64,000 nucleotides of DNA from positions 154 to 64,153 of the forward strand of contig CAZPFY010000001.1 in the NCBI GenBank assembly GCA_964586045.1, read 5' to 3'. Within the stretch, counting starts at the first letter, position 1; each line of letters opens with the position of its first letter. This DNA comes from an uncultured Pseudomonadales bacterium (GTDB lineage: Bacteria; Patescibacteriota; Microgenomatia; UBA1400; MFAQ01). This document shows positions 1 through 64,000 of the stretch, one piece after another. The notes under the pieces are model-generated. The model saw only the letters and a program-made list of their open reading frames with translations. It had not been told where the DNA came from and did no database searches. The position numbers and the translations under genes are program-made.

Positions 1-106
1 GTGCCTCTTAATACCTGGCGCTGCGGCTAAAGCCTTACGCGTTTCACCCTTGATTGGCTCAATTTGTTTAAGAACTCAAGAACAAAACAGAGAGTGTAGA
101 AAGTGT

Positions 107-150
107 GGCGGAGATTGCTTCGGTTCAGAGTACTGAAACTCGCAATGACG
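107..150. mobile_element. MITE/RPE-like repeat, right-half copy (GGCGGAGATTGCTTCGGTTCAGAGTACTGAAACTCGCAATGACG)
   Basis: Same family as 59500..59604. It is intergenic, upstream of the rho promoter. Confidence 0.6.
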
Positions 151-161
151 TATGTGGATAG

Positions 162-189
162 TTGACATAGTATCTGCGGGATGTAGAAT
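162..189 (+). promoter_or_regulatory. putative sigma70-type promoter upstream of rho (TTGACA, 16 nt spacer, TAGAAT)
   Basis: TTGACA at 162-167 and TAGAAT at 184-189, about 80 nt upstream of the rho ATG. Sequence inspection only. Confidence 0.3.
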
Positions 190-271
190 AACAGTGTTGC
201 TTACTTTTTCCCTTTAATGACTTCATTTTTTCAGTTTTCCAAAATTTAATTAATTATTTTCCAATAAACAT

Positions 272-1918
272 ATGGCACCAAGGCCTAAAAAGATCGTAGA
301 TAGTGGTTTGTCGATTGTAGAAGACTCAAAAAAGAATCCAGAACCTGTTGTAGATACTATAGAGAATACTGTTGTGGCTAAAAAAGCTGTTAATGTCGAA
401 AAAACGGCGAAGATTGCTTCGGTCCAGACACCAGAGGGGGATGGATCCTCCCGTGGAGATACACGGGATAAACTACTCAAGTCCGGGATGACAGATGGAG
501 GAGTAAAAGAACTCAAGGACTCAAAACTTCCGCCAGAGGTGGACAGGCAAGAACTTAAAACAGAACTAGTTAGAGTTGAAGAACAAAAAAAAGAAGAGAT
601 TAAGGCACCGGAGAAGTATGTGATTCCCCCTTCTAACTTACCTAACCAAAATCAAATGAGGCCTGGATTTGCGCCTAGGTATGGAAGTTTTAACAGAAAC
701 CAAAATTTTAATAACAATAATAACAATCAGGGGTTTAACGCTCCGAGGTTTTCGCGCCCAATTATAGCCAGTGAGCCAATAGTAACCGAAGAAATAACGG
801 GAATTTTTGATCAAACAGGAACCGACGGCCGAGGCATTGTGCGAGCTGGATTTCGCCCTGGAGAAACGGACGCGGTAGTTCAGTCGATGCAAGCTAAGCA
901 AGTGCGCCTTCGCCCTGGAGATATGGTAACTGGTCAAGCCAGAAAACCAAAAGAAAATGAACCTTACTGGACAATGATGCAGATTACGAAAGTAAACGGA
1001 GAAGAACCATCAAAAATGTTTGAGAGACCAAGGTTTGAAAAGGGAACGCCAATTTATCCGTTTGAAAAATTTAAATTAGAAACAAGTAAAGAAATTTTGT
1101 CGACCCGTTTGGTAGATTTGGTCGCTCCTATTGGTAGAGGGCAACGTGGGCTGATTGTATCGCCTCCCAAAGCTGGAAAAACCACGGTGATAAAAGAAAT
1201 GGCAAGTGGAATTGCGACCAATTATCCCGATGTTCATATTATGGCAGTGCTGGTAGGTGAGCGACCTGAAGAAGTTACGGACATTAGCCGACATATAATT
1301 GCGATAACCAAAAATAGTGCCATGCCAGGAGAAACAGCGGCGAGTAACTTTGATGAAAAGGCTGAAGACCAGACAAAAGTTTCGGAACTAGCACTGGAAA
1401 GAGCAAAAAGGCTTGTGGAAATGGGGAAGGATGTAGTCATTTTGTTGGACTCAATTACGCGTTTGGCTCGGGCGTATAACTTGGCAATCCCGACGTCCGG
1501 AAGAACCTTGTCGGGTGGATTTGATCCCGCCGCTCTTTATCCACCAAAAAAATTCTTTGGTGCAGCACGAAAAATTGAAGGTGGGGGGAGTTTGACGATT
1601 ATTGGAACAGCTTTGACTGATACTGGTTCGCGCATGGATGACCTGGTTTATGAAGAATTTAAGGGAACGGGTAATATGGAACTGCATTTGGATCGCAGGT
1701 TGGCTGAACGCAGAATTTATCCATCGGTAGATGTAATGCGGTCTAGTACTCGTCGAGATGATCTTCTTTTTGAATCTATGGAATATCAAAGTGTCATCCT
1801 TATGCGTCGTATGCTCGATATGCTTAATGACGGAGAAAGAACTGAAGTTTTAACGGGTAGAATAGCGAGAACCAAGAGCAACAAAGAATTTTTGGCTTCG
1901 TTAAAAGATGGAGGATAA
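272..1918 (+). CDS. rho: transcription termination factor Rho, with an N-terminal Asn/Gln-rich low-complexity insertion
   Basis: 548-aa ORF. VDLVAPIGRGQRGLIVSPPKAGKTT (P-loop) and RFEKGTPIYPF match the Rho ATPase core. There is an N-terminal RNA-binding-region extension containing NNNNNNQGFN. Confidence 0.95.
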   Translation: MAPRPKKIVDSGLSIVEDSKKNPEPVVDTIENTVVAKKAVNVEKTAKIASVQTPEGDGSSRGDTRDKLLKSGMTDGGVKELKDSKLPPEVDRQELKTELVRVEEQKKEEIKAPEKYVIPPSNLPNQNQMRPGFAPRYGSFNRNQNFNNNNNNQGFNAPRFSRPIIASEPIVTEEITGIFDQTGTDGRGIVRAGFRPGETDAVVQSMQAKQVRLRPGDMVTGQARKPKENEPYWTMMQITKVNGEEPSKMFERPRFEKGTPIYPFEKFKLETSKEILSTRLVDLVAPIGRGQRGLIVSPPKAGKTTVIKEMASGIATNYPDVHIMAVLVGERPEEVTDISRHIIAITKNSAMPGETAASNFDEKAEDQTKVSELALERAKRLVEMGKDVVILLDSITRLARAYNLAIPTSGRTLSGGFDPAALYPPKKFFGAARKIEGGGSLTIIGTALTDTGSRMDDLVYEEFKGTGNMELHLDRRLAERRIYPSVDVMRSSTRRDDLLFESMEYQSVILMRRMLDMLNDGERTEVLTGRIARTKSNKEFLASLKDGG

Positions 1919-1963
1919 CACAAAATTCAAAAAATCAAAAAATCTAAAACGAAAAATAATGAA

Positions 1964-1992
1964 AACCCCCGCCATTCGGCGGGGTTTTTGTA
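1964..1992. terminator. bidirectional rho-independent terminator between convergent rho and the 2055..2450 gene
   Basis: Perfect hairpin CCCCGCC-ATTC-GGCGGGG flanked by an A-run on the 5' side and a T-run on the 3' side. Confidence 0.75.
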
Positions 1993-2054
1993 TTTGAAAG
2001 TAATATTACGGGCGAACAACGGGACAAGTGGTACTTGTGCCAGTTCCTGATTGA

Positions 2055-2450
2055 TTAGTAGTTGGGTTGGCAAGTGAAGTCGACGGCCATTGGCTCTTTG
2101 GTTTGGAAAGTCCAAGTAACGACAAAGGACTTTGCTTTTTCCGAATAGCTATCGCTTGGCTTTATGATTGCCGTTGCCACTGAAGGGTTTTGCTTGGGAT
2201 CGAATCGAACATCGGTACTTTTGATTTCATCTTTTAACCAAGGGGCCAGACTATTGCAGGCGTTGGTGATGTATTCAAAAATTTCATCCTTGTTTTCTTC
2301 GAAGTAGGTATTAAAACCATACGGATCTTCGGCGGGGTTAACTTCGGTTGTGGGTTGGGTGTCCAATATTTCGGGTGAATAAAAAGTGCTGGTAACGGTG
2401 GCGGCGATAACGGCTATGAGCAAAATCCAGAGAATTCTTTTGGATGGCAT
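2055..2450 (-). CDS. hypothetical secreted/membrane-anchored protein (N-terminal signal anchor)
   Basis: Start chosen at the internal Met (MPSKRILWILLIAVIAATV), preceded by a GGAGG RBS. The hydrophobic N-terminus is consistent with a signal peptide. Confidence 0.5.
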   Translation of the reverse strand: MPSKRILWILLIAVIAATVTSTFYSPEILDTQPTTEVNPAEDPYGFNTYFEENKDEIFEYITNACNSLAPWLKDEIKSTDVRFDPKQNPSVATAIIKPSDSYSEKAKSFVVTWTFQTKEPMAVDFTCQPNY

Positions 2451-2452
2451 AA

Positions 2453-2764
2453 TTATTCCTCCTTTGGCTTTGTGGTCAGCATTGTGGCTTTCGTAGCCCA
2501 CCGGCTAACAACTTCGATGAGAAGGGCTTGGTCGGGGACGGTGCCGTTGGGCATCAGCTCGACGGCGATCCATTTGCGTTTGGGGCTGGAGGTGATTTCG
2601 GCGATTACATCGGTGTCGCCCAGAAGATCTCTTTTGGGGCCGTGGACAATGAGTTTTGGCCCGGCATTGGAAATGAGCCACTTCTTTTCTTTGAGAATCG
2701 GATCGTTTTTGAATTTGTTAGTTAAAAAATTACATGTTAATATTAAAAAACCATTTTTTGCCAT
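2453..2764 (-). CDS. hypothetical protein
   Basis: Start chosen at MAKNGFLIL, preceded by an AAGGAG RBS. This trims the 133-aa track ORF to 103 aa and removes the overlap with the neighbouring gene. Confidence 0.45.
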   Translation of the reverse strand: MAKNGFLILTCNFLTNKFKNDPILKEKKWLISNAGPKLIVHGPKRDLLGDTDVIAEITSSPKRKWIAVELMPNGTVPDQALLIEVVSRWATKATMLTTKPKEE

Positions 2765-2781
2765 TGGTATCTCCTTTGAAA

Positions 2782-3054
2782 TTAAAAGTCGTTTAACATA
2801 ACCACAAGAAGGTTTTGGAGGTATTCGTATGCTTTGGGAACGGGGACAAAACAAATGACGTAGGCGCCAGAGGAGGTGTTTACCTCGAGAAGCGTGATAA
2901 ACATTTTACTTCCTTCGATTTTGCTGCAAATGACAAGAATGTCTTTTGGGTCAAGTTTTCCACCTTGAGATGATCTCCCATACATTGCGATGTCTTCATT
3001 GTGAGTTATGCGACCAGTGAGATATTGAAATAATAGTTCCACCAATTTAGTCAT
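2782..3054 (-). CDS. hypothetical protein, possibly minimal nucleotidyltransferase-fold
   Basis: 90-aa ORF with an AAGGAG RBS. YGRSSQGGKLDPKDILVI loosely resembles the G[SG]...D.D motif of minimal nucleotidyltransferases. This is a weak call. Confidence 0.35.
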   Translation of the reverse strand: MTKLVELLFQYLTGRITHNEDIAMYGRSSQGGKLDPKDILVICSKIEGSKMFITLLEVNTSSGAYVICFVPVPKAYEYLQNLLVVMLNDF

Positions 3055-3109
3055 GCCTATTTCTCCTTTTGATTTGGTAAAGACCTTAACCTATATATTT
3101 TATCACAAA

Positions 3110-4657
3110 TTATTTGGGTGTTGGGTAGGTGAAGGAGGATTCGAGGCTGGTGGAGAGGGTTTGGCCGAAGAAGTTGAGAGTTTGGGGGGAGCTTGGAAAG
3201 CCATTTTGTTTGAGGAGAGTAAGGGAGTAATCGCAGATAGTGTTGGGGAGGGGATGGATTGCCGCGGCCGACCCAAAGTCGGCCTCGCAATGACGATTTG
3301 GGAGGGAGTAGGAGAGGTTAATTTCACTCGTGTTACCGGCGAGGGTAAGATGCCAAAAATTTACGATCTTAAATTTTTGATTGGAGGTATTGGCATAGGT
3401 TGCCGCACTATCCCCCGGATCCAGGTCCGGGGCTAAAGGCTGGGACGCAATGACTGGTGTTTGGTTGATGAGGACGTCGGGGGAGAAACCGGCGGAGGTG
3501 GTGGCTACTTCGGTATGAGAGATGTTGATGTCGGTGGCGTTTTGGGGCAGATAGAGGCGTAGGAAAGCGATGTAGTGGCCACCGTATTGAAGGGGTGGGT
3601 TGGGGTTGGCCTCGGGGGAGGAGTTTTGGAACTGGATGTTTACTTGGTGCTTAACTTGTATGGATTGCCACGTCGGAGTACCTCCTCGCAATGACGGACT
3701 GGGGTTCTGCTTAGTGGCAAGGCTGTCCGGAATGACAGAAATGATGTGGGTGGTGTGGCGAGTGACGTAGGCGTTGGCCTTGTTAGCGCCAAGATTGACT
3801 TCAACTAAACCAAAATGGTCAAAAGAACTGGGTTGATATTCACCAGCGAATTTTTGAGAGATGAGAAAATTTTGAAAATTGGAATTGGTGCTATTGAGGA
3901 CGATGTTTTGATTTTTTAAATCGGTATAAATTATTTTGGTGATCTGATATTTTTTGGAAAGACTAAGGGATTTTATTTTTTTGAATGTTGCGGTGCCAAC
4001 TGCGTGCAGAGCATCGGCTTTTTGGGTGGAGCCGGGGAAAAAGTTGAGTTCGGCTTTGCCCTGGAGGAATAAATAGAGATTGTCGGGAGTGATAGTAGCG
4101 TTGTATTCGGAAACGGTAACTGTGCCAATGAGATTAAATATTTTTTTAATGGTGGAGAGATTGATTAGGCCAAGAATGTTGGGATTGACCTCCTTACCCT
4201 TTTCTAAAAACCAACGAATGGTGGTAGCGGTGGTGGGAAAGTTGGGGTCCCAGTCGGCATTGGCTAACTCCCAAGTGCCGTGGCCAAAGGCTTGCTGGAT
4301 AGGATCTGGTGGCTTAACGTAGCCGTCTAGTTGGCCATTGGGGACGTAGATGTCGTGAAATGAAATGCTAATATCGTCATTGTGAAGAACAGAGTTCTGA
4401 AGCAATCCCCGACGCGGAGATTGCTTCGTCGTTTCACTCCTCGCAATGACGGCTTTGGCGTAGGAACCGGCAAAGCCACCATTGGCGCGAGCTTCGGTAT
4501 CGTTACCTAGAAGAAAGAGATAGGTGGTGGGGGAATTTTTGCCTAATAAATAATTTATATATGGCAAAAAAGGATTCAAAAACTCAAAAACTCGAAAACT
4601 CAAAATGATGAGAATTGTAATTATTAGAAAAGTGGTGAGGAGAAGTTTTTTCTTCAC
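3110..4657 (-). CDS. DUF4012-like membrane-anchored protein carrying four in-frame repeat-element insertions
   Basis: 515-aa ORF with an N-terminal TM helix. LFLLGNDTEARANGGFAGSYA resembles the DUF4012 signature. It contains four copies of the TCGCAATGACG-type repeat and one AAAACTC tract, all in frame. Confidence 0.55.
   Translation of the reverse strand: MKKKLLLTTFLIITILIILSFRVFEFLNPFLPYINYLLGKNSPTTYLFLLGNDTEARANGGFAGSYAKAVIARSETTKQSPRRGLLQNSVLHNDDISISFHDIYVPNGQLDGYVKPPDPIQQAFGHGTWELANADWDPNFPTTATTIRWFLEKGKEVNPNILGLINLSTIKKIFNLIGTVTVSEYNATITPDNLYLFLQGKAELNFFPGSTQKADALHAVGTATFKKIKSLSLSKKYQITKIIYTDLKNQNIVLNSTNSNFQNFLISQKFAGEYQPSSFDHFGLVEVNLGANKANAYVTRHTTHIISVIPDSLATKQNPSPSLRGGTPTWQSIQVKHQVNIQFQNSSPEANPNPPLQYGGHYIAFLRLYLPQNATDINISHTEVATTSAGFSPDVLINQTPVIASQPLAPDLDPGDSAATYANTSNQKFKIVNFWHLTLAGNTSEINLSYSLPNRHCEADFGSAAAIHPLPNTICDYSLTLLKQNGFPSSPQTLNFFGQTLSTSLESSFTYPTPK
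3250..3295. mobile_element. MITE/RPE-like repeat, partial copy inside the DUF4012-like ORF (in frame)
   Basis: GGGGATGGATTGCCGCGG...CTCGCAATGACG, near-identical to the 7467..7509 copy. Translated as ...SLPNRHCEAD... on the minus strand. Confidence 0.6.
3441..3456. mobile_element. degenerate MITE/RPE-like repeat terminus (GGGACGCAATGACTGG) inside the DUF4012-like ORF
   Basis: Terminal motif only. Weak. Confidence 0.3.
3662..3697. mobile_element. MITE/RPE-like repeat, partial copy inside the DUF4012-like ORF (in frame)
   Basis: GGATTGCCACGTCGGAGTACCTCCTCGCAATGACGG, translated as SLRGGTPTW. Confidence 0.55.
4399..4452. mobile_element. MITE/RPE-like repeat, partial copy inside the DUF4012-like ORF (in frame)
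   Basis: GAAGCAATCCCCGACGCGGAGATTGCTTCGTCGTTTCACTCCTCGCAATGACGG, translated as VIARSETTKQSPRRGLLQ. Confidence 0.6.
4576..4605. repeat. AAAACTC heptamer tandem tract (about 4 units) inside the DUF4012-like ORF
   Basis: CAAAAACTCAAAAACTCGAAAACTCAAAA, translated on the minus strand as FRVFEFLNPF. Confidence 0.7.
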
Positions 4658-4672
4658 TGGTTTATTTTAGAC

Positions 4673-4704
4673 TAAAAAAACCGCTCTCGGAATGAGAGCG
4701 GTGA
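4673..4704 (-). terminator. rho-independent terminator (minus strand) after the 4718..5074 gene
   Basis: On the minus strand: CCGCTCTCATTCCGAGAGCGG hairpin followed by TTTTTTT. Confidence 0.65.
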
Positions 4705-4717
4705 GGTTGAACATGTT

Positions 4718-5074
4718 TTATTTTATATTGGGATTGATGTAAAGGCAGTAGTTGTACCCGTTGGTGTTTACCACTGGTTGGACTTTGAGATTGATTGTCA
4801 TGACGAGTGGATTGAGATGTACGCCGAAGACGGTTACGGCGAATTGAAGATAATCGTTAAGTTCCAGCTCGATGTTTTTGCTGGACAAAACAACTGTGGT
4901 CCTTAGTTCGTTTGACGAAGCCTTTTTGTAAATGATGAGGGGGAAGGCGCCGTTGTTGGTAAGAATTGGGGTTCCGTTACCGTCGACCGTTACGCTGATC
5001 ATAAAACCAGTGGGGTAGAGACCGGGGATCACTGGGGGTTGGTTATTGATTCGATCTGGCCAAGGTGGATGCAA
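4718..5074 (-). CDS. hypothetical protein (start uncertain; possible frameshift with a short upstream ORF)
   Basis: 118-aa ORF. A 42-codon ORF in another frame (MTQKGKGLPKVISFADTSGFGMYNDAICIHLGQIESITNPQ) runs into its 5' end. Confidence 0.35.
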   Translation of the reverse strand: MHPPWPDRINNQPPVIPGLYPTGFMISVTVDGNGTPILTNNGAFPLIIYKKASSNELRTTVVLSSKNIELELNDYLQFAVTVFGVHLNPLVMTINLKVQPVVNTNGYNYCLYINPNIK

Positions 5075-5190
5075 ATAGCATCGTTGTACATACCGAAGCC
5101 GCTGGTATCTGCAAAGCTTATAACTTTTGGTAATCCTTTTCCTTTTTGAGTCATTGTTTTCTTCTGTTTTTTGAATGGATGGTGAAGAAT

Positions 5191-5559
5191 TTAAAAACTT
5201 ACGGCAAAGTGGACCCAGCCTGCAGTTGTAGATAGAATCCTTAGTTTAACAACTACAACTTTGGTTTGGCCTTTGGGGACGGCCATAAAGTAGTAATCAA
5301 CGGCCTCGCTTTGTTCCTGGGTGTATTCTGATTTGGAAGTATCGATTCCCTCCTCATCAAATTGGACCAATGAAGTTTTTCCTAGAGATTTAATTATCAA
5401 GGTGTCTTTGTCAAAGCTGAGCTGGAGGCGCAGATTTGTTGGATTGAGACCTTCGATAACAAAAATTGGGAGGGAAGTTTCTTTGTCTGGTTTGCTTGTC
5501 CTGACAAAAGCAACTCTTGTAATTTGTATTTGGTTGTAGCCAGGGTTTAAATGATTCAC
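5191..5559 (-). CDS. hypothetical protein
   Basis: 122-aa ORF with a GTG start preceded by AAGGAG. It is the last gene of a three-gene minus-strand operon. Confidence 0.5.
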   Translation of the reverse strand: MNHLNPGYNQIQITRVAFVRTSKPDKETSLPIFVIEGLNPTNLRLQLSFDKDTLIIKSLGKTSLVQFDEEGIDTSKSEYTQEQSEAVDYYFMAVPKGQTKVVVVKLRILSTTAGWVHFAVSF

Positions 5560-5568
5560 AGATACTCC

Positions 5569-5787
5569 TTAGATGATTTTTTTGAGGATAAAGTATTCAG
5601 AGACAAGTGCCAAGAGAGCAGAGACGATTATGGAGCTGAGTTCACCGACAAATGGCTTTATTAGTGTGTAGATGCCAACGGCGGCTAGAGCGACTAAAAT
5701 AATGAGCCACCACAGTTGAGACAGTAAGGAGATAAAAAACAAATTTACCAGTTTTTTGTCTGGTTTGTTTGGCTGACTCGTTTTCAT
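5569..5787 (-). CDS. small membrane protein (2 predicted TM helices)
   Basis: 72-aa ORF with hydrophobic segments LWWLIILVALAAVGIY and IIVSALLALVSEYFIL. Confidence 0.45.
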   Translation of the reverse strand: MKTSQPNKPDKKLVNLFFISLLSQLWWLIILVALAAVGIYTLIKPFVGELSSIIVSALLALVSEYFILKKII

Positions 5788-5801
5788 TTTTTCCGCCTAC
5801 T

Positions 5802-6239
5802 TTAAACAATTTTGTATTCGAGGTAGAGGGTTCTGTCGTCGGTAGTGGTATTGATGCCAAGCTTGACGATTTTGAAGCCACTGTGGATGTTGGAGTACGC
5901 TATAAAGGTGAAGTAGCGGTAAGTAAAATCGACATAAGGTTGGAGATCGATACTTCCACCGGGCCGGATTTCGGTTAGAACTGGCTTGGGGATACGCGAG
6001 GTGCGACTGATTTCGACCAGTGTTACCGTGGTCTGGCTCCAGTTCATGATTTTGAGGAGGTTTGGGCCGCTGGCGTTGGTCATAGAGATGTTTAAGCGAA
6101 GTTCGGCAAGTGCGAGAAGGCCGTCCAAGATTATGTCGCCTTCCCTTGGTTCGAAAGTGGTTAGGGTGATGCATTGGCGTGGGGCGCGAGCTAATGTAAC
6201 TTTGTGATCTAGATTGGGACGAAGAAGATAGGGTTCCAT
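5802..6239 (-). CDS. hypothetical protein
   Basis: 145-aa ORF, first gene of the operon, divergent from 6340..6582. Confidence 0.45.
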   Translation of the reverse strand: MEPYLLRPNLDHKVTLARAPRQCITLTTFEPREGDIILDGLLALAELRLNISMTNASGPNLLKIMNWSQTTVTLVEISRTSRIPKPVLTEIRPGGSIDLQPYVDFTYRYFTFIAYSNIHSGFKIVKLGINTTTDDRTLYLEYKIV

Positions 6240-6339
6240 ACAGTACAGGCTCCTTTTTTAAAGTGATGGATATACCTATATTATATCAGTTAGGCTTAGA
6301 ATAGTTGACTGGTTGTATGGATAATGGTAATATTCATAC

Positions 6340-6582
6340 ATGGTTACAACAATAAACATCTCTTTACCCAAGAAACTCAAGGAGGCGGCCGATGCTCTAG
6401 TCGCTGACGGGGAGTACGCATCTTTTAGTGATTTGGCCAGATCAGCGATACGGGAGGCTGTCTTGGATCGTAAATATAAAGCAATTATTGAGGAATCGAA
6501 GAGGGAGGAGGCACTTGGAACAGCAACTGTTTTGAATGGCCCAAAAGATATTGACGAATTTATGAGTAAATTTGGAAAGTGA
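6340..6582 (+). CDS. ribbon-helix-helix (ParD/CopG-like) antitoxin
   Basis: 80 aa. INISLPKKLKEAADALVADGEYASFSDLARSAIREAV has an RHH beta-alpha-alpha pattern. It overlaps the downstream toxin-like gene by 4 nt (ATGA). Confidence 0.55.
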   Translation: MVTTINISLPKKLKEAADALVADGEYASFSDLARSAIREAVLDRKYKAIIEESKREEALGTATVLNGPKDIDEFMSKFGK

Positions 6583-6836
6583 TTATCGTTTCAACAAAAC
6601 CATTTATAAGGCAACTAGCTGATTTGATTCGGAAAAATAATAAATATAAAATTAAGGTGGCAAGGATATTGAAGTTAATGGATTTTGACCTTAGACATCC
6701 TTCTTTAAGAATTCACAAAATAAAAGGAGTAGACTACTATTCTGTGTCTGTAGACATGAAGATTAGAATACTCTATGAAAAAGATAGCAATATGATTCGT
6801 TTAATTGAGATAGGTAATCATGATGAAGTTTATTGA
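6579..6836 (+). CDS. RelE/ParE-family toxin-like protein
   Basis: 85 aa. It is translationally coupled to the upstream RHH gene. The C-terminus KIRILYEKDSNMIRLIEIGNHDEVY resembles RelE/ParE toxins. Confidence 0.5.
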   Translation: MIIVSTKPFIRQLADLIRKNNKYKIKVARILKLMDFDLRHPSLRIHKIKGVDYYSVSVDMKIRILYEKDSNMIRLIEIGNHDEVY

Positions 6837-7596
6837 AGAAATAATTAAGTGGGGGAAGCTGACACCAATATATGATTTGTTGGGGAAGCGGTCGTATGCC
6901 CAGAGCGGGGAGGATGTGGTGGTGGATGCTATTTTGAATCGACAGAAGAGAGGCTTTTATGTAGACGTGGGGGCATATCACCCCAAAGTTTTTTCGAATA
7001 CTTATTTGTTTTATAAACGGGGATGGAAAGGGGTTTGTGTTGAGCCAAACCCGGGGGCAAAAATACTTTTTGAGATTGTGAGACTGAGAGATAGGTTTGT
7101 GGGGTGCGGGGTGGGGGAAAAAACTCAAAAACTCAAAAACTCAAAAACTCAAAATAATGTGATGGAATATTATGTTTTTGGGGAGGGGGCGACAAATACA
7201 TTTTCGAAAAAACAAAGAAATGAAAATATACGATCTTCAAGGAGACTCCTTGAAGTTAAAAAGATTCCGGTGAAAACCTTGAAGGAGATTTTGGATGAGA
7301 ATGTGCCAAAAGGGCAAAAGATTGATTTGATGAGTGTGGATGTGGAAGGGATGGATTTGGAAGTATTGAAAAGTAATGATTGGAAAAAATATCGACCGAA
7401 GGTGGTGATTGCGGAAGATATGACCGGCGTCATCGCGAAGCGTGAAATGCTGTGGCGATCCAGAAAGGGGATGGATTGCCACGGTTCGAGTACGAAACTC
7501 GCAATGACGAATGATAGTGTTGTTGGTTATTTGGTTGGGAAGGGGTATAGATTGGTAGGGATGACGGGGTATTCGATGATTTTTAGAATCGGCTGA
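6820..7596 (+). CDS. FkbM-family methyltransferase carrying an in-frame heptamer tract and a repeat-element insertion
   Basis: GFYVDVGAYHP, VCVEPNP and IDLMSVDVEGMDLEVLKS match the Methyltransf_21/FkbM pattern. The AAAACTC x4 tract at 7128-7155 and the repeat at 7467-7509 are translated in frame. Confidence 0.65.
   Translation: MMKFIEEIIKWGKLTPIYDLLGKRSYAQSGEDVVVDAILNRQKRGFYVDVGAYHPKVFSNTYLFYKRGWKGVCVEPNPGAKILFEIVRLRDRFVGCGVGEKTQKLKNSKTQNNVMEYYVFGEGATNTFSKKQRNENIRSSRRLLEVKKIPVKTLKEILDENVPKGQKIDLMSVDVEGMDLEVLKSNDWKKYRPKVVIAEDMTGVIAKREMLWRSRKGMDCHGSSTKLAMTNDSVVGYLVGKGYRLVGMTGYSMIFRIG
7128..7155. repeat. AAAACTC heptamer tandem tract (4 units) inside the FkbM-like ORF
   Basis: AAAAACTCAAAAACTCAAAAACTCAAAAACTCAAAA, translated as KTQKLKNSKTQN. 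Confidence 0.75.
7467..7509. mobile_element. MITE/RPE-like repeat, partial copy inside the FkbM-like ORF (in frame)
   Basis: GGGGATGGATTGCCACGGTTCGAGTACGAAACTCGCAATGACG, translated as RKGMDCHGSSTKLAMT. Confidence 0.6.
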
Positions 7597-7673
7597 GTCA
7601 GCACGCACTACGCGCTGTCGGCAAGAGTCAGCAGAGTCGGTGTGGAGAGATGATAGAATTGGTGTTGGACTAA

Positions 7674-8822
7674 ATGAAGATAAAACATTTTTTTAATTAT
7701 TGGATTAGAGATTTTGGAGTTTTTTTGAGGTTATTTTTTTTACATATCTTGGAAGTTTATTTGAGCCCTAAGTTTGATTATTTTGAGTCGATTAAATCGA
7801 CTTTGGTAGGAAAACTTTACGCGCAAAGAGGGAAAAATTCTCAGATGATTGTAAATTTGACCATGATTACGGTGATGGTTTTGAGTGTCGTTTTTGGGCC
7901 GTCGCTGGTAGTTAATGATTTGCAGGCCCAATCGGTAATGTCCTTGGGACTTGGCGCTAAATTTGCTTTTGCCCAAGAGGGAACTGGTGGAGCGGTAGAT
8001 GAGATGGCGCTGGATGGAAGTGCGCAAGTAGATCCTTTGACTCAGGTTTCGGACAAACCAAGAGCGGAAGTTTTGGAATATACAATAGAAGATGGGGATA
8101 CCTTGGCCGCCATAGCGAAAAAATTTGGAGTAGATACGGATTCGATTAAGTGGCTGAATAAAGATGTCAACGAAAAGAAAATAAAACCGGGAACTGCTTT
8201 GAAAATTCCACCAGTAACGGGAGTGGTGCACGGAGTAAAAGCGGGAGAAACAATTTATTCGATTGCCAAAAAATATAATGTCTCGGCTCAGTCGATTGTT
8301 GATTTTCCGTTTAATGAATTTAGTAACGATGAGACTTTTGCTTTAGCTATTGGCCAGCAAATAATTGTGCCAGATGGAGAGATGCCGGATGAGCCAATTA
8401 TGTCGCCAAGAGGCAATCTCGCTGGTATTCTTACACCCAATGCAGGGAATATTTCGGCGACGGGAAAATGGCTATGGCCAGCGGCTGGTTCGATTACTCA
8501 GTACTTTAAGCCGTGGCATAAGGGTTTGGATATTGCGAACCATTCTGGCGGAGCTATTTTGGCCGCTGATTCTGGAACTATAGTTGTGGCGGGCTGGCCG
8601 GATAACACGGGCTACGGAAATAGGGTCATGATAGATCACGGAAATGGCTACAAGACGCTCTATGCCCATTTGAGCAAGATAGCAGTTACGGTAGGTCAGA
8701 CTGTTAAGCGGGGAGATATGGTGGGAATGATGGGAAGCACGGGACGCTCAACAGGAACTCACCTTCACTTTGAGATCCGCACCAGTAAAGGCAACTCTGA
8801 TCCTGCGAGCGCCCTGAGGTGA
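7674..8822 (+). CDS. LysM-domain M23 family metallopeptidase (peptidoglycan endopeptidase)
   Basis: Two LysM motifs (YTIEDGDTLAAIAKKFGV, VKAGETIYSIAKKYNV). The M23 core is GLDIANHSGG...DHGNGYKTLYAHL...GSTGRSTGTHLHFEIR. The start may be the internal Met at about 7847. Confidence 0.85.
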   Translation: MKIKHFFNYWIRDFGVFLRLFFLHILEVYLSPKFDYFESIKSTLVGKLYAQRGKNSQMIVNLTMITVMVLSVVFGPSLVVNDLQAQSVMSLGLGAKFAFAQEGTGGAVDEMALDGSAQVDPLTQVSDKPRAEVLEYTIEDGDTLAAIAKKFGVDTDSIKWLNKDVNEKKIKPGTALKIPPVTGVVHGVKAGETIYSIAKKYNVSAQSIVDFPFNEFSNDETFALAIGQQIIVPDGEMPDEPIMSPRGNLAGILTPNAGNISATGKWLWPAAGSITQYFKPWHKGLDIANHSGGAILAADSGTIVVAGWPDNTGYGNRVMIDHGNGYKTLYAHLSKIAVTVGQTVKRGDMVGMMGSTGRSTGTHLHFEIRTSKGNSDPASALR

Positions 8823-8826
8823 GTAA

Positions 8827-9249
8827 CTAAATTACAGGGTTTTCGATGAGCTTTAGTTTGCGAAGAATGGGAGCAAGGAAAACCAAAATGAGAGAACCTT
8901 CGACAAAGTTGATGGTGAAGGAAAGAAAGAGAGCAAGGAGTAGGTAGTTGTAGGCCTGTTTTTTGGTAAGAGAATAATAGTGGGAGACGGAATAAAAAAC
9001 TAAGATGTAAGCGATGGTAATGAGCGGGTCGAAGTAGGTGAGACCGTTTTGGATACTAAGGTTGGCGCTAAAGGCAGAGAGAAAGCCAGAAAGAAAAACA
9101 CAGACAAGACCGAGAATTGTGGTGGTGGCGATAATTCCTAGGACTTTACCTAAGGGTTTGAGGTTGATTTTTTTGTGTTTTGATATGGGTAGTTGGGAGT
9201 TGGTGTTGGTTGAGGGAGATGTTTGAATTGGGGCTGATGGGTTGTACAT
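8827..9249 (-). CDS. hypothetical membrane protein
   Basis: 140 aa with three or four hydrophobic helices. It is convergent with the M23 gene. Confidence 0.45.
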   Translation of the reverse strand: MYNPSAPIQTSPSTNTNSQLPISKHKKINLKPLGKVLGIIATTTILGLVCVFLSGFLSAFSANLSIQNGLTYFDPLITIAYILVFYSVSHYYSLTKKQAYNYLLLALFLSFTINFVEGSLILVFLAPILRKLKLIENPVI

Positions 9250-9270
9250 AAATTTATTGTAATTGATATT

Positions 9271-12200
9271 TTATTTTGCGTTGTTAATGGCCGTTATAGC
9301 ATTTTTGATATCTTGAGGAATTTGTGAGTCTGTTTGGGGAGCGAAGGTGTCCTGGTTTTTGTTGCGAATTAACTTGGTCCCTTCTTGCCCAACCAGAGCT
9401 TTGAAACCGTCTTCGTCAACAATATAAACATACGGATTGCCGAGTGGTTTGTTGTCGCCAGTCTCCTTGACTGAGTTGGCTTCTGTAACTACGGCATACC
9501 ACTTATTATTCAAGATATATGTTTCAACAATTGCTCCGGTGTGTTTGTCGCCGTTGTTTGTAAAGTAGTCTCCTTTTTGAAAATTGGAAGGTTTAGGATT
9601 TTCGACGATATCTACATTTCTGAGAAAGTCGGGATTGGTAAGCTGGTCTGATGGATAGACGATGGCCTGGTTGCCTTTGGAAACATTGTAGTCAGGATAC
9701 AAGGGTTTTTCGCCATTTCTGCTTGAGTAAATCCCGGTGCTGTAGGCCCACATAAGACATTGGACAATTTCTCTTTCTTTTAGGCCAAAAGTTAAGCCAA
9801 TATAGTTTTGGTAATATTTTTTGTAATCGCTGCTAGAAATAATTCCTTGTAGATTTTTTTCCATGTAATTATTGAAAGCAGTTACATGTTCAGAGTCGTT
9901 ATAAAGAATGCCATCGTATTCTCTGACTATTTTGGCGATATAGGTAATTTTTTGGAGTTGGACTATGGTGGGGTCGGTAGAGTTTGGGTCGAAACTTTGT
10001 GGATTGAGTAATACGCCGTGACCTTGAAGGTCTTTATTTAGTTCCGTGTTGTTTGGGTAAATGGAGTCGGCTTCTGAGTAGTTATATCTTGGGGTGGGGG
10101 TAGTGGTGATAATTTCGGTGGGGGTAGGTGTAATTGTCGGTTGGATTGTGGGTGTGGGGGTAGTGGTGATAATTTCGGTGGGGGTAGGTGTAATTGGGGC
10201 AGCGGTGGTATAGAGCTGGCTATCCATCCAGGGGAGGAAGAAGATAAGGCTCAGGGAGCTGACGGCGGAGATGATGGTTACTCTTACTATTTCGCCCGCG
10301 GTTTTGCCGATGTTTTTTGTTTTGGTGAGTGGGATGGTGTCTGGTGCTGATATGCTTTCTACATTTTTGCTGCGGGTGATGAGGGAGTCACGATACATTC
10401 TGATTGGTTCGAGATTGTTGAGTAGAGGAGTAATGTCGTCCAACTGAGTGCTAAAGCTGTTTTTTTCGGTGCCTTCCTTTAGATACATTGCCTGTTGTTT
10501 GAATTCAAGAGGTTTATTGGTTAGGGCACCACTATCGATGACTTCGGCTCTTGTTCCATAACTGGTTATCTTGCTATCTGGGTAGTAAATTGAATCGATC
10601 CAGACTTTTTCACCCGTGGCAGTAGAAGCCATAGCCCACTCTACAGTTCTTCCTTCGAGTACTCCTTGATGAATTTCTATTTCTATCTTGCCCAAGATAG
10701 AGTCATTGATCGCGTATCTTCGAATTGGTTGTTTGGTAAAGTCAGGAATAAAGCCATCCGGATATTTAAAATTTCTAAAAGTTGCCGTGAAGTCGGTTTT
10801 GGAGTAATCCCTGTTGTAGTATGCGTCGTACTCTGGAGAATAGGTTCCTGGTCTAAAATATTCAACATTTTCGAGCCCTGGAATATCTGTATGGCCAATG
10901 ACCTCTTTGGTGTAGGTGTTTGAAGGATGGGGTATGCCATCGGCGGGAATAAAGTCGGTGACGAAGTTGCCGGTATGGGTTTTGCCTGACTTGCTGTTTG
11001 CTACCAAAGCTTCGTTAATAAGGTGATGGGGTTTTGTTTCTTGGGTGTAGTGAATATCTCTACCTTTACTAAAGGTGTTTCCAAAAGTTCCTGGGGTGAC
11101 TTTCCAGCTACCATCAGCTCCAGACTTCCAAGCGACACGAGCGACGTAAGTACCATTTGGTAGGGTGGTGTAAATGATGACCATTTCGTAGTTACTTCCT
11201 CTGGGTGTGATGGAGTTAAAAGAGTCGGAAATGTAGAATTTTTTTCCGTCTATTTCGACAAATTTGGTTGGTAAATAGGTATCGTCAGCAACAATTTTTT
11301 TGAAGTACTCTTGTGGGTGTTCGGTTTTTAGTTTGACAAACGTTTGTTTTTCGGTGCTGGTAATTGCTTTTGGTAATTCGCTTATTGGTGAGGTTGGCGT
11401 TGGTGTTGATTCTGTTGTCTCAGTCTTGACTTTTGGAGTAAGTTTTTGCCGAGAGATGATTTTTATTTGAGATTTGATATCGTCGATGATGCTCGGGACG
11501 GTGTGAACAATGTTGTAATTTTGGAGATCCGTGTAGTACATAATCATTTTTGTGTAGTTGGTATCGGTGATTGGGGTGAATTTTCCATTGGCATCGAGAT
11601 GACCAAATTCAACAAAAGCGCCTCTGGGCAGGCTTTCAAAAGCGGGTAGATAGTTTGGTCCTTCTTCTAGTGAATAAATGACTCTTGGGGTGCGTAGCTG
11701 AAGATTGTCATTGGTTGAGGTGAGGGCAATGTAAACCTGTTGACCGTTGATTTTGCTGGGAGGGATTGTGCCTTGTTTGGTACCTCCGACTCGGTATTCA
11801 TCACCTGGGTAGATAGCGACGTTTCCTGTCGGCTTGCTTAAACTGGTGGTGGTTTTGTTTGATTTGAACAATTTTCTTGGTTGGAGAGCAGAATTTATTT
11901 GGTAGGGATTTCCGTCGGGGGAGAAGTAGAGTTTGGTGTTTTTGGAGAGAATAATATAGTCACCTGCTTGGGCGCTGGCTTGTCCGCCGGCACGGATGCG
12001 TTGACCGTTGATAGAAACGGTGGAGTTGTTGTTTGCTTTTGGAATCGAGACGAGTATTGATCCATCACTTTCTTTGGTGAGGGTGATGGGGTTACGAGAA
12101 ACCTCGATATCGTGGATGGCTTGATATGGATTGTTGCTATCGTCCGCTTTGGTGTATCTTCCTATATTAAACGATTTACCATTTTCGAGAGGAATGATAG

Positions 12201-15200
12201 AAGATGTTGATTGTCTAGTTTCGGTTCTGCCAGTAAGGATTTCTCTTGCTAAAATAATAACTCCTTTGTCGTTTGTATTTGTCGTGGTAGTGGTCGCGTC
12301 TGTCGCAGGGGCTGTGCGAGAGGAGCGGAGTGGAACTGAAGGAGTGGAAAGAGAACTAGTTTTTTTTTCTGCTAGATAATTGGTAAGTTCTTCTGCGTTT
12401 GGATTGTGACCGTATTTTTCTCGAAACGCAATCATGGCTTCGAAAGTTTTATTGTTTGTTATTTGTTCTGGAGATTGATAGGTTGCAGCGTTTTTTGGAG
12501 CGCTGGTGTTGGCGAGTCGTGCTAATTCTTCTGCACTGTTTACTCTTGTGTTGGCAGCTTTTGGATCTGGGATCGATTTTTGGAGGTAGATATTGGCTTG
12601 TTCTTTGATTATTGCAGCAAGGTCGGCTTTGTCGGTGGCGCTGGTGTTGGGGTCGTTGTATTTGTCGATAAATTTCTGAAGGTAGTCTCTGGTTGGTGAG
12701 TCGGCAGGAGGAAGGACTTTGGAGGAGAGGCCGGTGATTGATTCGAGAGATGTGGGGGTGTTGTTGGTGCTATTTGGATTTTGGGTGTAGTAGTTTTCAG
12801 CAACGATTCTTTCGGCTTCTGTTCTAGATAGATTAAATTCTTTAACTAGATTATCGATAATTAAATACTCAGTTTTTTCATTACGATTGTCGAAGATGTA
12901 TTTTGTTGCTGTTTGAGTTGATGGAGATGGTTGTGTTTGGGTGCGAACATTAAGATCGCGTAGGGGAATGGCTTTGGAAATATTTTCGTTGAGGAATTCG
13001 GCGACCTGCATGCCGATACTTCTCGTTGTGTGTGCTGGTGAATTGATTGCGTCTTTTGGTACATATATTAGTCCGCCAGCTACTGCAACAAAGTCTTTGG
13101 TAGATTCACTTCCAATTTTTACTCCGCCAGACTCGCGGATTAATTCTCCTTTCCAGATTTTGGAAAGTGTTTTTAGGAACCAGTTTTGGGATTTTGTGGT
13201 AGGATTGTTTTTGTAGTTTTTGTTTCCTGGGTATCCCGGAAAGTCGTTGATATCTGCTATGAGGTTTGACTGATTGATAATTTTTTGTAGGTCGATTAGT
13301 TTTGGATTTTTCTGGTCTATCAGATTTATGACTTCAGCTACAGATTTGTTGATTATATCTATGCCGTTATCAGAAGCGATTTTGATTATAATTGTGTCTG
13401 GTTGGTTTGCAGGGATGAGCATTTCGGTGGTGGTGAGTGGTGAGATAAGATTTGATCTGTGTTTGAGTGTATAAGTGACTTCTCCCGTATCTTGGTCTAT
13501 TTTGAGAATGGTGACATTTTTATCAGTGATTCTTTTATCTGCTCCTAAAAATGTCATTAGGCTTTTTTCTCGCATGCCTCTCACTTTTTCTAAAACTTGT
13601 TGTGAAGATAAGTCAAGTCTGTCTCTGACTGATTTGTTGTCTGTGTATAATCCGGTACTGGGGTTGGTGTCGTTGGGATCGATTTGTCCTCTCTCTCTTG
13701 CCCTAACAATTGCCCTACTAGTTAGTTCGTCGACTTTGGACTCGAAAACTGTGGTGGCTAGTTCAATGACATCGGTGTTATCGAGAGGTGAATTGGCTTT
13801 AGAGATGAAGTCTCTTTGGGCAGTGTCTAGGTCTCGATGGTATCTTGCCATTTCTGATAGATAATTTTGGTCTAAACTTAGTGCACGAATTATTTTTATT
13901 TCTTCATCATTAAAATTATTTTTTAGAGTTTCAGTAAAAAAAGACTCATTTTCTGAGGCAATCCCATTTCGCTCTTCCACAATTTTTGCTATTTCAAGAT
14001 TCCTGGGGTTGTTGGTGTTAGCAATTGTATTGCCAGAATCATTTTGATTTCTGTTTAAATATCTTTTTGTGGCGAGTGAAGTTAAACCACTTATTTGTTT
14101 ATCTGTTTGTTCTTGAATTTGTGATTTCGCAGTGGCAATATCTGCTTCGCTGTACCCGTTTTTGGGGTTACTAAAGTCGGCTTCTACCTCGTTAAAGATA
14201 TTTTGGGTTTTTGTAATTTCGGAAATATAGTTTGGATCTTTTGAAAGCATCCTAACCGTTTCAATTTCGGCAGGAGTAAAACCTTCGTCTTGTAGTAGGC
14301 GATATGTATAGAGTGGTTCGCTAGTTAATTTTTGGTGATACTTTTCTGTTGCTTGGGCGATGGTGACATTTCTTTTCGTGTTTGCTGGAGATGAATCTGC
14401 TGGTGATTTAATAAATGGCGTGTCGACTATTTTGGTTGTGTCTGTTGTGATGCTGAATTTGCTATAGATGTTTTTGAGTACAGCTTCGAGTCTTGTTGGA
14501 TTGGCTGCGGCAATTTCTGCCAGCTTTTTTTCTGTTTGTGGAATTTGATTAATGGCCTCAATGGTGAGGTTTTTAACGTCAGTATCGTTTCTCGCTTGTT
14601 TTTGTAAACTTAAAATATATTCTTGATCAAAGCTAAGTTTGAGAGCAATATCTACCTCTTGGTCATTAAAGGCTAGTTTTTTTAAGTGGCTTCTAAAAGC
14701 GTCTAGATTCTCTACTGCTTCGTAGTGATATCTTTCAGCTGCCATAGAGATACCAATAATTTGGTTTTCGCTTAATTCTGTAGCTACGGGTAATTTGGAG
14801 TTTGGGGTGGAGGCGGTCTTTAGCGATTCTGGGTCGAGACTTCTGGGACTTCTGTAGGCTGTGTCATTGAAAAAAATGCCAGGTACTTGAGTGACTGGGT
14901 CTTTTCCTTTCAAGTTTGCTTCGGTTATAAAACTAAAATTGTGATTGGGTGGATTTTCGCGTTTGATCATGTCGGGAGTTAAGCCTTCGACTTTGGCTCC
15001 ACTTTCAAGCACTTTTTTTATAAAGATCGCGTCTGGTTGGTCGCCTGCGATAATCATCGTTCCTGATATATCTTTTCCTAATATTTCGCTATATCGTTTG
15101 GTTAGATAGGTTATCTTTCCTGTTGCTTTTTCTGTTGACAAAATCACGATAGTTGGATCGGACATTCGGTTGGCTGCAGCAGACAGATTGGTCATTTCAG

Positions 15201-18200
15201 CTACGCCTAGATCTTTTATGATTTCTGCGAGCTCGGTTTTTGTAGCACCAAAAGCTAGTTCCATCTTGCGAATATTTTTGGTGCTGTAAACTGGATTTTG
15301 GATTATTCCCAAGCCTCCAAACACTTTGGTCATGGGATAATTTGGATTTATTTTGTCGCCGACGCCACCGGATTCGCCACCTATTCTTCCATACCAAATA
15401 TCGGAAAGTAGTTTTAGAAATCGGTTTTGGGGTTGGGTTGTGTTTGTTGTTTGTCCGAGGGTAACGAGGCTGTTGTATGACGATTCTGGAGTTCCGGGTG
15501 ATAAAAATACGTTTTTAATTTTAACCAAAGCAATTGTTAGATTGTTATATCCCAATGGTTTGGGATTTCCAGGTTTAGTTCCGATTGGTTTTTCAAACTT
15601 CAAAGTGTATTTTTCGTATTTACTAGTTAAGTTTTCGATGGCTATCATTCGATCTTCGTCATTGGTGTATGTCTTAACATTAATTTCGTCTAATTCACCG
15701 ACGAACATTTCAGCAAGGCGATTTTTTTGAGACTTGGTTAGAGTTGGGGGAGCGGTTGGGGTGGTGGGGATTGGGGGTGTTGCGTCTGGTTTTGGCTGGA
15801 GATTCTCTTCACTTATGGCGTTTTTGGCGCCGGCAACAATTTTTTTACTTTCAGCATTTATAAAATCTATTTCATCTGAATAACGCATCTCGTCAACTGT
15901 GGCGATTCTGTTTTCTGACTCGTCGTTTGGATCACTTAAGAGCTCTTTTGCGATGCGTTCATTTGCGATTCCTCTTTCTTCTAGTGCATTTGTTAATAAT
16001 TGGTCTGATCCAGACTCTCTTATCTTTGCAGCGATTTCTAGATCGGAGTTAGAAAAGCCTCGCTCGATGAGTTTTGCTCTAAAATTTGCATCGGATAGAT
16101 CCCTGTAAGTGATAACAGCTCGGACTATGGAGGAGTCTGCGGTAGGAGACCTTGTCAGGTTTTCAAGGTTAGATGCTGTTTCTCGAAAATTTCTACTGTT
16201 ATTTGTTGTGGTGTCGATGGTTTTTGATTTTATGAGGTTGGCGAGGGTGATGTCGTCGGTAGTTTGGGTAGGAATTTTTCGATTGAAGAGAATGTCTTCA
16301 CTGATACCGAGACTGGCGAGTTTTTCGGTGAGTCCGGGGACTTGATTGTAGAGAATTGAGTCGGTGGTGTTGTCGAGTGACTTGTGGGTTGTTCCAGTGG
16401 GGGAGTTTGTTGAATTATTTGTAGCTAAATTTGTGGCTTTGGTTATAGCAAAAGAGGTGAAGTTGATGGCTTTATCGACAGCTTGGTCGAAAACAATAGC
16501 CATGATTAAATTGCTTTTGGCAGCATCATTATTTTCTTTGGTAACTGTTTGGGCAATTTCTTTACAGGCACCAGAGCCAATACCATTTTTTCTTTCGCAA
16601 CTAGTTAGTTCTATTTCAGATTGGGTGTCGATAAAACCAACAGTGCTTTTGAATTGATAGTCGGCTTGAGTGCCGCCTATTAGTGAATTGCCGAGGCTTG
16701 ATGCTAAGTTGATACCAGTAACCCCGGCTTTTTGGAGTAAAGTTGTTGGGTTTGGTAGTTTGAGATTGGCGACGTAGGAACCAGTACCAGCAGAGATGGC
16801 GCCCATGACAGGGGCGATGGCGAGGTTGATGACGGCTTGACGCTGGTTTTCTTTTTGAAGAGCATCAAATTGTTCGTTGATGAGAGTTTGCATGGAAGCT
16901 TGGGCTGTTATTTCTGAGTTGTTTACGACGGCATTGAGATCGGCATTGTACTGTTGGTAGGTATTGGTAATCGCTTGATAATTTGCAAATTGATTATCTT
17001 TGGTGGTACAAGAAGCACCGATTTTGACACCTTCAGCGGTGTCGCAAGCGGCACCTTGGTTGCTATAGATAGCTTGAATGAGGGTGGCGGCTTTGTCGTT
17101 TCCGACAACTTTGGCAATGCCTTGTCTTTCAGCTTCTATTTCTTGGGCAGTGGCTGTCCCAAGAACTGGAACCAAGTTGGAAATTGCAGCAGCTGTTCCG
17201 CCGATGGCGCCACATGCAAGTGCGCCTGGTCCAAGCTCGGCACAAAGGGCTGTGGCAAGGATCGCGGTGCCAACAGCACCGACAACCCCTGTACCCCTGG
17301 TGTAGGTTTCGGTAACGTAGTAGCGATCTAGCATTTCGTTGGCTAAATTGGTTTTTTGTTGTTCAGTAAGCGGTTTGTTTGCTTCGAGCTGATTTCTGAC
17401 TGAAGCGGGAACGCTGATAGAAGTTCCGGACATATTACCAAAACCATATTTCGGATCAAAAAACTGAAGGCGATCATGAGCTTCGGCAGAGTTAACTGCT
17501 TTTTTTCGAGCTTCATCAGACACCGCAGCGTTATCGATGGTGGCAATGTTGCTTTGGAAAGCATCGGGGAGGGCGTCTTTTTGGATTTGATCGTTAAAAA
17601 CTTCGGCTAGATAGGTGTCTGAATTTTGACTAACGATTTTTGTTAACTCTGTTAGAGCATTTTTTCTGGCCTTAATATAATCATTGCTTGACGCGCCACC
17701 ACCGACGGTACTTAAAGCTTTTTGGCAGAGACTGTCGAGACCTTTGTTGATTTCACAAGCTTTTTTGATTGCTAGATTTTGATATTTTGTATCGGCGTTT
17801 TCCCATTTTACTGGTTTTCCGTTGTCGCTAAGACCTTTGATGGTTTGCTCTTGGGTTAGCTTGTTGGACAGAGAAAGAATAATAGGATTCATATCTTGAC
17901 CAACTTTGTAAGCCGAAGCTTTTTGGATATCGGCAAAGGCTTTGGGATTTTTGTTGTACTTGTCGGAATAGGTTTGATAAACAGTAAAATCTTTGGAAAT
18001 ATCTTCTCGGAATTTGAGAGCATACGCGTCTCTTTGTTCGATGGATTGTTTTGAGAGGAGACAGGTGGCATCACAATTTGGCATTTTGTCTTTTAGATAG
18101 GCCCAGGTGGCTTGAGTTATAGCTTGGTCCAAAAGCACGACTTCGTTTTTGACATTGTTATTGATGCCACTGACTTGTTTGCCTTCTTTAAAATTGGGAA

Positions 18201-19608
18201 TGACTTTGGGGATGAGATTTTCGAGAGCTACAAAGCGTTTGGCTTGAGCATCCTGTTTGATTTGGTCGTTAGTTATTTGTTTGAGAATATCTGTTCGTTC
18301 AAAGTTGCGAAGACAATCGGTTTCACCTTTTTTGCAGACACCGGCAGCGACGGCCATATCACTACTTGTTTTGTTTGGGTCGGCGTAGATATTGGCGAAG
18401 AAAATATTATTGATTTGGTCCTGGCGAGCCTTTACTACTTGCTTGTAATAATTTGGATCGGTATCTTTTAGGGCGATGGTGTCGAGATACATTTGAGGTT
18501 TGAAAGTATTTTCGCAAGCGATGTTGCTTTTGCAGTATTCTTTTTTTAGTTCGGCATCAGTTTTGGTGAGAAATTTGTCAGTAACCAATTTGATAGTGGC
18601 AATTTGAGTTTGTTGTTCTCGTAAAGATTTTTTGAAACTTGTGACCTCGATGTCTTCGAAACCAGCATTTTTGAGGTAATCTTCGCGTTGAAACTCTTTG
18701 AGGCAGATATCTTTTCCGGAAGATTTGCTGCAGGCTTCTTTGGCGAGAGTGGCGGTGCTAATATTTAAATCAAAAAATTTACTAAATGATCTCTGTTGGG
18801 CGTCGATTTTTTGGACAGTTTTTTCGAGACTTTCGGGAGGATAGCCAAGGGCTTGGAGCTTGCCCTTGATGTCGGCTTTGGTTTGGATTTCGGTATCGGT
18901 AATGATTGATCTGGTTAGATCGTTGATAAAAGTTTGATTGGCTTGTTCGGTGATATTTTTTTCATATTCGAGGGGGATGTTGTTGAGAGATATTAAGGCC
19001 TTGCCTGCGTCGGCGAGGGTTTTTGTTTGGCAGTCGAGGTTGGTTCCACATGCAGCATACTGTGTTGTGAGATTAGTTTGGGTAAGAATTTCGGAGGAGG
19101 TGAGATTTGCGACTCGGGTTTGAACACTGTTGACGTATTCGACGGCGGCTTTTTTGGTGTCGGGTAAATTGACTACGTATCTTTTGCCGTTTTGACAATA
19201 TGTGCCGGAAACAAAACCGCCACATTCTTTATCGGTGTCGTAACCATATTCACCTTTTTTGGGAACGTAACCAAAGCGATAGGCAGCAATAGGGGTGGGA
19301 GTTACGATAATCTTTTGTTGGGTTGGGGAAGGTGATGTTGTTGGAGAGACTGAGTTTTTTGTTGCGCTAGTGGCAGGATTGTTTTTATCAGCTTTTTTGG
19401 TGGGGGTGGCAGTAGTTTTTGGTGGTGTTGCTTTTTTAACGGGGACAGCTCTATCTTCTGGTACAGTCATGGCGTAGGGGGTGCTACCTGGAGCATTGGG
19501 GGTTATGCCTTTGGTGTCTGAAATTTTTTGGGAAACATAAAAAGATGTGCCTGCGACACCGGAGATAAAAACAACAGCTAAAATGGCTCGTAAAAAGCGA
19601 GTTTGCAC
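9271..19608 (-). CDS. giant (3445 aa) envelope protein with Cys-rich N-region, internal duplicated modules, FHA-like domain, TM segment and C-terminal Cys/His (CHAP/NlpC-like) module
   Basis: Uninterrupted 10.3-kb ORF with a GTG start and an N-terminal signal anchor. Paired-Cys motifs fill the first ~1000 aa. Gly/Ala hydrophobic segments lie at about aa 1050-1110. Duplicated modules are present (ILSTEKATGKITYL.. / ILKIDQDTGEVTYT..). An FHA-like stretch is FNIGRYTKADDSNNPYQAIHDIEVSRNP...VSINGQRI. A TM helix (IVRVTIISAVSSLSLIFFLPW) sits near aa 3170. The C-terminal domain carries QCLMWAYSTG...GDKHTGAIV. Confidence 0.85.
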   Translation of the reverse strand: MQTRFLRAILAVVFISGVAGTSFYVSQKISDTKGITPNAPGSTPYAMTVPEDRAVPVKKATPPKTTATPTKKADKNNPATSATKNSVSPTTSPSPTQQKIIVTPTPIAAYRFGYVPKKGEYGYDTDKECGGFVSGTYCQNGKRYVVNLPDTKKAAVEYVNSVQTRVANLTSSEILTQTNLTTQYAACGTNLDCQTKTLADAGKALISLNNIPLEYEKNITEQANQTFINDLTRSIITDTEIQTKADIKGKLQALGYPPESLEKTVQKIDAQQRSFSKFFDLNISTATLAKEACSKSSGKDICLKEFQREDYLKNAGFEDIEVTSFKKSLREQQTQIATIKLVTDKFLTKTDAELKKEYCKSNIACENTFKPQMYLDTIALKDTDPNYYKQVVKARQDQINNIFFANIYADPNKTSSDMAVAAGVCKKGETDCLRNFERTDILKQITNDQIKQDAQAKRFVALENLIPKVIPNFKEGKQVSGINNNVKNEVVLLDQAITQATWAYLKDKMPNCDATCLLSKQSIEQRDAYALKFREDISKDFTVYQTYSDKYNKNPKAFADIQKASAYKVGQDMNPIILSLSNKLTQEQTIKGLSDNGKPVKWENADTKYQNLAIKKACEINKGLDSLCQKALSTVGGGASSNDYIKARKNALTELTKIVSQNSDTYLAEVFNDQIQKDALPDAFQSNIATIDNAAVSDEARKKAVNSAEAHDRLQFFDPKYGFGNMSGTSISVPASVRNQLEANKPLTEQQKTNLANEMLDRYYVTETYTRGTGVVGAVGTAILATALCAELGPGALACGAIGGTAAAISNLVPVLGTATAQEIEAERQGIAKVVGNDKAATLIQAIYSNQGAACDTAEGVKIGASCTTKDNQFANYQAITNTYQQYNADLNAVVNNSEITAQASMQTLINEQFDALQKENQRQAVINLAIAPVMGAISAGTGSYVANLKLPNPTTLLQKAGVTGINLASSLGNSLIGGTQADYQFKSTVGFIDTQSEIELTSCERKNGIGSGACKEIAQTVTKENNDAAKSNLIMAIVFDQAVDKAINFTSFAITKATNLATNNSTNSPTGTTHKSLDNTTDSILYNQVPGLTEKLASLGISEDILFNRKIPTQTTDDITLANLIKSKTIDTTTNNSRNFRETASNLENLTRSPTADSSIVRAVITYRDLSDANFRAKLIERGFSNSDLEIAAKIRESGSDQLLTNALEERGIANERIAKELLSDPNDESENRIATVDEMRYSDEIDFINAESKKIVAGAKNAISEENLQPKPDATPPIPTTPTAPPTLTKSQKNRLAEMFVGELDEINVKTYTNDEDRMIAIENLTSKYEKYTLKFEKPIGTKPGNPKPLGYNNLTIALVKIKNVFLSPGTPESSYNSLVTLGQTTNTTQPQNRFLKLLSDIWYGRIGGESGGVGDKINPNYPMTKVFGGLGIIQNPVYSTKNIRKMELAFGATKTELAEIIKDLGVAEMTNLSAAANRMSDPTIVILSTEKATGKITYLTKRYSEILGKDISGTMIIAGDQPDAIFIKKVLESGAKVEGLTPDMIKRENPPNHNFSFITEANLKGKDPVTQVPGIFFNDTAYRSPRSLDPESLKTASTPNSKLPVATELSENQIIGISMAAERYHYEAVENLDAFRSHLKKLAFNDQEVDIALKLSFDQEYILSLQKQARNDTDVKNLTIEAINQIPQTEKKLAEIAAANPTRLEAVLKNIYSKFSITTDTTKIVDTPFIKSPADSSPANTKRNVTIAQATEKYHQKLTSEPLYTYRLLQDEGFTPAEIETVRMLSKDPNYISEITKTQNIFNEVEADFSNPKNGYSEADIATAKSQIQEQTDKQISGLTSLATKRYLNRNQNDSGNTIANTNNPRNLEIAKIVEERNGIASENESFFTETLKNNFNDEEIKIIRALSLDQNYLSEMARYHRDLDTAQRDFISKANSPLDNTDVIELATTVFESKVDELTSRAIVRARERGQIDPNDTNPSTGLYTDNKSVRDRLDLSSQQVLEKVRGMREKSLMTFLGADKRITDKNVTILKIDQDTGEVTYTLKHRSNLISPLTTTEMLIPANQPDTIIIKIASDNGIDIINKSVAEVINLIDQKNPKLIDLQKIINQSNLIADINDFPGYPGNKNYKNNPTTKSQNWFLKTLSKIWKGELIRESGGVKIGSESTKDFVAVAGGLIYVPKDAINSPAHTTRSIGMQVAEFLNENISKAIPLRDLNVRTQTQPSPSTQTATKYIFDNRNEKTEYLIIDNLVKEFNLSRTEAERIVAENYYTQNPNSTNNTPTSLESITGLSSKVLPPADSPTRDYLQKFIDKYNDPNTSATDKADLAAIIKEQANIYLQKSIPDPKAANTRVNSAEELARLANTSAPKNAATYQSPEQITNNKTFEAMIAFREKYGHNPNAEELTNYLAEKKTSSLSTPSVPLRSSRTAPATDATTTTTNTNDKGVIILAREILTGRTETRQSTSSIIPLENGKSFNIGRYTKADDSNNPYQAIHDIEVSRNPITLTKESDGSILVSIPKANNNSTVSINGQRIRAGGQASAQAGDYIILSKNTKLYFSPDGNPYQINSALQPRKLFKSNKTTTSLSKPTGNVAIYPGDEYRVGGTKQGTIPPSKINGQQVYIALTSTNDNLQLRTPRVIYSLEEGPNYLPAFESLPRGAFVEFGHLDANGKFTPITDTNYTKMIMYYTDLQNYNIVHTVPSIIDDIKSQIKIISRQKLTPKVKTETTESTPTPTSPISELPKAITSTEKQTFVKLKTEHPQEYFKKIVADDTYLPTKFVEIDGKKFYISDSFNSITPRGSNYEMVIIYTTLPNGTYVARVAWKSGADGSWKVTPGTFGNTFSKGRDIHYTQETKPHHLINEALVANSKSGKTHTGNFVTDFIPADGIPHPSNTYTKEVIGHTDIPGLENVEYFRPGTYSPEYDAYYNRDYSKTDFTATFRNFKYPDGFIPDFTKQPIRRYAINDSILGKIEIEIHQGVLEGRTVEWAMASTATGEKVWIDSIYYPDSKITSYGTRAEVIDSGALTNKPLEFKQQAMYLKEGTEKNSFSTQLDDITPLLNNLEPIRMYRDSLITRSKNVESISAPDTIPLTKTKNIGKTAGEIVRVTIISAVSSLSLIFFLPWMDSQLYTTAAPITPTPTEIITTTPTPTIQPTITPTPTEIITTTPTPRYNYSEADSIYPNNTELNKDLQGHGVLLNPQSFDPNSTDPTIVQLQKITYIAKIVREYDGILYNDSEHVTAFNNYMEKNLQGIISSSDYKKYYQNYIGLTFGLKEREIVQCLMWAYSTGIYSSRNGEKPLYPDYNVSKGNQAIVYPSDQLTNPDFLRNVDIVENPKPSNFQKGDYFTNNGDKHTGAIVETYILNNKWYAVVTEANSVKETGDNKPLGNPYVYIVDEDGFKALVGQEGTKLIRNKNQDTFAPQTDSQIPQDIKNAITAINNAK
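10090..10195. repeat. direct 46-bp repeat (two copies, 60-bp period) inside the giant gene, encoding ITPTPTEIITTTPTP twice
   Basis: GGTGTGGGGGTAGTGGTGATAATTTCGGTGGGGGTAGGTGTAATTG occurs at 10090-10135 and 10150-10195. Confidence 0.8.
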
Positions 19609-19663
19609 AATTTCATTTAAGCATTTTGTTGACTATATTAGAAGAGGTATTTATGATGAATAT

Positions 19664-20332
19664 ATGGAAAACACAAAGAAGTATGTTTATGGATTTTTGG
19701 GAGTAGTGATTTTATTTTTTGTTTGGAGACATATTACAAATCCTTTGGTAGTTACTGTTTCGGGTAGTGGAAAAGTTGCGGTGCCGGCTACTGAGGCTTT
19801 GGTGGCGGCGACGGTGGTAGAAACGGCTGATTCGGTGGACTTGGTGGAGAAAAATTTGAAAACAAAAATCGGAGCTGTCCGCCTAGCGATGGTAAACGGG
19901 GGAGTGGATGAAAAAAGTTTGAGTCAATCCCAGGTTACGATAACGCCTTTGGCGGCGGTTGTTAGCGGAGCAAAAGGATACTCGGCCACAGTACAGGTTT
20001 CGGGACAATCGAAAGATGTAGCCAACCTTAATATTTTAATTGTTAAGGTTTACCAAGCTGGAGCCTCTATTGTTTCTCAACCTGTGGTGCAAGTAAGCAA
20101 TCAACAAGAACTCGAAAATTCTGCTTTAAAAATGGCTCTGGTGGAAGCAGATAAAAATGCCAAGTACTTGGCCAAGTTAAAATGGAAAATGTTTAAAAAG
20201 GTTGTTTCGGTGCAACAGGCTTCTTCGGGGAACACCTCGACTTCGACAAAGATTTCGTCGGATAACAATGGAGTTGTTGGTTCTAGCTTTGAAGTGGCTA
20301 AGGCGGTGTCGGTGGTCTATTATCTTTGGTAA
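19664..20332 (+). CDS. SIMPL-domain (DUF541, BP26/YggE-like) protein
   Basis: Start set at MENTKKYVYGFLGVVILFF to avoid overlap with the giant gene. An N-terminal TM is followed by a body with the SIMPL pattern (VVTVSGSGKV..., YSATVQVSG..., ALKMALVEADKNAKYLAKL). Confidence 0.55.
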   Translation: MENTKKYVYGFLGVVILFFVWRHITNPLVVTVSGSGKVAVPATEALVAATVVETADSVDLVEKNLKTKIGAVRLAMVNGGVDEKSLSQSQVTITPLAAVVSGAKGYSATVQVSGQSKDVANLNILIVKVYQAGASIVSQPVVQVSNQQELENSALKMALVEADKNAKYLAKLKWKMFKKVVSVQQASSGNTSTSTKISSDNNGVVGSSFEVAKAVSVVYYLW

Positions 20333-20368
20333 AACCCGGGGATCTGCCTTTGATGTTAAAATACTCCC

Positions 20369-21397
20369 ATGATAGATTTTGTAAAAGTATCGATAAGATC
20401 GGGAAAAGGGGGTAATGGCTCGGTGAGTTTTCGTCGGGAAAGATTTATTCCTAAAGGTGGACCAGACGGTGGAGATGGGAGTAAGGGCGGAGATGTTTAT
20501 GTAGAGACAGATGCCAATTTAAATACCCTAGATGTCTTTAATCACAACCAAAAACTGTGGGCGGATAATGGTCAGAACGGAAGAGGAAAAAAGATGTTTG
20601 GATTGAAGGGAAAGGACCTTGTTATCAAGGTTCCTGTTGGTACGGTTTTGAGAATGAAACCACAGATATCAGTTGACAGATCTCAGATCATAGATGGGGA
20701 AACCCTTGCATTGGAAGAGAAAATTTTGGATTTTGATAAGCTGGGGATGAAGGTTTTGGTAGCAAAAGGTGGTAAGGGGGGGAGAGGTAATGTTCACTTT
20801 AAAAGTGCTAGAAATACGACCCCGGTAACGGCTGAGGATGGTGGGCCAAGTGAGAGCTTTGAGGTAGAGATGGAACTAAAGCTGTTGGCAGATGTGGGTT
20901 TGGTGGGCTTGCCTAACGTGGGGAAGTCGACCTTGCTTTCGGCTTTGTCTAACGCTAGACCAAAAGTGGCAGATTATGAATTTACGACTTTGGAGCCAAA
21001 TTTGGGGGTGATGAAAGTTGGAGAAAAATCTTTGGTGATAGCTGACATTCCAGGAATAATTGAAGGGGCAAGTGAAGGAAAGGGTTTGGGGATTCAATTT
21101 TTGAAACACATAGAAAGAACAAAATTGCTTGTTCATTTGGTTTCTGTTTTTGAAAAAAGCCCCGAAGAGGCCTATGGAGATTATGTGGCAATAAGAAGGG
21201 AATTGGAAAGTTTTGGAGAAATATTGATAGACAAGCAAGAAATAGTGGTTTTGAGTAAAATTGATTTGGTCGAGGAAATAAAACTAAAAGAAATGATTGG
21301 TTACTTTAAGAAAAAGAAGGTGTCTGTTTCTGCTTTATCGGTGGCGAATGGAAAAGGTGTTGCAGAGCTAAAAACTAGAATGCTCGACATTCGTTGA
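20369..21397 (+). CDS. obg: GTPase Obg (ObgE/CgtA)
   Basis: The Obg fold N-terminus is MIDFVKVSIRSGKGGNGSVSFRRERFIPKGGPDGGDGSKGGDV. The G domain is ADVGLVGLPNVGKSTLLSALS...DIPGIIEGA. Confidence 0.95.
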   Translation: MIDFVKVSIRSGKGGNGSVSFRRERFIPKGGPDGGDGSKGGDVYVETDANLNTLDVFNHNQKLWADNGQNGRGKKMFGLKGKDLVIKVPVGTVLRMKPQISVDRSQIIDGETLALEEKILDFDKLGMKVLVAKGGKGGRGNVHFKSARNTTPVTAEDGGPSESFEVEMELKLLADVGLVGLPNVGKSTLLSALSNARPKVADYEFTTLEPNLGVMKVGEKSLVIADIPGIIEGASEGKGLGIQFLKHIERTKLLVHLVSVFEKSPEEAYGDYVAIRRELESFGEILIDKQEIVVLSKIDLVEEIKLKEMIGYFKKKKVSVSALSVANGKGVAELKTRMLDIR

Positions 21398-22016
21398 GAT
21401 AAACACCTCTTCGGTTTTTGAGGGTGCAGTCCGGGCAGGTGCTAGGAGGACAAAAACTTGGTCCACAGGTAGGAATGCTGTCCTGGGCAACAATAACACA
21501 AGCTCCGTTTTTGCAACCATAAGATACTTCGCAAAGCTGTTTACCACTACAACCTTTAACTAGGTCGATATAACTCATGTCGGTAGAAGAGACTGCAATG
21601 GTGTTTGGGCAGTAGTAGATATTGTTAGATTTTGGGTCGTTGGTCATTGATAGCGTTGTATATATGGCGTATTTTTGGGGACAACTGGAATCGATGGGGG
21701 TTGTGTAAACAGTATACGGTTCCTTTGTAGCAGGGTCGCATAAAACTTTGTCGAGATAAGGTTGTAGAGCGTTTGATCCGCATTGAGTAAGTACGCTTTT
21801 TTCGGGGTAGCAGCTATGATCGTTGTAGTAATTTTCAAGGGCGGTTTTTAGTTTTGCCAAATTGTCTCTTCGAACTGTATCGTGGCCGCGTAAAAATTGA
21901 GCATGAGGATTGAGACCTATTAATGAGGCAAGTCCCAAAATAACAATTAAGGTAACCACAACCAAAATTTCACCAAGAGTGAAGCCGTTGGGTGTTTTTG
22001 GTTTTGAGTTTTTCAT
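21375..22016 (-). CDS. type IV pilin-like protein (prepilin N-terminal cleavage/methylation domain)
   Basis: The N-terminus KPKTPNGFTLGEILVVVTLIVILGLASL matches the class III signal with G-F-T-L-x-E. The C-terminal half is Cys-rich. It overlaps the obg 3' end convergently by about 22 nt. Confidence 0.7.
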   Translation of the reverse strand: MKNSKPKTPNGFTLGEILVVVTLIVILGLASLIGLNPHAQFLRGHDTVRRDNLAKLKTALENYYNDHSCYPEKSVLTQCGSNALQPYLDKVLCDPATKEPYTVYTTPIDSSCPQKYAIYTTLSMTNDPKSNNIYYCPNTIAVSSTDMSYIDLVKGCSGKQLCEVSYGCKNGACVIVAQDSIPTCGPSFCPPSTCPDCTLKNRRGVYLNECRAF

Positions 22017-22045
22017 TTTATATTTTTATTGTATACATATTTAGT

Positions 22046-25000
22046 TTATTTGGTTTGGACCAGCCAGAAATTGAATGAGATTTCGTCTTCTATTGGTTGC
22101 GGAATGGCGATGGTGAAGCCAACATGGCTTTGTTTGGATTTTACGAATAAGACTTGATTGTTGGTGTCGGAAATTGGGGTGATGTAAACCAAAGTATCAT
22201 CGTTTATTTTGGAACTATTTATAAAAATTTCGGAAGAACCTGTTGCAATAGAGGCGGTGCCAATGGTGGAGTTGGAGGATGTTTGACCGGAGATAGTGGA
22301 GTCTAAATTATTTCCGGAAGCGATGACTAATCCGTAAGTGGTAAGCTTGTCAAAGTTAGCTGAACCAGAAGCGTCGACAGAGCCGACAACGTTACCATCC
22401 TGATTGAAAAGTGCTAGGATTTTTGCTGAATCGGTAGCGAGTTCACCTTTACCGACAGCGAGGGTGCCAGAGACAGTAGCGGTACGAGTGTCGAGGTTGT
22501 TGGCAAAAATATTTCCCGTAACGATTAAGTCTCCATCTACTACAATTTGACCATTGGGGTAGAGGGTCATGAGATTTGCAAGTAAGTGGACTGGTTTGTC
22601 CCCGCTTGGTTGGATAAAAAGATCGGTGCCGAAGGAGCTAATAGATTGGCTGAAGATGGAGCCGTTAGCCAGGATGTCGTTTGTGGTCAAAACTTCGATG
22701 TTTAAATTTTTAAATGCCATGTCGGTTGGCAAAGAAGCTGATTCGGTTGCCAGAGATGAAAGCTGAAGGGGATCGTTGGTTGGATTTGTTTCACTATCCA
22801 GGGCGCTAAAAAGACTGTCGTATTGGGAATATTTTTCTTGAATAGAGGCAAAAATTGATGAGGCGGTGGAATATTTTTCGTTTAAAACGTCAAGTTGAGC
22901 TTTTAGTTTGTCGATGGTTTCACTCTTTATATTGTTAGCGTACAAAGTTCCTGAGACGGTGGCGATATTAACCTTTAGCTGATCGATGTCGGCGATTGGA
23001 GTTATTAGTTTTTGTTGAACAGTAAGATTGTCGATTAACAAATTCATAACAATGTTGGAGCCGAGCTTGAGATTGTTAATAATTTCGCTAGCAATTGATG
23101 ATGAGCTAGTTGCATGGTTCTGATTTAATTTTAAAGATATTTGATTGGTAAGAATCGTAATCTCTTCGTTATTGAAGCTTGAAGAAAGAGAAGCGATTTT
23201 GGCATCTAAGCCTTCTATTTGGTTGGCGTAAATTTTGTCTGCGGTGATTGTGTTGGTGACAATACTGTTTGTATTTAATTCGTCAAAATTACCTTGCTTG
23301 GCAAAAACGGTAGAGGCCTTGATTTGTCCTTCTACTATGAGTAGGGGTTGGGTGTTGTCGGAAAGTAAGTTGGGAGAAATGGTTATAGAAGCAGTAGAGG
23401 CCATGGGAGTAAGGAAACTGGTTTCGATGGTGGGAGAAACTAGCTGATTGGTAGAGATTGAACCGGTGATGACTTTGGCAAAAGAGCCAACGGTGTTTAC
23501 AAATCTGCCTGCAGTTTCGTCGAATAGTTCGTTGGTGTTGGAAATTAGGCGATAAACCCGACTGCTAAAAGTGGTTGGGTTGGGGGCGATACCATTGTTA
23601 ATGTGAATGAGAACAACGCCTTTGCCAATGTTGGGAATCCAGTCTTCAAAGGCGGTACCAATTACTTTGTCGTTTGGCATAGCTTTGGTGGCAAAACCAG
23701 GAAGAGGTGAAGAAGTGAGGCTGTCGCCAGCTTTGATATCTTGTGAGGAAGGATCAATTTTTACAGGTATTCTTCCTGCCAAACCAAGAAGTCGGCGGTT
23801 TTCGGCGGTGATTCCTAGCTCTTGTCCTGCTTTAGTGGAAATTGCACCGACTAAATATTGATCATTCGGAGAGCTTGTTTTGCGAAGAATTGGCACTCCA
23901 AACGGATCAGTTTTTCCCGTAATAGCGACTAAATCGCCGGCTTCAATACTTGGATCTTCGACGGTGTACCACTCAGCGAGATCAGCTCCGTAGACAACGG
24001 CGTCTAATCTGATTTGAATTGTTTCTCCGGTTTTGTTGTAAAGGCGGACGGTGTTCATGTCGGTCTGAACAATTTTGAAACCATTGCTCCAATCGAGCTG
24101 AACACTGCGGAGAGTGGGATGGTAGGCCGGATTGGTAGTAGTGAGGATGGCACGATATTGGAAGTATTCGTTGGGGGTAGAGCTTACTGTGGAGCCATCG
24201 GCATTTGTTAAGTATCTGTCGGCGGTAATATTGTCGACGTATAAAGTAGTGTTTGTTGAAGGAAGGGAGATGCGAAGTTTGGTAACCGCGTTGCGATTGG
24301 TCGTATTGATGTCGGTGAGATCCCAGTAGATTTTTTGCCAAGTGTTGGCGGCTTGGATGTAGAAAGTTTTTTCTTGTTCGGTGCCGGTGGATTCGCCAAA
24401 ACCAAATTTGACAAGATTGCCGGAGCTAGTGGCGTAGACCCAAGCAGTGAGGTAGTCGTAGTTGGTAAGGTCTTTGGCGGTAACTGTAGTTTCGGAATAA
24501 CCATTGGGGCTGCCGACTGAAGAAAACTTGGTCATGTTGCCAACGGTTGCCTCATCTTCATCTTCGAAATAGTCTACGTTGCGAGCTACGCCACCATCTG
24601 CTCTGGTTAAGTCAACCATACCCCAGAGAGTGTCGGTGTTCATATCTATGACGTCGAGTTTGTTGGTATTTGCCACGACTGGTTTCCAAGCTTCCCAGGT
24701 GCCATCTATAGAATTGGCAGATTTTCCAGAGCGAGTTTGGAGCTCTATCATGCCGTAAGTGTCGAGGTCGGCAAGCCACTTGATTTTGTTGTAGCCCGTC
24801 GAGTTTGGAGTTGGCATTTCTTCGGAGATGTACATGGAGTAGTTGTAGGATGGGGTTTGGGCGACGGCTGCGGCCGGGCTGGTCGTTCCCGTTAGGGTAG
24901 AGGCGTAGTAAATGGCTACCCTGCCATCTCCACCACTACCCCCTTCGAAATTGGAAAGACCCGCTATTTGTGCACCGCCATTGCTACTGACAAGGCTGGA

Positions 25001-28000
25001 ACCTAAACTTAGTGTATTTCCGAGAATTTTGATAGAGCCACCCGCACCTGCACCGCCTCCACCCTGGGTACTAGCAGCAGTGCCAGTAAGGCTATCGTCA
25101 CCTTTACTGAGAATTGAGCCCGAAACAGAAATAGTATCGCTATTGATAATGACTATGCCACCACCGCCTCCGCCCGCTAGTCCTGAGTAGTATGTACCGG
25201 TAGTGGCTTGACCAGCTCCACCACCGCCTCCGCCCGAACCCAGGTAGAGCTTGCCTAAGCTGGATTCCCCGTAATTACCAGCTCCACCACCACCACCACC
25301 ACCACCGAAACCACTACCCACACTTCCACCACTCGTACCGCTGCCACTTTGGTTGGTATCACCATTGCTAGCGATAGTTGGACCGGTTCCGCCACTTCCC
25401 CCAGCAGCGTAGCCACCCCCACCCCCACCTCCACCATAACCATTGTAGGAAGAGCCGTTGCTGCTCGCGCTTCCTGCACCACCACCACCTCCCGCCCCAG
25501 TAGTTGATGTTCCTACTCCACCAGTGCCGATACCATCCGTCAAATGTCTCCCTCCACCACCACCACCACTATAAACACCGTTTTGGCCTAGATTGTTGGG
25601 TGTTAATGGTGTGCCACCATCTCCGTCGACTCCAGATGTATAGAAAAGACTATGACCAGGGATGGATCTGGTGGTTGTACTTATTGCGCCGGTGCCACCG
25701 GGATATCCTTTGCCTGTAGCATTGATAGAGCCGGCGACAGAGACGGCGCTAATAGCCCGAAAAAAGAGGACACCACCTAAACCAGTTGTGTAGTCATAAG
25801 CGCTTGGGGAGAGGGTGGCACTAGAATCTACAGTGACGCTTGTGTAGTTGGGGACTCTTTGGAGCATAACTTTTTGATTGTTGACGCCGATGCCGAGATT
25901 GGTGTCGTCGCCTGCGCCGTCTCCATAGTACTTACCCTTACTAGTGGTAAAAGTGATTACGTTGCCGGCAAGACTACTAATTCTGAGGGTTTCGTAGTTG
26001 CCAACATTGACGATCGACCCTTGGGTTCCTTGTAGATTTATAAGTAGTATTTCGTCGCCTGTTTTAAGACAACTGGGTGTAGAGGGAATGGTGGAAAGCG
26101 TTGCCGTGGTTGAGGTGAGAGTGTTAACTGAGTAGTTGATAGCATCAGCACAGGTGCGGCCAACAATTGAGTCTGTGCTCAAGACTTTGGTGCCACTAGT
26201 AACCGTACCCGCACCATCGGCACCATTGCCTGGGTCATAGTCGCCAGCTTGGGTAACACCGGTGGCATTACTGGTAATACCGCTATTTGATAAAGCAGAC
26301 AAAGCGGTTTCGGAAACAGTGAGGTGAGAAGAAGAATAATAGTCGGTGGAATTAGCAAGGCGAATACTGCTGGCGTCGATGGTATGGGAAGCACCGTCGG
26401 AGTAGGTGAGTGAGATATTTGAAATACTGGGGGTGGCTTGGCCATTGGAGCTTGTGAGGATGAAGCGGTATTGGAAATAATTTTTGGGAGTAGAGGTGGG
26501 GGCGGTGCCAGAGGCGACAATGAGCTCTTCGGACTGTAAGCTGTCGACATAGACAGTTTGGTTTGGAGACAAGAGAGTGATTCTTAGCTTTGTAATTGCG
26601 TTTTTTGAAGCACTGGCAACATCACTGATGTCCCAATAAACTTTTTGCCAAGTACCAGTAGCGTCGATTTGAATTATTTCTTCTTGTTCGGTAGCAGCGG
26701 ATTCGCCGATGCCAAGTTTGATTTGTCCGGAAGCAGTAGCGTACACCCAAGCGGAGATAAGGTCGAAATTGGTAAGATCTGTACTAGTAATAGTGTCTTC
26801 GGCGTAACCATTTTCAGCTCCGACGGATCCAAGTTTAATACTTTTGTTTGCAGCATTGGTGATATCTTCGTCTTCGAAGTAATTGACGTTGCGAGCTAAG
26901 GTGCCATCGGCAACGGCATTTAAATTTGTAGCTGTCCAGTCGGCCGTTGCATCCATCGCATTTAGATTTTTGATATTCGTAGTGGTGACAACTGGTTTCC
27001 AAGCTTCCCAGCTACCATCAGTAGAGTCGGGGGTGTTGCCTGTTCTGGTTTGGGCTTCGACTTGGCCATAAGTATTTAGGGTTTCGGTGTAAGCAAAACT
27101 ATTTAAGTTAACGGCGCCGGTGGTGTTGATCTCCTTAGAGACGTAGATGCCATAGTAGCCAGACTGGTGAAGATATGGCGAGGTGGGGAAGTCTGGTTCC
27201 GAAGAGTTTGCAGTTAAAGTGTTTTTGTAAGAGACAGCGATACGGCCGACGCCACCAGTACCACCATCAACAGCTGTAGTGTCGCCAGCACCGCCTGCTG
27301 CAGTAATTAAGTCGGTGGTACTGGTGGTTACTGTGTCTGCCACAATTTTTACGGATCCTCCGGCACCACCACCACCCGATCCTGGATAGGTTGCTGTGGC
27401 GGCGGCGCTACCAGCGCCTCCATTACTTTGGATTCCGCCTGTGCTGGTAACCGAAAGAGTGGCGGCTGAGATCATGAGAATTCCACCACCTTTACCACCA
27501 GCACCTCCGTTGCTTGCAACGTATGTAGTAGTTCCCGTATCTCCGGCACCACCACCAGAGCCACCAGAGCCAAAATATGCTTTGTCTAAGTAGGTGTCAC
27601 CGTAGGTTCCACCACCACCACCACCACCAGCGTAAGCAGGGCCAGTGGTGGTGGTCCAGGCAGAAGTACCACCGTTTCCACTGGTTACCCCGCTTCCATT
27701 GACACCATCGCTAGTTGGAGTGTTGCCAGATTTTCCTCCATTTCCAATTGTTCCGTAACCACCACCAGCACCACCACCACCATACCCATAACCCGAAGCT
27801 CCGGTTGCGGCTCCGGCACTACCACCACCACCACCAGCGCCACCAATGGAAGAGCCGGCAATATTGGCATTGTAAAGAGTTGCGGCATTTACACCTCCAC
27901 CACCACCGCCACCACAGATACCGACTGAACCAACTGGATTATTGTCGTAATCTGCACCGCCACCGCCACCATTTGCGTTGCAGTATGACTCACCTCCATC

Positions 28001-31000
28001 GCTAGGATTGTTGCTTATTCCGCCCGTGCCACCGTTGTAGCCGGCAGAGTTTGTGTTGACAGTAGTTCCGGTGGGAACAGTTACGGTGCCGCTAGCGCGG
28101 AAGAACATAACACCACCTTTGGGAGCGGTCCAGACTGAGGCGGTAAAGTCAGTTCCGGCATTGGAGAGAGTAACGTCGGTGTAATTGGGAACACGTTGGA
28201 GCATGACACGTTGATTGGTGGTGGCGGTACCAAGATTGGTGTCGTTGCCTGGATCATCGCCGTAGGTTTTATTTTTGGCTGTTGTAAAAGTAATGGTTGA
28301 GGTAGAGACAGAAGCAATTCTTAAAGTTTCGTAGTTGCCAACATTTAAATATTTTGTAGAAGTACCCTGAAGATTGATAAGAAGGACTTCATCGCCGGCG
28401 GATAAACAGCCGGTGGATGGGGTAGTGGAAAGGGTAGCAGTCGTGGGAGTGAGAGCGGTTACTGAATAATTGACAGCGTCTCCACCATCGGCGCAAGAGC
28501 GACCAGTAATCGAATTGGCGGTATTGATGTTGGTGTCAGTAGTGATAGCGATGGCACCATCAGAACCGGTACCATAAACATAAGTGCTACTGAGGGCAAT
28601 ATTGGTAGTTTTGAGTTTGTTGGTTGATGACGAAGTGGTATTTACCATAGCCAGATCCTGGTTGGTGGTTGTAGTCCAGTCAGAGATTTTTTTCCAAAGT
28701 GAAGTCACTGTATCGTAGAACCAACCGGTAAGAGAAAGGTCATTTGTGTTTTGATTGTGAGCAATTTCAACGTAACCACCACTTAAAGTTGCCGATTGAG
28801 TGGAGTAAGCGGTCATATCCATGGCAAGGCGGTGCCAGACAGAGTCTTGGCCATACATGAAGAGACTGCCGGTGTTGCCAATGGTGTGAACGTTGTTTAG
28901 ATTTCCAGAAATGGTGGCGCTGTTGTAGTAAATAGATCCAGCAACGCCGGTGGGGATAGCGGTTAAACTTTGGAGGGTAATAGTGCCGGAGTCATTGATG
29001 CGGAATTCGTCGCCACCAGTTGAATTCGTATTAAATGAGAGATACGTAGTTCCAGCGTCACTGATTGTTGATGAGCCAATTAAAGCTGTACCGGTAGTAC
29101 CATTACCAATTGTCAAGGCTGGGTTGGCGGTACCATCTATGGTTAGGGTACTAGAAATTTTAGCGTCTCCATTGACATAAAATTCCATATTGGATGGCAT
29201 CGAATTGGTTGAATCTCCAACTCTTAGATTACTAGTTACATTCCATTGGGTCCCTGCGGTTCCTGTAAGTTGGCGATTGGCAATACTAATTTGTTCGACA
29301 CCCAAGTGGTTGTTGATACCTTGGCTTAGAAATAGATTTTTCCAAGCTGTGCCACTAATGCCCAAAGTTGTTTCATCGTTTGCTCCTGGAACCAGATCGC
29401 CACTGTTTAGGATTTTAAGAAAAGTTAATAAGCCAGCATCACCACCCTGAGAAGTGGCAAAAGATAAATCAGCTCCGTTGAGAACGTTAATGGTTGGACT
29501 TGCTCCTCGGAAAGTAAGAGATCCTGAAGTGGAAGCATCTCCGGCTACATCAAGTTTTGAGGTTGGGGTGGTTGTACCTATTCCAATGTTGCCGGTGCCA
29601 TTGGGGTTGAGGAGAATGTTACCGGTGGTATTGTAGGTGCTGGAATTTCCGAGAGTTAAAGTTTGGCGGCGGGTTGTTCCCAAAGTTCCATTGCCGGTGA
29701 GGTAGGTTGTTCCGGCGATACTGGCAACTGGGGTGCCAAGATTGTTGTTTAGAAAAGAAAAGTTGGCACTGAGTGTTGACTGGCCACCGACGAGTAAATC
29801 AAGGGTAGAGTTTTTGGGGTAGATGGCCCCGTTGCTTGAAAGCCAATTTTCGGCAATGTTTTGGTTAGTTATTTCAGTGTCGAGATCTTTGAGGACGCCT
29901 TGAACAGTGAGAGAGTTGCTGTTTGAAAATTCATCGAAAACACCGATTAAGTAAGCACCACTGTCGTTGTTGGCAGTAGATTCGGCAAGGGTGGTGGTGC
30001 CACCAAAGATTAAATTGGCGGCGGAATTGATTTGAAGGCTGCTGGTATTGGATATGTATACGTTGCCTCCTGCGGACTGAAGGCTGAGGTTGCCAGCCAC
30101 ATCGCTAATGGAGTGGGCAACGCCATTGATCATGTTAATGGCGCCAAGATTACTAATATTAAATTTGGTGATACCAGAGGCTGAAGCACTGAAGAGTGAT
30201 CCTGTGCCGTTTTGATTTACAGTGAGTGCTGAAGTAACAGCAGAACCGGTTGCGGTATTGATGCTAGTACGGCCATCTGCTAAAACCCAAAACTTTGCAG
30301 ATTCAGTTGCCCCGGAAGAAAGTAGAATGAGTTTGCCGCTACCGGTGGCGATATCATTACCAATATATCCTGACAATAGAGAACCAGTTGTCAAATTTGC
30401 ATTTGTAGTTCTAAAAGTGTCTTCGGTAGTAGTGCCGCCAATTGCTAAAATTTGGCCGGACCCAATAGCGTCTGGTTGAATAACAATGTCTCCACCAGAA
30501 TTGGTGGCTGTTGTTAAAGAAATACTTTGGCCCTTGAGATTAAAATTTCCTGATGTTGAAACGATGGATGGTGAACTGGCGGCGATATTAAGATTGCCGG
30601 AGTTGTCAATTACGGGGACAGTGTTGATAGTTGCAGATGCTGACGCAGGATACCCCTGGAGGGTTTCGGAATTGAGGGCGTAGCCGACGGTGGCAATCTG
30701 TTGTCTGGGGGTAAGGGTTTCGGCGCCGACAGTAACTGCTAGGTAAACATCGCGATTATCACTAAAGACAGATTGGGGAATTTCACTGCCACAAACGCTG
30801 TCGCCTATGAGACTGTTAAAAACACCGTCGGAGTCCGGGGTAACAGAACAAGTACCGGTGGTATATAGTTGGCTGCCGGCGGTAAGATGATTCCAAAGTT
30901 TGAAATTGACATTGACGGCAGTGTTAATTGGAGTTCCAGATGAATCGGAGAGTCTGCCCTGGAAAGAAAGTTGTCTGCGGGGGGCGGTTAGAGAGGTGGC

Positions 31001-31891
31001 GGCTGAGCTGGGTTTGGCTTGTTTGATGATTTGGTTGTAGCCCAAAATGCCCATGGTGGTGGTAGCGATTACAAGCAAGGCGAGATGGAAGTAGGGAGTA
31101 AAAGGAAGGGCATTGTACTTGTGGTAAAAAACTGCCAAACGGCTTTTGGAGGGATTCTGAGGGTTTTTGGGTTTGGGAATAAGGCGATTGAGCCAGGCTA
31201 AGGGAGTAATTTTGGCTTCGGTTACGGTAATTTCAAAAGGATCCTTGGGAATTAGACTGCGGTTAAAACAAAAGTGAGTAAGCTTTTTAATAGATGATTG
31301 TCGTCTGCTGATAACAGAAGAGCTGGCGCGGGTTAGTTTTAGATAAGCAATGTAACTAGCTAATTGTTCGGTACTTAAAACTTGTTCGAGGTGGCTAGCG
31401 TTAAAAGGAGTTTGATTGGCAATCCAAGAAAAATAGTGATAAAGATCTGAAAGATAGTTTTTGACGGTAGAATGAGTTTTCTTTTCGTTTATTAATTGTT
31501 GTTTGAATTGTTCAAGAATTTTTTTGCTTGAAAGGTCCTTATTGTTGTTTGCATTGTTTGATGTATTTGGAGTTGGTTCGGATAAAGTTTCTATTTTGGT
31601 GATTTGATACTTGATGTTTAAGAAATTGGATAGTCTTCTGATGGAAGCAAGTCTGCGATTGGTGGTTGCGGGTGGTGTGAGAGTAGAGGATTGTTCCTGA
31701 CTGTATTTGCTGATGTATATTGATAGGTTTTGAAATACTTCGGTAAGATTAAACTGCTTTTGAGATTCCAAAAAGCGAAGAAAGTGCCTAACATCACTAA
31801 GGTAGTTTTTTATGGAAACAGCTGAAAGCCCAGACTCAATAAGAAATGAAGTGAAGAGCTTTAGGATTTCGGTATTGTTGGGCAGGTTCAT
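22046..31891 (-). CDS. giant (3281 aa) surface protein: two tandem integrase core-binding-like N-terminal domains, TM anchor, Gly-rich beta-helix-like regions, internal ~750-aa tandem duplication, C-terminal fibre-like region
   Basis: Uninterrupted 9.8-kb ORF. The two core-binding-like motifs are SIKNYLSDVRHFLRFL and TVKNYLSDLYHYFSWI. The TM is FHLALLVIATTTMGILGY. There are long GGGGG/GGAGG tracts and duplicated modules (ETLRIASVSTSTITFTT... / ETLRISSLAGNVITFTT..., and YFEDEDITN... / YFEDEDEATV...). Confidence 0.85.
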   Translation of the reverse strand: MNLPNNTEILKLFTSFLIESGLSAVSIKNYLSDVRHFLRFLESQKQFNLTEVFQNLSIYISKYSQEQSSTLTPPATTNRRLASIRRLSNFLNIKYQITKIETLSEPTPNTSNNANNNKDLSSKKILEQFKQQLINEKKTHSTVKNYLSDLYHYFSWIANQTPFNASHLEQVLSTEQLASYIAYLKLTRASSSVISRRQSSIKKLTHFCFNRSLIPKDPFEITVTEAKITPLAWLNRLIPKPKNPQNPSKSRLAVFYHKYNALPFTPYFHLALLVIATTTMGILGYNQIIKQAKPSSAATSLTAPRRQLSFQGRLSDSSGTPINTAVNVNFKLWNHLTAGSQLYTTGTCSVTPDSDGVFNSLIGDSVCGSEIPQSVFSDNRDVYLAVTVGAETLTPRQQIATVGYALNSETLQGYPASASATINTVPVIDNSGNLNIAASSPSIVSTSGNFNLKGQSISLTTATNSGGDIVIQPDAIGSGQILAIGGTTTEDTFRTTNANLTTGSLLSGYIGNDIATGSGKLILLSSGATESAKFWVLADGRTSINTATGSAVTSALTVNQNGTGSLFSASASGITKFNISNLGAINMINGVAHSISDVAGNLSLQSAGGNVYISNTSSLQINSAANLIFGGTTTLAESTANNDSGAYLIGVFDEFSNSNSLTVQGVLKDLDTEITNQNIAENWLSSNGAIYPKNSTLDLLVGGQSTLSANFSFLNNNLGTPVASIAGTTYLTGNGTLGTTRRQTLTLGNSSTYNTTGNILLNPNGTGNIGIGTTTPTSKLDVAGDASTSGSLTFRGASPTINVLNGADLSFATSQGGDAGLLTFLKILNSGDLVPGANDETTLGISGTAWKNLFLSQGINNHLGVEQISIANRQLTGTAGTQWNVTSNLRVGDSTNSMPSNMEFYVNGDAKISSTLTIDGTANPALTIGNGTTGTALIGSSTISDAGTTYLSFNTNSTGGDEFRINDSGTITLQSLTAIPTGVAGSIYYNSATISGNLNNVHTIGNTGSLFMYGQDSVWHRLAMDMTAYSTQSATLSGGYVEIAHNQNTNDLSLTGWFYDTVTSLWKKISDWTTTTNQDLAMVNTTSSSTNKLKTTNIALSSTYVYGTGSDGAIAITTDTNINTANSITGRSCADGGDAVNYSVTALTPTTATLSTTPSTGCLSAGDEVLLINLQGTSTKYLNVGNYETLRIASVSTSTITFTTAKNKTYGDDPGNDTNLGTATTNQRVMLQRVPNYTDVTLSNAGTDFTASVWTAPKGGVMFFRASGTVTVPTGTTVNTNSAGYNGGTGGISNNPSDGGESYCNANGGGGGADYDNNPVGSVGICGGGGGGGVNAATLYNANIAGSSIGGAGGGGGSAGAATGASGYGYGGGGAGGGYGTIGNGGKSGNTPTSDGVNGSGVTSGNGGTSAWTTTTGPAYAGGGGGGGTYGDTYLDKAYFGSGGSGGGAGDTGTTTYVASNGGAGGKGGGILMISAATLSVTSTGGIQSNGGAGSAAATATYPGSGGGGAGGSVKIVADTVTTSTTDLITAAGGAGDTTAVDGGTGGVGRIAVSYKNTLTANSSEPDFPTSPYLHQSGYYGIYVSKEINTTGAVNLNSFAYTETLNTYGQVEAQTRTGNTPDSTDGSWEAWKPVVTTTNIKNLNAMDATADWTATNLNAVADGTLARNVNYFEDEDITNAANKSIKLGSVGAENGYAEDTITSTDLTNFDLISAWVYATASGQIKLGIGESAATEQEEIIQIDATGTWQKVYWDISDVASASKNAITKLRITLLSPNQTVYVDSLQSEELIVASGTAPTSTPKNYFQYRFILTSSNGQATPSISNISLTYSDGASHTIDASSIRLANSTDYYSSSHLTVSETALSALSNSGITSNATGVTQAGDYDPGNGADGAGTVTSGTKVLSTDSIVGRTCADAINYSVNTLTSTTATLSTIPSTPSCLKTGDEILLINLQGTQGSIVNVGNYETLRISSLAGNVITFTTSKGKYYGDGAGDDTNLGIGVNNQKVMLQRVPNYTSVTVDSSATLSPSAYDYTTGLGGVLFFRAISAVSVAGSINATGKGYPGGTGAISTTTRSIPGHSLFYTSGVDGDGGTPLTPNNLGQNGVYSGGGGGGRHLTDGIGTGGVGTSTTGAGGGGGAGSASSNGSSYNGYGGGGGGGGYAAGGSGGTGPTIASNGDTNQSGSGTSGGSVGSGFGGGGGGGGAGNYGESSLGKLYLGSGGGGGGAGQATTGTYYSGLAGGGGGGIVIINSDTISVSGSILSKGDDSLTGTAASTQGGGGAGAGGSIKILGNTLSLGSSLVSSNGGAQIAGLSNFEGGSGGDGRVAIYYASTLTGTTSPAAAVAQTPSYNYSMYISEEMPTPNSTGYNKIKWLADLDTYGMIELQTRSGKSANSIDGTWEAWKPVVANTNKLDVIDMNTDTLWGMVDLTRADGGVARNVDYFEDEDEATVGNMTKFSSVGSPNGYSETTVTAKDLTNYDYLTAWVYATSSGNLVKFGFGESTGTEQEKTFYIQAANTWQKIYWDLTDINTTNRNAVTKLRISLPSTNTTLYVDNITADRYLTNADGSTVSSTPNEYFQYRAILTTTNPAYHPTLRSVQLDWSNGFKIVQTDMNTVRLYNKTGETIQIRLDAVVYGADLAEWYTVEDPSIEAGDLVAITGKTDPFGVPILRKTSSPNDQYLVGAISTKAGQELGITAENRRLLGLAGRIPVKIDPSSQDIKAGDSLTSSPLPGFATKAMPNDKVIGTAFEDWIPNIGKGVVLIHINNGIAPNPTTFSSRVYRLISNTNELFDETAGRFVNTVGSFAKVITGSISTNQLVSPTIETSFLTPMASTASITISPNLLSDNTQPLLIVEGQIKASTVFAKQGNFDELNTNSIVTNTITADKIYANQIEGLDAKIASLSSSFNNEEITILTNQISLKLNQNHATSSSSIASEIINNLKLGSNIVMNLLIDNLTVQQKLITPIADIDQLKVNIATVSGTLYANNIKSETIDKLKAQLDVLNEKYSTASSIFASIQEKYSQYDSLFSALDSETNPTNDPLQLSSLATESASLPTDMAFKNLNIEVLTTNDILANGSIFSQSISSFGTDLFIQPSGDKPVHLLANLMTLYPNGQIVVDGDLIVTGNIFANNLDTRTATVSGTLAVGKGELATDSAKILALFNQDGNVVGSVDASGSANFDKLTTYGLVIASGNNLDSTISGQTSSNSTIGTASIATGSSEIFINSSKINDDTLVYITPISDTNNQVLFVKSKQSHVGFTIAIPQPIEDEISFNFWLVQTK
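24000..28550. repeat. approximately 2.3-kb tandem duplication (two copies) within the second giant gene, including Gly-codon (GGN) rich tracts
   Basis: Two homologous ~750-aa protein modules with matching order of motifs. The plus strand shows CCACCACC runs at about 25.0-25.7 kb and 27.3-28.0 kb. The boundaries are approximate. Confidence 0.55.
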
Positions 31892-32471
31892 GAACAGACT
31901 ACGCTTTTAAGAGGCTATTAAAATTAAAAATAAAATAGGAATGACAAAAATTGTTCCTGCGGTAATTAATTCGAGATAGAGAGCCTTGTTGGAAGTACTA
32001 CTGCTTAAAAAGTCTTGTTGGGAGTAGTCGTTTATTAACATGATTTTTTGATTGTTGATAACTTGTCTTTAGGTTCAGATTAGACGATATTAGACGGTTA
32101 TATATTAACTATAAAATAGATTATTTCTGATGTCAATGGCTAGACCAAATATTGTTCTTTAGTTGATTGTTAAGTTTGTGCGTAAATTATTTTTAAAAGG
32201 AGAGGTAAGAGGAATTTGTTTATTTTATCGACGCATTAGATTGCGTTAATAAATATTTTCATGCGTTTAATGAAGCTAAAATAGACTAAATATACGCGGA
32301 AATACTGTTTATGCTTATGACTGCTGTGAAAATATTCAATGATATCTTTTGATTCGTATAGATATCAATTGATAGACAATGATTTCCTTAGGCATTACAG
32401 CTTACAAAATACACTCTGATTTTTTTGGATATTGACTGGTCCTTGTTGGTTCGGGAAGATTAATCTTTTGC

Positions 32472-34145
32472 TTAGGATTTGCTACCTAGTTTAGGGTAAA
32501 TGTATTCGGAAAAGGTGTATTGAAGCGAGAGGTAGAAGTAGACAAGGAGATAGCTGTTTGGAAAGAAGTATAGGCCAATAGAGGAACTGACTATCGCAGT
32601 AATGAGAGGAATTAGTTTGATGGAGTAGAAGTAACCTTGAAGCTCTTCTTTTGCCCCTAAAAACCTTTTGGGAGATGGTGATAGACAGACATCATTTAAG
32701 ATATTGCTGGGTAGAATTTGATTTTTCCAGGTATATCCTGTTTTCTTTAAAGTGATAAAAGATTTGTTTGGTAGACGGGAAGGAAAGAAAATATTTCCCT
32801 TAATGTCACTTACAGTGCGATATACTTTTTTATTTAATTTGTCTGGGTTATACAGTTCGATAAAAGTAAATGGTGTTGTTGAGACGCTTTTTCTTTTTAA
32901 GAAAGGAAACCCGAGCGTAAAGATAAAGCTAAGAAAATTACTCAAGTTTGCGTTAACTGCGATGCTTGTAATAACGAGATGTATAGGTAGGCCGAGACAG
33001 AGGAAGAAGAGAAGGATGTAAATACCACCATTGAGACCTTTCTTTTGAGAAATTATTTTTTGTGGTGGTAGGGAAGGGGCTGGTGGGGTTTTGGCTAGAT
33101 AAGGAGTGGGGGTTATGAGAGTAGAGAGCTCTGAGGGTGGTTTAAGGGTTTCGGTTACGGGCAATAACTCTCCTGAGTCCGTAGCAGTGTTTTCAAGATA
33201 TGGATTGTAGCCCTCTGGGAGTGTTTCTGGTTCTACGAGAATATAATCACTCTGTGATTCTTGGGCGGGTGCTTCGGGAATATATGTTGGAGTAATGGTC
33301 AGTAAACTTGTTGGTTCTAGAGATGGTCCTGGTTCACCTGGTGTTGAGGTGTACAGCAGGTAAAATGGGGGGAATATTGTGGAGTTGCTTGTGGCATCAG
33401 TTGCCGAGAGTTGAATGGTGTATGTAACCCCTGGAATTAGGTTCATAAACTGCTTTTCCCAGTTTCCGTCTGTGGAGTTTGTAATCCATGATTGAGTAAC
33501 GCATTCCGAAGGAGCATTTGTGGGACAAATAAGACTTACCTGAAGATTGGAGTTAGCTTCTACTTTGCCACCAATTAAAGCATTTTCGGTATCAACAAAG
33601 AGATATCTGTTTGGTTCATCTGGTATTGTGGTGGGATTGGTAGTGTCCCAGTTGTATTCAGTTTGGTTGACCTTAGTAAGAGAGATAAAGGGGGAAATGG
33701 TGTCGATATAAAAGTTCCAATTCCCTGTGGTTGCGTTTTGTCCGACGTTGTCGTATACAGCAACTTTCCAGGTATGATAACCCTCCGATGGACTTTGCTT
33801 TAGGGTTACGTAGAAGTAATTTCCTGATGAACTAGCGGTATAAAAATAATAGTCTTGAAAAACAATAGAGTCGGATATTGAGGCCGCAAAAACTACGTTG
33901 TCTATATATAAATCATAGTGGTGTAAATTTAGAGGGTTGGGGGTTGGTCTGAGCCAGATGAATTTAATTAGGCCACTGTTTGTAGCGAAGTTGTTTGGTG
34001 GGGCTACAAGGCTGGGGGGGTAGAAATTGGTGGAGGCGACGCTGGCAGAGACCTTAGAATTGCTACTTGTAGGGTTGGCGGCGTTGGCAAAGTTAACCTT
34101 TAGAAAAATTATGACTAATAGGGCGGCGATAATTTTTCGACCCAT
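32472..34145 (-). CDS. secreted/membrane-anchored surface protein (signal peptide, Ig/fn3-like N-region, Pro/Thr-rich linker, C-terminal TM segments)
   Basis: 557 aa. Signal MGRKIIAALLVIIFLKVNFANA, a beta-rich region, a PTP-rich linker, and hydrophobic helices at about aa 370-400 and 510-545. Confidence 0.55.
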   Translation of the reverse strand: MGRKIIAALLVIIFLKVNFANAANPTSSNSKVSASVASTNFYPPSLVAPPNNFATNSGLIKFIWLRPTPNPLNLHHYDLYIDNVVFAASISDSIVFQDYYFYTASSSGNYFYVTLKQSPSEGYHTWKVAVYDNVGQNATTGNWNFYIDTISPFISLTKVNQTEYNWDTTNPTTIPDEPNRYLFVDTENALIGGKVEANSNLQVSLICPTNAPSECVTQSWITNSTDGNWEKQFMNLIPGVTYTIQLSATDATSNSTIFPPFYLLYTSTPGEPGPSLEPTSLLTITPTYIPEAPAQESQSDYILVEPETLPEGYNPYLENTATDSGELLPVTETLKPPSELSTLITPTPYLAKTPPAPSLPPQKIISQKKGLNGGIYILLFFLCLGLPIHLVITSIAVNANLSNFLSFIFTLGFPFLKRKSVSTTPFTFIELYNPDKLNKKVYRTVSDIKGNIFFPSRLPNKSFITLKKTGYTWKNQILPSNILNDVCLSPSPKRFLGAKEELQGYFYSIKLIPLITAIVSSSIGLYFFPNSYLLVYFYLSLQYTFSEYIYPKLGSKS

Positions 34146-34150
34146 GAGTG

Positions 34151-35110
34151 TTATTTCCTTTCCAAGATATGGATTTCCTTTTGAAGTTCTCGAACTTCTT
34201 TTTCGAGTTCGTCTTGGTGCCTTTTGCTGCGTTTGTTAAGCAAGATGATGACTGTTAGAGCTGAGATTAGGGCTACAAGTGAGTAAATGACTAGACGGAT
34301 TGGAAAAAGCCAAAAGAAAATTGTTGCGCTCAAGACACTGTCTTGACTGCCGTAGATAAGATTGAGTTCTGCTTTGTATTTTCCATAACCCCATTTTTGA
34401 TTCCAGGCGGCGGAAATGAGCTTGGTATTGTCCGGGAAAATGTTTCCGAGGTCCAAAGGAATTCTGGATACTTCTTTGTTAAATAAATCGGTAATGGTTA
34501 TTGATCCTTTTGGTTGAATATGAATATCAGAAGTATTTTCGATGGTTCCTGTAAACTCGATTGGTCCTTTTTCGGTGAATTTTGGAGAAGTAAAAGAGGT
34601 GATTGTTGCTTTTTCGTTTATTTTTCCTTTTATGGTGAGATAAATTAGACTACCAACTCGTTGACCGATGATGGTAGCTGTTTTTTTTAGTTCCCCTGGT
34701 TTTATTTCGGCGTTGGGCATGTAAGTTACCATGGCATAATGACCACCTGGCAATGCAGAGTGTGGTACTCGAATAATGATTTCGATGTTTTGAGTGGCTT
34801 TTGAGTCGACAGGAATGAGCTTGGGAGCACTGATCCATTTGCGAAGCGACCATTTACTGGTGATGTTTTCGGAAATTGGAATTGGGGTGCCACTAAGATC
34901 ATCTACGATAAAATCATTTACAAAAACAGTATAGTTTTGTGAGATTTCGGAGTCGTTTCTGACTTTTAGGGTAGCTCTTATAGTTTCGCCCGGCTTGGCT
35001 TCGATTTGAAGTCGGGGTGGAATGGCGGTGATGGTTGATTCGGCAAAAGTTGGAGTGGAAAATAAAAATAAAAAGAGAGAAAAAATTAAGATGAGATTTA
35101 TTTTTTTCAT
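34151..35110 (-). CDS. DUF916/DUF3324-like cell-surface protein (signal peptide, beta-sandwich, C-terminal TM and charged tail)
   Basis: 319 aa. Signal peptide, then PPRLQIEAKPGETIRATLKVRNDSEISQNYTVFV, as in the DUF916 N-region. C-terminal TM FFWLFPIRLVIYSLVALISALTVIILL followed by a KRSKRHQDELEKE tail. Paralogous to 36567..37559. Confidence 0.5.
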   Translation of the reverse strand: MKKINLILIFSLFLFLFSTPTFAESTITAIPPRLQIEAKPGETIRATLKVRNDSEISQNYTVFVNDFIVDDLSGTPIPISENITSKWSLRKWISAPKLIPVDSKATQNIEIIIRVPHSALPGGHYAMVTYMPNAEIKPGELKKTATIIGQRVGSLIYLTIKGKINEKATITSFTSPKFTEKGPIEFTGTIENTSDIHIQPKGSITITDLFNKEVSRIPLDLGNIFPDNTKLISAAWNQKWGYGKYKAELNLIYGSQDSVLSATIFFWLFPIRLVIYSLVALISALTVIILLNKRSKRHQDELEKEVRELQKEIHILERK

Positions 35111-36538
35111 TTAGAAAGAGGCTGTGGCAGTATAAGTAATTTGGTTTTCGTAGTCTCCAGCGGCTTGAGTAGCGTCGACGGTAACACGGTAACAAACGTT
35201 GGCGGTGTTGCTATTGGCTACTGTGGTGTTTGACATAATGGTGGCAACTAGAGGAGCATCTGGATCTGCGACGGAGGGGAATTTGCGTGCGTTGAAAGCT
35301 GCACCAGAAGAGGTAAAGGGAACCGTAGCTCCAGAAACGGATTTGAGGGTGTAGCCAAAGCCAGGATGGGCAGTAGCGGTGTCCCAAGTGTCGGAAACTG
35401 TTTCGCTGGCTGTTCCAGCGTCTCCTGTAGTGTCGGGAATAAATGGAGTGGTACCGCCATTTTTACCAAGTTGATCGTTTTCTTGGGCGGTTACAATGTA
35501 GCCGTTAGAGGCGTTGGTGGAAACAGTGAGGAGGTGGGCTGCATCCTTGAAGGTATTTAAAGCTAAGGTGCCAAAAGGGACGGCCAGGGGAGCATTTGTG
35601 CCAGTTGTAGTGTCGACGTCTGTTTGGTTTGTAACGCCTGTGCCACACGGGTTGGCACCTGAAGCTACTCCTGCAATAGTAAAGGTGATAGTTGGATCGA
35701 CTGTAGCGGTGACTCTGACTGATTCGATAACAGCGACTTTGCCACTACTGCTGTCAATTTCGGTATCAACATCGTCGTAGTTTTTTACTTGAAAAGTATA
35801 AGTATCAGCTGTTGCTTGAGTGTGTCCAGTGGCAGGAGCTGGGGCTATTGGGGTGTTGGCTCCACTGCCAATAGTGATAGTGATAGGGGTGGAGACGCCA
35901 CCAGCGCCAGAATAATGGACTTCAAAACAGTGGTAGTTGGCTGGGGAAGTACAACCTGTCCCACCTGATGTGGTTGCAACGCCAGCAACAAAGGTGTATC
36001 CGGTTGTATCGGTGCCTGATACGGTAACCGTTCCGCCACCAAAATCAAAACCGTCGTCGTCTGGGCTTCCGTCGTTTGGGGTCGTAGCGTCAGCGGGTAA
36101 AAGAACGCGAAAATAACCATTGGCGACCGCCGAGGCGGTGTTGAAAGTTACGACATGTTGAGGTTTTGATTTTAAATATACCGGGTCGTTATCGTCTGTA
36201 TCTCCGGCGGCTAAAACTGGAGAAACGGAAAATTCACTGGAGTTTAATATACCGACAACAGTGTAGGAGCCTGTGCCGATGGTAAGGCTGTCGCCGATTC
36301 GAAGATTGGCGGTTGAAATGGTATTTGCCGGGGCAGAAGCAACGGTTTTGATCATAACGTTCGAGCTTCCGGTAAAAGTACCTGAAGAATCGACGCGGGC
36401 ATTAATGGAAATTCTGGAGGATTGAAGGGTATCTTTGACGACGGTAAGGTTGGATGAGTCTGTTTCGATAGGGTTTGATACAAAAAAGATTATTGAAAGA
36501 CCAAGGAAAAATGGCAAAAACTTCTTTTTTGTGGACAC
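35111..36538 (-). CDS. secreted beta-rich surface protein (WxL-like candidate), paralog of 37561..38430
   Basis: 475 aa. Signal peptide, Thr/Gly/Ala-rich beta-strand composition, and a C-terminal tail TQAAGDYENQITYTATASF that aligns with SQTAGTYQNGIQYLAIPAF of the paralog. The W..D..GFGY motif is shared. Confidence 0.5.
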   Translation of the reverse strand: MSTKKKFLPFFLGLSIIFFVSNPIETDSSNLTVVKDTLQSSRISINARVDSSGTFTGSSNVMIKTVASAPANTISTANLRIGDSLTIGTGSYTVVGILNSSEFSVSPVLAAGDTDDNDPVYLKSKPQHVVTFNTASAVANGYFRVLLPADATTPNDGSPDDDGFDFGGGTVTVSGTDTTGYTFVAGVATTSGGTGCTSPANYHCFEVHYSGAGGVSTPITITIGSGANTPIAPAPATGHTQATADTYTFQVKNYDDVDTEIDSSSGKVAVIESVRVTATVDPTITFTIAGVASGANPCGTGVTNQTDVDTTTGTNAPLAVPFGTLALNTFKDAAHLLTVSTNASNGYIVTAQENDQLGKNGGTTPFIPDTTGDAGTASETVSDTWDTATAHPGFGYTLKSVSGATVPFTSSGAAFNARKFPSVADPDAPLVATIMSNTTVANSNTANVCYRVTVDATQAAGDYENQITYTATASF

Positions 36539-36566
36539 TATATATTTAGATTACTACACTATCGCT

Positions 36567-37559
36567 TTAATTATCAACTACCTGATTTTTGTTTGTAACT
36601 TTAGATATAATTTTCAGTAGGACGAAAGATATAAAAATGGTGGCACCAGATTTGAATGGGAAGAAAAAGATATCAATAGAATTGCTGGTATTTGTGTTTT
36701 CTGATTTGACGTTAAAGCTAAGTGTATGCAAGCCAACTATTCTTAGCGTTGGAGAAAAGAAAAAGGGTTTTTCGTTGGAAGAGATAAGTGTTCGAGAAGA
36801 CTTGGAAATGACATATTGAGGAAGTATACCTTGAAGAAAAAGAACCTCGGAGTTTTTTTTGTTAGTTAATTTAAAGGTACCTTTGGTTTCGGTTAGGGAT
36901 GGTCCCTCGTTGGTAGCGATTGCGGTTACAGTAATGGGGGTAAGGTTGTCAGCATAATAGCGACGACCAATTTTGACAAAACTACCCGAAGTGATGGTTA
37001 TTTTTTCAATTTTTAAAATGGTGTTGGGATTTATTTCTGGAGTTATAGAAATAAGAAGATTGGCGCCAATTGAGGAACCAATACTAATATTTTTTTGATC
37101 TCCGCTTATTGAGTTATCGTAGGTTGAGAATAGTAAGGTGGTGTAAAGATCTTCGGCATTAGCGGTTTCGGGTACAGAAAGGCTGACCACTATTTGTTGC
37201 TTATTTTTGGCTTTTAGTAAAAATGGTTCGTCAAACTTTATTTCTGAGTTGGAGAGGTTGAAGTATTTTAACCAGGAAGCACTTGCTTTGATGTCAATGG
37301 TGGGATTGCCATTGTTGTCAGCTTTGTTGAAGGGGATGACTCTAACAACAAGATATTTGTCAGTGTTTTCGATGTTTTCAATAGTAAAACTTTTGGTAAT
37401 TGATTTACCAGGTTTTATTTGAACTCGAACAAGGGGTGGATCGAGAGAGAGGCCGACTGGCGAGGCTTGTGTGGGAGTAGCAACTGCGAATAAACAAAAT
37501 ATTATTACGATGCCTGACTTGACTAGTAATTTAGCAAATAAAATATTTTTCGTCTTCAT
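36567..37559 (-). CDS. DUF916/DUF3324-like cell-surface protein (second copy)
   Basis: 330 aa. Signal peptide, then PPLVRVQIKPGKSITKSFTIENIENTDKYLVVRVIPF, similar to the 34151..35110 N-region. C-terminal TM ATIFISFVLLKIISKV. Confidence 0.5.
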   Translation of the reverse strand: MKTKNILFAKLLVKSGIVIIFCLFAVATPTQASPVGLSLDPPLVRVQIKPGKSITKSFTIENIENTDKYLVVRVIPFNKADNNGNPTIDIKASASWLKYFNLSNSEIKFDEPFLLKAKNKQQIVVSLSVPETANAEDLYTTLLFSTYDNSISGDQKNISIGSSIGANLLISITPEINPNTILKIEKITITSGSFVKIGRRYYADNLTPITVTAIATNEGPSLTETKGTFKLTNKKNSEVLFLQGILPQYVISKSSRTLISSNEKPFFFSPTLRIVGLHTLSFNVKSENTNTSNSIDIFFFPFKSGATIFISFVLLKIISKVTNKNQVVDN

Positions 37560-37560
37560 A

Positions 37561-38430
37561 TTAAAAGGCTGGGATGGCTAAATACTGAATTCCGTTTTGG
37601 TAAGTTCCTGCTGTTTGCGATCCGGAAATGTTTAGTTTGTAAGTGACAATAGCACTGGAGTCTGTGGCTGTGGCTGAAGCTCTGGTCATTACTGTACTGG
37701 GTTGGTCAGTTCCTTGAATGGGGAAGGGGCGGAAATAAGTTGTGTTGACAAAATCTGTATCTGCGTTGGTGCCGGTTGCATTATAGCCAAAGCCGTAACG
37801 AGTATCGTCTGTCCAGGGCGTAGCGTCGGTGATAGTGCAAGGGGTGGCAAGATTGCAGCTGGTGTCGGGAATTGTAGTTGAGCCGTTGGTTAGTCTTAGG
37901 GGGTGATCTTGAATTACTTTGACGTTGAAACCGTATGAGCTGCCGGTGGATACAGTAAGAACATTTGTAAGGGTGCTTGGGGTCCCGGGGACTAAAGTGC
38001 CGTAGCTCAGGTCAATGTCAGAGATGGTAAAGGTGAAGGGAATGGAGTTGGCGAGATATTGAAAGCCGGCTTTTATGGTATAGCCACTTGAGTTAAATTC
38101 GCCTTGAGCTGTTTGCCCCACAGTGTCATTTAGTTTGTACGACGTGGAACTTTTTGATCCTCCCGTAATATTAATAGTTCCCATTTTTATTTCAAAACCT
38201 GGGGAAGAGAGGTTGTCAGCGAAAGTTGATGATGGAAAAAAAACGATAAAAACAAACACTGCAATAGTAATTACTACAAGACTATTTTTATTAAAAAAAG
38301 TCTTAAATAAGGCTAAATGGTGGCTATTTGGAGTGCCATCAGCCGTGGAGTGTGTCTTTCTGATGTATTTTGATAAGCTAATCATTTTTACTTTGATATA
38401 TTTCGTGTTTGTGCCTGGTGGGGTATACAT
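37561..38430 (-). CDS. secreted beta-rich surface protein (WxL-like candidate), paralog of 35111..36538
   Basis: 289-aa ORF. The real start may be the internal Met (MISLSKY, about 38385). Signal anchor LVVITIAVFVFIVFFPSSTFA. LTVSTGSSYGFNVKV aligns with LTVSTNASNGYIVTA of the paralog. The C-terminus is YLAIPAF. Confidence 0.5.
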   Translation of the reverse strand: MYTPPGTNTKYIKVKMISLSKYIRKTHSTADGTPNSHHLALFKTFFNKNSLVVITIAVFVFIVFFPSSTFADNLSSPGFEIKMGTINITGGSKSSTSYKLNDTVGQTAQGEFNSSGYTIKAGFQYLANSIPFTFTISDIDLSYGTLVPGTPSTLTNVLTVSTGSSYGFNVKVIQDHPLRLTNGSTTIPDTSCNLATPCTITDATPWTDDTRYGFGYNATGTNADTDFVNTTYFRPFPIQGTDQPSTVMTRASATATDSSAIVTYKLNISGSQTAGTYQNGIQYLAIPAF

Positions 38431-38458
38431 AACCCGAAGAGATTAACAATTATTTTAT

Positions 38459-39199
38459 TTATATGTTTTTATTATCAGATGATTCTTTTATAGTATCTTC
38501 TAGGTCCTCGCTAGAAGAATAAAGGGTTAAAAGGTCAATTTGGATCGATTTTATTTTGTCCAAAAAGCTTTTGGGAAACTGAATGTTGTTGCGGCTGGAG
38601 TTGAGAAAAATAATTAAATCGGTAACCGAATTGATAACGGTGTTGATTGTGGGCTTGGCTTCGGTGGCGAGCCAGAGTAAACTGTCGGTTTCTTCTTTCT
38701 TGATGTTATCTTTTAACAAAGAAATTTTTCCCTCGGCCTCAAGATTTTTAATCATAATTTTGGCAAAAGATTGGGCGAGGGGGGAAATTAAAAGCAGGGA
38801 AAATAAATTGGCGAGAGTGAGGATATCAAACTCAAAATTGGTTTTTACTAAATAGATGGTAGCGGTACAGATAGCAATAGTGAAACTTTGGTAGCTTTCG
38901 TATATGAGGGCAAAAGCAAAAATCAAAAAATAGTATAAGAAAAAAAGTGGAGAAGACGCACCGCCAGTTGAAAGTATCAAGAGTTGGGTAATAGCGTTTG
39001 TTGCAAGGATGGTAAGAATGTTTGGGTCAAAATTGTGATATGTTGCAAGCAAAACTTTTTTGGAGACGGTGTAGAGGATTATAAGAGCTCCGCAAAGCTG
39101 GAGAGTGTAGTTTGAGGTTAAGATATTCTCACTCCACAGAAAGGGTAGTAGGCAGGAAGCGGCAATAAGGCTAGTGTGGAGAAGAAAACCTTGTTTCAT
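38459..39199 (-). CDS. polytopic membrane protein with a C-terminal soluble domain (first gene of the surface-locus operon)
   Basis: 246 aa. About five hydrophobic helices in the first 150 aa, then a charged C-terminal region. Confidence 0.45.
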   Translation of the reverse strand: MKQGFLLHTSLIAASCLLPFLWSENILTSNYTLQLCGALIILYTVSKKVLLATYHNFDPNILTILATNAITQLLILSTGGASSPLFFLYYFLIFAFALIYESYQSFTIAICTATIYLVKTNFEFDILTLANLFSLLLISPLAQSFAKIMIKNLEAEGKISLLKDNIKKEETDSLLWLATEAKPTINTVINSVTDLIIFLNSSRNNIQFPKSFLDKIKSIQIDLLTLYSSSEDLEDTIKESSDNKNI

Positions 39200-39458
39200 T
39201 AATTAAATATAGCAAATATATTAAATTAAAAATTTAAATTTATAGATTCTTTGGTGATATATTTTGTTATTAAATTGGCAATATATATATTTGAGTGATT
39301 ATTGTTTTGGGCATAAATAAGATATTGGATAACAGATGTCAGGTATCAGATGTCTGATGTGTTTCTTAGAGATGGATCAGCCTTTGGATGAAGAAGTCAG
39401 GTGATTGATAAGACCTCACTTCTAATATTGACATGGATTTTTGCTAAAATAAATTAAA

Positions 39459-40058
39459 GTGTTAGATAAATTTAAAGATGTTTATCGAAAAACTGGAGAT
39501 TTGGAAAAATGGATGGGTGTTTTTGCGCTGTTGGGTGTGCTTGTTGCCTTTGTTGGCCTTTTTAGAGGTATTCTAGTGTCTCGTCAGGTTCAAATTGAGT
39601 ACCTAAACACAGATAAGAAGACTACAGAGGAAATTAAAATAGTGGTAGACATAGAGGGGGCAGTAAATAAACCGGGGGTGTACGAACTTTTAAATAATTC
39701 TAGGATAAAAGATATTTTGGTCTTGGCTGGAGGATATAGTGAAAAAGCAGATAGAACATACTGCGAAAAAATGATTAATTTGGCTTCAACCTTAAAAGAC
39801 GCTCAAAAAATTTACATCCCTTTTGTTAATGATACCCCGAAGGTGCTAGGGTATACTGAGGCTAATTCAGCTACAAAACTGATCAATATGAACACCGCTT
39901 CTGATAGTGAACTTGATACCCTTTGGGGTATAGGTGAGTCCAGAATAGAGAATATTGTGAAAAATAGACCATACCAAAGTGTCGAAGAGCTCGTTACAAA
40001 AAAAGTTTTTACGAAACAAATTTTGGAAAAAAATAAGGAGATGATAGTGGTTTATTAA
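39459..40058 (+). CDS. comEA: competence protein ComEA (SLBB plus helix-hairpin-helix DNA-binding domains)
   Basis: GTG start. N-terminal TM, SLBB-like VVDIEGAVNKPGVYEL, and a C-terminal HhH MNTASDSELDTLWGIGESRIENIV. Confidence 0.85.
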   Translation: MLDKFKDVYRKTGDLEKWMGVFALLGVLVAFVGLFRGILVSRQVQIEYLNTDKKTTEEIKIVVDIEGAVNKPGVYELLNNSRIKDILVLAGGYSEKADRTYCEKMINLASTLKDAQKIYIPFVNDTPKVLGYTEANSATKLINMNTASDSELDTLWGIGESRIENIVKNRPYQSVEELVTKKVFTKQILEKNKEMIVVY

Positions 40059-40059
40059 C

Positions 40060-41178
40060 ATGCAAAAAAGGGTTTTTGCATTAGTCTTGTTACTTGTTTT
40101 GAGAATTATTATCGGTTTTGTTATTAATGCCAGATACTATCAATTTGAACAAATTAGAGTTACGGGAAAAGTGATCAGAGTGATTCAGATAGATAATAAC
40201 TGCATCATAGATTTGGGAGTATTTAGAGCAAAGATGGAGAACCGATGCGCCTTTAAAAAAGGCGAGTTTGTGAGGGTTGTTGGCAGACCTACAGCTGGTT
40301 TGATAGAGCTTCTTGGGGGTAAAATACTCTTGAACACGGCGATATTTGATTATTCTGAAAATAAGGATTTACTTGTTATGAGATTTGATTTTTGGCAGTC
40401 CACTTTTGGGCGACTGAGAGATTATTGCAGAGAAGTTTACCAAAGATTGTTGCCTAGGAACGAGTCGGCTTTGCTTGCGGGAATAGTTTTGGGGGATAAA
40501 GAAAGTATAGGCTATGATTTTTATCAGAATATGGTGAGAAGCGGAACAATCCATGTGGCTGTGGCCTCTGGATATAACTTGATGCTGGTGGGGGGAGTTA
40601 TTTTGAATTTGTTGTTTTGGATTTTTGAAAGGAAAAAAGCTACGATCTTTGCAGTTTTGGCCATGGCTTGTTATGCGGTTCTGGCGGGGTTTGAGCCACC
40701 TGTGGTGAGAGCTTTGATAATGTCGAGTTTGTTGCTTGTTGGCGCAGTGTTGGGGAGGAAGACAGCCCCTGTTTGGTTTTTAATAATTAGTGCTTGGGTA
40801 ATGCTGGTTTGGGACATGGATTTGCTTTGGAATGTTAGCTTTCAGCTTTCGGTTATGGCAAGTGTAGGGTTAATGGTGTTTGCGCCTTGGGTACAGGAAA
40901 TATTTAGGATAAAGGGGTTGGAGAAGGAAGGAATTGGTTTGGAAAAATTCGGCTTAATAACAACGGTGTGCACTATGTTGGCAACGGCACCAGTTATTTG
41001 GTGGCATTTTGGTAGAATAAGTATAATAGGCGTATTTAGCAATGTTTTTATATTGCCACTTGTCCCTCCAGTAATGATTCTTGGAGTTTTCACACTACTT
41101 ATGCCCGGACTGTTTTTTGTGCCTACTTATGCTCTGGTCCATCTTATGGTTTTGATAATTAACTTTTTTGGAACTTGA
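40060..41178 (+). CDS. comEC: ComEC/Rec2 membrane competence domain (N-terminal DUF4131-like plus Competence domain), a separate ORF from the MBL domain
   Basis: LLAGIVLGDKESIGYDFYQNMVRSGTIHVAVASGYNLMLVGG matches the ComEC competence-domain motif. It is polytopic. Confidence 0.8.
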   Translation: MQKRVFALVLLLVLRIIIGFVINARYYQFEQIRVTGKVIRVIQIDNNCIIDLGVFRAKMENRCAFKKGEFVRVVGRPTAGLIELLGGKILLNTAIFDYSENKDLLVMRFDFWQSTFGRLRDYCREVYQRLLPRNESALLAGIVLGDKESIGYDFYQNMVRSGTIHVAVASGYNLMLVGGVILNLLFWIFERKKATIFAVLAMACYAVLAGFEPPVVRALIMSSLLLVGAVLGRKTAPVWFLIISAWVMLVWDMDLLWNVSFQLSVMASVGLMVFAPWVQEIFRIKGLEKEGIGLEKFGLITTVCTMLATAPVIWWHFGRISIIGVFSNVFILPLVPPVMILGVFTLLMPGLFFVPTYALVHLMVLIINFFGT

Positions 41179-41242
41179 CATAGATATTTTAAACCTATAA
41201 AATACTAGACAATTGAACGTAAATTGAAATTGGGAGGTACAA

Positions 41243-41431
41243 ATGCTGAGAGATTTGGCGGAGTCGCTGTTTTTTTTGGGAATGGTGGTTGTTATTATTA
41301 AGTTCGGTTGGCAGCTGGTAGACTGGATTATGAGCATGCTGTACGTTCTATCTTTTGGATGCTGCCTGGGTATTGTGGCTTTGATTGGGGGAGCCATATA
41401 TTTCTTTGGAAATAGAGAAAACTTTTTTTAA
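41243..41431 (+). CDS. small hydrophobic ORF between the two comEC parts
   Basis: 62 aa, two hydrophobic helices. It may be a remnant of the ComEC membrane region in a different frame. Confidence 0.3.
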   Translation: MLRDLAESLFFLGMVVVIIKFGWQLVDWIMSMLYVLSFGCCLGIVALIGGAIYFFGNRENFF

Positions 41432-41473
41432 TCTCACCTGATTTAGGTGGGATTTTTTGTGGCAAAATAAACT

Positions 41474-42253
41474 GTGGATTGGAAAAAGTGGGGGGTGGTA
41501 ATTGTTCTTCTTTTATCTATTTGGATATATTTTGAGTGGCCAGATAATAAACTGCATGCGGTTTTTTGTGATGTAGGGCAGGGAGACGCAGCCTTAATTG
41601 TTTTGGGTAGATTTCAAGCTTTGGTAGATACTGGGGCGTATGAAGATAAAGTTTTGCAGTGCCTAGCTGATCACGTTCCTTTTTGGGACAGACAAATTGA
41701 GCTGGTTTTTTTGAGCCATGCGGATAAAGATCACGTCGGAGCTCTGGAGGGGATAAAAAAGCATTACAAGATTGGTAATGTAATTAGTAAGGCAAAGGAA
41801 AATGATTTAATAAGATATGGAACGTTATATTTTGAGATATTAAAAGGGAGTCAAAATAATGTGTTGGTACCCATGAGCGGATCGAGTGAATCGAATGAAT
41901 CGTCGATTGTGATGAGAATGGCTTTTGGTAAGCTGTCGGTGCTTTTTACGGGAGATATTGATATGGAGAATGAATTGGCACTGATTGCTAGTGGAGTGCT
42001 AAGGCAAACAGAGGTGTTAAAAGTGTCGCATCACGGCTCTAAGTTTGCAAGTGGCTCTGAGTTTTTGGAAAAGGTTATGCCTAAGTACGCAATTGTCTCG
42101 GTAGGAAAGAAAAATAGTTATGGCCACCCAAGTAGTGATACTTTGATGCGTTTAGACACTGTTAAAACAAAAGTTTTGCGAACGGATTTAATAGGGGAAA
42201 TTGAGTTTGTGAGCGATGGGAGTCGGTTGGTCGGTGTGTCGGCAGATCGGTAA
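41474..42253 (+). CDS. comEC: ComEC C-terminal metallo-beta-lactamase domain protein
   Basis: HAVFCDVGQGDAALIV, FLSHADKDHVGAL and VSHHGSKFASGSEFLEKV form the ComEC-type MBL fold. Confidence 0.8.
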   Translation: MDWKKWGVVIVLLLSIWIYFEWPDNKLHAVFCDVGQGDAALIVLGRFQALVDTGAYEDKVLQCLADHVPFWDRQIELVFLSHADKDHVGALEGIKKHYKIGNVISKAKENDLIRYGTLYFEILKGSQNNVLVPMSGSSESNESSIVMRMAFGKLSVLFTGDIDMENELALIASGVLRQTEVLKVSHHGSKFASGSEFLEKVMPKYAIVSVGKKNSYGHPSSDTLMRLDTVKTKVLRTDLIGEIEFVSDGSRLVGVSADR

Positions 42254-42308
42254 TCGGTGGCACAGCGACACGGAGTCACAAAAAGACACCCTTGCGGGTG
42301 TCGGATTT

Positions 42309-42902
42309 TTATTTCATGCGTTTTGAAAGGAGTAAGGCTTGGGCTTGGACGAGTTCTGTGGAGATGTAACTCATTTGCGCAAGCAGTTTTACAGAATATC
42401 CTCGATCACGAGGTTCTATATCTTTGTCGGTGAGGAACTTGGCCCAGTGTTCTGATAGGATTACGTTTTCGAGAAGAGAGCGAAACTTGGGATCGTTACC
42501 AATGTAGCCGGTGTTAGCCATAATTTCAATCATGGCTCGCAGAGTGACGATGGGGTCGCAGGCGAGTAGCCAATCAAATATCTTGTCAAAATGATTTTCC
42601 CAAATGTCTTGAATTGAGGTGATTTCGGAAGGCCCGAAACGACCAGTAGCCATGATCCATTTGAGAGGGCTCCCGGGAGCATATTCTTCTATGCCTATCC
42701 AAAGATGGCCGGGTAAAATAGATGGATAGGGGCGAATGACAATATTGTCGATTGTAGTTGGTTCATTGATCATACTTGGGTGGACAAGGCAGAGATTTGG
42801 TTTCGAACCGTGCTTTTTGGCGTAGTAATCGACCGCATTCTGGATCTTCTGTCCAAGAGTGGTCTTTGGGTCATTGTCGAACCATAACATTCCAGTGTGC
42901 AT
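42309..42902 (-). CDS. hypothetical protein
   Basis: 197-aa ORF with no recognizable motif. Confidence 0.45.
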   Translation of the reverse strand: MHTGMLWFDNDPKTTLGQKIQNAVDYYAKKHGSKPNLCLVHPSMINEPTTIDNIVIRPYPSILPGHLWIGIEEYAPGSPLKWIMATGRFGPSEITSIQDIWENHFDKIFDWLLACDPIVTLRAMIEIMANTGYIGNDPKFRSLLENVILSEHWAKFLTDKDIEPRDRGYSVKLLAQMSYISTELVQAQALLLSKRMK

Positions 42903-43014
42903 AAGAGCTCCTTTTGTGAAAGAATTTTGGCTATTTTAGCATGGTTTGGGGAAATATGATACAATATAGGATGACTTAAGCAGTCGTATCTTTGAATAAA
43001 TTAGGAGGTGTAAC

Positions 43015-43359
43015 TTGAGGAGAACAAAGTCGTGGTTGCTTTTAGTGTTTCTGTTGATTGTATTGGTTTCGATTTCGCCCCTTTTTAGTTTTTTGAAGGA
43101 TTTGGCTAAGACCTACCCCTTGTTGTATGTCTCATTGTTTTTGACCTTTGTGGTTGTGCTCCGAATGTTTCCGAGAGGTCAAAATTACCGAACTTTTTCG
43201 GGAGACTTCTGGAAAATGATTTCGACCGTTCTGTTGATTGGTGTTGTTGTTGGCACATTTTTTTCCAGTTTTCTTTATGGATTAATATCTTGGTCTTTAA
43301 TCTGCAGCTTTTTGTATTGGTGGCATGTTTATAGCTTACCTACGAAAAAGACAGGGTGA
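43015..43359 (+). CDS. hypothetical membrane protein (3-4 TM helices)
   Basis: 114 aa, strongly hydrophobic, followed by a terminator. Confidence 0.45.
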   Translation: MRRTKSWLLLVFLLIVLVSISPLFSFLKDLAKTYPLLYVSLFLTFVVVLRMFPRGQNYRTFSGDFWKMISTVLLIGVVVGTFFSSFLYGLISWSLICSFLYWWHVYSLPTKKTG

Positions 43360-43366
43360 GTTGGTT

Positions 43367-43400
43367 ATATCCCGCTTGCGATTTTGCAGGCGGGATTTTT
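43367..43400 (+). terminator. rho-independent terminator
   Basis: ATCCCGC...GCGGGAT hairpin followed by TTTTTG. Confidence 0.6.
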
Positions 43401-43575
43401 GTATCAAAAAAGTAATTTTATTTTGATTTGCTCACACAAAAACCGAACGCTATTTCGCCAGCGCGAAATCCGTTCTTGTTTGCAGCCAAAAATCCCGCCT
43501 GAGCGGGAACCAGCTTTTTGGCTTTGCGCAATATTTTTGTTTTGAGTAAATCGAAATGTTATTTTTTGATATCTG

Positions 43576-44865
43576 TTGGGTTACAATTATCAAATGAGAT
43601 TTGCGCCAAAAATTCACAAGATAGGAAACCTAAAAGTCGTTCTGGTTCCAGAAGATAGAGAGTCGGTTACGGTTCGGGTGATGATTGGGACGGGAAGCCG
43701 AGAGGAGACGGATAAAGAGGCTGGTTCGGCGCATTTTTTGGAACACTTTGTATTTAAGGGGACCAAAAAGTTTCCAGGAATGTATGACATCAACGAGGCG
43801 GTGGAAAAAGTAGGCGGTGCCTTTAATGCTTACACTGGCCAAAACGAAATGGGCTTTTGGGTGAAGATGGCCAAGAATCATTTGGAGACAGCTATGAGTA
43901 TTGTGGCTCAGGTAGTAACCGAGCCACTTTTGCCTGAAGAACACTTCGATAAAGAGAGGGGGACGATATTGGAAGAACTACACATGTATGAAGATCGACC
44001 AAGTAGTAAGGCGGCAGAGGAATGTGGCAAATTGCTTTTTGGGAAAACAAATATGGGAAGACCAATAATTGGGACGGTGGAAAGTTTGAATGCCATGTCA
44101 GTTACTGATTTGCGAAATTATTTTGACAAATGGTTTGTGGCCGAAAATATTACGGTGGGGGTGGTGGGAAGTTTTGGTGATGAGAATAGGGTAATAGAGT
44201 TGATCAAAAAAGAATTTGTTAAATTGGTTGAAGACAAGAGAAAATTACCGATGAAAAATAAATTTATTTGGGAAAAGAGTGAATCAATAAAGACAAAGTT
44301 GGTTAGTCGTAAAGTAGAGCAAGCGGCGGTAGTAATGGCTTTTAGGGGAATTGATATGAATGATGAACGACGATATTCGCTAGAACTTCTTAATATTATT
44401 TTGGGGGATGGGTGGACATCTCGATTGATGCGAGAAGTGCGAGAGGAAAGGGGTTGGGCTTATGCTTTGGGGTCGGATGTGGATCAGTTTACGGATGCCG
44501 GGGAAATATTTATCGGAGCTGGTTTGCCAAAGAATAAATTAAAAGAGGCGGTTAACTTGATTACGGAAATTTGTTACGGATTGGGAGAGCCAAAAAGTAA
44601 ATGGGTGATAAAAGAAGAGGAGCTAAAGGTAGCAAAAGAGTGTTTTAGGGGGAGGATGGCTTTGGCGATGGATAAGCCGGAAAATGTACTAGGTGAAGCA
44701 CTGGATGATGTTACTTTTCGGGGTCATATAATGAGTCCAGAAGAGACGTTGGAGAAGATTGAGAGTGTGAACCTATCGGAGACATTAGAATTGGCCAGAG
44801 AGCTTTTAAAGGAGAAGTATTTAAGCATTGCCGTGGTGGGAGATTATACGAAGTTACCGTTTTAG
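43576..44865 (+). CDS. M16-family zinc peptidase (insulinase/pitrilysin-like)
   Basis: 429 aa. The inverted zinc motif HxxEH is present as GSAHFLEHFVFKGT, with the downstream Glu-rich region expected of M16. Confidence 0.9.
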   Translation: MGYNYQMRFAPKIHKIGNLKVVLVPEDRESVTVRVMIGTGSREETDKEAGSAHFLEHFVFKGTKKFPGMYDINEAVEKVGGAFNAYTGQNEMGFWVKMAKNHLETAMSIVAQVVTEPLLPEEHFDKERGTILEELHMYEDRPSSKAAEECGKLLFGKTNMGRPIIGTVESLNAMSVTDLRNYFDKWFVAENITVGVVGSFGDENRVIELIKKEFVKLVEDKRKLPMKNKFIWEKSESIKTKLVSRKVEQAAVVMAFRGIDMNDERRYSLELLNIILGDGWTSRLMREVREERGWAYALGSDVDQFTDAGEIFIGAGLPKNKLKEAVNLITEICYGLGEPKSKWVIKEEELKVAKECFRGRMALAMDKPENVLGEALDDVTFRGHIMSPEETLEKIESVNLSETLELARELLKEKYLSIAVVGDYTKLPF

Positions 44866-44875
44866 GCAAAAAATT

Positions 44876-44898
44876 GCCTCCCATAAGGGAGGTCTTTT
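44876..44898 (+). terminator. rho-independent terminator after the M16 peptidase gene
   Basis: GCCTCCCATAAGGGAGGT hairpin followed by CTTTTCG. Confidence 0.6.
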
Positions 44899-45052
44899 CG
44901 ATTGGGAATCTGCAAGGGTTAGGGTATTCAATACTTCATGAGTAAGCTCCGTTGCACGGCCTTATCGGCAATTAGTCCGGTTACGCTGGAAAGCGGCCAC
45001 CTGGTTTTTTGAATCAGTTAGGAGCAAATGGCTCCATACCAGGGTGCTAATA

Positions 45053-45110
45053 GGTAGTATTATAACCTATAGTTGCTAATTTGTCAAGTTGGGGAATTTT
45101 TGGCAAAAAA
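45053..45110 (+). repeat. conserved intergenic motif copy A (GGTAGTATTATAACCTATAGTTGCTAATTTGTCAAG, then TTTTTGGCAAAAAAA)
   Basis: Near-identical ~35-bp motif found four times in the window. It may be a promoter or operator. It is immediately followed by a bidirectional terminator-like hairpin at 45112-45165. Confidence 0.6.
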
Positions 45111-45615
45111 ATAACCTGTGTCCATCAGCTTTCGCTATTGATGACTACAGGTTTTTTTGGTTTCGGCTTAAGTATCCGTAACGTTGGCGGCCGCGCTCCC
45201 CACTTTCTGGCGTCCCAACGTGTTAGGTCCTTTATCGCTTCTATGTGTCCTGGGAAGAGGATACTCTGATGAATGTGGAATCTCAACAGATGTCAATTTC
45301 TCCCGATCACCACTGAAAAGCGGTGTTTTAACTTGTCCAAACTACTCTACGCTCCGAGGTTAATCGGGCACTAAGATTCCTTTTTAAGGCCGCTTAATAG
45401 AGATTTACGCTTGGTGATAAGTTTGCTGGACTACGGTGCATAGCCCCACAGGCCTCGTCAATGGACGTCTTACCTTACCTGTGGGGCCACAATATCATTT
45501 TGATTTTTAATGCTCCTTTTTTACACCGGCTCGGCCGGGCTATTGAGGCGCGACTTTGTGCACCAAGGCTTTTTTTGAACCTGGGTTGTAAGAGGGGCGG
45601 GTTGCCCTTCTTGAT

Positions 45616-45674
45616 GAGGTTATTATATCTCATAATGTATCTGTGTCAATAACTAGTTTTTTTGGCAAAAAAAA
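45616..45674 (+). repeat. conserved intergenic motif copy D (divergent; TATTATATCTCATAATGTATCTGTGTCAAT, then TTTTTTGGCAAAAAAAA)
   Basis: Shares TATTATA, CTATA/TCATA, TGTCAA and the TTTTTGGCAAAAAAA extension with copy A. Confidence 0.45.
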
Positions 45675-46131
45675 TGCCAGGTAAGCGATGCAAGCGCGAT
45701 AGTGTCTCGACTAATCTGAGCCACTATGGTTGATATCGTCAGTACCTGGCAGGCCGGTTTTCGGCTGATGGCGACTCTCGTGAGTATCCCCCGAGAGAGT
45801 GCGAACCCATACGAATGGGTTATTCACCGTTATTAGCGGTGCAGCTTTTAAACTCATTGATTGACTCAGCGGGGGATTCCCGTGAAGTGCTTCAGATGAA
45901 GTTTCGCAATTGGGATAAGAATCTATATCACAATTTTGAGCTGCACGAGGGCTTTTCTCCTTTCTTTTCCGCTCAGGGGCGGGTTATTGCCGGCGATCGT
46001 GCCGGACTGTTTTTTTGTGTCCATCGACGCAGGTTCCTGCCTGGAGGGCGAGGATATCGGTGGACGGTGCAGTTTGGCGGATTTTCCGTTCGGGATAGTC
46101 GTTCAAGAGCATCCCTTATCAAACCAAATAT

Positions 46132-46167
46132 GGGAGTATTCTAGCCTATAGTTGCTAATTTGTCAAG
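46132..46167 (+). promoter_or_regulatory. conserved intergenic motif copy B, probably overlapping the promoter of the 46208 gene (TTGCTA, 17 nt spacer, TAGAAT)
   Basis: GGGAGTATTCTAGCCTATAGTTGCTAATTTGTCAAG, with TAGAAT 17 nt after TTGCTA. About 40 nt upstream of the ATG. Confidence 0.5.
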
Positions 46168-46207
46168 ACGATGGTAGAATTGGCCATCCTAATAGTTTGG
46201 AGGAACA

Positions 46208-46450
46208 ATGAAAATTAAGCTTGGTATTACTGGTTTGTATCTGTTTGTTTTGGCGGCCGTTCTGTTTCTTGCCAAAACAATTGATTTGCCTTACGGGTAT
46301 ATCCCGCAGTGGGCCGGATACATTGGTTTGGGGTTGATGTTCCTTGGTATCGTGTTCATGGCCATTGATTCTGGTCCGTGGAACAGAATCAAGAAATCAG
46401 GCGATCACGATGCACCGTTTCGGATAAGGAAGCCAAAAAAAGAAGAGTAA
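46208..46450 (+). CDS. small membrane protein (2 TM helices)
   Basis: 80 aa with a GGAGG RBS, followed by a strong terminator. Confidence 0.5.
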   Translation: MKIKLGITGLYLFVLAAVLFLAKTIDLPYGYIPQWAGYIGLGLMFLGIVFMAIDSGPWNRIKKSGDHDAPFRIRKPKKEE

Positions 46451-46474
46451 AAATAAGTTTATCTGTTTGAAACT

Positions 46475-46503
46475 GAGACGCCGTAAGGCGTCTCTTTTAT
46501 TTG
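46475..46503 (+). terminator. rho-independent terminator
   Basis: GAGACGCC-GTAA-GGCGTCTC hairpin followed by TTTTATTT. Confidence 0.75.
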
Positions 46504-46561
46504 GGGGAATCGTAAGAATGGAGTTGCAAATTTTGGAAAATGAAGGTATAGATTAGAGCTA

Positions 46562-47152
46562 ATGAGTGATACAAAAACTGGACCGAGGGAGTATCGTCCC
46601 TTGAGTATTCCTGGAGCAACAATAATAAGGCCAAAATTAAACGTGGGTAAGTATGATGGTTGGTTGATTGAGCCGGTGGATTTTTCGGAAGCTAGTTACT
46701 ATTTGGGATATAAATTTGATCCGAGAAGTATGTATGCTACGTGGGCGCCTGAGGGAATTGTCCGCGGTGGTCATATGGAGAGTAGGTCCAAGTTGGTAAC
46801 GATATTGTCTGGTTTGGTTTATTATGTTTTGGTAGATATGCGACCAGGAGAAAATCAGGGTAAGGTGGAGCAGTTTTATTTGGGTGATGGGATAGAAGAG
46901 GCATGGGGAAGATCTGTTTTGGTTCCAGAGGGGGTAATTGATGCTTATGTGGTGGTCAGTGAAAATGCATTGCATTTGGGAGTTGGAGATCAGCCCTATA
47001 ACGCTTTTTATTCTTTGAAGACACTTGACTTGTTTGATAAGAACCTTGGAATTAATTGGCCGGTTATTGGTGATAGAGCAACATACAACGATTCGCATAG
47101 AGATAACCAAGTGGTTTTGCCAAAAGAGGAATTTATAAAAAGTTTGTATTGA
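46562..47152 (+). CDS. RmlC-like cupin (dTDP-4-dehydrorhamnose 3,5-epimerase-like) protein
   Basis: 196 aa. The RmlC-type pattern is RGGHME, then KLVTILSGLVYYVLVDMR, then GRSVLVPEGVIDAYVV, then INWP. Confidence 0.6.
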   Translation: MSDTKTGPREYRPLSIPGATIIRPKLNVGKYDGWLIEPVDFSEASYYLGYKFDPRSMYATWAPEGIVRGGHMESRSKLVTILSGLVYYVLVDMRPGENQGKVEQFYLGDGIEEAWGRSVLVPEGVIDAYVVVSENALHLGVGDQPYNAFYSLKTLDLFDKNLGINWPVIGDRATYNDSHRDNQVVLPKEEFIKSLY

Positions 47153-47155
47153 GAT

Positions 47156-48208
47156 ATGGATAAAAATAATTTACAAAACGATGCAGCTTATGAGGTAGCT
47201 TCAATGAAGAGTAGTGCCAGGTATTGGTTTAAGCGAGATTTTTGCGACATTCGACATGGTAAGGACAGATCGATTTTGATTGCTTTGGAAAAGGCTGGTT
47301 GGAGTGGTGATAATGGGTTGGGTCAATTGCCTTGGAACATCCGAGTTGAGGACAAAAGGTCTTTTCAGGCTTGGAAGTTGGGAATTTTGAGTATTAACGG
47401 TGAAGATAAATTGGTTTTTGAGAGATTTTTGAGAGGTATAAGCGGAGTTAAAACAGATACATTTAATTTATCTTACTTGCCCAATTGGATAATTGAGGAG
47501 TTGGAGCAAGTGGCTTTGGAAATAACTCAGAGGGATTTCGAAAAAGAAGCAGGTGAGTTTGTGGAGAAAATAGCGCGACAAGCAAAAGAGGAAAAACAAA
47601 GTCAAAAAGCAACTTTGTCGGCTAAAGTAGAAGAACTATCGATTGGTGGTTTATTTCATATCATGTCGCAGACGCGAGGCGACGAGAGGGGAAGTTTTCG
47701 GGAGGTAGCCAGAATGCCGGAAATAGAACTTTTGACGGGTTATGATTTTGTGGGGAAGCAAGTAAATCACTCAATGTCCACCTATGGAATTTTGCGAGGG
47801 ATGCACGTAGAACCTTGGGCAAAACTGGTAACGGTGATTCATGGTTTTGCGGTTTCTGTTTTGCTTGATTGCCGTTTGCATTCCAGAACCTATGGCAAGA
47901 TGGAGACTATCTTTTTGGGTTATGGAAAAGCACCGGACGGAGAAGAAGTAAAAGGAGGAGCCCTGTTTATAGAGCCAGGAATTGCGAACTCTGTTTTGGT
48001 TTTATCTGAGAAGATGGATTATCAATATGTAGTTGATGATTTGTGGAGGCCTGAGACAGCACTTTACTCGGTTAATCCCATGGATTCTGAACTAGCAATT
48101 GATTGGGGCAAATATGTGTCTTTGGACAAAATAACCAGGTCGGAAAGAGATACCAAGTCGCCAACATTCGCTGAGTTTACTAAATTAATGAAAGAAAATG
48201 GAAAATAA
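47156..48208 (+). CDS. two-domain protein: unknown N-terminal domain plus C-terminal RmlC-like cupin (sugar-nucleotide epimerase/isomerase-like)
   Basis: 350 aa. The C-terminal half has DERGSF, then LRGMHVEPWAKLVTVIHGFAVSVLLDCR, then ALFIEPGIANSV, then AIDWG, matching the RmlC-like order. Confidence 0.55.
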   Translation: MDKNNLQNDAAYEVASMKSSARYWFKRDFCDIRHGKDRSILIALEKAGWSGDNGLGQLPWNIRVEDKRSFQAWKLGILSINGEDKLVFERFLRGISGVKTDTFNLSYLPNWIIEELEQVALEITQRDFEKEAGEFVEKIARQAKEEKQSQKATLSAKVEELSIGGLFHIMSQTRGDERGSFREVARMPEIELLTGYDFVGKQVNHSMSTYGILRGMHVEPWAKLVTVIHGFAVSVLLDCRLHSRTYGKMETIFLGYGKAPDGEEVKGGALFIEPGIANSVLVLSEKMDYQYVVDDLWRPETALYSVNPMDSELAIDWGKYVSLDKITRSERDTKSPTFAEFTKLMKENGK

Positions 48209-48569
48209 AAATATGAAAGTAGTTGCGGTTGATTTTGATGGGGTAATTCACAAATATTCTAAGGGTTGGGGCGATGGCAGTATTTACGATGTTGCGGTTG
48301 AGGGGGCAAGCGAGAGTTTGGAAAAATTGGTTGCTGACGGATGGAAGGTAATTATTTTTACTACCAGACTTAATCCAGAAGTTAATGAAGATATTTTGCT
48401 GGAGAGAAATAAAATGATGAAGTGGTTACATGATAATGGTATTATTTTGAATCGACATTTTCACGAAATAACGGCGGTGAAGCCATCGGCGAAATATTAT
48501 ATTGATGACAAAGGGATTCGGTTTACTGACTGGGAGGCAACTATCAAATTTGTAAGCGAAAATGCCTGA
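48198..48569 (+). CDS. small HAD-superfamily hydrolase (nucleotidase/phosphatase-like)
   Basis: 123 aa. HAD motif I is VVAVDFDGVIH. A Lys/Asp-containing C-terminal motif (YIDDKG) is consistent with motif III/IV. Confidence 0.55.
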   Translation: MENKNMKVVAVDFDGVIHKYSKGWGDGSIYDVAVEGASESLEKLVADGWKVIIFTTRLNPEVNEDILLERNKMMKWLHDNGIILNRHFHEITAVKPSAKYYIDDKGIRFTDWEATIKFVSENA

Positions 48570-49173
48570 AGTACAAGAAATGTTTGTTAGTGAAGAGAGT
48601 GAGAAAACAGATGAGCTGTTGCGAATAGTGAAAGAGACGAAAAATATGCGTGGTGAGCCGATATATGAAAATTCTGAAATTAGTTTGCGCGAGTTTGACC
48701 CCAAAGATTTACATCCTTCGGCGGTTTATATGTTGGAAGCTAACTTAGAGTTTCTTGAGGCAATGTACTATGACTTGTTTAAAGAAGGAATCGATATTTT
48801 TAATTTGGATCAAATTGTCGAAACAGAGAAATATGGCAAAATTGCTCCGCCAATTGTAGAGATGGCAGTAGATGAAAAAGGTAATCGGGTCCCGACAATA
48901 GTGGATGGAATTCATAGGTCAAAACTAGCGATGTATTTGGGAAAGAGAATAAAAGTGGTTTTGATTGATGGGGTTAACCCTGATTATCCCTTGATTGGTT
49001 TGCCGGCTGATTGGGATGAGGTCAAAATTTACAGAGGGAAGCCTCAGGCTGAGCCAGAACTGAGAAAGTTACGACCAGGCATGGTGGGATTGGAAGACAA
49101 AAGCCATCTCTTTAGAAATCTGGAGCCAGTGGGGGCGAACAAGAGACAGTTGATGGCTTGGCAGAAGGGGTAG
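48562..49173 (+). CDS. ParB/sulfiredoxin-fold (ParB-like nuclease domain) protein
   Basis: 203 aa. PPIVEMAVDEKGNRVPTIVDGIHRSKLAMYLGKRIKVVLIDG contains the DG.HR signature of the ParB N-terminal domain. Confidence 0.45.
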   Translation: MPEVQEMFVSEESEKTDELLRIVKETKNMRGEPIYENSEISLREFDPKDLHPSAVYMLEANLEFLEAMYYDLFKEGIDIFNLDQIVETEKYGKIAPPIVEMAVDEKGNRVPTIVDGIHRSKLAMYLGKRIKVVLIDGVNPDYPLIGLPADWDEVKIYRGKPQAEPELRKLRPGMVGLEDKSHLFRNLEPVGANKRQLMAWQKG

Positions 49174-49321
49174 GTGAGTTGACTTTTGACCCATAGTGTG
49201 ATAGAATACCCAATCGAGGAAGTTCATTGATTTAATATGTTTTAGTTGTCATTTTCTCTTGTTTACGCTCTTCTAAAAGAATGCGTGTGATAAGAAAAGA
49301 TGGCTAATTTGCGGAGGCAAA

Positions 49322-50140
49322 ATGGCAGATTGGAAGGAGTTGCTTGCCCAGTGGCAGCAAAATATTGAACGTAAATACCCAAAGTTGGTTGGAACGAAGG
49401 CGCTGCTTGGTGTAGCTGCCTGGTATAACCGTGTTCTTAACGAATTGGGTGACTACACCATTGAAGAGGCACCGATGGAAGATGCTCTCTGGAAAGTGGT
49501 TCACGATGACGACGGCAAACATTTGCGCATTGAGAGATACGATGGTACTTTTTTTAGAGTTATCAGCGTACTTTGTCGCAAGGGTAAGTCTACTTGGCTA
49601 CAGCCGGTACTGGAAAGCATCCATTCGCTCATGAAAGTGGTGTTGTGGGGTGAAGAGGTAGAGGTGCCGGTTTATGGACTGTTGATGGTCATTCGTGACA
49701 GTGAAGGCAAGATTTTGCTATCAATAGGCCAAGAAACCATGGCTGATACACCCAAGAAAGCGGTGGTTAGATTGCCCCTGCAAGCATCTTGGGGAAAGAT
49801 TTTGTTGATGCTGGCCGGGAAGGCGAGTGATGTAAGTATCGAAGCCTTGATGGCGATTTATGACTGCCAAACCGTGCAAGAGCTGTTAGCCCTTGCTGTC
49901 GAAAGAGGGCGAGAGCCTTTTGAGGATTTAGATCGTGGTTGGAAAAACAATGTCGTTTGGATTATGCCGACCGTACAGGTTGGTACCGAACTTCACGAAA
50001 AACTGACCTCGAACGGATCCATGATGTGGGTTGATCCTTTGCAGTGGAAGATTATCAAGATGTCGGGACTGACGGGTTTGCATACAGTTGGTCCTATTGA
50101 CATGATGTACACGTTGGATGCTCTGAAGGAATACGAGTAA
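49322..50140 (+). CDS. hypothetical protein (noticeably higher GC and Trp content than neighbours)
   Basis: 272-aa ORF with no recognizable motif. Local GC is visibly higher than the window average. Confidence 0.45.
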   Translation: MADWKELLAQWQQNIERKYPKLVGTKALLGVAAWYNRVLNELGDYTIEEAPMEDALWKVVHDDDGKHLRIERYDGTFFRVISVLCRKGKSTWLQPVLESIHSLMKVVLWGEEVEVPVYGLLMVIRDSEGKILLSIGQETMADTPKKAVVRLPLQASWGKILLMLAGKASDVSIEALMAIYDCQTVQELLALAVERGREPFEDLDRGWKNNVVWIMPTVQVGTELHEKLTSNGSMMWVDPLQWKIIKMSGLTGLHTVGPIDMMYTLDALKEYE

Positions 50141-50149
50141 TTTTGTTGA

Positions 50150-50180
50150 GACTGTCTTTGATTAGGCAGTCTTTTTTTTG
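50150..50180 (+). terminator. rho-independent terminator
   Basis: GACTGTCTTTGATTAGGCAGTC hairpin followed by TTTTTTTT. Confidence 0.75.
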
Positions 50181-50386
50181 TGCCAAAATTTAGTTTAAAA
50201 AAAAGAATCCCCGCTCTGGAGCGGGGTTCGGTTGGGGTGAAGTAGGTTGCTTGGCCTAAGTGTCTGTTGTCGCACCGTCGAAACGCAACAGTGGGGCTTA
50301 GCGGGCTCTAATCACACCCTTTTGGGTATGGAAGGAGGGGGAACCTCCTTTTTCGGGGCTGGATTTCCAGCAAAAGTTAAGTTGTA

Positions 50387-50421
50387 GGAGTATTTTATCC
50401 TATAATTGTTTATTTGTCAAC
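50387..50421 (+). promoter_or_regulatory. conserved intergenic motif copy C upstream of the 50525 gene
   Basis: GGAGTATTTTATCCTATAATTGTTTATTTGTCAAC is the same motif as copies A and B. Confidence 0.45.
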
Positions 50422-50524
50422 TTGGGTGGCTTGGGGCGATATTTATGATATCTTGTGCCTAAAATATGACAACTGATATGACAACTGACGAAATGTACTT
50501 GACAACTATATTTAAACTGTTAAA

Positions 50525-51565
50525 ATGTATTGTATAAGTATGACCATACAAGATCAGATAATAAAAATCGCAACAAAAGAGGGAACTGTTAGGACCGCTG
50601 ATGTTTTAAAGAGTTTAAAGCCTGCGGTAACTAGGGGATACTTGAGTTTAATAATGTCTCGAATGACAAGAGATGGTTTGCTAGTGAAAACAGGATCAAC
50701 TTCAAAGTCTGTATATGCTTTGTATAAAAATGGAGATTTGCTGGGAAATGTCTTTAAAAAGCATTTGGCTAGAAGCACCACAAAAGAACATGAAGTACTG
50801 GATGTGCTTAACAGAAAAGTGCCTTTTTTGTTTAAATTGGATGAAAACTTGAGAAGCATTTTGGATTTTTCTTTTTCTGAAATGTTAAATAACGCCTTAG
50901 AACATTCTGAATCAAAGTATATTGACATTAAGGTATTTGTTGATTCTAAATACCTGAATTTTACTGTGTCTGACCTTGGTATTGGTGTTTTTAAAAATGT
51001 AATGAAGAAGAGGGGTTTGGGGTCGGAATTCGAGGCCATGCAGGATATTTTGAAAGGAAAAACTACCACTCAACCCCATGCACATTCTGGCGAAGGAATC
51101 TTTTTTACTTCAAAAATGGCTGACATATTTGTTTTGGAAAGTTATGGATACTCGATGAGAGTGGATAATATAATTCCTGATATATTTTTTGAGCAAGTTA
51201 AACCGATTAAAAAAGGAACGAGAGTGCATTTTTGCATTAGAAGAGAGACTGATAAACACTTGAAAGATACTTTTATGAACTACGAAACTGATCACGAAGA
51301 TCCCGATTTTGACAAAACAGAGATTCACGTAAAACTATATAAAATAGGCACGGTTTACGTATCTCGATCACAAGCTAGGAGAATTTCATATGGTCTTGAG
51401 AAGTTTAATCACGTTGTTTTGAACTTTGAAAAAGTACCAACTATCGGACAAGCTTTTGCAGACGAGATATTTAGAGTTTTTAAAAATAAATATCCAAATA
51501 TTTTGATTACCTCTATTAATATGAATGAGGCGGTTAAGTATATGGTTAATAGAGCGAGTAAATAG
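50525..51565 (+). CDS. HATPase_c (GHKL, anti-sigma-factor/RsbW-like) ATP-binding protein with N-terminal wHTH-like region and C-terminal STAS-like (DUF4325-like) domain
   Basis: EMLNNALEHS (N-box), VSDLGIGV (G1) and SGEGIFFTS (G2). The C-terminus VVLNFEKVPTIGQAFADEIFRVF is STAS-like. Confidence 0.5.
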   Translation: MYCISMTIQDQIIKIATKEGTVRTADVLKSLKPAVTRGYLSLIMSRMTRDGLLVKTGSTSKSVYALYKNGDLLGNVFKKHLARSTTKEHEVLDVLNRKVPFLFKLDENLRSILDFSFSEMLNNALEHSESKYIDIKVFVDSKYLNFTVSDLGIGVFKNVMKKRGLGSEFEAMQDILKGKTTTQPHAHSGEGIFFTSKMADIFVLESYGYSMRVDNIIPDIFFEQVKPIKKGTRVHFCIRRETDKHLKDTFMNYETDHEDPDFDKTEIHVKLYKIGTVYVSRSQARRISYGLEKFNHVVLNFEKVPTIGQAFADEIFRVFKNKYPNILITSINMNEAVKYMVNRASK

Positions 51566-51568
51566 AAT

Positions 51569-51808
51569 TTATTTTTTTGGCTTGGGGGGGTGTTTGGCCT
51601 CGGATTGTTTGATGCTGGTGCAGATGGGGCAGAGGGTTGGTTTGTCGGTTGACCAGTTTGTCGGTTGACCAGTTTGTCGGTTGATCGGTTTGTCGGTGTT
51701 TCGGAGTTGCTCGTAGACGGAGTAGACAAAAGGATTGCCACAGTTTTCGCATTTTAGAAGTTGGTCTTGCATGAGAGTATTATATCCGCTAAGGGTGGAA
51801 GAGTACAA
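51569..51808 (-). CDS. small zinc-ribbon protein with an in-frame 17-bp tandem repeat expansion
   Basis: CENCGN...CPIC forms the Cys4 pair. The central repeat encodes NRQTGQPTNWSTDKLVNRQT variants. Confidence 0.45.
   Translation of the reverse strand: MYSSTLSGYNTLMQDQLLKCENCGNPFVYSVYEQLRNTDKPINRQTGQPTNWSTDKPTLCPICTSIKQSEAKHPPKPKK
51640..51700. repeat. 17-bp tandem repeat (GTTTGTCGGTTGACCAG, about 3.5 copies)
   Basis: Direct inspection. Copies are at 51640, 51657 and 51674, plus a partial fourth. Confidence 0.85.
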
Positions 51809-51844
51809 AAAACTCCGGCCAAAGAGGTCGGAGTGATTATAAAA

Positions 51845-52570
51845 TTAAATGCGATTGGCAAGCATTTTTTTGTAGTCTGATTCGGAGAGGTAGATGGATA
51901 GACGTTCGTAGTTTTCATCACCGAAAACCGCGCCGTCCCAATCGATACCTAAGAGGTTTTCTTTGAGATATAGACTGTCATCGGTTTCAAAATCTGCCGC
52001 CAAATAGTCCTCGGTAAAAACAACTTCCAAAATGGGATTTTGAAGAGTGTCGTCTTTGAAGAAATCAACGTCCTTTACTCGGAGGCGGAAGGAAACCATT
52101 TCGCCGGTGCAGAGTGTTGTGGAGATCTCGACCAGATCGTTCTCTGAGTCGTAACCATTGATGCTGATTTCTTTTCTGTCGCCGAACTGGAAGAACTTTG
52201 CGATGATCGACATGTTGGTGTAGTCTTCGAGGCCGTTTGCCTTTAACCAGATTTCAAATTCTTCCTCCAGGTTGATGGCAAACTCTTCTTCGTCGCTGGT
52301 GAGTACATCTTCTTCCAAAACTTCTTCTTCGAGAACCTCTTCTAAATCTTCTGTTTCCACAATGGTGCCATTTTCAGCTACATTAACGACAGGTGAAGGA
52401 ATGTTGTACCCCTGAACGTAGCTGGACATATCGCGAGGTTGATTGTACCTTTTTATGGCTAAATAGCCTTGCCAGACGGCGACCCCTACAAGAGCCAATA
52501 CGAAAACGAGGATTAAGAACTGACCAAATCCGGTGCACCAAAATGAGATTGATTCAAGACCACATGACAT
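51845..52570 (-). CDS. membrane-anchored acidic hypothetical protein
   Basis: 241 aa. N-terminal TM (FLILVFVLALVGVAVW), then a Glu/Asp-rich region EEVLEEEVLEEDVL. Confidence 0.5.
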   Translation of the reverse strand: MSCGLESISFWCTGFGQFLILVFVLALVGVAVWQGYLAIKRYNQPRDMSSYVQGYNIPSPVVNVAENGTIVETEDLEEVLEEEVLEEDVLTSDEEEFAINLEEEFEIWLKANGLEDYTNMSIIAKFFQFGDRKEISINGYDSENDLVEISTTLCTGEMVSFRLRVKDVDFFKDDTLQNPILEVVFTEDYLAADFETDDSLYLKENLLGIDWDGAVFGDENYERLSIYLSESDYKKMLANRI

Positions 52571-52736
52571 GAGATTTTCTCCTGGTTATAAATTTGCGTA
52601 CTTACCGCATTATTATACCATTTTGGTGGACTTAGCCGGAATCGGACCGGCGACTCTGCAATGCGAATGCAGCGGTATACCACTTACCTATAAGCCCTAA
52701 TAACTTTGATTTTACTGGATTATGCTATAAATAGTT

Positions 52737-54440
52737 ATGGAATTTGACGATGTTAATAAGGACAGTGAGGTTTTGCGCCAACTTGGGGTAGAAATAAGTT
52801 TTGTGGAGGGGAAAAAGAATGTTTTGGTGGAGAATGAAGGATGGAGATACTATCGTAGTGAGGTTCAAGTAAAAATTGATGAGAAAAATTTGAGTATCCA
52901 GGAGTATCAGAGAGCTGGTGAGGTTTTGGCAAAGTTTAAAAACTACACCTTTAGTATTTGGAGTATTGAAAAAGTATCTAGTATGGAAGAAGTCGTTGCA
53001 ACTTTGAAAGAAGATGGGGCTTTTTTTGGTGAGTGTGGTTTGGCGTCGAACCCTGATCAGTTTGATAACGAGACCTGTTCAACTGTAGTAAGTCTTAATA
53101 ACGAAGCTAATGAAAGAAGAATAAAGAAAAAAATGTTTTTGGGTTTTTCTTGTCCTGGGTTTGGCGGATCTAGTTTGAAAGATGATGAGGTTTCGGAGGA
53201 AAATGTGGGGATTGAGTCGTATTTGCAAATAAATAATTTTATGTTGGATACCTTGGGTGTAAACGTTAGCAAAAGTGTTCTTTTGGGGCATTCTGCTGGC
53301 GGAGAGAAAGCTTTGGGGATGTCGAGTAGATTGAGAGTCGTAGCTCTAAACCCGGCGGTGCACGAAGAGGAAGATAAGGTTTTTGGAGGACTAGAGTTTC
53401 CTAATTCGATTGCTAAACTCTTTCGTACTGAGATAACTAGTAGCACGGTAGATTATTTTGTTGATAAAGTGGTCAAATACAATGTTGGTGCTACAGAGGC
53501 GATGTTGGTGGCGTCAAATAATTTGGCGATGAATGCTCAAGTGGCTAATCACCGTGAGGAGATAAAAAATAACTTTAAAGCATATATTGCTAAATCAAAA
53601 GAATTAATTAGACCAGATGTTTTGAGAAATTATGGAGGGAATCCGATGGTGGTGGTAGGTGGTAGAGCAGATAGGCTGACGCCGTGGGATAAGGCGTTGG
53701 AATCTATCAAAAAAATGATTGGGGAAAAGGGTGGAGTAAAAGTAGTTTCGGAGGAGGAACTGGGTGTTGATAAACTCCATCACGATACGGTGTTTATGAA
53801 TAAGGAGGCAAATGCGAAAGTGGCTAAGATGGCCTGGGATCTTTTGGATTTGCCGATGGTGGAGGAAAGAGTGGTGGTTGAAAAAGTTCCTGTTGCTAAA
53901 TTGGTTGTGGCTGAATTACCACAAGCAAGAGAATATGACGGTCATAAAGAAAAATTGGATATTTTGTTTCGTTGGGAAATGTTTGCTTTGGAGGCAAAAG
54001 GTTGGGTGGACTTGATTAAAAGTGGTTCTGACCAGAAGCCAACAACGAGAGATTTTGTAGAGGCATATGATAAGTGGATTTTGAGTTATGAACCAATAGC
54101 TGAAATAATCGAAAGAAAAAAACTGGACGGAAGTGGTATTGCTACTATGGTGGGAGATTTGTTTACCAGTGTCGATAAAGTGTATGACGGGGTTAAATAT
54201 CCAATGTTTTCCTTTTTTGGTCAGGCGGATACTATTTCGGAGATGCAAACCTTGAGGATTGGGTTGGGGGTACTTGCTATATATTATGGTTCTTGGAGTA
54301 AAAAAGGAGATGTTGGATCGATAGATTTTTTGGTTAGTGCTCTTGAGGAACAGATTGTGCCATTTGTGGAACGAAAAAATAATGGTGGAAAAATTGGATT
54401 AAGCCCGATTGAGTTAGCGATTAAGAGTTTGGAGAAATAA
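52737..54440 (+). CDS. alpha/beta-hydrolase-fold protein (esterase/lipase-like) with a long C-terminal extension
   Basis: 567 aa. The nucleophile elbow LLGHSAGG (GxSxG) sits about 100 aa after an N-terminal unknown domain. Confidence 0.55.
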   Translation: MEFDDVNKDSEVLRQLGVEISFVEGKKNVLVENEGWRYYRSEVQVKIDEKNLSIQEYQRAGEVLAKFKNYTFSIWSIEKVSSMEEVVATLKEDGAFFGECGLASNPDQFDNETCSTVVSLNNEANERRIKKKMFLGFSCPGFGGSSLKDDEVSEENVGIESYLQINNFMLDTLGVNVSKSVLLGHSAGGEKALGMSSRLRVVALNPAVHEEEDKVFGGLEFPNSIAKLFRTEITSSTVDYFVDKVVKYNVGATEAMLVASNNLAMNAQVANHREEIKNNFKAYIAKSKELIRPDVLRNYGGNPMVVVGGRADRLTPWDKALESIKKMIGEKGGVKVVSEEELGVDKLHHDTVFMNKEANAKVAKMAWDLLDLPMVEERVVVEKVPVAKLVVAELPQAREYDGHKEKLDILFRWEMFALEAKGWVDLIKSGSDQKPTTRDFVEAYDKWILSYEPIAEIIERKKLDGSGIATMVGDLFTSVDKVYDGVKYPMFSFFGQADTISEMQTLRIGLGVLAIYYGSWSKKGDVGSIDFLVSALEEQIVPFVERKNNGGKIGLSPIELAIKSLEK

Positions 54441-54465
54441 AAAAACCTCTCGACGGATCGGGAGG
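54438..54465 (-). terminator. rho-independent terminator (minus strand) after the 54473..54958 gene
   Basis: On the minus strand: CCTCCCGATCCGTCGAGAGG hairpin followed by TTTTTTT. Confidence 0.65.
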
Positions 54466-54472
54466 CGATTGG

Positions 54473-54958
54473 TTATTGAAACTTAAGGCCGGCGTTGTAT
54501 TTTTCGAACTGAGTTTTTGTACAGTGGATGTTGAGATGTTTAATGCCGCTATAGACTAGGTCGTCCCAGTCCATAGGGCCATAAGCTTTTTCGTCCAAGT
54601 AATTATCACAAAACTCGATGTTGCAATCGGGGACGGTTGGAAGGAGGGCACTGTGCTCGGGATCGATAAAAAATTTGATTTTGTCGCGGTATATTCTAAA
54701 GGGAACCGCCTGTCCATCCTTTGGGTTTCTCAAGTAAACACTAAATTGATATTCACTTTCTCTTATAATGCTTACGACTTCAATTCCCTTTTGAAAGAGG
54801 AATTGAAGGTTGGTTAATAGCACTTCTCGACGAGTGGGGAGTTTGTCTTCTTTGGCAATGAGGTGGTTGACAAATCGGACCAAGGCAAAGATGAAGATGG
54901 CGGCCAAAATAAGGCAGGGCCAGGTGGTACAGATGAATGCATATTTTTCGCAGAACAT
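54473..54958 (-). CDS. membrane-anchored hypothetical protein
   Basis: 161 aa with an N-terminal TM (ILAAIFIFALVRFV). Confidence 0.45.
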   Translation of the reverse strand: MFCEKYAFICTTWPCLILAAIFIFALVRFVNHLIAKEDKLPTRREVLLTNLQFLFQKGIEVVSIIRESEYQFSVYLRNPKDGQAVPFRIYRDKIKFFIDPEHSALLPTVPDCNIEFCDNYLDEKAYGPMDWDDLVYSGIKHLNIHCTKTQFEKYNAGLKFQ

Positions 54959-54974
54959 GAATGATCTCCTCGAT

Positions 54975-55529
54975 TTATGCGTGGTTGGGATTTGTGAGGC
55001 TTTCGAAAACAGCGTCGTACTGTGCTTGAGTTACGCTAACTTCGATATTTGACGCCATCTTGAATATTTTTTCGATGGTGACGTTTTTCATTGCTGCTTC
55101 GAGATCGCCGTCGGAGTAATAGCCGCAACTGAAATCGTTTTGGAGTAAAGATTCGTCGTAAATGAAATGCGCGTTGGGCTTGTCTGCGTATGGATTAATA
55201 ATCCAATTAACGGTATTGAGATCAACTTTGATGCCTACAATAGTGCGACCCACTTGTACAGACAGAGTAATGTCTCTATCCTCCCAGTCGACTTTGGGAA
55301 TGCCAATAACATACCAGCTTCGAACACCAAACAAGATTTCAATTATTGATCTGTTGCTGCGATTGGGGAGATTTTTTTTCCTTAACCATTCCTGGTTGGC
55401 TGTTTCGATTTGGTCCTTTGCTTTTTGAGCCTTACGATTCTCGATGGTGGTGAATAGCCAAATGATTAGTCCAACTGCAACCAAAATGGCTGCCACGATA
55501 AGTGCTGCAATCAGTTTTGAATTTTCCAT
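54975..55529 (-). CDS. membrane-anchored hypothetical protein
   Basis: 184 aa with an N-terminal TM (LIAALIVAAILVAVGLIIWLF). Confidence 0.45.
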   Translation of the reverse strand: MENSKLIAALIVAAILVAVGLIIWLFTTIENRKAQKAKDQIETANQEWLRKKNLPNRSNRSIIEILFGVRSWYVIGIPKVDWEDRDITLSVQVGRTIVGIKVDLNTVNWIINPYADKPNAHFIYDESLLQNDFSCGYYSDGDLEAAMKNVTIEKIFKMASNIEVSVTQAQYDAVFESLTNPNHA

Positions 55530-55629
55530 TTTTACCTTCCTTCTTTTTCAAAGTGGGATAGATTTCAACCTATATTATACCACTTGATAGTGTTGTCAAG
55601 AGAGATTAGTTGGTATAATTACCTTTGTT

Positions 55630-55702
55630 GGGCCCTTAGCTCACCTGGTAGAGCGTCTCTATGGCATAGAGAAGGTAGTCGGTTCGAGTCCGATAGGGTC
55701 CA
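55630..55702 (+). tRNA. tRNA-Ala (anticodon GGC)
   Basis: Cloverleaf by hand-folding. The 7-bp acceptor stem contains the G3:U70 Ala identity pair. D arm is GCTC/GAGC. Anticodon stem is TCTCT/AGAGA with loop ATGGCAT. T arm is GTCGG-TTCGAGT-CCGAT. CCA is not encoded. Confidence 0.9.
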
Positions 55703-55736
55703 CAACTTCGTTATGATGCTCAGAATAAGGGTCCAC

Positions 55737-57668
55737 TTATTTTGTGGGTGTGGGTGTGGGGGTTGGGGTTACAACCGATTTGAGATTTTCCGTAAGATCA
55801 GTGAGCTCTTTTTGGAGTTTGTCGTAGTTTGGAGTTTGGGGAGAGATAAGAGTGAGAGCTTGCTTGAGATTGGCTTGAGCTTTGGCGTAATCCTGGTTTT
55901 GAAGATAAATTTGGTAAAGGTTGAGATAGGGAATTTCCCAGTTTGATTTAAGGTCAAGACTTTGGTTGATGAGTTTTATAGCTTGGTCTTTGTCTTGGAG
56001 GTTGTAGTACAAAATACCTAACTGAAGCCTTAGTTTGGGGTTTGTGGGGTCCAGGGAAATGGCTTGAGCCAAGTGAGAGATGGCCAGGTCTGGAGCGCCT
56101 TCGGCGACGCCAATAAAGGCTTGGTAAATTCCGGAGAGATTTTCCCAAACAAGAACGTTGACGGGGTCAATTTTGGCGGCGATACGGCCAGAGTCGATGG
56201 CGCGTTGCATGGTCTGAATGGTATTTTTTTTGTCTTCTTCGGTGGGGTCTTGTTTTTGAAGATAGTAGGTAGCGACTTGTTGGTAAGTTTGAGAAAGAAC
56301 CATGGGGTAAGTAGAGTAATAGGGGTTTAGTTTTTGGGCCTCAACTTGTTTGAGGAAAGAGCCGGTGATGTCTGTATTTATTTTTTGGCTAGCTTGATAG
56401 AGTGATTGTGAAGCTCTGTAAAAAGGAAGACCAAATGACCAGTAAGTGTAAACAGCGATCGTGGAAATAATGAGAGAAACAATGGGTAAAAAGTGGGTAA
56501 GAACTTTGTTTTGTTGGCCTTCGCTACTAATGTTAAAGTGAAGATCTTTGATTTGGGAATCGTCATTTTTTTTGTAAATTTGGGTTAGAGTTCCCAAAAG
56601 GGTGGTGGCGATCACAATACTGGTAATGCCGGTAGGAGTAATAACGAAGGAGATTAAAAAGCCAATAAGGGAAACAATGATAAAGCCAAGAATTGGTTTG
56701 GATTCGGAGTTTTTAAAACTCTTGATAGCCTTAGAAATATTTTTTGTAAATAGAACCAAAAAGCTGAGGCCACCGATAAGGCCGGAAGTAGTAAGAATAG
56801 TGAGAAGAAAGGATCCAGATTCACTAAACCGAATGTTCCAGATTTTGGTGTTGTTTAAATAGGCAGGACGAAGTTGAGTAAAAGTGGAAAAATAGTTTTC
56901 TGGTCCGGTGCCCAAAAAAGCAGTTTTGGGATTTTTGAAGATATCGAGAGCTATAGACCAGCTGGCTTTAAGTGGTAAAAGAGTGATGGGGGAAACATTA
57001 TTTTTTGGAAGAAGCAAACTGATGTCGATAATGGCGGCGGAGATGGCAAAAACGGAAATGAAGAATAAAAAGATTTTGGTTTTGGAGTTTGATTCGAGAA
57101 AAGTGTAGTAGATGGTGCCAAGAAGCAAGGGGATGGTAAGAGATAGCGCGGGGATAACGCCGCCTGTTAAGTTAAAAAAGTTGCCTTGGGTGATTTCGGC
57201 GCCAAAAAGATATTTGGTAAGGCCGAAAAAGTGAAGGATGGTGATAAGACTTATGATGAGCAGGGAAAGTAGGAGGGTAAAAAGATGTCTTTTGACTTGG
57301 CGCAGACTGGGCTTGGTGGAGGTATAGGCCAAAGTGATGAAAAAGAGAGAGGTAAAAAGAGTGGTAAGACCTGTGAGGCTTAAAATTTTGGTAGGGCTGA
57401 TAAAAAAGGCAGACGCGATGTGGGCGAGGACTAAAACAAAAATGATTTTTAAGCTAGGAGAAAGAGTAATGTTTATTTTGTTGCTAAGAATATTTTGAAG
57501 ACACCACAAAATTAAGGAGGCGCTGCCAATGGCGTTTAGAAGATAAAATTTGTTAAAAGCGAAGTAGTCGACGGTGTTAGTTAAGAAAAAAAGAGGGATT
57601 AAAAAAAAGACGAGAGTGGGGATGTTTTGGAGGGCGAAGTAAACGGTTTTTTCTAAGGAATTGCGCAT
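55737..57668 (-). CDS. polytopic membrane protein (O-antigen ligase/Wzy-like) with C-terminal TPR repeats
   Basis: 643 aa. At least 10 hydrophobic helices in the first ~430 aa. The C-terminus has TPR-like repeats (AISLDPTNPKLRLQLGILYYNLQDKDQAIKLINQSLDL...). The end is Pro/Thr-rich. Confidence 0.55.
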   Translation of the reverse strand: MRNSLEKTVYFALQNIPTLVFFLIPLFFLTNTVDYFAFNKFYLLNAIGSASLILWCLQNILSNKINITLSPSLKIIFVLVLAHIASAFFISPTKILSLTGLTTLFTSLFFITLAYTSTKPSLRQVKRHLFTLLLSLLIISLITILHFFGLTKYLFGAEITQGNFFNLTGGVIPALSLTIPLLLGTIYYTFLESNSKTKIFLFFISVFAISAAIIDISLLLPKNNVSPITLLPLKASWSIALDIFKNPKTAFLGTGPENYFSTFTQLRPAYLNNTKIWNIRFSESGSFLLTILTTSGLIGGLSFLVLFTKNISKAIKSFKNSESKPILGFIIVSLIGFLISFVITPTGITSIVIATTLLGTLTQIYKKNDDSQIKDLHFNISSEGQQNKVLTHFLPIVSLIISTIAVYTYWSFGLPFYRASQSLYQASQKINTDITGSFLKQVEAQKLNPYYSTYPMVLSQTYQQVATYYLQKQDPTEEDKKNTIQTMQRAIDSGRIAAKIDPVNVLVWENLSGIYQAFIGVAEGAPDLAISHLAQAISLDPTNPKLRLQLGILYYNLQDKDQAIKLINQSLDLKSNWEIPYLNLYQIYLQNQDYAKAQANLKQALTLISPQTPNYDKLQKELTDLTENLKSVVTPTPTPTPTK

Positions 57669-57677
57669 TAAACCATT

Positions 57678-58184
57678 CTATGGATTTACGGTTTGATAGT
57701 CAATGGGGCGGTCGGTGTCGGTGGCGGCGTTGGCACTTACGATAAATTGGCCAATGGTTTTACTTTTGACGGTGTAGAGAGATTTATCGCCTTCTTTGCT
57801 GATTAAATATATTTGACTGTTTTCTAAAACGGCGGGATCTGAAATGGATATTTCTTGTTGGCCAGCAGGGAGAATAAATGATTTTTGGGTAGCGTTGCTT
57901 TGGGTGTTAGCGGATGAACTGGCATCGTTTGTGGTGTCTGGGGCGGCGATGATGGGTTTGGTGAATGATTCGGCTACGTCAGCGCGCCCTTCGGGCTTGT
58001 CGGAATTTGAGATTATGCCTTGGGGAAGAGGAGAGATAAGAGATCCTGTGGGCAGGCTGGAGTAGTAGCCTAAGACAATTAAGGTGGCGGGGACAAAGAA
58101 GAAGAGACAGGAGGCGACCAAAAGAGCCACGGAAAGGGTGGATTGGGACTTGGCTGGGGTGGCGTTGGTAAATTCGATAGTCAC
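57678..58184 (-). CDS. membrane-anchored hypothetical protein
   Basis: 168 aa with TM LSVALLVASCLFFFVPATLIVLGYY. Confidence 0.45.
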   Translation of the reverse strand: MTIEFTNATPAKSQSTLSVALLVASCLFFFVPATLIVLGYYSSLPTGSLISPLPQGIISNSDKPEGRADVAESFTKPIIAAPDTTNDASSSANTQSNATQKSFILPAGQQEISISDPAVLENSQIYLISKEGDKSLYTVKSKTIGQFIVSANAATDTDRPIDYQTVNP

Positions 58185-58267
58185 GATTTTATTTTAGCAG
58201 ATTTTGGCAAATGAAAATATTAATTTGAAATGTACTTTAGTAATTTATTAACGTAAAGGTCCTGAAA

Positions 58268-58546
58268 TTGGTGTATAATAGTCGTATGGAAATTATACAA
58301 TCTCAACTAAAGTTGAATTTGCCTTTGCCCATGAAGGTTCATGTGGATACGAGGGCGAGTAAGTTTGGTATGACGACTGGCGCATACATTAAGCATTTGA
58401 TTGCAAAAGATATTGAAGACAAAGAATACCCTATTTATCAGGCCAGTGAGAAAGTGGAAAAGGCATACAAAAAAGCTATGAAGAACAAAAAAAATTCTGA
58501 GCTAGTTGAGGGAAGTTTGGAAGAATATTTTGCTAATGAAAAATGA
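58268..58546 (+). CDS. putative RHH/CopG-like antitoxin-like protein
   Basis: 92-aa ORF. The probable start is the internal MEIIQ. KVHVDTRASKFGMTTGAYIKHLIAKDI fits a ribbon-helix-helix. A truncated toxin-like ORF follows. Confidence 0.35.
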   Translation: MVYNSRMEIIQSQLKLNLPLPMKVHVDTRASKFGMTTGAYIKHLIAKDIEDKEYPIYQASEKVEKAYKKAMKNKKNSELVEGSLEEYFANEK

Positions 58547-58614
58547 AAATAAGATTCGATACGGATCTGATTAAAGAGCTGGGAAAATTAAGAAAAACAA
58601 ATAATCGAAAGTAA
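58543..58614 (+). pseudogene. truncated RelE/ParE-like toxin remnant (23 codons)
   Basis: MKIRFDTDLIKELGKLRKTNNRK then stop. The N-terminus matches the typical toxin start (M.I.F...a.kdL.kL) and overlaps the stop of the upstream RHH-like gene (ATGA). Confidence 0.35.
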
Positions 58615-58646
58615 GTTTGGCTTGTCATTAATGTTTAATATGTTTT

Positions 58647-59495
58647 ATGTATGAGACTTTGGAAAGGGATAAGTATAAAAAAGAATGGGAGAGGGTAAAG
58701 CCGGCAATAAAAAATATTTTTTATAAGGGGGATGTAAAGCTGTTGATGGACGAGAAACCAAGGTTGGCAATTGTGGGATCGAGAAGGATGACGGAGTATG
58801 GCGCAAAAATAATTGAAAAATGGATGTCAAAATTTGTTGACAGAGGAATAATAATTGTTTCTGGTTTTATGTATGGAGTAGACCAAAAAGCTCATACGGA
58901 ATGTATAAATAATGGAGGGAAAACGGTTGCGGTTTTGGGGTGGGGAATAGATTGGCAGGTGATGGATGATGATGTAGAAATGTATGAAAAAATATTAGAA
59001 AAAGGTGGATTGATATTGTCAGAATATGAAGGGAGGGCGATACCAGAGTTGTGGAAATTCCCTCAAAGAAATAGAATAGTGGCAGGAATTTGCGACGCTG
59101 TTTTGGTAATAGAGGGAGCAGAAAAAAGTGGCAGTATGATAACTGCAAGGTTGGCAAAACAGTTTGACAAAGTCCTTTTATCCTTACCTGGCCCGGTAAC
59201 GAGTAAGGTAGCCGAGGGAACAAATAATTTAATCAAAAGAGGAGAGGCAAAAATGGTAACGAGTGCGGAGGACGTTTTGAGGGGGATGGGGTTGGAGGAG
59301 GGGCAGATGAGTTTGTTGGGAGAAGTAAAAATTTTGGATCCTATTTTGGAAATTTTGGAAAATGAAAGTAAAAGTGTGGACGAGCTAGCGCGAATTTTGC
59401 GACAGCCGGTGAACGAGGTGCTTATTAAACTTAGCTATTTGAGTTTGAGGGGGTTGGTGAGTGAATCCAACGGAAAATATTTTATTGTGAGTTAG
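58647..59495 (+). CDS. dprA: DNA processing protein DprA (Smf)
   Basis: LAIVGSRRMTEYGAKIIEKW...IIVSGFMYGVDQKAHTECI...VLVIEGAEKSGSMITARLA forms the DprA Rossmann-like domain, with a C-terminal wH-like domain. Confidence 0.85.
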   Translation: MYETLERDKYKKEWERVKPAIKNIFYKGDVKLLMDEKPRLAIVGSRRMTEYGAKIIEKWMSKFVDRGIIIVSGFMYGVDQKAHTECINNGGKTVAVLGWGIDWQVMDDDVEMYEKILEKGGLILSEYEGRAIPELWKFPQRNRIVAGICDAVLVIEGAEKSGSMITARLAKQFDKVLLSLPGPVTSKVAEGTNNLIKRGEAKMVTSAEDVLRGMGLEEGQMSLLGEVKILDPILEILENESKSVDELARILRQPVNEVLIKLSYLSLRGLVSESNGKYFIVS

Positions 59496-59499
59496 CCTT

Positions 59500-59604
59500 G
59501 TCATCGCGAATCTCGTACTCGAGCTGTGGCGATCCCCGCTACACAAGATATCACTCAAAGCTCGGAGATTGCTTCGGTTCGGAATACCGAAACTCGCAAT
59601 GACG
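59500..59604. mobile_element. MITE/RPE-like palindromic repeat element, complete copy (TIR GTCATCGCGA ... TCGCAATGACG)
   Basis: About 105 bp, bounded by imperfect inverted repeats. The internal hairpin TTCGG-AATA-CCGAA is shared with other copies. It is intergenic between dprA and a terminator. Confidence 0.7.
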
Positions 59605-59623
59605 CTTTTTTTTGCATAAAAAA

Positions 59624-59650
59624 ATCCCGCTCTTGGTTATAGCGGGATTA
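59624..59650. terminator. bidirectional rho-independent terminator
   Basis: ATCCCGCTCTTGGTTATAGCGGGAT hairpin with a flanking A-run (5') and T-run (on the minus strand). Confidence 0.7.
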
Positions 59651-60313
59651 CTTGAGGTGATCGGTGTAGTTGGACTCGAGAATTGTCCACATACCAGTTT
59701 CAGAATCGAACTGAACAGTTGTGATGGAGCCAAAGGGGGGGAAATTTTCTTTGTCCCTAAAGGGGTCCATTAGTTGGTGCGGGGTTGGGTTTGGTCCACG
59801 CTCGATAAAAGTTTTTAGTGTTACCTTTACTTGGCTATGGGTATAAACTGCAATTTTTTTGTTAGCGAACTGAGAGTGGCTAAAAGCCTGAAGTATTTGA
59901 CCACCTCGCTGATGAAATTGCCAGTAGGATTCACCCCGATTCATGAAGCGAGAACGGATGTTATCTTCATTTGGATAGTAGACGACATTTCTACGCCACT
60001 GAAAATATTTTTGCAAAGTATCGTCAGTGTAGGGTCTGCCATCCGCTAATGGTCGGCTAATTTCATTTAGTAGGGAATCGGTAATAACACAATACCTTTT
60101 TTTGTGTAGCGTGTTTTTTAGCTCTTTGGCCATTTCTTCTGCGCGTCTGTAGGTACCAGAAAATACCAAGTCGGGTGGGTCATTTTTGAAGTACATAGCG
60201 ACTTTTGAAGCTTGCCGAAAACCTTCTTTACTGAGACTTTCATCCCAGTCGTGCTTTTCATCTTTTTCTGGAGTTCGGCCATGCCGAACGAGATATAGCG
60301 TGGTAACGGACAT
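59648..60313 (-). CDS. histidine phosphatase family protein (phosphoglycerate mutase-like)
   Basis: The N-terminus LYLVRHGRTPEKDE carries the RHG catalytic motif. Confidence 0.8.
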   Translation of the reverse strand: MSVTTLYLVRHGRTPEKDEKHDWDESLSKEGFRQASKVAMYFKNDPPDLVFSGTYRRAEEMAKELKNTLHKKRYCVITDSLLNEISRPLADGRPYTDDTLQKYFQWRRNVVYYPNEDNIRSRFMNRGESYWQFHQRGGQILQAFSHSQFANKKIAVYTHSQVKVTLKTFIERGPNPTPHQLMDPFRDKENFPPFGSITTVQFDSETGMWTILESNYTDHLK

Positions 60314-60512
60314 GGTACCTCCTTATAGATTTGGTTTTTATGGTGCAAAGCTAGTTGGGCGAGTATAGCACATTTGAGGTCAAAATGCAAGTATATAGGG
60401 TATGCGTAGAGGATGTGTACGGGTTAGTTGACTTGAGAAGCTAGGTGTGATATTATAGGGCAATTAGGTTATACATTTCAATATAAATCAAAAAGTTGGT
60501 CTGGAGGCTGAC

Positions 60513-61058
60513 ATGAAGTTAAAAAATAATTTAATTGTATTTTTCGTAGTGCTTTTTCTTGGAGCGTGCGCTCCCACAAAAGCCGATTTGGAGCCTGTTT
60601 CAGAAAAACCCACCTCCTTCGTTTGTTTTTTGCACGGTGAGAAGGTGATTGATACAAATACCTTGCATGGTGCCAGTTACGATCGTGAAACGATCGGCGG
60701 TCTTCGAGACCTGTACTGGATGTGGGAAGATGAAGGCGGTTTTAAGTCTCGGCCGGTGGACAATGGAGAGCTTTCTTGCGCGCAGGAAGGCTTGAGCTAT
60801 TCTGATGTGATAGCACCGTCTGAACCCCTTCAACCCTCAGAAATGGTTTGTACTCAAGATGGGGTTGAAATACTACGCACGACTACCATCGACGGAATGA
60901 CCACACAGAGGGTGTGGATTAATCCAACGGGGGATGATCAGCCTTATGCCTATACTTGGTATGAGGCGGATGGACCGCATTATCTGACCACAGATCAGTT
61001 TAGTGATAATGCAACCTTTGGTAACACTTTGAGGTGTGTGGATATTTCAGTTAAGTAA
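60513..61058 (+). CDS. putative lipoprotein
   Basis: Signal peptide with lipobox LFLGAC. 181 aa. Confidence 0.55.
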   Translation: MKLKNNLIVFFVVLFLGACAPTKADLEPVSEKPTSFVCFLHGEKVIDTNTLHGASYDRETIGGLRDLYWMWEDEGGFKSRPVDNGELSCAQEGLSYSDVIAPSEPLQPSEMVCTQDGVEILRTTTIDGMTTQRVWINPTGDDQPYAYTWYEADGPHYLTTDQFSDNATFGNTLRCVDISVK

Positions 61059-61070
61059 GCTTTGCAAAAT

Positions 61071-61100
61071 GGCTTCGAGATTCTCGAGGTCATTTTTTTT
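61071..61100 (+). terminator. rho-independent terminator
   Basis: GGCTTCGAGATTCTCGAGGTC hairpin followed by ATTTTTTTTT. Confidence 0.65.
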
Positions 61101-61203
61101 GGCATATAATATGGGTTATAGTATCCAAAGTACCCAGCCAACAGCTACCCGACAACAGCTAAAGCAGTTTGACGGGCGGGCGCAGTTTGGCGGGTGATAT
61201 TTA

Positions 61204-62838
61204 TTGAGATACAATAAAATCATGTTGGCACGAATTGAGAGCGTGGCTTGTGTGGGACTAGAGAGTTTTTTGGTGGAGGTAGAAGTGGATGTGGCGGAGA
61301 AGGGCTTCCCCGGGTTTAGTATTGTGGGGCTGGCTGACAAAGCGGTGGGTGAGGCAAAAGAGAGAGTAAAAACAGCCTTGATTAATAGTGGTTTTGAGTT
61401 TCCACAGAAGAAAATAATCGTCAATTTGGCACCGGCCGATCTGCCTAAGGAGGGATCGGCGTTTGATTTGGCGATTGCTATGGGGATTTTGGTGGCTAAT
61501 GGGGATATCGAGATAAAAACTCAAAAAATCGAAAACTCAAAAACTCAAAATATCGCTCAAAACTCGGAGATTGCTTCGGTTCGGAATACCGAAACTCGCA
61601 ATGACGACGTGGAAAGTAGCGATATATTTTTTGGGGAGTTGTCGCTCGATGGGAGTTTGCGACACACCAAAGGGGCACTTTTGGTAGCTCTTTTTGCCAA
61701 AAAAGAGAAGAGGAGGAGAGTGTTTGTGCCGGTATTGTCGGCGAATGAGGCGGCGGTAGTGCCTGGAGTAGAGGTAATGCCGGTGAGGAACTTAAAAGAA
61801 CTAATAGTTCACTTTTTGGGAGATAAGAAGATAAAACCTCTGAGAACAATTGAAATAAAAAGCTTGGTGGAAACGGCGATGCCAGACTTTGACATGGCGG
61901 ATATTGTAGGCCAGGAATCGGCGAAGCGAGCCTTGATGGTAGCGGCGGCTGGGGGACACAATATGCTCATGTCTGGGCCACCAGGATCGGGTAAAACCAT
62001 GCTCTCCAGGGCTTTACCTGGAATAATGCCCCCGATGACCGAGGAGGAGAGTATGGAGGTTACTAGGGTTTACTCGGCTTCGGGATTGATGGAAGCGGGA
62101 GAAGCGATTGTGCGCAGAAGGCCATTTCGGTCGCCTCATCACTCGACGAGCCTTGCTGGCTTAATAGGAGGTGGCAGTAGGCCTATGCCTGGGGAAGTGA
62201 GCCTCGCTCACTTGGGGGTATTGTTTTTGGATGAGATGGCGGAGTTTCCCCGGAGCGTGTTGGAGGCCATGAGGCAACCAATGGAGGATGGGAAGGTGGA
62301 GATATCAAGAGTAGCCGGGAGAATTAGCTATCCTGCGTATTTTCAGCTCATTGCTGCGGTGAACCCGTGCCCTTGTGGCTATTTGGGGCACCCAACTAAA
62401 GAATGTAAGTGTACGAGTAGAGAGGTTGAGAAGTATAAAAGAAGGATAAGTGGGCCTATTTTGGATAGAATAGATTTGCATATCAATGTCCCGGCGGTGG
62501 AGACAGAAAAGATCGTGGGGAATGTAGAAAAGGGAGAAAGCTCTCTGGTGATTAGACAAAAAATTGTCAAAGCGCGACAAATTCAAAGCACAAGGTTTGG
62601 TAAAGGGAAAATTTATTGCAATGCCCAGATGAAAAACAAGCAAGTGAAGGAGTTTTGCGATCTGGATGAGGAGGGGTTAAAAATCCTGAAATTAGCCATG
62701 GAAAAGTACGATCTGTCGGCCAGGGGCTACTTTCGGATTTTAAAGGTGGCCAGGACGATAGCGGATTTGGAGAATAGTGAGAAGATTTTGAGCTCGCATT
62801 TGGGGGAGGCGCTGCAGTACCGGGAGAGGGTGTTTTAG
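61204..62838 (+). CDS. comM: YifB/ComM-family Mg-chelatase-like AAA+ ATPase with an in-frame heptamer-tract plus repeat-element insertion
   Basis: N-terminal Lon-like ChlI domain. Walker A is MLMSGPPGSGKTM. The insertion IEIKTQKIENSKTQNIAQNSEIASVRNTETRNDDVESS lies between the ILVANGDI and FFGELSLDG motifs, which are normally about 10 aa apart. Confidence 0.9.
   Translation: MRYNKIMLARIESVACVGLESFLVEVEVDVAEKGFPGFSIVGLADKAVGEAKERVKTALINSGFEFPQKKIIVNLAPADLPKEGSAFDLAIAMGILVANGDIEIKTQKIENSKTQNIAQNSEIASVRNTETRNDDVESSDIFFGELSLDGSLRHTKGALLVALFAKKEKRRRVFVPVLSANEAAVVPGVEVMPVRNLKELIVHFLGDKKIKPLRTIEIKSLVETAMPDFDMADIVGQESAKRALMVAAAGGHNMLMSGPPGSGKTMLSRALPGIMPPMTEEESMEVTRVYSASGLMEAGEAIVRRRPFRSPHHSTSLAGLIGGGSRPMPGEVSLAHLGVLFLDEMAEFPRSVLEAMRQPMEDGKVEISRVAGRISYPAYFQLIAAVNPCPCGYLGHPTKECKCTSREVEKYKRRISGPILDRIDLHINVPAVETEKIVGNVEKGESSLVIRQKIVKARQIQSTRFGKGKIYCNAQMKNKQVKEFCDLDEEGLKILKLAMEKYDLSARGYFRILKVARTIADLENSEKILSSHLGEALQYRERVF
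61515..61553. repeat. AAAACTC-type heptamer tract inside comM, immediately upstream of the repeat-element copy
   Basis: AAAAACTCAAAAAATCGAAAACTCAAAAACTCAAAAT, translated as KTQKIENSKTQN. Confidence 0.75.
61563..61605. mobile_element. MITE/RPE-like repeat, right-half copy inside comM (in frame)
   Basis: CTCGGAGATTGCTTCGGTTCGGAATACCGAAACTCGCAATGACG, identical over 43 nt to the 59562..59604 part of the intergenic copy. Translated as SEIASVRNTETRND. Confidence 0.7.
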
Positions 62839-62840
62839 TT

Positions 62841-62967
62841 CGTCATTGCGAATCTCGTACTCGAGCTGTGGCAATCTCCGAGGTTGAGTGAAATTTAGCA
62901 GGCGGGGATTGCTTCGTCGTTTTGCTCTCCCGAGTAGATACTCGGGATCCTAGACTCGCAATGACGG
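62841..62967. mobile_element. MITE/RPE-like palindromic repeat element, complete copy (CGTCATTGCGA ... TCGCAATGACGG)
   Basis: About 127 bp with terminal inverted repeats. The internal GGGGATTGCTTCGTCGTTT segment is shared with the 4399..4452 copy. It is intergenic, downstream of comM. Confidence 0.7.
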
Positions 62968-64000
62968 GTATTGTGATAAAATACAGCCTATATTGTGCTT
63001 TTTGACAATTTAATCTTTTTTGGAGGCGAAATGGAAGATTGGTCTGGTTTGTTGTTTTACAAAACGGTCTTGAATGAGTGGCTGGCCATTGATTTTAGGG
63101 AACCCGAGTACGAGGTTTACTATAGCCCCGATGGTGTCAGGTTTTTGCAGCTTTATGTTGGTGGTTACAGTAGCAACAATGGGGTGATGACTAGTTACAG
63201 CGTTACCAATCCACACCCTGGTTGTGAATGGGAAGGTAAAATTGTTAGACAGGATGGTGGCTTTGTTTTGAGTATTCCACAATCTTGCAGTTTGCCTTAT
63301 TTCCTGTTGAGTGAGCCGCCGGAGTTGGGGTACGAGTTTTTTTCCAAGCCGGTAGTTATGCAATTGATGGAAGTTTTTACTTTGCCAAATGGTTTGTGTG
63401 TACTTTGGACTCAGTCCAAATATGATCGTCCGTATACTGATGTTCACTTGTACTTTGGGAAAGCTGAGAGTCTAAATGAATTCAAGGTAGAAAAGGTAAG
63501 CGCAGGTGGTATTCATACGGCGATTGGCGTTTTGGAGTTTGGCTTGCGCCGATTTGGTGGCTACACCTTGACAAAGCTAAACGAAAAAAGGTTTGAGCTC
63601 AAAATTGATGGTTTAAAAATCAGTTTGGTGAGTAAAGAGTAAAGGAGAAGAGGAAATGGGAGATAAACCCGAGAATTTGTTGTACTACAAATCATATTTG
63701 GGTCAGTGGATTGTTTTGAATTCTGACAAGTTGACGAGTGAGGCCTGGTGGAGTCCCGACGGAATTACTTTTTATCAACTGGAATCGACTGGTTGGGGAA
63801 ATGGTATTATGTCAGTTAAACATCCACTAGATATGTGGAAAGGCGAGATTGGGGTTGAGAAATGGGATAAGGGTGAGTTGACTTTTGGAATAAACCATTC
63901 TGTACATGGTAGACCAATTTATCGGTCTCAGCCAGTTCCTAACCAGCCAACTATTTTTATTCCGTTACCAAAAACGCGTAAGGTTTATGCAATGTACCAG

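Follow-up and report, generated by a model that had tools for sequence, protein, structure and literature searches.

Five co-oriented genes lie between positions 46562 and 50140 of the 64-kb stretch of DNA analysed here (the window), which comes from a Candidatus Collierbacteria (CPR) host from groundwater. Do these genes form one functional system? An initial annotation had read them as two RmlC-like cupins, a minimal HAD hydrolase, a ParB/Srx-fold protein and a hypothetical protein of higher GC content, and had proposed either a nucleotide or DNA modification or salvage function or a small defence or mobile-island cargo, with a suspicion of horizontal origin.

All five ORFs are present on the + strand. 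Their overlaps (11 nt between cup2 and the HAD gene, 8 nt between the HAD and ParB-CE genes) and their motifs are as first described, and profile searches upheld the family assignments. The first overlap disappears with an alternative HAD start at 48213, which is the start chosen by one gene caller. Since four of the genes have orthologues in other genomes, with 44–71% identity, the block does not consist of chance ORFs. A terminator-like hairpin closes an upstream gene for an 80-aa membrane protein and marks where the cupin operon begins on its 5′ side, and neither a promoter nor a terminator is predicted within the cup1-cup2-HAD-ParB-CE stretch (Table 1).

The block is a core operon carrying optional cargo, neither a coherent new system nor an island. 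Its make-up is probably composite, with a cupin pair, an optional HAD/ParB-CE cassette and an unrelated 272-aa gene. The five genes do not form a single unit, because the cupin pair stands alone, in housekeeping contexts, in 12 of 18 genomes.

Table 1. Features of the block and its borders, in window coordinates
Feature	Position	Strand	Family or sequence detail
Terminator-like hairpin	46475..46494	+	8-bp stem, 6 GC pairs, then T-run
cup1, divergent RmlC-family cupin, 196 aa	46562..47152	+	PF00908
cup2, N-terminal domain + RmlC-type cupin, 350 aa	47156..48208	+	PF00908
Small capless HAD-superfamily phosphatase, 123 aa	48198..48569	+	phrog_1238; BT0820/VC0232/phrog_1238 type
ParB/Srx-fold protein (ParB-CE), 203 aa	48562..49173	+	PF24392
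Sigma-70-like promoter	49179..49207	+	TTGACT-17-TAGAAT, extended TG
Orphan gene, 272 aa	49322..50140	+	matches no family; GC raised
Terminator-like hairpin closing the 272-aa gene	50148..50173	+	10-bp stem, then T-run

A cupin pair specific to Collierbacteria

Both cupins match PF00908, cup1 with 52.3 bits and cup2 with 103.6 bits (gathering cut-off 27), and share this family with RmlC (PDB 2IXC, 1DZR, 6C46). Unlike RmlC, both miss the equivalog level of TIGR01221 (38.3 and 75.1 bits, respectively; cut-off 155.75), the two genes are always paired, and neither the larger ORFs scanned in the window nor ~30 related loci include rmlA, rmlB or rmlD. The earlier observation that glycosyltransferase, dehydratase and reductase genes are missing nearby also holds for the larger ORFs scanned across the window.

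The PF00908 match of cup2 spans residues 161–340, so the extra N-terminal domain that had been proposed for this protein is real, with a length of ~160 aa. This domain occupies residues 1–155 (about 47156–47620) and has a fold without structural match. The cupin domain, which has the RmlC fold, shows very strong conservation, and its catalytic set of H217, K223, Y291 and D332 is complete and invariant in 33 sequences. We take the catalytic His, Lys, Tyr and Asp to be H62, K72, Y132 and D171/172 in M. tuberculosis RmlC numbering. Judged by its conserved residues and fold, cup2 is most likely an active RmlC-type NDP-4-keto-6-deoxyhexose epimerase, which would carry out His/Tyr acid-base chemistry at C3′ and/or C5′ with a lineage-specific N-terminal domain attached. 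It differs from RmlC in this additional 155-aa domain and in the replacement of the conserved His of GFAHGF by Asn. Single-domain relatives of cup2 also exist (P0050-P0055).

Alignment of cup1 to M. tuberculosis RmlC, together with a comparison of 15 orthologues, shows that His (RGGH) and Lys (RSK) are retained, while the Tyr position is taken by Gly, Ala, Ser or Val and the C-terminal Asp region is unconserved. The Arg, Gln and Asn residues that touch the nucleotide in RmlC are likewise missing from cup1. This protein is a degenerate paralogue, probably a non-canonical or partner subunit, and is unlikely to catalyse the epimerase reaction itself. RmlC enzymes are dimers in which each active site draws residues from both chains; cup1 therefore probably pairs with cup2, and the two would form a heterodimer.

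The gene for cup1 always lies directly 5′ of cup2, and the pair is adjacent in all 18 distinct Collierbacteria genomes, where it occurs in two housekeeping contexts, one with an M16 peptidase and the other with ArgRS-AspRS...ThrRS. It is thus a vertically inherited pair specific to Candidatus Collierbacteria.

An optional cassette of a HAD phosphatase and a ParB-CE protein

The HAD protein contains all four motifs of its superfamily (DFDGV, FTTR, KP and IDD, with residues D12-F-D14, T55/T56 within FTTR, K95 and D103-D104), and these are conserved in its orthologues. The motif Asp and Lys residues are invariant in six family members, and the Thr of motif II alternates with Ser. The protein matches phrog_1238 (E 3.5e-22), and a profile of its family matches PDB 2OBB (E 1.7e-5). 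With BT0820/VC0232-type HADs (PDB 2OBB, 1XPJ; NF046079; phrog_1238) it shares a length of ~120 aa, the capless architecture and the four motifs; another close known HAD is the phosphatase domain of phage polynucleotide kinase (phrog_415). It is set apart from the BT0820/VC0232 type by the signature DFDGVIHxYxxGWxDxxxYD, by its linkage to a ParB-CE gene and by its match to NF046079 (E 2.7e-7), which at 31 bits falls far under the 165-bit equivalog cut-off. The score against Hydrolase_6 (15.9) is under the cut-off of 27.

The neighbouring protein matches PF24392, the 'ParB CE domain', with 57 bits (cut-off 23) over residues 33–154; beyond this it has no further domain match and no HTH. The motif residues Y35, P52, Y56, PPxxE100 (PPIVE), DGxHR119 and W151 are present, and the C-terminal YRDxSxLGSxGRRP motif is partly degenerate. 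ParB-CE shares the phosphate-binding DGxHR loop with the ParB/Srx superfamily, but in contrast to chromosome-partition ParB it has no HTH DNA-binding domain and no ParA-like gene in its neighbourhood. Its nearest solved sequence is the ParB/Srx-fold L-serine kinase SbnI, a marginal match (E 0.018). PF24392 is found fused to HD, NUDIX or HAD hydrolases. The relatives that we collected comprise 355 representatives, and among the 27 multi-domain or longer relatives scanned, a phosphohydrolase domain is present in ~15 (HD in at least 8, NUDIX in 5, HAD in 1). On an unrelated contig (L025), ParB-CE, a HIT-like protein and a member of the same HAD family are all encoded in one orientation. An alignment-based metagenome scan for further ParB-CE neighbourhoods returned a single locus. 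Literature searches found no demonstrated function for PF24392, and full-text searches did not reveal what 'CE' stands for in the Pfam names ParB-CE, HD-CE and PRTase-CE.

The fusions of ParB-CE to HD, NUDIX and HAD domains and its linkage to HIT and HAD genes in L025 make a nucleotide-directed role of the HAD and ParB-CE proteins plausible. To this extent the nucleotide function suggested in the initial annotation stands, but for these two proteins and not for the five genes as a unit. ParB-CE probably binds an NTP via its DGxHR loop and then hydrolyses it or passes on phosphate from it, and the HAD protein would strip phosphate from the ParB-CE product or from a nucleotide. Together they may constitute a small module for processing nucleotides or phospho-metabolites, as the domain fusions and the linkage to HIT and HAD suggest.

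The cupin-HAD-ParB arrangement recurs when gene neighbourhoods are compared. Five of the 18 genomes have the complete two-gene cassette, namely the window and L003, L012/L027, L020 and L026, in each of which the HAD orthologue directly follows cup2. The cassette is reduced to fragments in a sixth (L028, the sister of the window), and in the remaining 12 of 18 no trace of HAD or ParB-CE is found beside the cupin pair. The cassette is always at one place, directly after cup2, and its junctions are tight: in the window they measure −11 and −8 nt, and the orthologous loci have spacings of +5 to +10 nt or small overlaps. The GC contents of the HAD gene (0.376) and the ParB-CE gene (0.417) are inside the host range, and the divergence of both genes between genomes resembles that of the neighbouring core genes. 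Between L027 and L020 the HAD proteins are 72% identical as opposed to 57% for cup2, in disagreement with the cup2 tree, so that lineages may have exchanged genes here and not only lost them. The HAD and ParB-CE genes are thus a dispensable cassette within the same predicted operon as the cupins. Its constant position behind them and the predicted co-transcription also fit a functional link to the cupins.

A variable site with an orphan gene

The 272-aa gene differs in composition from its surroundings, with a GC content of 0.474 (GC3 0.524) as compared to 0.426 for the window and 0.38–0.42 for the four preceding genes. Its product has no match in Pfam, NCBIfam, PHROG or PADLOC and no PDB sequence match, and a search of 5.8 billion proteins returned only the protein itself. 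Distant homologues occur only in L003 (28% identity) and in L019 (32%), where the gene is on the opposite strand and the cassette is missing; the position and orientation of the gene differ between genomes, independently of the cassette. In the window, the predicted promoter at 49179..49207 opens a separate transcription unit for it. The 272-aa gene is unrelated strain-level cargo with its own predicted promoter. The compositional shift that had raised the suspicion of horizontal origin is confirmed for this gene, but the cupin pair, present in 18 of 18 genomes, was not horizontally acquired.

The contents of the site after cup2 vary from genome to genome. Some have a possible HD protein (~213 aa) there, others a 609-aa protein or a homologue of the 272-aa gene in reverse orientation, and others nothing. 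This hypervariable stretch reaches from cup2 to conserved genes for a treble-clef zinc finger (zf_Tbcl) and a TPR protein. In L009/L011, where cup2 is followed by the possible HD protein, we considered whether this protein is linked to ParB-CE. It does not resemble the HD domain of the ParB-CE fusion protein P0110 and has no PDB or NCBIfam match, and such a link is therefore unsupported.

The conserved flanking motifs mentioned in the initial annotation probably correspond to a ~40-nt repeat with promoter sequences, at 45049–45088, 46127–46167 and 50385–50426. Its copies contain perfect or near-perfect −35 and −10 hexamers on the minus strand. A mobile island bounded by these repeats was rejected on account of these promoter hexamers and because the cupin genes that the repeats enclose belong to the syntenic core. 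Four candidate ncRNAs were also noted on the minus strand.

Alternative readings of the block

It is conceivable that cup1, cup2, HAD and ParB-CE work one after another on a nucleotide-linked sugar or a sugar phosphate, for example with phosphorylation by the ParB-like protein, dephosphorylation by HAD and epimerisation by the cupins, giving a modified sugar-nucleotide or a nucleotide or DNA modification. Five genomes, which fall on two branches of the cup2 tree, do have the four genes in the same order, touching or overlapping. The marginal SbnI match is to a small-molecule kinase, the HAD family weakly matches GmhB, a heptose-bisphosphate phosphatase, and a HAD protein of capsule biosynthesis, and GDP-heptoses are also substrates of RmlC-like enzymes. 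We nevertheless regard this pathway as unlikely, given that the cupin pair persists without any trace of the cassette in 12 of 18 genomes and beside a decayed one in another, and that outside Collierbacteria the three observed ParB-CE contexts all lack a cupin neighbour. The shared position of the cassette may moreover descend from one insertion, and because a single insertion could explain it, the five four-gene cases are not independent evidence. It is more doubtful still that in some Collierbacteria the cupin pair, HAD and ParB-CE make up one undescribed pathway that makes or recycles an unusual sugar-nucleotide or modified nucleotide. In it the ParB/Srx enzyme, using an NTP, and the phosphatase would work together with the RmlC-type epimerase, and the N-terminal domain of cup2 would serve as the docking platform.

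That the block carries defence or mobile-island cargo, as the initial annotation also proposed, is improbable as well. On this reading a variable island would hold HAD, ParB-CE, the 272-aa orphan and an adjacent HATPase-STAS gene as conflict genes gained by horizontal transfer, encoding, for instance, nucleotide-depleting or nuclease effectors. Patchy presence within a hypervariable region and uneven GC content (0.474 in the 272-aa gene and 0.336 in the HATPase-STAS gene, against 0.426 in the window) speak for it, as does the action of ParB/Srx domains of conflict systems as NTPases or DNases (PMC5512222; PMC10853773). Phages often encode members of the HAD family, and the L025 contig with ParB-CE, HIT and HAD also bears an ORF of a phage family. 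Direct searches gave no defence, phage or plasmid signal. PADLOC returned nothing meaningful for the block proteins, the match of HAD to a restriction-enzyme model being at chance level (E 0.009), and tblastn with ParB-CE found no match in 50,697 phage records or 72,556 plasmid records; a scan of IMG/VR also returned none. The cassette is not bounded by an integrase, a transposase or an att-like repeat, and its host-like GC content and core-like divergence also argue against this reading. We therefore retain the composite reading, of a cupin core with optional cargo.

Significance

Since CPR genomes are tiny and the cupin pair is found in every Collierbacteria genome examined, the pair is probably important for envelope or nucleotide-sugar metabolism. 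The combination of an intact RmlC-like enzyme with a degenerate paralogue and a structurally unmatched N-terminal domain makes it a clear target for biochemistry. For the uncharacterised Pfam family ParB-CE, the recurrent HAD, HD, NUDIX and HIT phosphohydrolase partners provide a functional lead: they suggest that ParB-CE proteins take part in a nucleotide or phospho-metabolite reaction rather than in DNA partition.

A conserved cupin pair and an optional cassette

All five co-oriented ORFs described in the initial annotation are present, exactly as reported. Both RmlC-like cupins, cup1 and cup2, match Pfam PF00908 and, since this match covers residues 161-340 of cup2, the N-terminal extension of that protein (~160 aa) is real. 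The 123-aa HAD ORF, encoding a small capless phosphatase, overlaps cup2 by 11 nt and has the full set of four HAD motifs, with matches to phrog_1238 (E 3.5e-22) and to a BT0820-type HAD phosphatase model (E 2.7e-7); the 203-aa ORF that overlaps it by 8 nt matches the Pfam PF24392 'ParB CE domain' (57 bits versus 23). In the window these four genes abut or overlap one another. The run has no predicted promoter or terminator inside it; a terminator is predicted 5′ of cup1 and a promoter 3′ of ParB-CE. Most likely, cup1-cup2-HAD-ParB-CE constitute a single operon. The last gene of the block, encoding a 272-aa protein, is separate cargo. It has its own predicted promoter and terminator and a GC content of 0.474 (GC3 0.524) compared to 0.426 for the window, and its product yielded zero family matches in Pfam, PADLOC and other profile searches.

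Features in and around the cupin block
Feature	Position	Strand	Details
Giant ORF	9271-19608	minus	3445 aa
Giant ORF	22046-31891	minus	3281 aa
Gap 5′ of block	44866-46207	minus	GC 0.466
Terminator in gap	44892-44877	minus	
Sigma-70 promoters in gap	45087-45059, 45649-45622, 46166-46138	minus	perfect or near-perfect
~40-nt promoter-bearing motif, three copies	45049-45088, 46127-46167, 50385-50426		
cup1	46562-47152	+	PF00908, 52.3 bits (gathering score 27)
cup2	47156-48208	+	PF00908, 103.6 bits (gathering score 27)
HAD	48198-48569	+	123 aa
ParB-CE	48562-49173	+	203 aa
272-aa gene promoter	49179-49207	+	predicted
272-aa gene	49322-50140	+	
272-aa gene terminator	50148-50173	+	predicted
HATPase_c + DUF4325 gene	50525-51565	+	346 aa, GC 0.336
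tRNA-Ala	52624-52697	minus	variable stretch
tRNA-Ala	55630-55703	plus	variable stretch
TPR membrane protein	55737-57668	minus	

A homologue search with cup2 returned 51 relatives (52-71% identity), most sharing the two-domain architecture and about eight being shorter, with the cupin domain only. Close relatives all belong to Candidatus Collierbacteria (CPR/Microgenomates), and identical copies of the locus were seen in groundwater metagenome assemblies. In the 18 distinct genomes compared, drawn from 13 GTDB species loci and from contigs retrieved through protein look-up, a cup1 orthologue lies immediately 5′ of cup2 without exception. The pair occurs either in the order ComEA-ComEC-MBL-M16 peptidase-cup1-cup2, syntenic with the window, or as ArgRS-AspRS-cup1-cup2-ThrRS within an aminoacyl-tRNA-synthetase cluster. 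Both are housekeeping settings; the two cupin genes make up a conserved core unit. In one locus (L019, 1816-3270) the cup1 orthologue forms the C-terminal portion of an ORF of 484 aa, which reflects either a fusion at the N terminus or an ORF called too long.

HAD and ParB-CE, by contrast with this core, are an optional cassette, located directly 3′ of cup2 in five genomes: the window, its closest relative L003 (a frameshift-ridden assembly), L012/L027, L020 and L026. L028, which the cup2 tree places as sister to the window, retains remnants after cup2 (5031-5457), namely ~20 N-terminal HAD codons (IAIDFDGVIH...) and ~60 C-terminal ParB-CE codons, which shows the cassette caught being lost; the remaining 12 genomes contain no trace of it. 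By neighbour-joining, the cup2 tree groups four carriers or ex-carriers in one clade and places L020 in another, where its closest neighbours (L017 and L029) are cassette-free. Since HAD identities depart from this tree (L027-L020 share 72% in HAD versus 57% in cup2), exchange of the cassette between lineages or its repeated loss is possible. In two loci without the cassette (L009, 8116-8757; L011, 7552-8190), cup2 is directly followed by a gene for a ~213-aa protein bearing the motif H..HD..D (sub-threshold Pfam HD match, E 0.0077). This may be another phosphohydrolase at the cassette's position; no resemblance to the HD domains of ParB-CE fusion proteins was detected.

Predicted functions of the cupins and the cassette

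cup2 is extremely well conserved in its cupin domain. We mapped the residues of this domain onto solved RmlC sequences, with the catalytic and nucleotide-binding roles of the RmlC positions following the structural literature. The catalytic set (His217, Lys223, Tyr291, Asp332) and the nucleotide-binding set (Arg178, Phe181, Glu183, Gln202, Asn204, Arg214) are both kept and invariant in 33 sequences, the sole change noted being His to Asn in the GFAHGF motif. cup1 retains the His and Lys, has Gly, Ala, Ser or Val at the Tyr position, and lacks the conserved C-terminal Asp and equivalents of the nucleotide-contacting Arg, Gln and Asn. Both proteins score below the TIGR01221 equivalog cut-off. 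From these residues we read cup2 as a putative active NDP-4-keto-sugar epimerase and cup1 as its degenerate partner, and infer that the two would form a heterodimer. No rmlA, rmlB, rmlD or glycosyltransferase was found among the larger ORFs scanned in the window.

An exhaustive HMMER search identified 355 representative ParB-CE relatives, mostly stand-alone proteins of ~200 aa. Among 27 multi-domain or longer relatives scanned, at least eight carry HD, five NUDIX and one HAD. PPxxE and DGxHR are conserved family-wide, DGxHR being the phosphate-binding loop of the ParB/Srx superfamily, and a family profile reached, marginally, only one solved sequence, the ParB/Srx-fold serine kinase SbnI (E 0.018). 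On L025 (6-1780), an unrelated, phage-like, AT-rich metagenome contig, genes for ParB-CE, two small ORFs, a HIT-like protein (with the motif HFHLHL) and a HAD from the cassette's subfamily (E 1e-23) come in that order, all of them co-oriented and tightly packed; one downstream ORF matches a phage protein family. No cupin lies beside two further distant ParB-CE genes, whose neighbours are unrelated. Outside partition systems, ParB/Srx domains include known NTPases, nucleases and kinases (PMC5512222; PMC10853773). We therefore favour a two-enzyme module that would process nucleotides or phospho-metabolites.

The initial annotation had raised a nucleotide or DNA modification or salvage function, or small defence or mobile-island cargo, as possibilities for the block and suspected a horizontal origin. 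The nucleotide-directed look of the HAD/ParB pair and the recurrence of the four-gene arrangement agree with part of this proposal; a single acquired unit of five genes does not hold. Nor does anything in the block match a defence system or a mobile element: PADLOC gave no defence-system hit for its proteins, and tblastn of phage and plasmid collections returned nothing for ParB-CE.

Variable and non-coding surroundings

Genomes differ in what separates cup2 from a conserved minus-strand treble-clef zinc-finger (zf_Tbcl) gene plus TPR membrane protein: the interval is either empty or holds the ~213-aa H..HD..D protein, a protein of 609 aa, HTH proteins, or a homologue of the 272-aa gene in reverse orientation. 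In the window, the stretch between cup2/ParB-CE and the TPR protein (49174-55730) is hypervariable, with orphans of 241, 567 (alpha/beta-hydrolase-like), 161 and 184 aa and entirely different genes in related genomes. It includes a gene for a histidine-kinase-like ATPase domain with a C-terminal DUF4325 (STAS-like) domain; this is likely recently acquired cargo, because no orthologue was found in any related locus fetched and PADLOC gave no match. The rest of the window contains housekeeping genes (Rho, Obg, ComEA/ComEC, DprA, ComM), many orphans and two giant proteins, the second of whose ORFs has markedly higher-GC stretches (up to 0.54).

Of the by-products, the most intriguing are the non-coding candidates on either side of the block, which are strongly promoted, highly structured and without an Rfam family. 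The 1.3-kb gap 5′ of the block has no convincing ORF and is missing from most syntenic genomes, in which no more than ~100 nt separate the M16 peptidase gene from cup1. Its predicted transcripts (~185, 521 and 477 nt; fold z-scores -1.0, -3.6 and -4.7, respectively) gave no Rfam match even at E<=1 and are candidate new ncRNAs. The three ~40-nt motif copies flank the block and are probably the 'flanking conserved motifs' of the initial annotation; the third drives, within 50200-50426, a predicted 186-nt C-rich minus-strand transcript that ends at a terminator (50226-50209), has a fold z-score of -4.2 and likewise lacks an Rfam match.

Collectively, the locus is modestly novel in two respects: its RmlC variant is paired, lineage-specific and equipped with an N-terminal domain that has no structural match, and its gene context offers a lead for ParB-CE, an uncharacterised family.

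Follow-up and report, generated by a model that had tools for sequence, protein, structure and literature searches.

Phased direct repeats as a candidate autoregulatory operator upstream of a DUF4325 gene in Patescibacteria, and a convergent zinc-ribbon gene with a tandem repeat in its loop

New here is the observation that phased direct repeats stand at the -35 box in all six orthologous loci examined of a gene, hereafter gene A, that encodes a DUF4325 protein in Patescibacteria (CPR). Comparison of these six loci suggests that the repeats are probably an autoregulatory operator, which we put forward as a candidate. In addition, profile matches and a structural model support gene A as a wHTH domain, a SpoIIAB-like GHKL ATPase domain and a STAS-like DUF4325 domain joined in one polypeptide.

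The DNA is from a groundwater Patescibacteria genome and, in the window (i.e. the whole 64-kb stretch of DNA that was analysed), gene A abuts a second gene, gene B. The two genes are convergent, tail to tail, with 3 bp between their stop codons, and the ORF list places both ORFs at the positions given in an earlier note on this DNA. The coordinates of all features are collected in Table 1.

Table 1 Features of gene A, gene B and their surroundings in the window
Feature	Position	Strand	Basis
Gene block of ~6.7 kb ending in gene A	44866..51565	+	Annotation, locus comparison
Candidate operator: three direct repeats TGACAACT, starts 50467, 50479, 50500	50464..50508	+	Repeat counts
Predicted sigma70-like promoter of gene A: TTGACA, 16-nt spacer, TAAAAT, TG before -10	50499..50526	+	Consensus match
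Gene A, 341 aa	50540..51565	+	ORF list, public gene calls, homologue alignment (P0001)
wHTH domain of gene A	about aa 1-80	+	Predicted topology and structural matches
SpoIIAB-like GHKL ATPase domain of gene A	about aa 83-235	+	Profile, motifs, Foldseek
GHKL/HATPase_c core: N box E..NNA..H, G1 box D.G.G, lid/G2 KGKTTTQPHAHSGEGIFFTS	50873..51244	+	HATPase_c E 3.2e-5, invariant motifs, Foldseek
STAS-like DUF4325 domain of gene A	51371..51538 (domain about aa 259-341)	+	Pfam, structural matches
Gene B, 67-aa zf_Tbcl (treble-clef/zinc-ribbon), CxxC...CxxC, basic KHPPKPKK tail	51569..51772	-	ORF list, Pfam, homologues
C7 homopolymer on the coding strand of gene B (HPP codons CAC CCC CCC)	51584..51590	-	Kept in 7/8 orthologues
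16-bp tandem repeat (GTTTGTCGGTTGACCA on the + strand), 3.6 copies	51640..51697	.	TRF, unit counts, translation
TATAAT hexamer, 6 nt upstream of the gene B ATG	51779..51784	-	Read from sequence

Domain architecture and distribution of gene A

Gene A is a clear member of the DUF4325 family (PF14213), which is large, common and functionally unstudied: the Pfam match has an E value of 4.3e-12 (46 bits against a cutoff of 23) and covers the full model. The scores for HATPase_c (E 3.2e-5; 24.8 bits against a cutoff of 26.4) and HATPase_c_2 (22.8 bits against 27.4) fall just under their thresholds, and precomputed matches to both are present in many homologues. The N, G1 and G2 boxes of the Bergerat fold are all found (EMLNNALEH, DLGIG and GEG), and residues E114, N117, N118, H122, D145, G147, G149, G184 and G186 are invariant across 42 homologues. 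An AF2 model of the protein (pLDDT 81.6) was compared with the PDB by Foldseek, which gave SpoIIAB as the best matches (1til, 1tid and 1th8, with target-normalised TM values of 0.70-0.74 and a probability of 1.0), followed by RsbS/RsbV and MarR-type wHTH proteins; RsbS (6jhk_B) and RsbV (6m36 and 6m37) were likewise matched with a probability of 1.0. The N-terminal wHTH has a predicted alpha1-beta1-alpha2-alpha3-beta2-beta3 topology, with MarR and RbkR among its structural matches. A candidate phospho-site in the STAS-like domain is T301 (VPTIGQ), a position occupied by threonine in 88% of the 42 homologues and also by methionine or asparagine; when the sequences in the PDB were searched with the DUF4325 profile, no STAS alignment resulted by which T301 could be equated with Ser58 of SpoIIAA. 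The same profile returned RecR and Hef helix-hairpin-helix-like matches, which at E values of 0.025-0.4 were insignificant and were set aside, and an NCBIfam search returned only weak histidine-kinase-like noise.

These profile and fold data bear out the domains proposed in the earlier note (wHTH, anti-sigma-like GHKL and STAS-like DUF4325), and the motifs quoted there, EMLNNALEHS, DLGIGV and GEGIFF, are present with their key residues invariant among the 42 homologues; of the two profiles that it named, DUF4325 scores above its cutoff and HATPase_c just below. The suggestion of partner-switching with separate partners finds no support in the gene context, as genes for a sigma factor, a separate STAS protein or a PP2C phosphatase are absent from the 64-kb window and do not adjoin the family members in five other genomes. 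Set beside the partner-switching modules of Bacillus, gene A has the GHKL fold and the N, G1 and G2 boxes of the SpoIIAB/RsbW kinases (1l0o being a further SpoIIAB structure among the best matches), and its C-terminal domain resembles the SpoIIAA/RsbV antagonists through its matches to the RsbS and RsbV STAS proteins. Unlike those modules, however, gene A encodes its kinase-like and STAS-like domains as a single fused polypeptide that starts with a wHTH, and it has none of the partner genes nearby. Its kinase-domain Pfam scores lie under the cutoff, and its phospho-acceptor, T301, is a candidate.

The family comprises 5,922 homologues, which are 50-72% identical across the classes of CPR and whose names include Shapiro-, Doudna-, CPR2 and Saccharimonadia bacteria; hundreds of these relatives are near full length and have the same length and domain order. 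Such proteins carry the name 'DUF4325 domain-containing protein' at NCBI and 'anti-sigma regulatory factor (Ser/Thr protein kinase)' at JGI. In the literature searched there was no functional account of DUF4325, and PF14213 itself returned nothing. Gene A is a stand-alone gene, its neighbours differing in all six genomes examined. In the window it ends a block that consists of two small ORFs, two dTDP-sugar-isomerase-like cupins, a HAD-like gene, a ParB-CE gene, a 272-aa ORF and gene A itself, and which is missing between the peptidase M16 gene and the zinc-ribbon gene in related genomes. A tblastn search with gene A found no match in 72,556 plasmids or 50,697 phages, and no PADLOC model matched gene A, gene B or four neighbours.

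Phased direct repeats at the gene A promoter

The ORF of gene A opens at 50525 (50525..51565), and both the public gene calls and the homologue alignment put the start at the ATG at 50540; the sigma70-like -10 hexamer (50521..50526) overlaps the ATG at 50525. The predicted promoter matches 11 of the 12 consensus positions, from which we infer that it serves gene A. At the other end of the gene, a terminator scan found only a weak terminator-like site with a 5-bp stem (51587..51601, + strand), just past the stop codon.

Upstream of gene A, the copies of TGACAACT are spaced by 12 and 21 bp, and the last of them overlaps the -35 hexamer. This motif occurs seven times in the window, against 1.9 expected, with three of the occurrences within 41 bp. 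Phased direct-repeat arrays precede gene A and its orthologues in 6/6 loci (the window, L005, L008, L010, L012 and L014), each with 3-7 repeats that lie on one helix face and end at the -35 box, with spacings across the loci of 11-12, 21, 32-33, 43 and 56 bp and every repeat in the orientation of the gene. The array motif differs from locus to locus, and within a locus each motif is confined to this one position; no such array lies elsewhere in the five other loci. Conservation among the 42 homologues is lowest in the N-terminal domain, as would be expected if its DNA specificity drifts along with the repeat motif; in the putative recognition helix (residues 31-44), for instance, S/T-R accompanies ..ACAA motifs and T-K accompanies TTAAAAC motifs. 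The literature found on DUF4325 makes no mention of phased upstream direct repeats.

Winged-helix factors of the OmpR/PhoB type use tandem direct repeats with a phasing of about 11 bp, located beside the -35 box or replacing it. The arrays at gene A are similar in that the repeats are direct and not inverted, are spaced by multiples of about 10.7 bp, share one orientation and end at -35; the protein itself differs in lacking a receiver domain and in having its wHTH at the N-terminus, closest to the MarR/RbkR type, so that this is a likeness and not membership. On this basis, the wHTH of gene A would bind the upstream repeats head to tail, in the manner of OmpR/PhoB, and thereby regulate its own gene. 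The kinase-like and STAS-like domains may act together as an ATP-dependent partner switch within the molecule, by which the strength of DNA binding would be set.

The zinc ribbon of gene B and its loop repeat

Gene B matches zf_Tbcl (PF13451, formerly zf-trcl) with 26.6 bits against a Pfam cutoff of 24. It has two CxxC pairs, in which C8, C11 and C51 are invariant and C48 is replaced by aspartate in a few relatives, and it shares the motif C..C.NPFV(Y/F)S..EQ...P.YCPIC.SIK...KHPPKPKK with about 40 CPR relatives. The start is most likely the ATG at 51772 (67 aa) and not the TTG at 51808 (79 aa), since every homologue begins with M-x-D. Immediately upstream, the TATAAT hexamer, which has -10-like counterparts at the same place in ribbon loci L001, L002 and L007, suggests that gene B may be transcribed from a promoter of its own into an mRNA with little or no leader. 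The structural model of the ribbon had no Foldseek match with an E value below 1, and the literature searched gave nothing on zf-trcl. Scans of JGI metagenome contigs for ribbon relatives gave 65 matches to a protein pattern, none of them confirmed, and no match to an exact DNA pattern, and a DNA-pattern scan of GTDB genomes gave one locus, L007.

The loop between the two zinc knuckles is 25 residues long in gene B, as against the usual 13 in zf_Tbcl proteins, and is mostly encoded by the 16-bp array. TRF gave this array a score of 102, the highest in the window, with copies starting at 51640, 51656 and 51672 and a partial fourth, a 95% match overall and two mismatches in the third unit; the unit itself has at most four matches in the window against 0.66 expected by chance. 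The array encodes residues 26-45 of gene B, the lowest-confidence coil in the model, and the protein sequence there is ...TDKPINRQTGQPTNWSTDKPT..., the unit being translated once in each of the three frames. In all, the array adds three units, i.e. 48 nt, in frame: in silico, removal of 48 nt leaves an intact ribbon of 51 aa, and a change of three units in either direction keeps the frame, whereas a change of one or two units loses the second CxxC. Across the relatives the inter-knuckle spacer is 13 residues long in 29/38, and inserts fall at one column in the other 9/38; unrelated 7-bp arrays occupy the same loop site in L002, L017 and L019, and further 7-bp arrays lie directly before the start codon in L002 and L018. 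The loci L002, L017 and L018 belong to the Logan runs SRR22388013, SRR22387773 and SRR22387875, respectively. The predicted RNA fold of the repeat region was no better than that of shuffled sequence on either strand (z -0.39 and -0.97). An Rfam search gave two tRNA-Ala genes only.

With regard to gene B, the earlier note was right about a Cys4 zinc ribbon, as seen from the zf_Tbcl score above cutoff and the homologue alignment, and about the position of the ORF, although most likely not about its length of 79 aa. The 17-bp period with about 3.5 copies has to be replaced by the 16-bp period and 3.6 copies found by TRF, and the repeating NRQTGQPTNWSTDKLV units that it read in the protein are absent, the loop being the three-frame pass described above. 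Its expectation that a change in copy number would shift the frame stands for the 16-bp unit, in steps of one or two units.

We read the array as a slippage-prone, tolerated loop. The inter-knuckle loop is a recurrent insertion site, extended here in frame by three 16-bp units. The array may have arisen by replication slippage where the loop is disordered and free of constraint, with only in-frame outcomes kept and no working ON/OFF switch. An alternative is that gene B is phase-variable, a contingency locus in which slipped-strand mispairing leaves the gene ON at a multiple of three extra units and otherwise OFF. This would fit a 16-bp unit that is not a multiple of three, so that one or two units more or fewer remove the second CxxC, and a gain of exactly three units, which slippage would reach only through out-of-frame intermediates. 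It would fit also the 7-bp arrays of relatives, both those in the loop, which are unrelated and have some three extra units each, and those immediately before the start codons in L002 and L018, as well as a 44-fold higher density of non-triplet arrays (at least 3.5 copies) in ribbon genes than in the other 137 kb, a figure biased by the choice of loci for their long loops. Taken together, the out-of-frame intermediates and this biased enrichment fit a hypermutable locus better than simple neutrality.

A precedent is the O-acetyltransferase NeuO of E. coli K1, which is phase-variable via a 5' heptanucleotide repeat; neuO carries 3-53 units, most commonly 20, with variants of one unit more or fewer measurable within cultures, and is OFF in 65.6% of genomes (PMC13001214). 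Like neuO, gene B has a non-triplet unit inside the ORF that is read in three frames, with a full-length product only at a multiple of three units. The differences are considerable, however: neuO has its wide range of units, its variants within cultures and a majority of genomes OFF, whereas the gene B array is short, at 3.6 units, with a third unit that is already mismatched. Two other assemblies show no difference in copy number; they are 100% identical over 13,026 nt and therefore probably represent the same population. The ribbon orthologues are in frame in 8/8 cases, a biased sample, since intact proteins led to six of the eight. Furthermore, the product is small and probably cytoplasmic, with no surface or restriction-modification function, and no phase variation has been described for Patescibacteria in the literature searched. 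We therefore regard a phase switch in gene B as unlikely, albeit worth keeping in mind. A broader form of this idea is that short non-triplet arrays serve this CPR lineage as hypermutable switches in a number of genes that are otherwise conserved; it draws on the 16-bp array, the 7-bp arrays of relatives in loop and promoter, and in-frame 8-bp AAAAACTC arrays at 4576, 7119 and 61515 of the window, within ComM, an FkbM-type methyltransferase gene and a DUF4012 gene, and we consider it distinctly doubtful.

Relation of the two genes and its meaning for Patescibacteria

Our preferred reading, which we consider reasonably probable from the sequences and models, is that gene A and gene B are two independent genes, the former encoding a one-polypeptide regulator that would control its own expression and the latter a ribbon with a slippage-grown, tolerated loop and no switch, brought into the same neighbourhood by an accident of insertion. 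That the zinc ribbon is instead a cognate partner or target of the GHKL-STAS regulator, forming a functional pair with it, would find its argument in the convergent adjacency alone, with the 3 bp between the stop codons. Against this, no ribbon gene adjoins the gene A homologue at any of five other loci (0/5), no gene A homologue adjoins the ribbon at any of seven others (0/7), and in L007 and L018 the ribbon gene faces peptidase M16 directly. The functional pair, extremely improbable in our estimation, was thus rejected, being largely refuted by the missing co-occurrence, and because the two genes co-occur at no other locus examined, the adjacency is, as judged from the loci compared, incidental, an accident of the 6.7-kb insertion.

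A different link between the genes would exist if the 16-bp repeats were DNA sites, extra or decoy, for the wHTH of gene A and not an accident of coding. Each unit holds TTGACCAGT, which resembles the operator motif TTGACAACT at 7/9 positions, and gene A ends 75 bp before the array. However, the chance of such a match per 16-bp unit on two strands is about 0.04 (a rough estimate), a 16-bp spacing alternates helix faces, unlike the 11, 21 and 32 bp of the operator, and loop repeats, built of unrelated units, occur also in ribbon orthologues that do not adjoin gene A. Copies of the operator in the array are thus very improbable, and were rejected on helix phasing, the estimated chance of such a match and the unrelated repeats of the orthologues.

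Gene A itself might be not a housekeeping regulator but a stand-alone conflict module (defence, abortive infection or toxin-antitoxin-like) that moves with variable islands. [quoted passage not shown] Gene A nevertheless has no effector domain, and the PADLOC models and the plasmid and phage collections gave no match to it. Its identity across CPR classes, together with a length and domain order that do not vary, suggests that it has a conserved role in the cell, and we find a conflict module rather improbable.

For gene B, the repeat serves mostly as a caution, in that a non-triplet repeat within an ORF resembles a phase switch where the evidence here is structural. Phase variation is unreported in these episymbiotic bacteria within the literature searched and, if the lineage-wide switches were real, they would be the first contingency loci described in Patescibacteria. 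Of the regulators predicted in Patescibacteria, where very few transcription factors have been characterised, the gene A family is one of the better conserved. Its fusion of an HTH, an anti-sigma-like kinase and a STAS domain, with a recognisable operator architecture, offers a testable model in which DNA binding would be gated by an intramolecular partner switch, and the operator architecture may provide a route to the prediction of target sites from sequence alone.

Genomic setting of the two convergent genes

The window comes from the chromosome of a groundwater bacterium of Patescibacteria (CPR) type; its genes include rho, obg, comEA/comEC, dprA, comM, peptidase M16, two tRNA-Ala genes and two that each exceed 3,200 codons. 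These giant ORFs (3,445 and 3,281 codons) are both rich in CCA/ACC triplet runs, one contains a 30-bp array encoding ITPTPTEIITTTPTPT repeats, and they are probably large surface proteins such as CPR genomes typically encode. A 13,026-nt segment around gene A (a putative regulator) and gene B (a small zinc ribbon) has 100% identity to two public assemblies, ENA ERZ909580 (re-assembled SRR2177986 groundwater reads) and JGI 3300009031. Both ORFs named in the earlier note are present; they are convergent, with stop codons 3 bp apart, and are new members of known, uncharacterised families.

Gene A is the last gene of an approximately 6.7-kb block, which is missing from related genomes; in loci L007 and L018, which carry gene B relatives, the ribbon gene directly faces peptidase M16 (86% identical in L007) without it. 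The block holds two cupin/dTDP-sugar-isomerase-like genes, a HAD-like gene, a ParB-CE gene, a 272-aa ORF and gene A. Among relatives the ribbon/peptidase interval differs, being nearly empty in L007 and L018 and holding a DUF4143 ATPase in L017 and an IS200-type Y1 transposase in L020; a 7/14-bp tandem array lies at the L007 junction. On the same strand, gene B is preceded by a series of small N-terminally membrane-anchored proteins, none of which matches Pfam at E ≤0.001; tRNA-Ala genes and a TPR protein lie among them, and the arrangement is syntenic in L001 and L007.

Positions of features (in the window unless a locus is named)
Feature	Sequence	Position
Gene A		50540..51565 (+)
Gene A promoter	TTGACA, 16 nt, TAAAAT	50499..50526
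Gene A upstream repeats (exact-match starts), window	TGACAACT	50467, 50479, 50500
L005	TTAAAACC	328, 340, 361, 373
L008	GTTTACAT	4915, 4926, 4947
L010	T(T/G)ACAACTA	4902, 4934, 4945, 4966
L012	GTTTACAA	4924, 4956, 4967, 4988
L014	TCTTAAAAC	4869, 4881, 4902, 4925, 4937
Extra copy	TGACAACT	49244..49251 (-)
272-aa ORF		49322..50140
6.7-kb block		44866..51565
Gene B		51569..51772 (-)
Gene B array	GTTTGTCGGTTGACCA x3.6	51640..51697
Gene B tracts (coding strand)	C7; A7	51584..51590; 51572..51578
L002 loop array	AGATCTC x4.6	
L002 upstream array	TACCATA x5.1	1195..1230
L002 loop array	ATGTACC x4.3	1357..1386
L017 loop arrays	AGTTCAC x3.6; CCAAGAA x4.1	
L019 loop array	AGTTCAA x3.9	
L018 upstream array	ATGTACCATGTA then AAATATA x5.9	1455..1495
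Ribbon/peptidase M16 interval, L007; L018		2460..3099; 1720..1770
L007 junction array		3062..3100
8-bp arrays (+)	AAAAACTC	7119..7154, 61515..61550, 4576..4605, 1922..1949
L001 related array	TTGAGTTT x4.2	3..36
Giant ORFs (-)		9271..19608; 22046..31891
30-bp array		10091..10192
Small anchored proteins (-)		51845..52570, 54473..54958, 54975..55529, 57678..58184
Syntenic series, L001; L007		64..4729; 1481..2212

The zinc-ribbon gene and its loop array

The earlier identification of gene B as a zinc ribbon was right, as its product exceeds the Pfam zf_Tbcl cutoff (26.6 bits against 24). The likely start is the ATG at 51772, for a protein of 67 aa. Because a TATAAT hexamer ends 6 nt before this codon, the mRNA may be leaderless. 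A full-library profile search and a word-indexed search gave approximately 40 relatives, 55–83 aa long, in Woesebacteria, Collierbacteria and other CPR of this sort; some of them go under a wrong name (‘cytochrome C551’ or ‘rubrerythrin’). The relatives have in common M-P-D-K-x-L-x-C-x-N-C-x-N-P-F-V-Y-S-x-Y-E-Q ... P-x-Y-C-P-I-C-x-S-I-K ... K-H-P-P-K-P-K-K. Where orthologues differ in the knuckle regions, the changes are mostly synonymous, indicating that gene B is a real gene. Its 3′ end reads CAC CCC CCC AAG CCA AAA AAA TAA, and the C7 tract is kept at the nucleotide level in seven of eight orthologues while other synonymous sites vary. Homopolymer tracts are classical slippage sites; a slip at C7 or A7 would alter the basic tail only.

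The gene B array (95% match) has the highest TRF score in the window. Its period is 16 bp and not 17 bp as first reported, and the ‘repeating peptide’ described from it is one unit read in all three frames: on the coding strand there are four occurrences of the core ACCGACAAAC, which yield TDKP-INRQ-TGQPTN-WSTDKP. The array thus adds exactly three units (48 nt), whose removal in silico left a complete 51-aa ribbon; gain or loss of one or two units cost the protein its second CxxC and led into other frames. The spacer from EQ to the second CxxC is 13 residues in 29 of 38 relatives, and the other nine carry inserts of approximately 8–26 residues, all at one alignment column. In the AlphaFold model the repeat-encoded residues form a low-confidence coil between the confident first knuckle and a helix starting at the second.

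We read this loop as slippage-prone and unconstrained, with only in-frame products persisting, and consider it unlikely that gene B is truly phase-variable through the number of its 16-bp units, which the earlier note had raised as possible. A switch would be consistent with the unrelated non-triplet arrays, of about three extra units each, found at the same loop site in relatives (L002, L017 and L019), with 7-bp arrays just 5′ of the ribbon start codon in L002 and L018, and with the out-of-frame intermediates that a gain of three units by slippage implies. Non-triplet arrays of at least 3.5 copies were also 44-fold denser in ribbon genes (five in 1.7 kb against nine in 137 kb; Poisson P ~1e-7 over 138 kb), a figure that overstates the case because the loci were chosen for long loops and are mutually related. 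However, the gene B array has only 3.6 units, the third imperfect; its length is equal in ERZ909580 and JGI 3300009031, its RNA structure is not significant, and all eight orthologues are in frame, in contrast with the proven phase-variable analogue neuO, which is OFF in 65.6% of genomes and shows ±1 variants in cultures (PMC13001214).

In L002 the heptamer GTACCAT is repeated both upstream of the ribbon start and in the loop, and L018 carries a composite array at the same upstream position; such promoter-proximal arrays could change promoter geometry. Elsewhere in the window an 8-bp unit, AAAAACTC (ten matches against 0.41 expected by chance), forms arrays of 3.5–4.5 copies at four sites, always in the + orientation. 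Two are 36-nt in-frame inserts within conserved genes, one in an FkbM-type methyltransferase (aa 100–112, EKTQKLKNSKTQN) and one in ComM (aa 104–116, IKTQKIENSKTQN), where it cuts the ChlI domain into two matched stretches; the third (30 nt) lies on the opposite strand of a DUF4012 gene and the fourth just 3′ of the rho stop codon. A related unit occurs in L001. They may be hypermutable arrays, stem from insertion of a ready-made 36-nt element, or have some other origin.

The regulator and its phased upstream repeats

Pfam placed a STAS-like DUF4325 domain in the gene A protein (E 4.3e-12; 46 bits, cutoff 23), with HATPase_c (E 3.2e-5; 24.8 bits, cutoff 26.4) and HATPase_c_2 (22.8 bits, cutoff 27.4) just below their cutoffs. 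Comparison of 42 aligned homologues shows little or no variation in the N box (E114, N117, N118, A119, H122), the G1 box (D145, G147, G149) and the lid/G2 segment KGKTTTQPHAHSGEGIFFTS; the candidate phospho-acceptor T301, a putative equivalent of SpoIIAA Ser58, is Thr in 88%. In the AlphaFold2 model (mean pLDDT 81.6) the N-terminus shows the topology of a wHTH. Among PDB structures the model comes closest to the anti-sigma factor SpoIIAB (1til, 1tid, 1th8, 1l0o; target-normalised TM 0.64–0.74); RsbS and RsbV, which are STAS proteins, and winged helices of the MarR/RbkR type ranked lower. Given these conserved motifs, topology and structural matches, the original domain reading (winged helix, GHKL ATPase, STAS-like domain) is correct.

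We found 5,922 homologues at E ≤0.001; the best 120 of these are all approximately 340–350 aa and 50–72% identical, and the source-named ones come from Patescibacteria group, Shapirobacteria, Doudnabacteria, CPR2 and Saccharimonadia. Gene A matched no PADLOC model and, by tblastn, nothing in plasmid and phage collections. Its neighbourhood differs in each genome examined, the neighbours elsewhere often being accessory (SocA_Panacea, Fic, AAA_21, RhuM, methylase, transposase), and no sigma factor, separate STAS gene or PP2C phosphatase lies near it in the window or the other genomes examined. The ORF extends back to 50525; the ATG at 50540, which is the start in public gene calls and in all homologues, gives 341 aa, and the −10 box of a sigma70-like promoter (11/12 matches) overlies the ATG at 50525.

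Gene A is preceded by three copies of TGACAACT, the last at the −35 box, and the same architecture with a different short motif precedes the gene in all five other orthologous loci read. Every copy is in the gene's orientation, start-to-start spacing is 11–12, 21 or 32 bp, and each array runs up to a −35 box resembling TTGACA, shortly before the start codon. No second motif cluster occurs in the five loci (~6–11 kb); copies outside the array number zero in L008, L010, L012 and L014 and two, isolated, in L005, with four further single copies of TGACAACT scattered in the 64-kb window. One extra copy, in reverse orientation, is intergenic upstream of the 272-aa ORF preceding gene A and may be either another target or a coincidence.

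Spacing in multiples of ~10.7 bp places the repeats on one face of the helix, and one-face direct repeats are the pattern expected for head-to-tail co-operative winged-helix binding. The N-terminal wHTH would thus bind the repeats and autoregulate its gene, with ATP and the STAS-like domain controlling DNA binding, by analogy with SpoIIAB–SpoIIAA. Among the 42 homologues conservation is lowest in the N-terminal domain, which would fit binding of locus-specific repeats. In six sequences the putative recognition helix starts with S/T-R where motifs contain ACAA or ACAT and with T-K where the motif is TTAAAAC, a correspondence that is suggestive only.

The case for mimicry of this putative operator by the 16-bp units of gene B (TTGACCAGT against TTGACAACT) is weak on statistical and on geometric grounds. 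The ribbon is absent from five other gene A loci and gene A from seven other ribbon loci, and we could discern no relation between the two genes. The earlier observation is confirmed in part (its domains and ribbon stood, its period and peptide did not), and the interpretation given with it is supported in part. Of the new results, the one of most use is the helically phased repeat array conserved in front of this wHTH–GHKL–STAS regulator family.

Follow-up and report, generated by a model that had tools for sequence, protein, structure and literature searches.

CGTC-tagged hairpin repeats, many of them in frame within genes, in a Collierbacteria-like bacterium and their probable relation to Ssn-related motifs

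The palindromic repeats scattered along the 64-kb stretch of DNA analyzed here (the window) raise the question of what kind of element they represent. An earlier note had described them as a family of MITE/RPE-like repeats with at least nine copies. Its view that the copies constitute one palindromic, hairpin-forming repeat family was borne out by our analysis. The 11-mer TCGCAATGACG was found 11 times with at most one mismatch against 0.55 occurrences expected, and a two-box scan of the window (GATTGC..CGCAATGAC, at most one mismatch allowed per box) revealed 13 units, where 1.66 were expected and shuffled sequence gave five at most. These 13 units are arranged as four inverted pairs and five single units, the latter having an identical orientation (5/5). 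All nine sites reported before exist, with the boundaries or status of three of them in need of correction. Three independent assemblies contain contigs that match the window exactly, and thus the repeats are not an assembly artefact.

Four complete pairs are present, with their CGTC ends outward, at 4375-4451, 7428-7509, 59499-59604 and 62841-62966, whereas only two complete copies had been recognized. The supposedly partial copies at 4399-4452 and 7467-7509 proved to be the right arms of the pairs 4375-4451 and 7428-7509, and the copy at 3441-3456 covers the tag end of a unit of 60 nt, degenerate in sequence, at 3397-3456. Following the window from its start, a single unit (110-150, + strand; GGAGATTGCTTCGGTTCAGAGTACTGAAACTCGCAATGACG) with its CGTC tag on the - strand is found in the intergenic region upstream of rho. 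The tail half of a unit, GAAGATTGCTTCGGTCCAGA, without the tag end, lies at 405-428 (+ strand) in the N-terminal extension of rho and is a possible relic. The gene of a DUF4012 protein (3110-4657, - strand) has received four insertions, read in three frames, namely the single units 3256-3295 (+ strand; peptide NRHCEADFGSAAAIHP; fold z -3.6), 3397-3456 (+ strand; GGTTGC ... CGCAATGACT with a 7-bp inner hairpin; peptide TPVIASQPLAPDLDPGDSAATYA; fold no better than shuffles) and 3662-3696 (+ strand; peptide SLRGGTPTWQSI), and the head-to-head (HH) pair 4375-4451 (peptide VIARSETTKQSPRRGLLQNSVLHNDD; z -5.1), whose left arm is degenerate and bears the variant tag CGTCATTGTGA. The gene of an FkbM-family methyltransferase (Methyltransf_21; 6820-7596, + strand) contains the pair 7428-7509 (peptide GVIAKREMLWRSRKGMDCHGSSTKLAMTN; z -5.1), the left arm of which carries the tag CGTCATCGCGA and the compensated stem ATCGC/GCGAT.

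Toward the other end of the window, the pair 59499-59604 (left tag TGTC, left stem ATCGC/GCGAT, fold z -2.4) is intergenic, lying between the dprA stop codon and the terminator common to the convergent His_Phos_1 gene. The comM/yifB gene (Mg-chelatase-like AAA ATPase; 61222-62838, + strand) encodes 538 aa against 505-507 aa in orthologues free of insertions, and holds a truncated pair (61543-61606, + strand) consisting of a spacer remnant (61543-61565) and a right unit (61566-61606), which is translated as ...NIAQNSEIASVRNTETRNDD. It is adjoined by 4.5 copies of an A-rich 8-nt tandem repeat, AAAAACTC (61515-61550, + strand), read in frame as KTQKIENSKTQN; this repeat is possibly, not certainly, part of the element and is present alone in comM orthologues. 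The last pair (62841-62966; z -3.75), with a long inner hairpin in its right arm, is intergenic and begins immediately 3' of the comM stop codon. No strand is assigned to the complete pairs. The contig bears two more copies, which flank the window: 135 nt before its start there is a single unit (L001:9562-9604), and some 3 kb beyond its end a pair (L249:15888-15993).

Regarding the anatomy of the unit, the tag strand reads 5'-CGTC, ATTGC, GAG, a variable inner hairpin, YNS, GCAAT and C-Y-R-G-3', which on the strand used in the earlier note corresponds to (G)GA-TTGC-YNCG-(inner hairpin)-CTC-GCAA-TGACG. Units are 32-60 nt long, with a basal stem of 5 bp (ATTGC/GCAAT) and an interior of 17-45 nt that is usually itself a hairpin, and they occur singly or as inverted pairs with tags outward. 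A CGTC or TGTC tag was present in 12 of the 13 window units, and the stem was ATTGC...GCAAT or ATCGC...GCGAT in all clear units; both forms occur in the window, the latter at 59499 and 7428. Sequence logos of the flanks, built with anchoring on one side only from the matches listed, gave C 78%/T 15%, G 93%, T 94% and C 95% for the tag (tail-side anchoring, n=332), and C 99%, Y 98% (C/T 60/38%), A/C 53/32% and G for the tail (n=376). Four HH pairs are found in the window and one downstream, and no tail-to-tail pair was observed among them; in the first scans an inverted partner accompanied 190 of 302 units among the matches listed.

Evidence for selection on the hairpin came from the third stem pair, which in left arms whose right-arm partner was fixed by the search (matches listed) was T·A in 83 cases (ATTGC/GCAAT), C·G in 11 (ATCGC/GCGAT) and mixed in only three (Fisher p 9e-12). 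Such compensatory change within the unit indicates that pairing inside the unit is under selection. The fixed GTTC..GAAAC subtype contained too little variation for covariation to be informative, and many pair-type units elsewhere, with a TCGCTTCGCTCC interior, lack a self-complementary interior. When folded as ssDNA, most single units adopted the predicted structure (z -0.9 to -3.6), as did the pairs (z -2.4 to -5.1), whereas the units at 3660 and 3394 were no better than shuffles.

The same data bear on the idea that the copies are classical MITEs, that is, internally deleted insertion sequences moved in trans by a DDE transposase acting on terminal inverted repeats. Full copies of 77-126 bp with inverted ends and insertion polymorphism could be expected of such elements. 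However, the supposed terminal inverted repeats are each a REP unit complete in itself, the two being inverted with respect to one another; single units, which possess both conserved boxes, are common and stand alone, and the compensatory changes preserve pairing within each arm and not across the pair. In addition, no target-site duplication was seen in three comparisons of filled and empty sites, no DDE transposase was associated with the copies and the gene tables of the window hold no transposase domain. A parent insertion sequence would have CGTCATTGCGAG ends; all-against-all clustering of the ORFs near 240 loci, over a range that, at 1.5 kb and tied to strict motif matches, was not wide enough, returned phage structural genes, IF-1 and ABC transporters only, with no transposase cluster. 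We thus give very little credence to a MITE origin.

What sets the window repeats apart is mainly that many of them lie in frame inside protein-coding genes. Counting the two flanking copies, seven of 11 loci are intragenic with the frame kept open, four in the DUF4012 gene and one each in the genes of the FkbM-type methyltransferase, comM/yifB and a UPF0102/NERD protein, the last located just outside the window. One DNA unit gives rise to the unrelated peptides VIARSETTKQS, SLRGGTPTWQS, RHCEADFGSAAAI, EIASVRNTETRND and KLAMT, and its reading in three frames and on both strands shows that the repeat exists at the level of DNA and not of protein. Inspection showed only one of the six frames of the unit to be closed, the one reading CAA-TGA-CG, which contains a stop. 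The idea that the copies are one conserved peptide multiplied by duplication of protein sequence, for which the in-frame translation of several copies might speak, is accordingly one that we practically dismiss, given the unrelated peptides, the intergenic position of the copies at 110-150, 59499-59604 and 62841-62966, and the existence of orthologues without the copies. The possibility that the copies are parts of a conserved protein domain, raised in the earlier note as something that would speak against a repeat, is answered by the same three-frame, two-strand reading.

Comparison with relatives demonstrated that the repeats are insertions, gained and lost among close strains, in agreement with the polymorphism that had been anticipated. 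For ComM, the alignment of 30 orthologues (baseline 505-507 aa) showed a single insertion hot-spot after ANGDIE. This site is empty in P0002, the closest relative, and in others; it holds a single unit in P0009, the full pair in P0007, the A-rich 8-nt repeat alone in P0003 and P0013, and the repeat plus a unit in the window. The 40-nt comM unit is 39-40/40 identical in three strains, whereas the flanking coding DNA in the same alignment has visibly diverged. Two relatives have no counterpart of the 59499 pair in the spacer between dprA and His_Phos_1, the insertions in the FkbM, DUF4012 and UPF0102 proteins are absent from close orthologues, and the four DUF4012 units occupy alignment columns that are gapped in most homologues. 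FkbM orthologues (baseline of about 215-230 aa) present three loop hot-spots with many different palindrome-derived peptides. It was also observed that several hot-spot loops have been struck repeatedly by different hairpin families. An AlphaFold model of ComM (mean pLDDT 45.7) placed the insertion in the coil of lowest confidence, and a surface loop is not provable from it.

It could be argued that the copies are only relics, i.e. fossils of a past invasion whose nuclease is now absent and which have no current activity or function. No ssn gene was detected by profile search within 81 kb of this genome, several units have a degenerate sequence (among them 3397-3456 and, in the pair at 4375, the left arm), and the copy number in relatives is low (none in 16.5 kb, one in 21.5 kb and one pair in 8 kb). 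On the other hand, 59562-59604 and 61564-61606, about 2 kb apart, are identical over 43-44 nt by alignment, confirming the 43-nt identity previously noticed between the 61.6-kb and 59.5-kb copies, with 94% similarity over 64 nt reaching into the spacer. This identity, the conservation of the comM unit between diverged flanks and the different copy content of very close strains argue for recent gain, conversion or constraint. Hence a purely fossil state seems rather unlikely to us.

With respect to known systems, the repeat class has already been described, and what is found here is a long-hairpin subfamily in a CPR host. The family had been regarded as previously unannotated, whereas CGTC-tagged REPs, comprising the families CGTC-1 to CGTC-4, were described in 2013 (Di Nocera, De Gregorio and Rocco, 2013, BMC Genomics 14:522; PMC3733652), and their Ssn nuclease partner in 2025 (Chenal et al., 2025, Nat Commun 16:2388; PMC11893778). 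In the former paper, these REPs are defined by an unpaired CGTC tag (variants TGTC and CCTC), a stem starting with A and T and a CCA-like tail; the usual format is a stem of 8-9 bp with a loop of 4-5 nt, with exceptions having other loops, such as Bradyrhizobium CGTC-1. They form mostly head-to-head dimers, have intragenic copies and lack a dedicated transposase, and their members include Neisseria dRS3 and Rickettsia RPE-4 (CGTC-4) and RPE-6 (CGTC-1) (PMC3733652). The window units share the unpaired CGTC/TGTC tag, the A/T stem start and a short CC(A)-type tail. They also resemble the published class, in which arrays occasionally occur beside single units and pairs, in the predominance of HH pairs, the presence of both singles and pairs, the in-frame intragenic copies and the absence of an adjacent transposase. 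Going by the published text description, the 5-bp basal stem, the unpaired triplets and the variable inner hairpin set the window unit apart. Furthermore, the window peptides (VIA.., ..LAMT, ..ARND) are absent from the list of intragenic repeats in PMC3733652, and CPR/Patescibacteria fall outside the five phyla reported there.

A link to function is offered by the Ssn-related motifs (SRM). In N. meningitidis, Chenal et al. (2025; PMC11893778) characterized SsnA, a GIY-YIG protein of 94 aa. Its target, the NTS hairpin CGTCATTCCCGCG..GCGGGAATCYRG, is bound exclusively in the form of ssDNA and on the tag strand, with cutting a few nt upstream, and RNA is not bound. According to the same source, homologues of Ssn from various phyla each have Ssn-related motifs of their own on their flanks, and the Neisseria system restricts incoming transforming DNA. 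Ssn systems are characterized there by a single-domain GIY-YIG gene of about 94-100 aa, of CDD family cd10448, between two motifs. The NTS has the head CGTCAT and the tail AATCYRG, with the GTC before and the C after the palindrome governing cutting and binding (PMC11893778). The window subfamily shares the head CGTCAT, the tail AATC-Y-R-G, the conserved GTC and C and an oriented hairpin, as well as a clustered distribution along the DNA; in relatives, and not in the window, a motif-gene-motif cassette is built around a single-domain GIY-YIG gene of about 100 aa. It differs in the interior, which is TGC..GCA with a long variable insert against TCCCGC..GCGGGA in NTS. In line with this, the published SRM pattern HGTCWYN(0-2)YYVSBRHN(0-5)WNVSBRGN(0-2)RNCYNB matched none of the 13 units and nothing else in the window, the control NTS sequences being matched. 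The long-hairpin subfamily is thus missed by this pattern, so that surveys undercount such motifs.

The earlier comparison with Rickettsia palindromic elements (RPE) is apt, since these are likewise palindromic, inserted in frame in loops of many unrelated genes and found in a small reduced genome; stems, peptides (VIPAKAGI and LDSRFRGND for RPE-6) and host phylum differ. RPE-1 is a longer palindrome and unrelated. The Neisseria Correia elements, invoked in the same comparison, are unrelated, the relevant Neisseria repeat being dRS3/NTS. Coxiella QMITE2, also present in Bradyrhizobium, was considered and rejected as a GTAG REP of a different family. A full-text literature search with the sequence strings of the repeat returned unrelated primers only.

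ComM of the window is about 77% identical to its best named relatives, which belong to Candidatus Collierbacteria (Microgenomates, CPR), and the host is a Collierbacteria-like CPR bacterium. The contig's habitat is groundwater metagenomes. The motif is not confined to the sites first listed but widespread far outside them: the unit pattern was detected in at least 120 loci of phage contigs and at least 120 loci of named genomes from more than 12 phyla, and the window's own subtype in at least 120 metagenome loci. The named genomes among the matches listed include Bradyrhizobium, sphingomonads, Rickettsiales, Gammaproteobacteria, Bacteroidota, Chloroflexi, Nitrospiraceae, Planctomycetota, Firmicutes, Melainabacteria, Myxococcota, Armatimonadetes, Saccharibacteria and Berkelbacteria, and the architecture of the unit was uniform across collections in these matches.

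Among the ORFs bracketed by two units, small GIY-YIG genes encoding about 100 aa were identified. Profile searches of 240 loci from phage contigs and named genomes plus 120 metagenome loci, all taken from the matches listed, gave strong GIY-YIG matches in eight loci (five in the first 240, and L293, L363 and L255 in the metagenome set), to which a fragment at a contig end (L259) and a weak match (L366, E 3e-05) can be added. Pfam PF01541 was matched by all five proteins checked, NCBIfam yielded weak GIY-YIG matches only, and the best solved relatives were UPF0213 proteins (E 0.006); GIY-YIG homologues are annotated in Patescibacteria. Immediately on both sides of each of the nine GIY-YIG genes examined lie CGTC-type units whose tags point outward, and the type of unit changes along with the gene that it brackets. 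The cassettes at L293, L363, L255 and L259 carry the window's own unit subtype, the L259 unit being identical to the window unit 7474-7508, and a motif-gene-motif cassette of the ATTGC-stem subfamily is also found at L150 and L158. At L293 the order is three copies of CGTCATTGCGAGTTTCGGTACCCCGAACCGAAGCAATCCC, the gene and GGGGATTGCTTCGGCTCGAATACGAGACTCGCAATGACG. On the - strand, the pairs at 59499 and L249:15888 comprise, in matching order, the two arm types that enclose the nuclease gene in related groundwater contigs, and thus the window pairs look like miniatures without the nuclease. Given the absence of an ssn gene from the 81 kb, Ssn action in this genome is inferred from relatives. One Ssn protein, P0241, was found on 61 contigs; all represent one locus of one population and are consequently not evidence that the cassette itself moves.

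Taken together, we consider it probable that the copies are CGTC-tagged REP/Ssn-related motif units of an ATTGC-stem subfamily in a CPR host, with the pairs as nuclease-less miniatures. This arrangement recalls REPIN-RAYT systems, where inverted hairpin pairs are non-autonomous partners of a single-copy gene bracketed by units, singlets are decayed pairs and target-site duplications are absent; it differs in the tag, CGTC and not GTAG, and in the partner, a GIY-YIG nuclease and not a Y1 HUH transposase. A REP/REPIN family mobilized by a RAYT (Y1 HUH tyrosine transposase), as is the case for GTAG REPs, would account for the layout of tag and hairpin, the inverted pairs and singlets, the lack of target-site duplication and a strand asymmetry suggestive of ssDNA. 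The tag and the nature of the gene between the units, GIY-YIG instead of Y1_Tnp, nevertheless make this quite improbable, and no tyrosine transposase flanked by CGTC repeats was found by Di Nocera et al. (PMC3733652).

A further property of the Ssn-related units concerns their position relative to genes and GC skew. In metagenome loci rich in CPR (mean GC 0.44), 95 of 251 units (38%) among the matches listed were intragenic, defined as lying at least 90 nt inside an ORF of at least 150 aa, against 67% for random positions. For comparison, the value given for NTS in N. meningitidis is 2% (PMC11893778). Distinct single units in these CPR-rich loci were strongly oriented, with 164 of 176 (93%) of the matches listed having the non-tag reading on the G-rich strand (p 3e-35), or 63 loci against four when counted by locus. 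The bias was weaker in samples of mixed phyla, where the matches listed gave 31/41 in phage contigs (significant) and 13/20 in genomes (not significant). In the window, GC skew of the + strand is extreme (+0.03 to +0.39, mostly near +0.3) and independent of gene orientation, and all five single units follow the skew regardless of the strand of the host gene. The 38% intragenic share and the 93% one-way orientation look new, neither result having been found in PMC3733652 or PMC11893778.

Orientation is also informative about the alternative of a structured RNA, for example a terminator, a stabilizer of mRNA or a small RNA, conserved for a function in the transcript. The intergenic copies 59499 and 62841 directly follow stop codons, as many REPs do, and their hairpins are stable. 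However, searches of Rfam with the window and canonical copies gave no relevant family at gathering thresholds or with E up to 10, the copies occur in either sense relative to host genes and in three reading frames, and their orientation tracks GC skew and not the coding strand. The reported lack of RNA binding by SsnA points the same way (PMC11893778). An RNA element as the primary explanation therefore appears improbable; individual copies may have a secondary effect at the RNA level.

Concerning mechanism, the Ssn reading suggests, by analogy with Neisseria SsnA, that the unit as ssDNA would fold into a hairpin, to which a single-domain GIY-YIG Ssn of about 100 aa may bind, nicking the tag strand, and no other, a few nt 5' of CGTC. 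The window pairs would be miniatures of the nuclease cassette, as REPINs relate to RAYT genes. Copies may survive in genes because five of the six reading frames are open and because linkers or loops at the protein surface would be where they land. A single unit probably represents a pair decayed to one arm, and the ComM series from a pair through a right arm with a spacer remnant to a right arm alone fits such decay. The G-rich strand is normally the lagging-strand template, which is most often single-stranded, and we assume that GC skew tracks replication direction in the host lineage. We infer that a CGTC strand located on the G-rich strand would be cut, so that pairs decay to the safe arm; the arm kept would have its cleavable strand on the C-rich strand, the presumed leading-strand template, which is less often single-stranded. 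The strong skew-related bias is consistent with an ssDNA nuclease whose action is limited to one strand, and provides a handle on gain and loss.

To our knowledge, no transposition chemistry has been described for Ssn, and the mobilization of units by Ssn is put forward here as a hypothesis. Going further, the CPR hairpin/Ssn pair might constitute a mobile system that is active and coupled to replication, equivalent to REPIN-RAYT but with a GIY-YIG enzyme. Nuclease-less pairs would then be copied into ssDNA, often landing in loop-coding parts of genes; comM and dprA would be among the targets, with the proteins remodelled in frame; and the arm with its cleavable strand on the lagging-strand template would be selectively destroyed, which would account for the 93% of single units pointing one way. 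As a joint proposition this is tentative, and we regard it as possible but doubtful. If true, it would provide the first mechanism for the spread and decay of CGTC REPs, a point left open in PMC3733652 and PMC11893778.

The findings extend CGTC-REP/Ssn-related motifs to the Candidate Phyla Radiation, and insertion in frame in the style of Rickettsia to hosts outside this genus, which matters for annotating and modelling CPR proteins. Moreover, each pair of hairpin and nuclease is a candidate sequence-specific cutter of ssDNA for biotechnology. Finally, it was observed that competence genes are located near copies, namely dprA and comM, with comEA/comEC found at 39-42 kb.

The loops of ComM (61222-62838) and of the FkbM methyltransferase (6820-7596) that carry in-frame hairpin units were found to be hot-spots in orthologues, where they also hold peptides of the kind that other CGTC-type hairpin families typically give, namely FMDSCLRRNG, RSGPGMTE, HSELDSESRK..WMPDQVRHD, RFARND and GLQGDSLK (orthologues P0008, P0015, P0030, P0063, P0122, P0188, P0135, P0151 and P0177; alignments A1 and A3). 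Several hairpin families thus strike identical sites across Collierbacteria and Microgenomates. In orthologues, variants of an A-rich repeat share these loop hot-spots with the hairpin units, sometimes in the absence of a unit. In the window this is a tandem repeat with an 8-nt period (AAAAACTC; 3.5-4.5 copies per array), located at 1922-1949, 4576-4605, 7119-7154, 61515-61550 and also 38918-38949, always in the same strand sense. Three of the arrays lie in frame within genes, encoding KTQKLKNSKTQ in FkbM and KTQKIENSKTQN in ComM, while variant peptides in orthologues include KNSRNQELK and KESRTQELK. The spacer of the intergenic inverted pair of units at 59499-59604 is also similar to these repeats.

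Much of a natural-competence set is present in the window (39459-42253 and 58647-62838), comprising comEA-like, comEC (Competence and Lactamase_B domains), dprA and comM genes. Both dprA and comM are flanked or interrupted by hairpin units, and comEA and comEC are not; the stretch from 7.6 to 59.5 kb (52 kb) contains no unit. In L001, an overlapping contig, positions 1851-4637 (approximately 5-8 kb before the window starts) encode a 928-aa protein with Hint/intein-type domains, which has a ParE toxin and a sortase-like gene as its neighbours.

In other contigs, short head-to-tail arrays of three identical units with identical spacers and periods of 44-54 nt were found at L293:6112-6254, L363:5861-5983, L010:11383-11521 and L063:6479-6599, and in L293 and L363 ssn, the GIY-YIG nuclease gene, lies directly downstream. 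An uncultured Planctomycetota contig (L158:4800-5650) carries a unit-ssn-unit cassette at a pheT-like gene's 5' end, with about 115 nt of the gene start present once on each side, as if cassette insertion had regenerated the 5' end of its target.

The GC skew of the + strand is extreme regardless of gene orientation. Throughout most of the window (1-64000) it lies between approximately +0.26 and +0.39, falling to +0.03 only across a Gly-rich repeat region at 24-28 kb. Two giant ORFs are on the minus strand, one of 3445 aa (9271-19608) and one of 3281 aa (22046-31891). Long Gly-rich tracts (ACC/CCA) occur in the latter, as does an internal duplication (24316-24411 vs 26626-26721; spacing 2310 nt). 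Further repeats include a 16-nt tandem repeat (GTTTGTCGGTTGACCA) at 51640-51697 (3.6 copies, 95% matches) and a 36-nt direct repeat in three copies (45053-45088, 46132-46167 and 50386-50421; 78-92% identity), the reverse complement of which resembles a canonical promoter (TTGACA, 17 nt, TATAAT).
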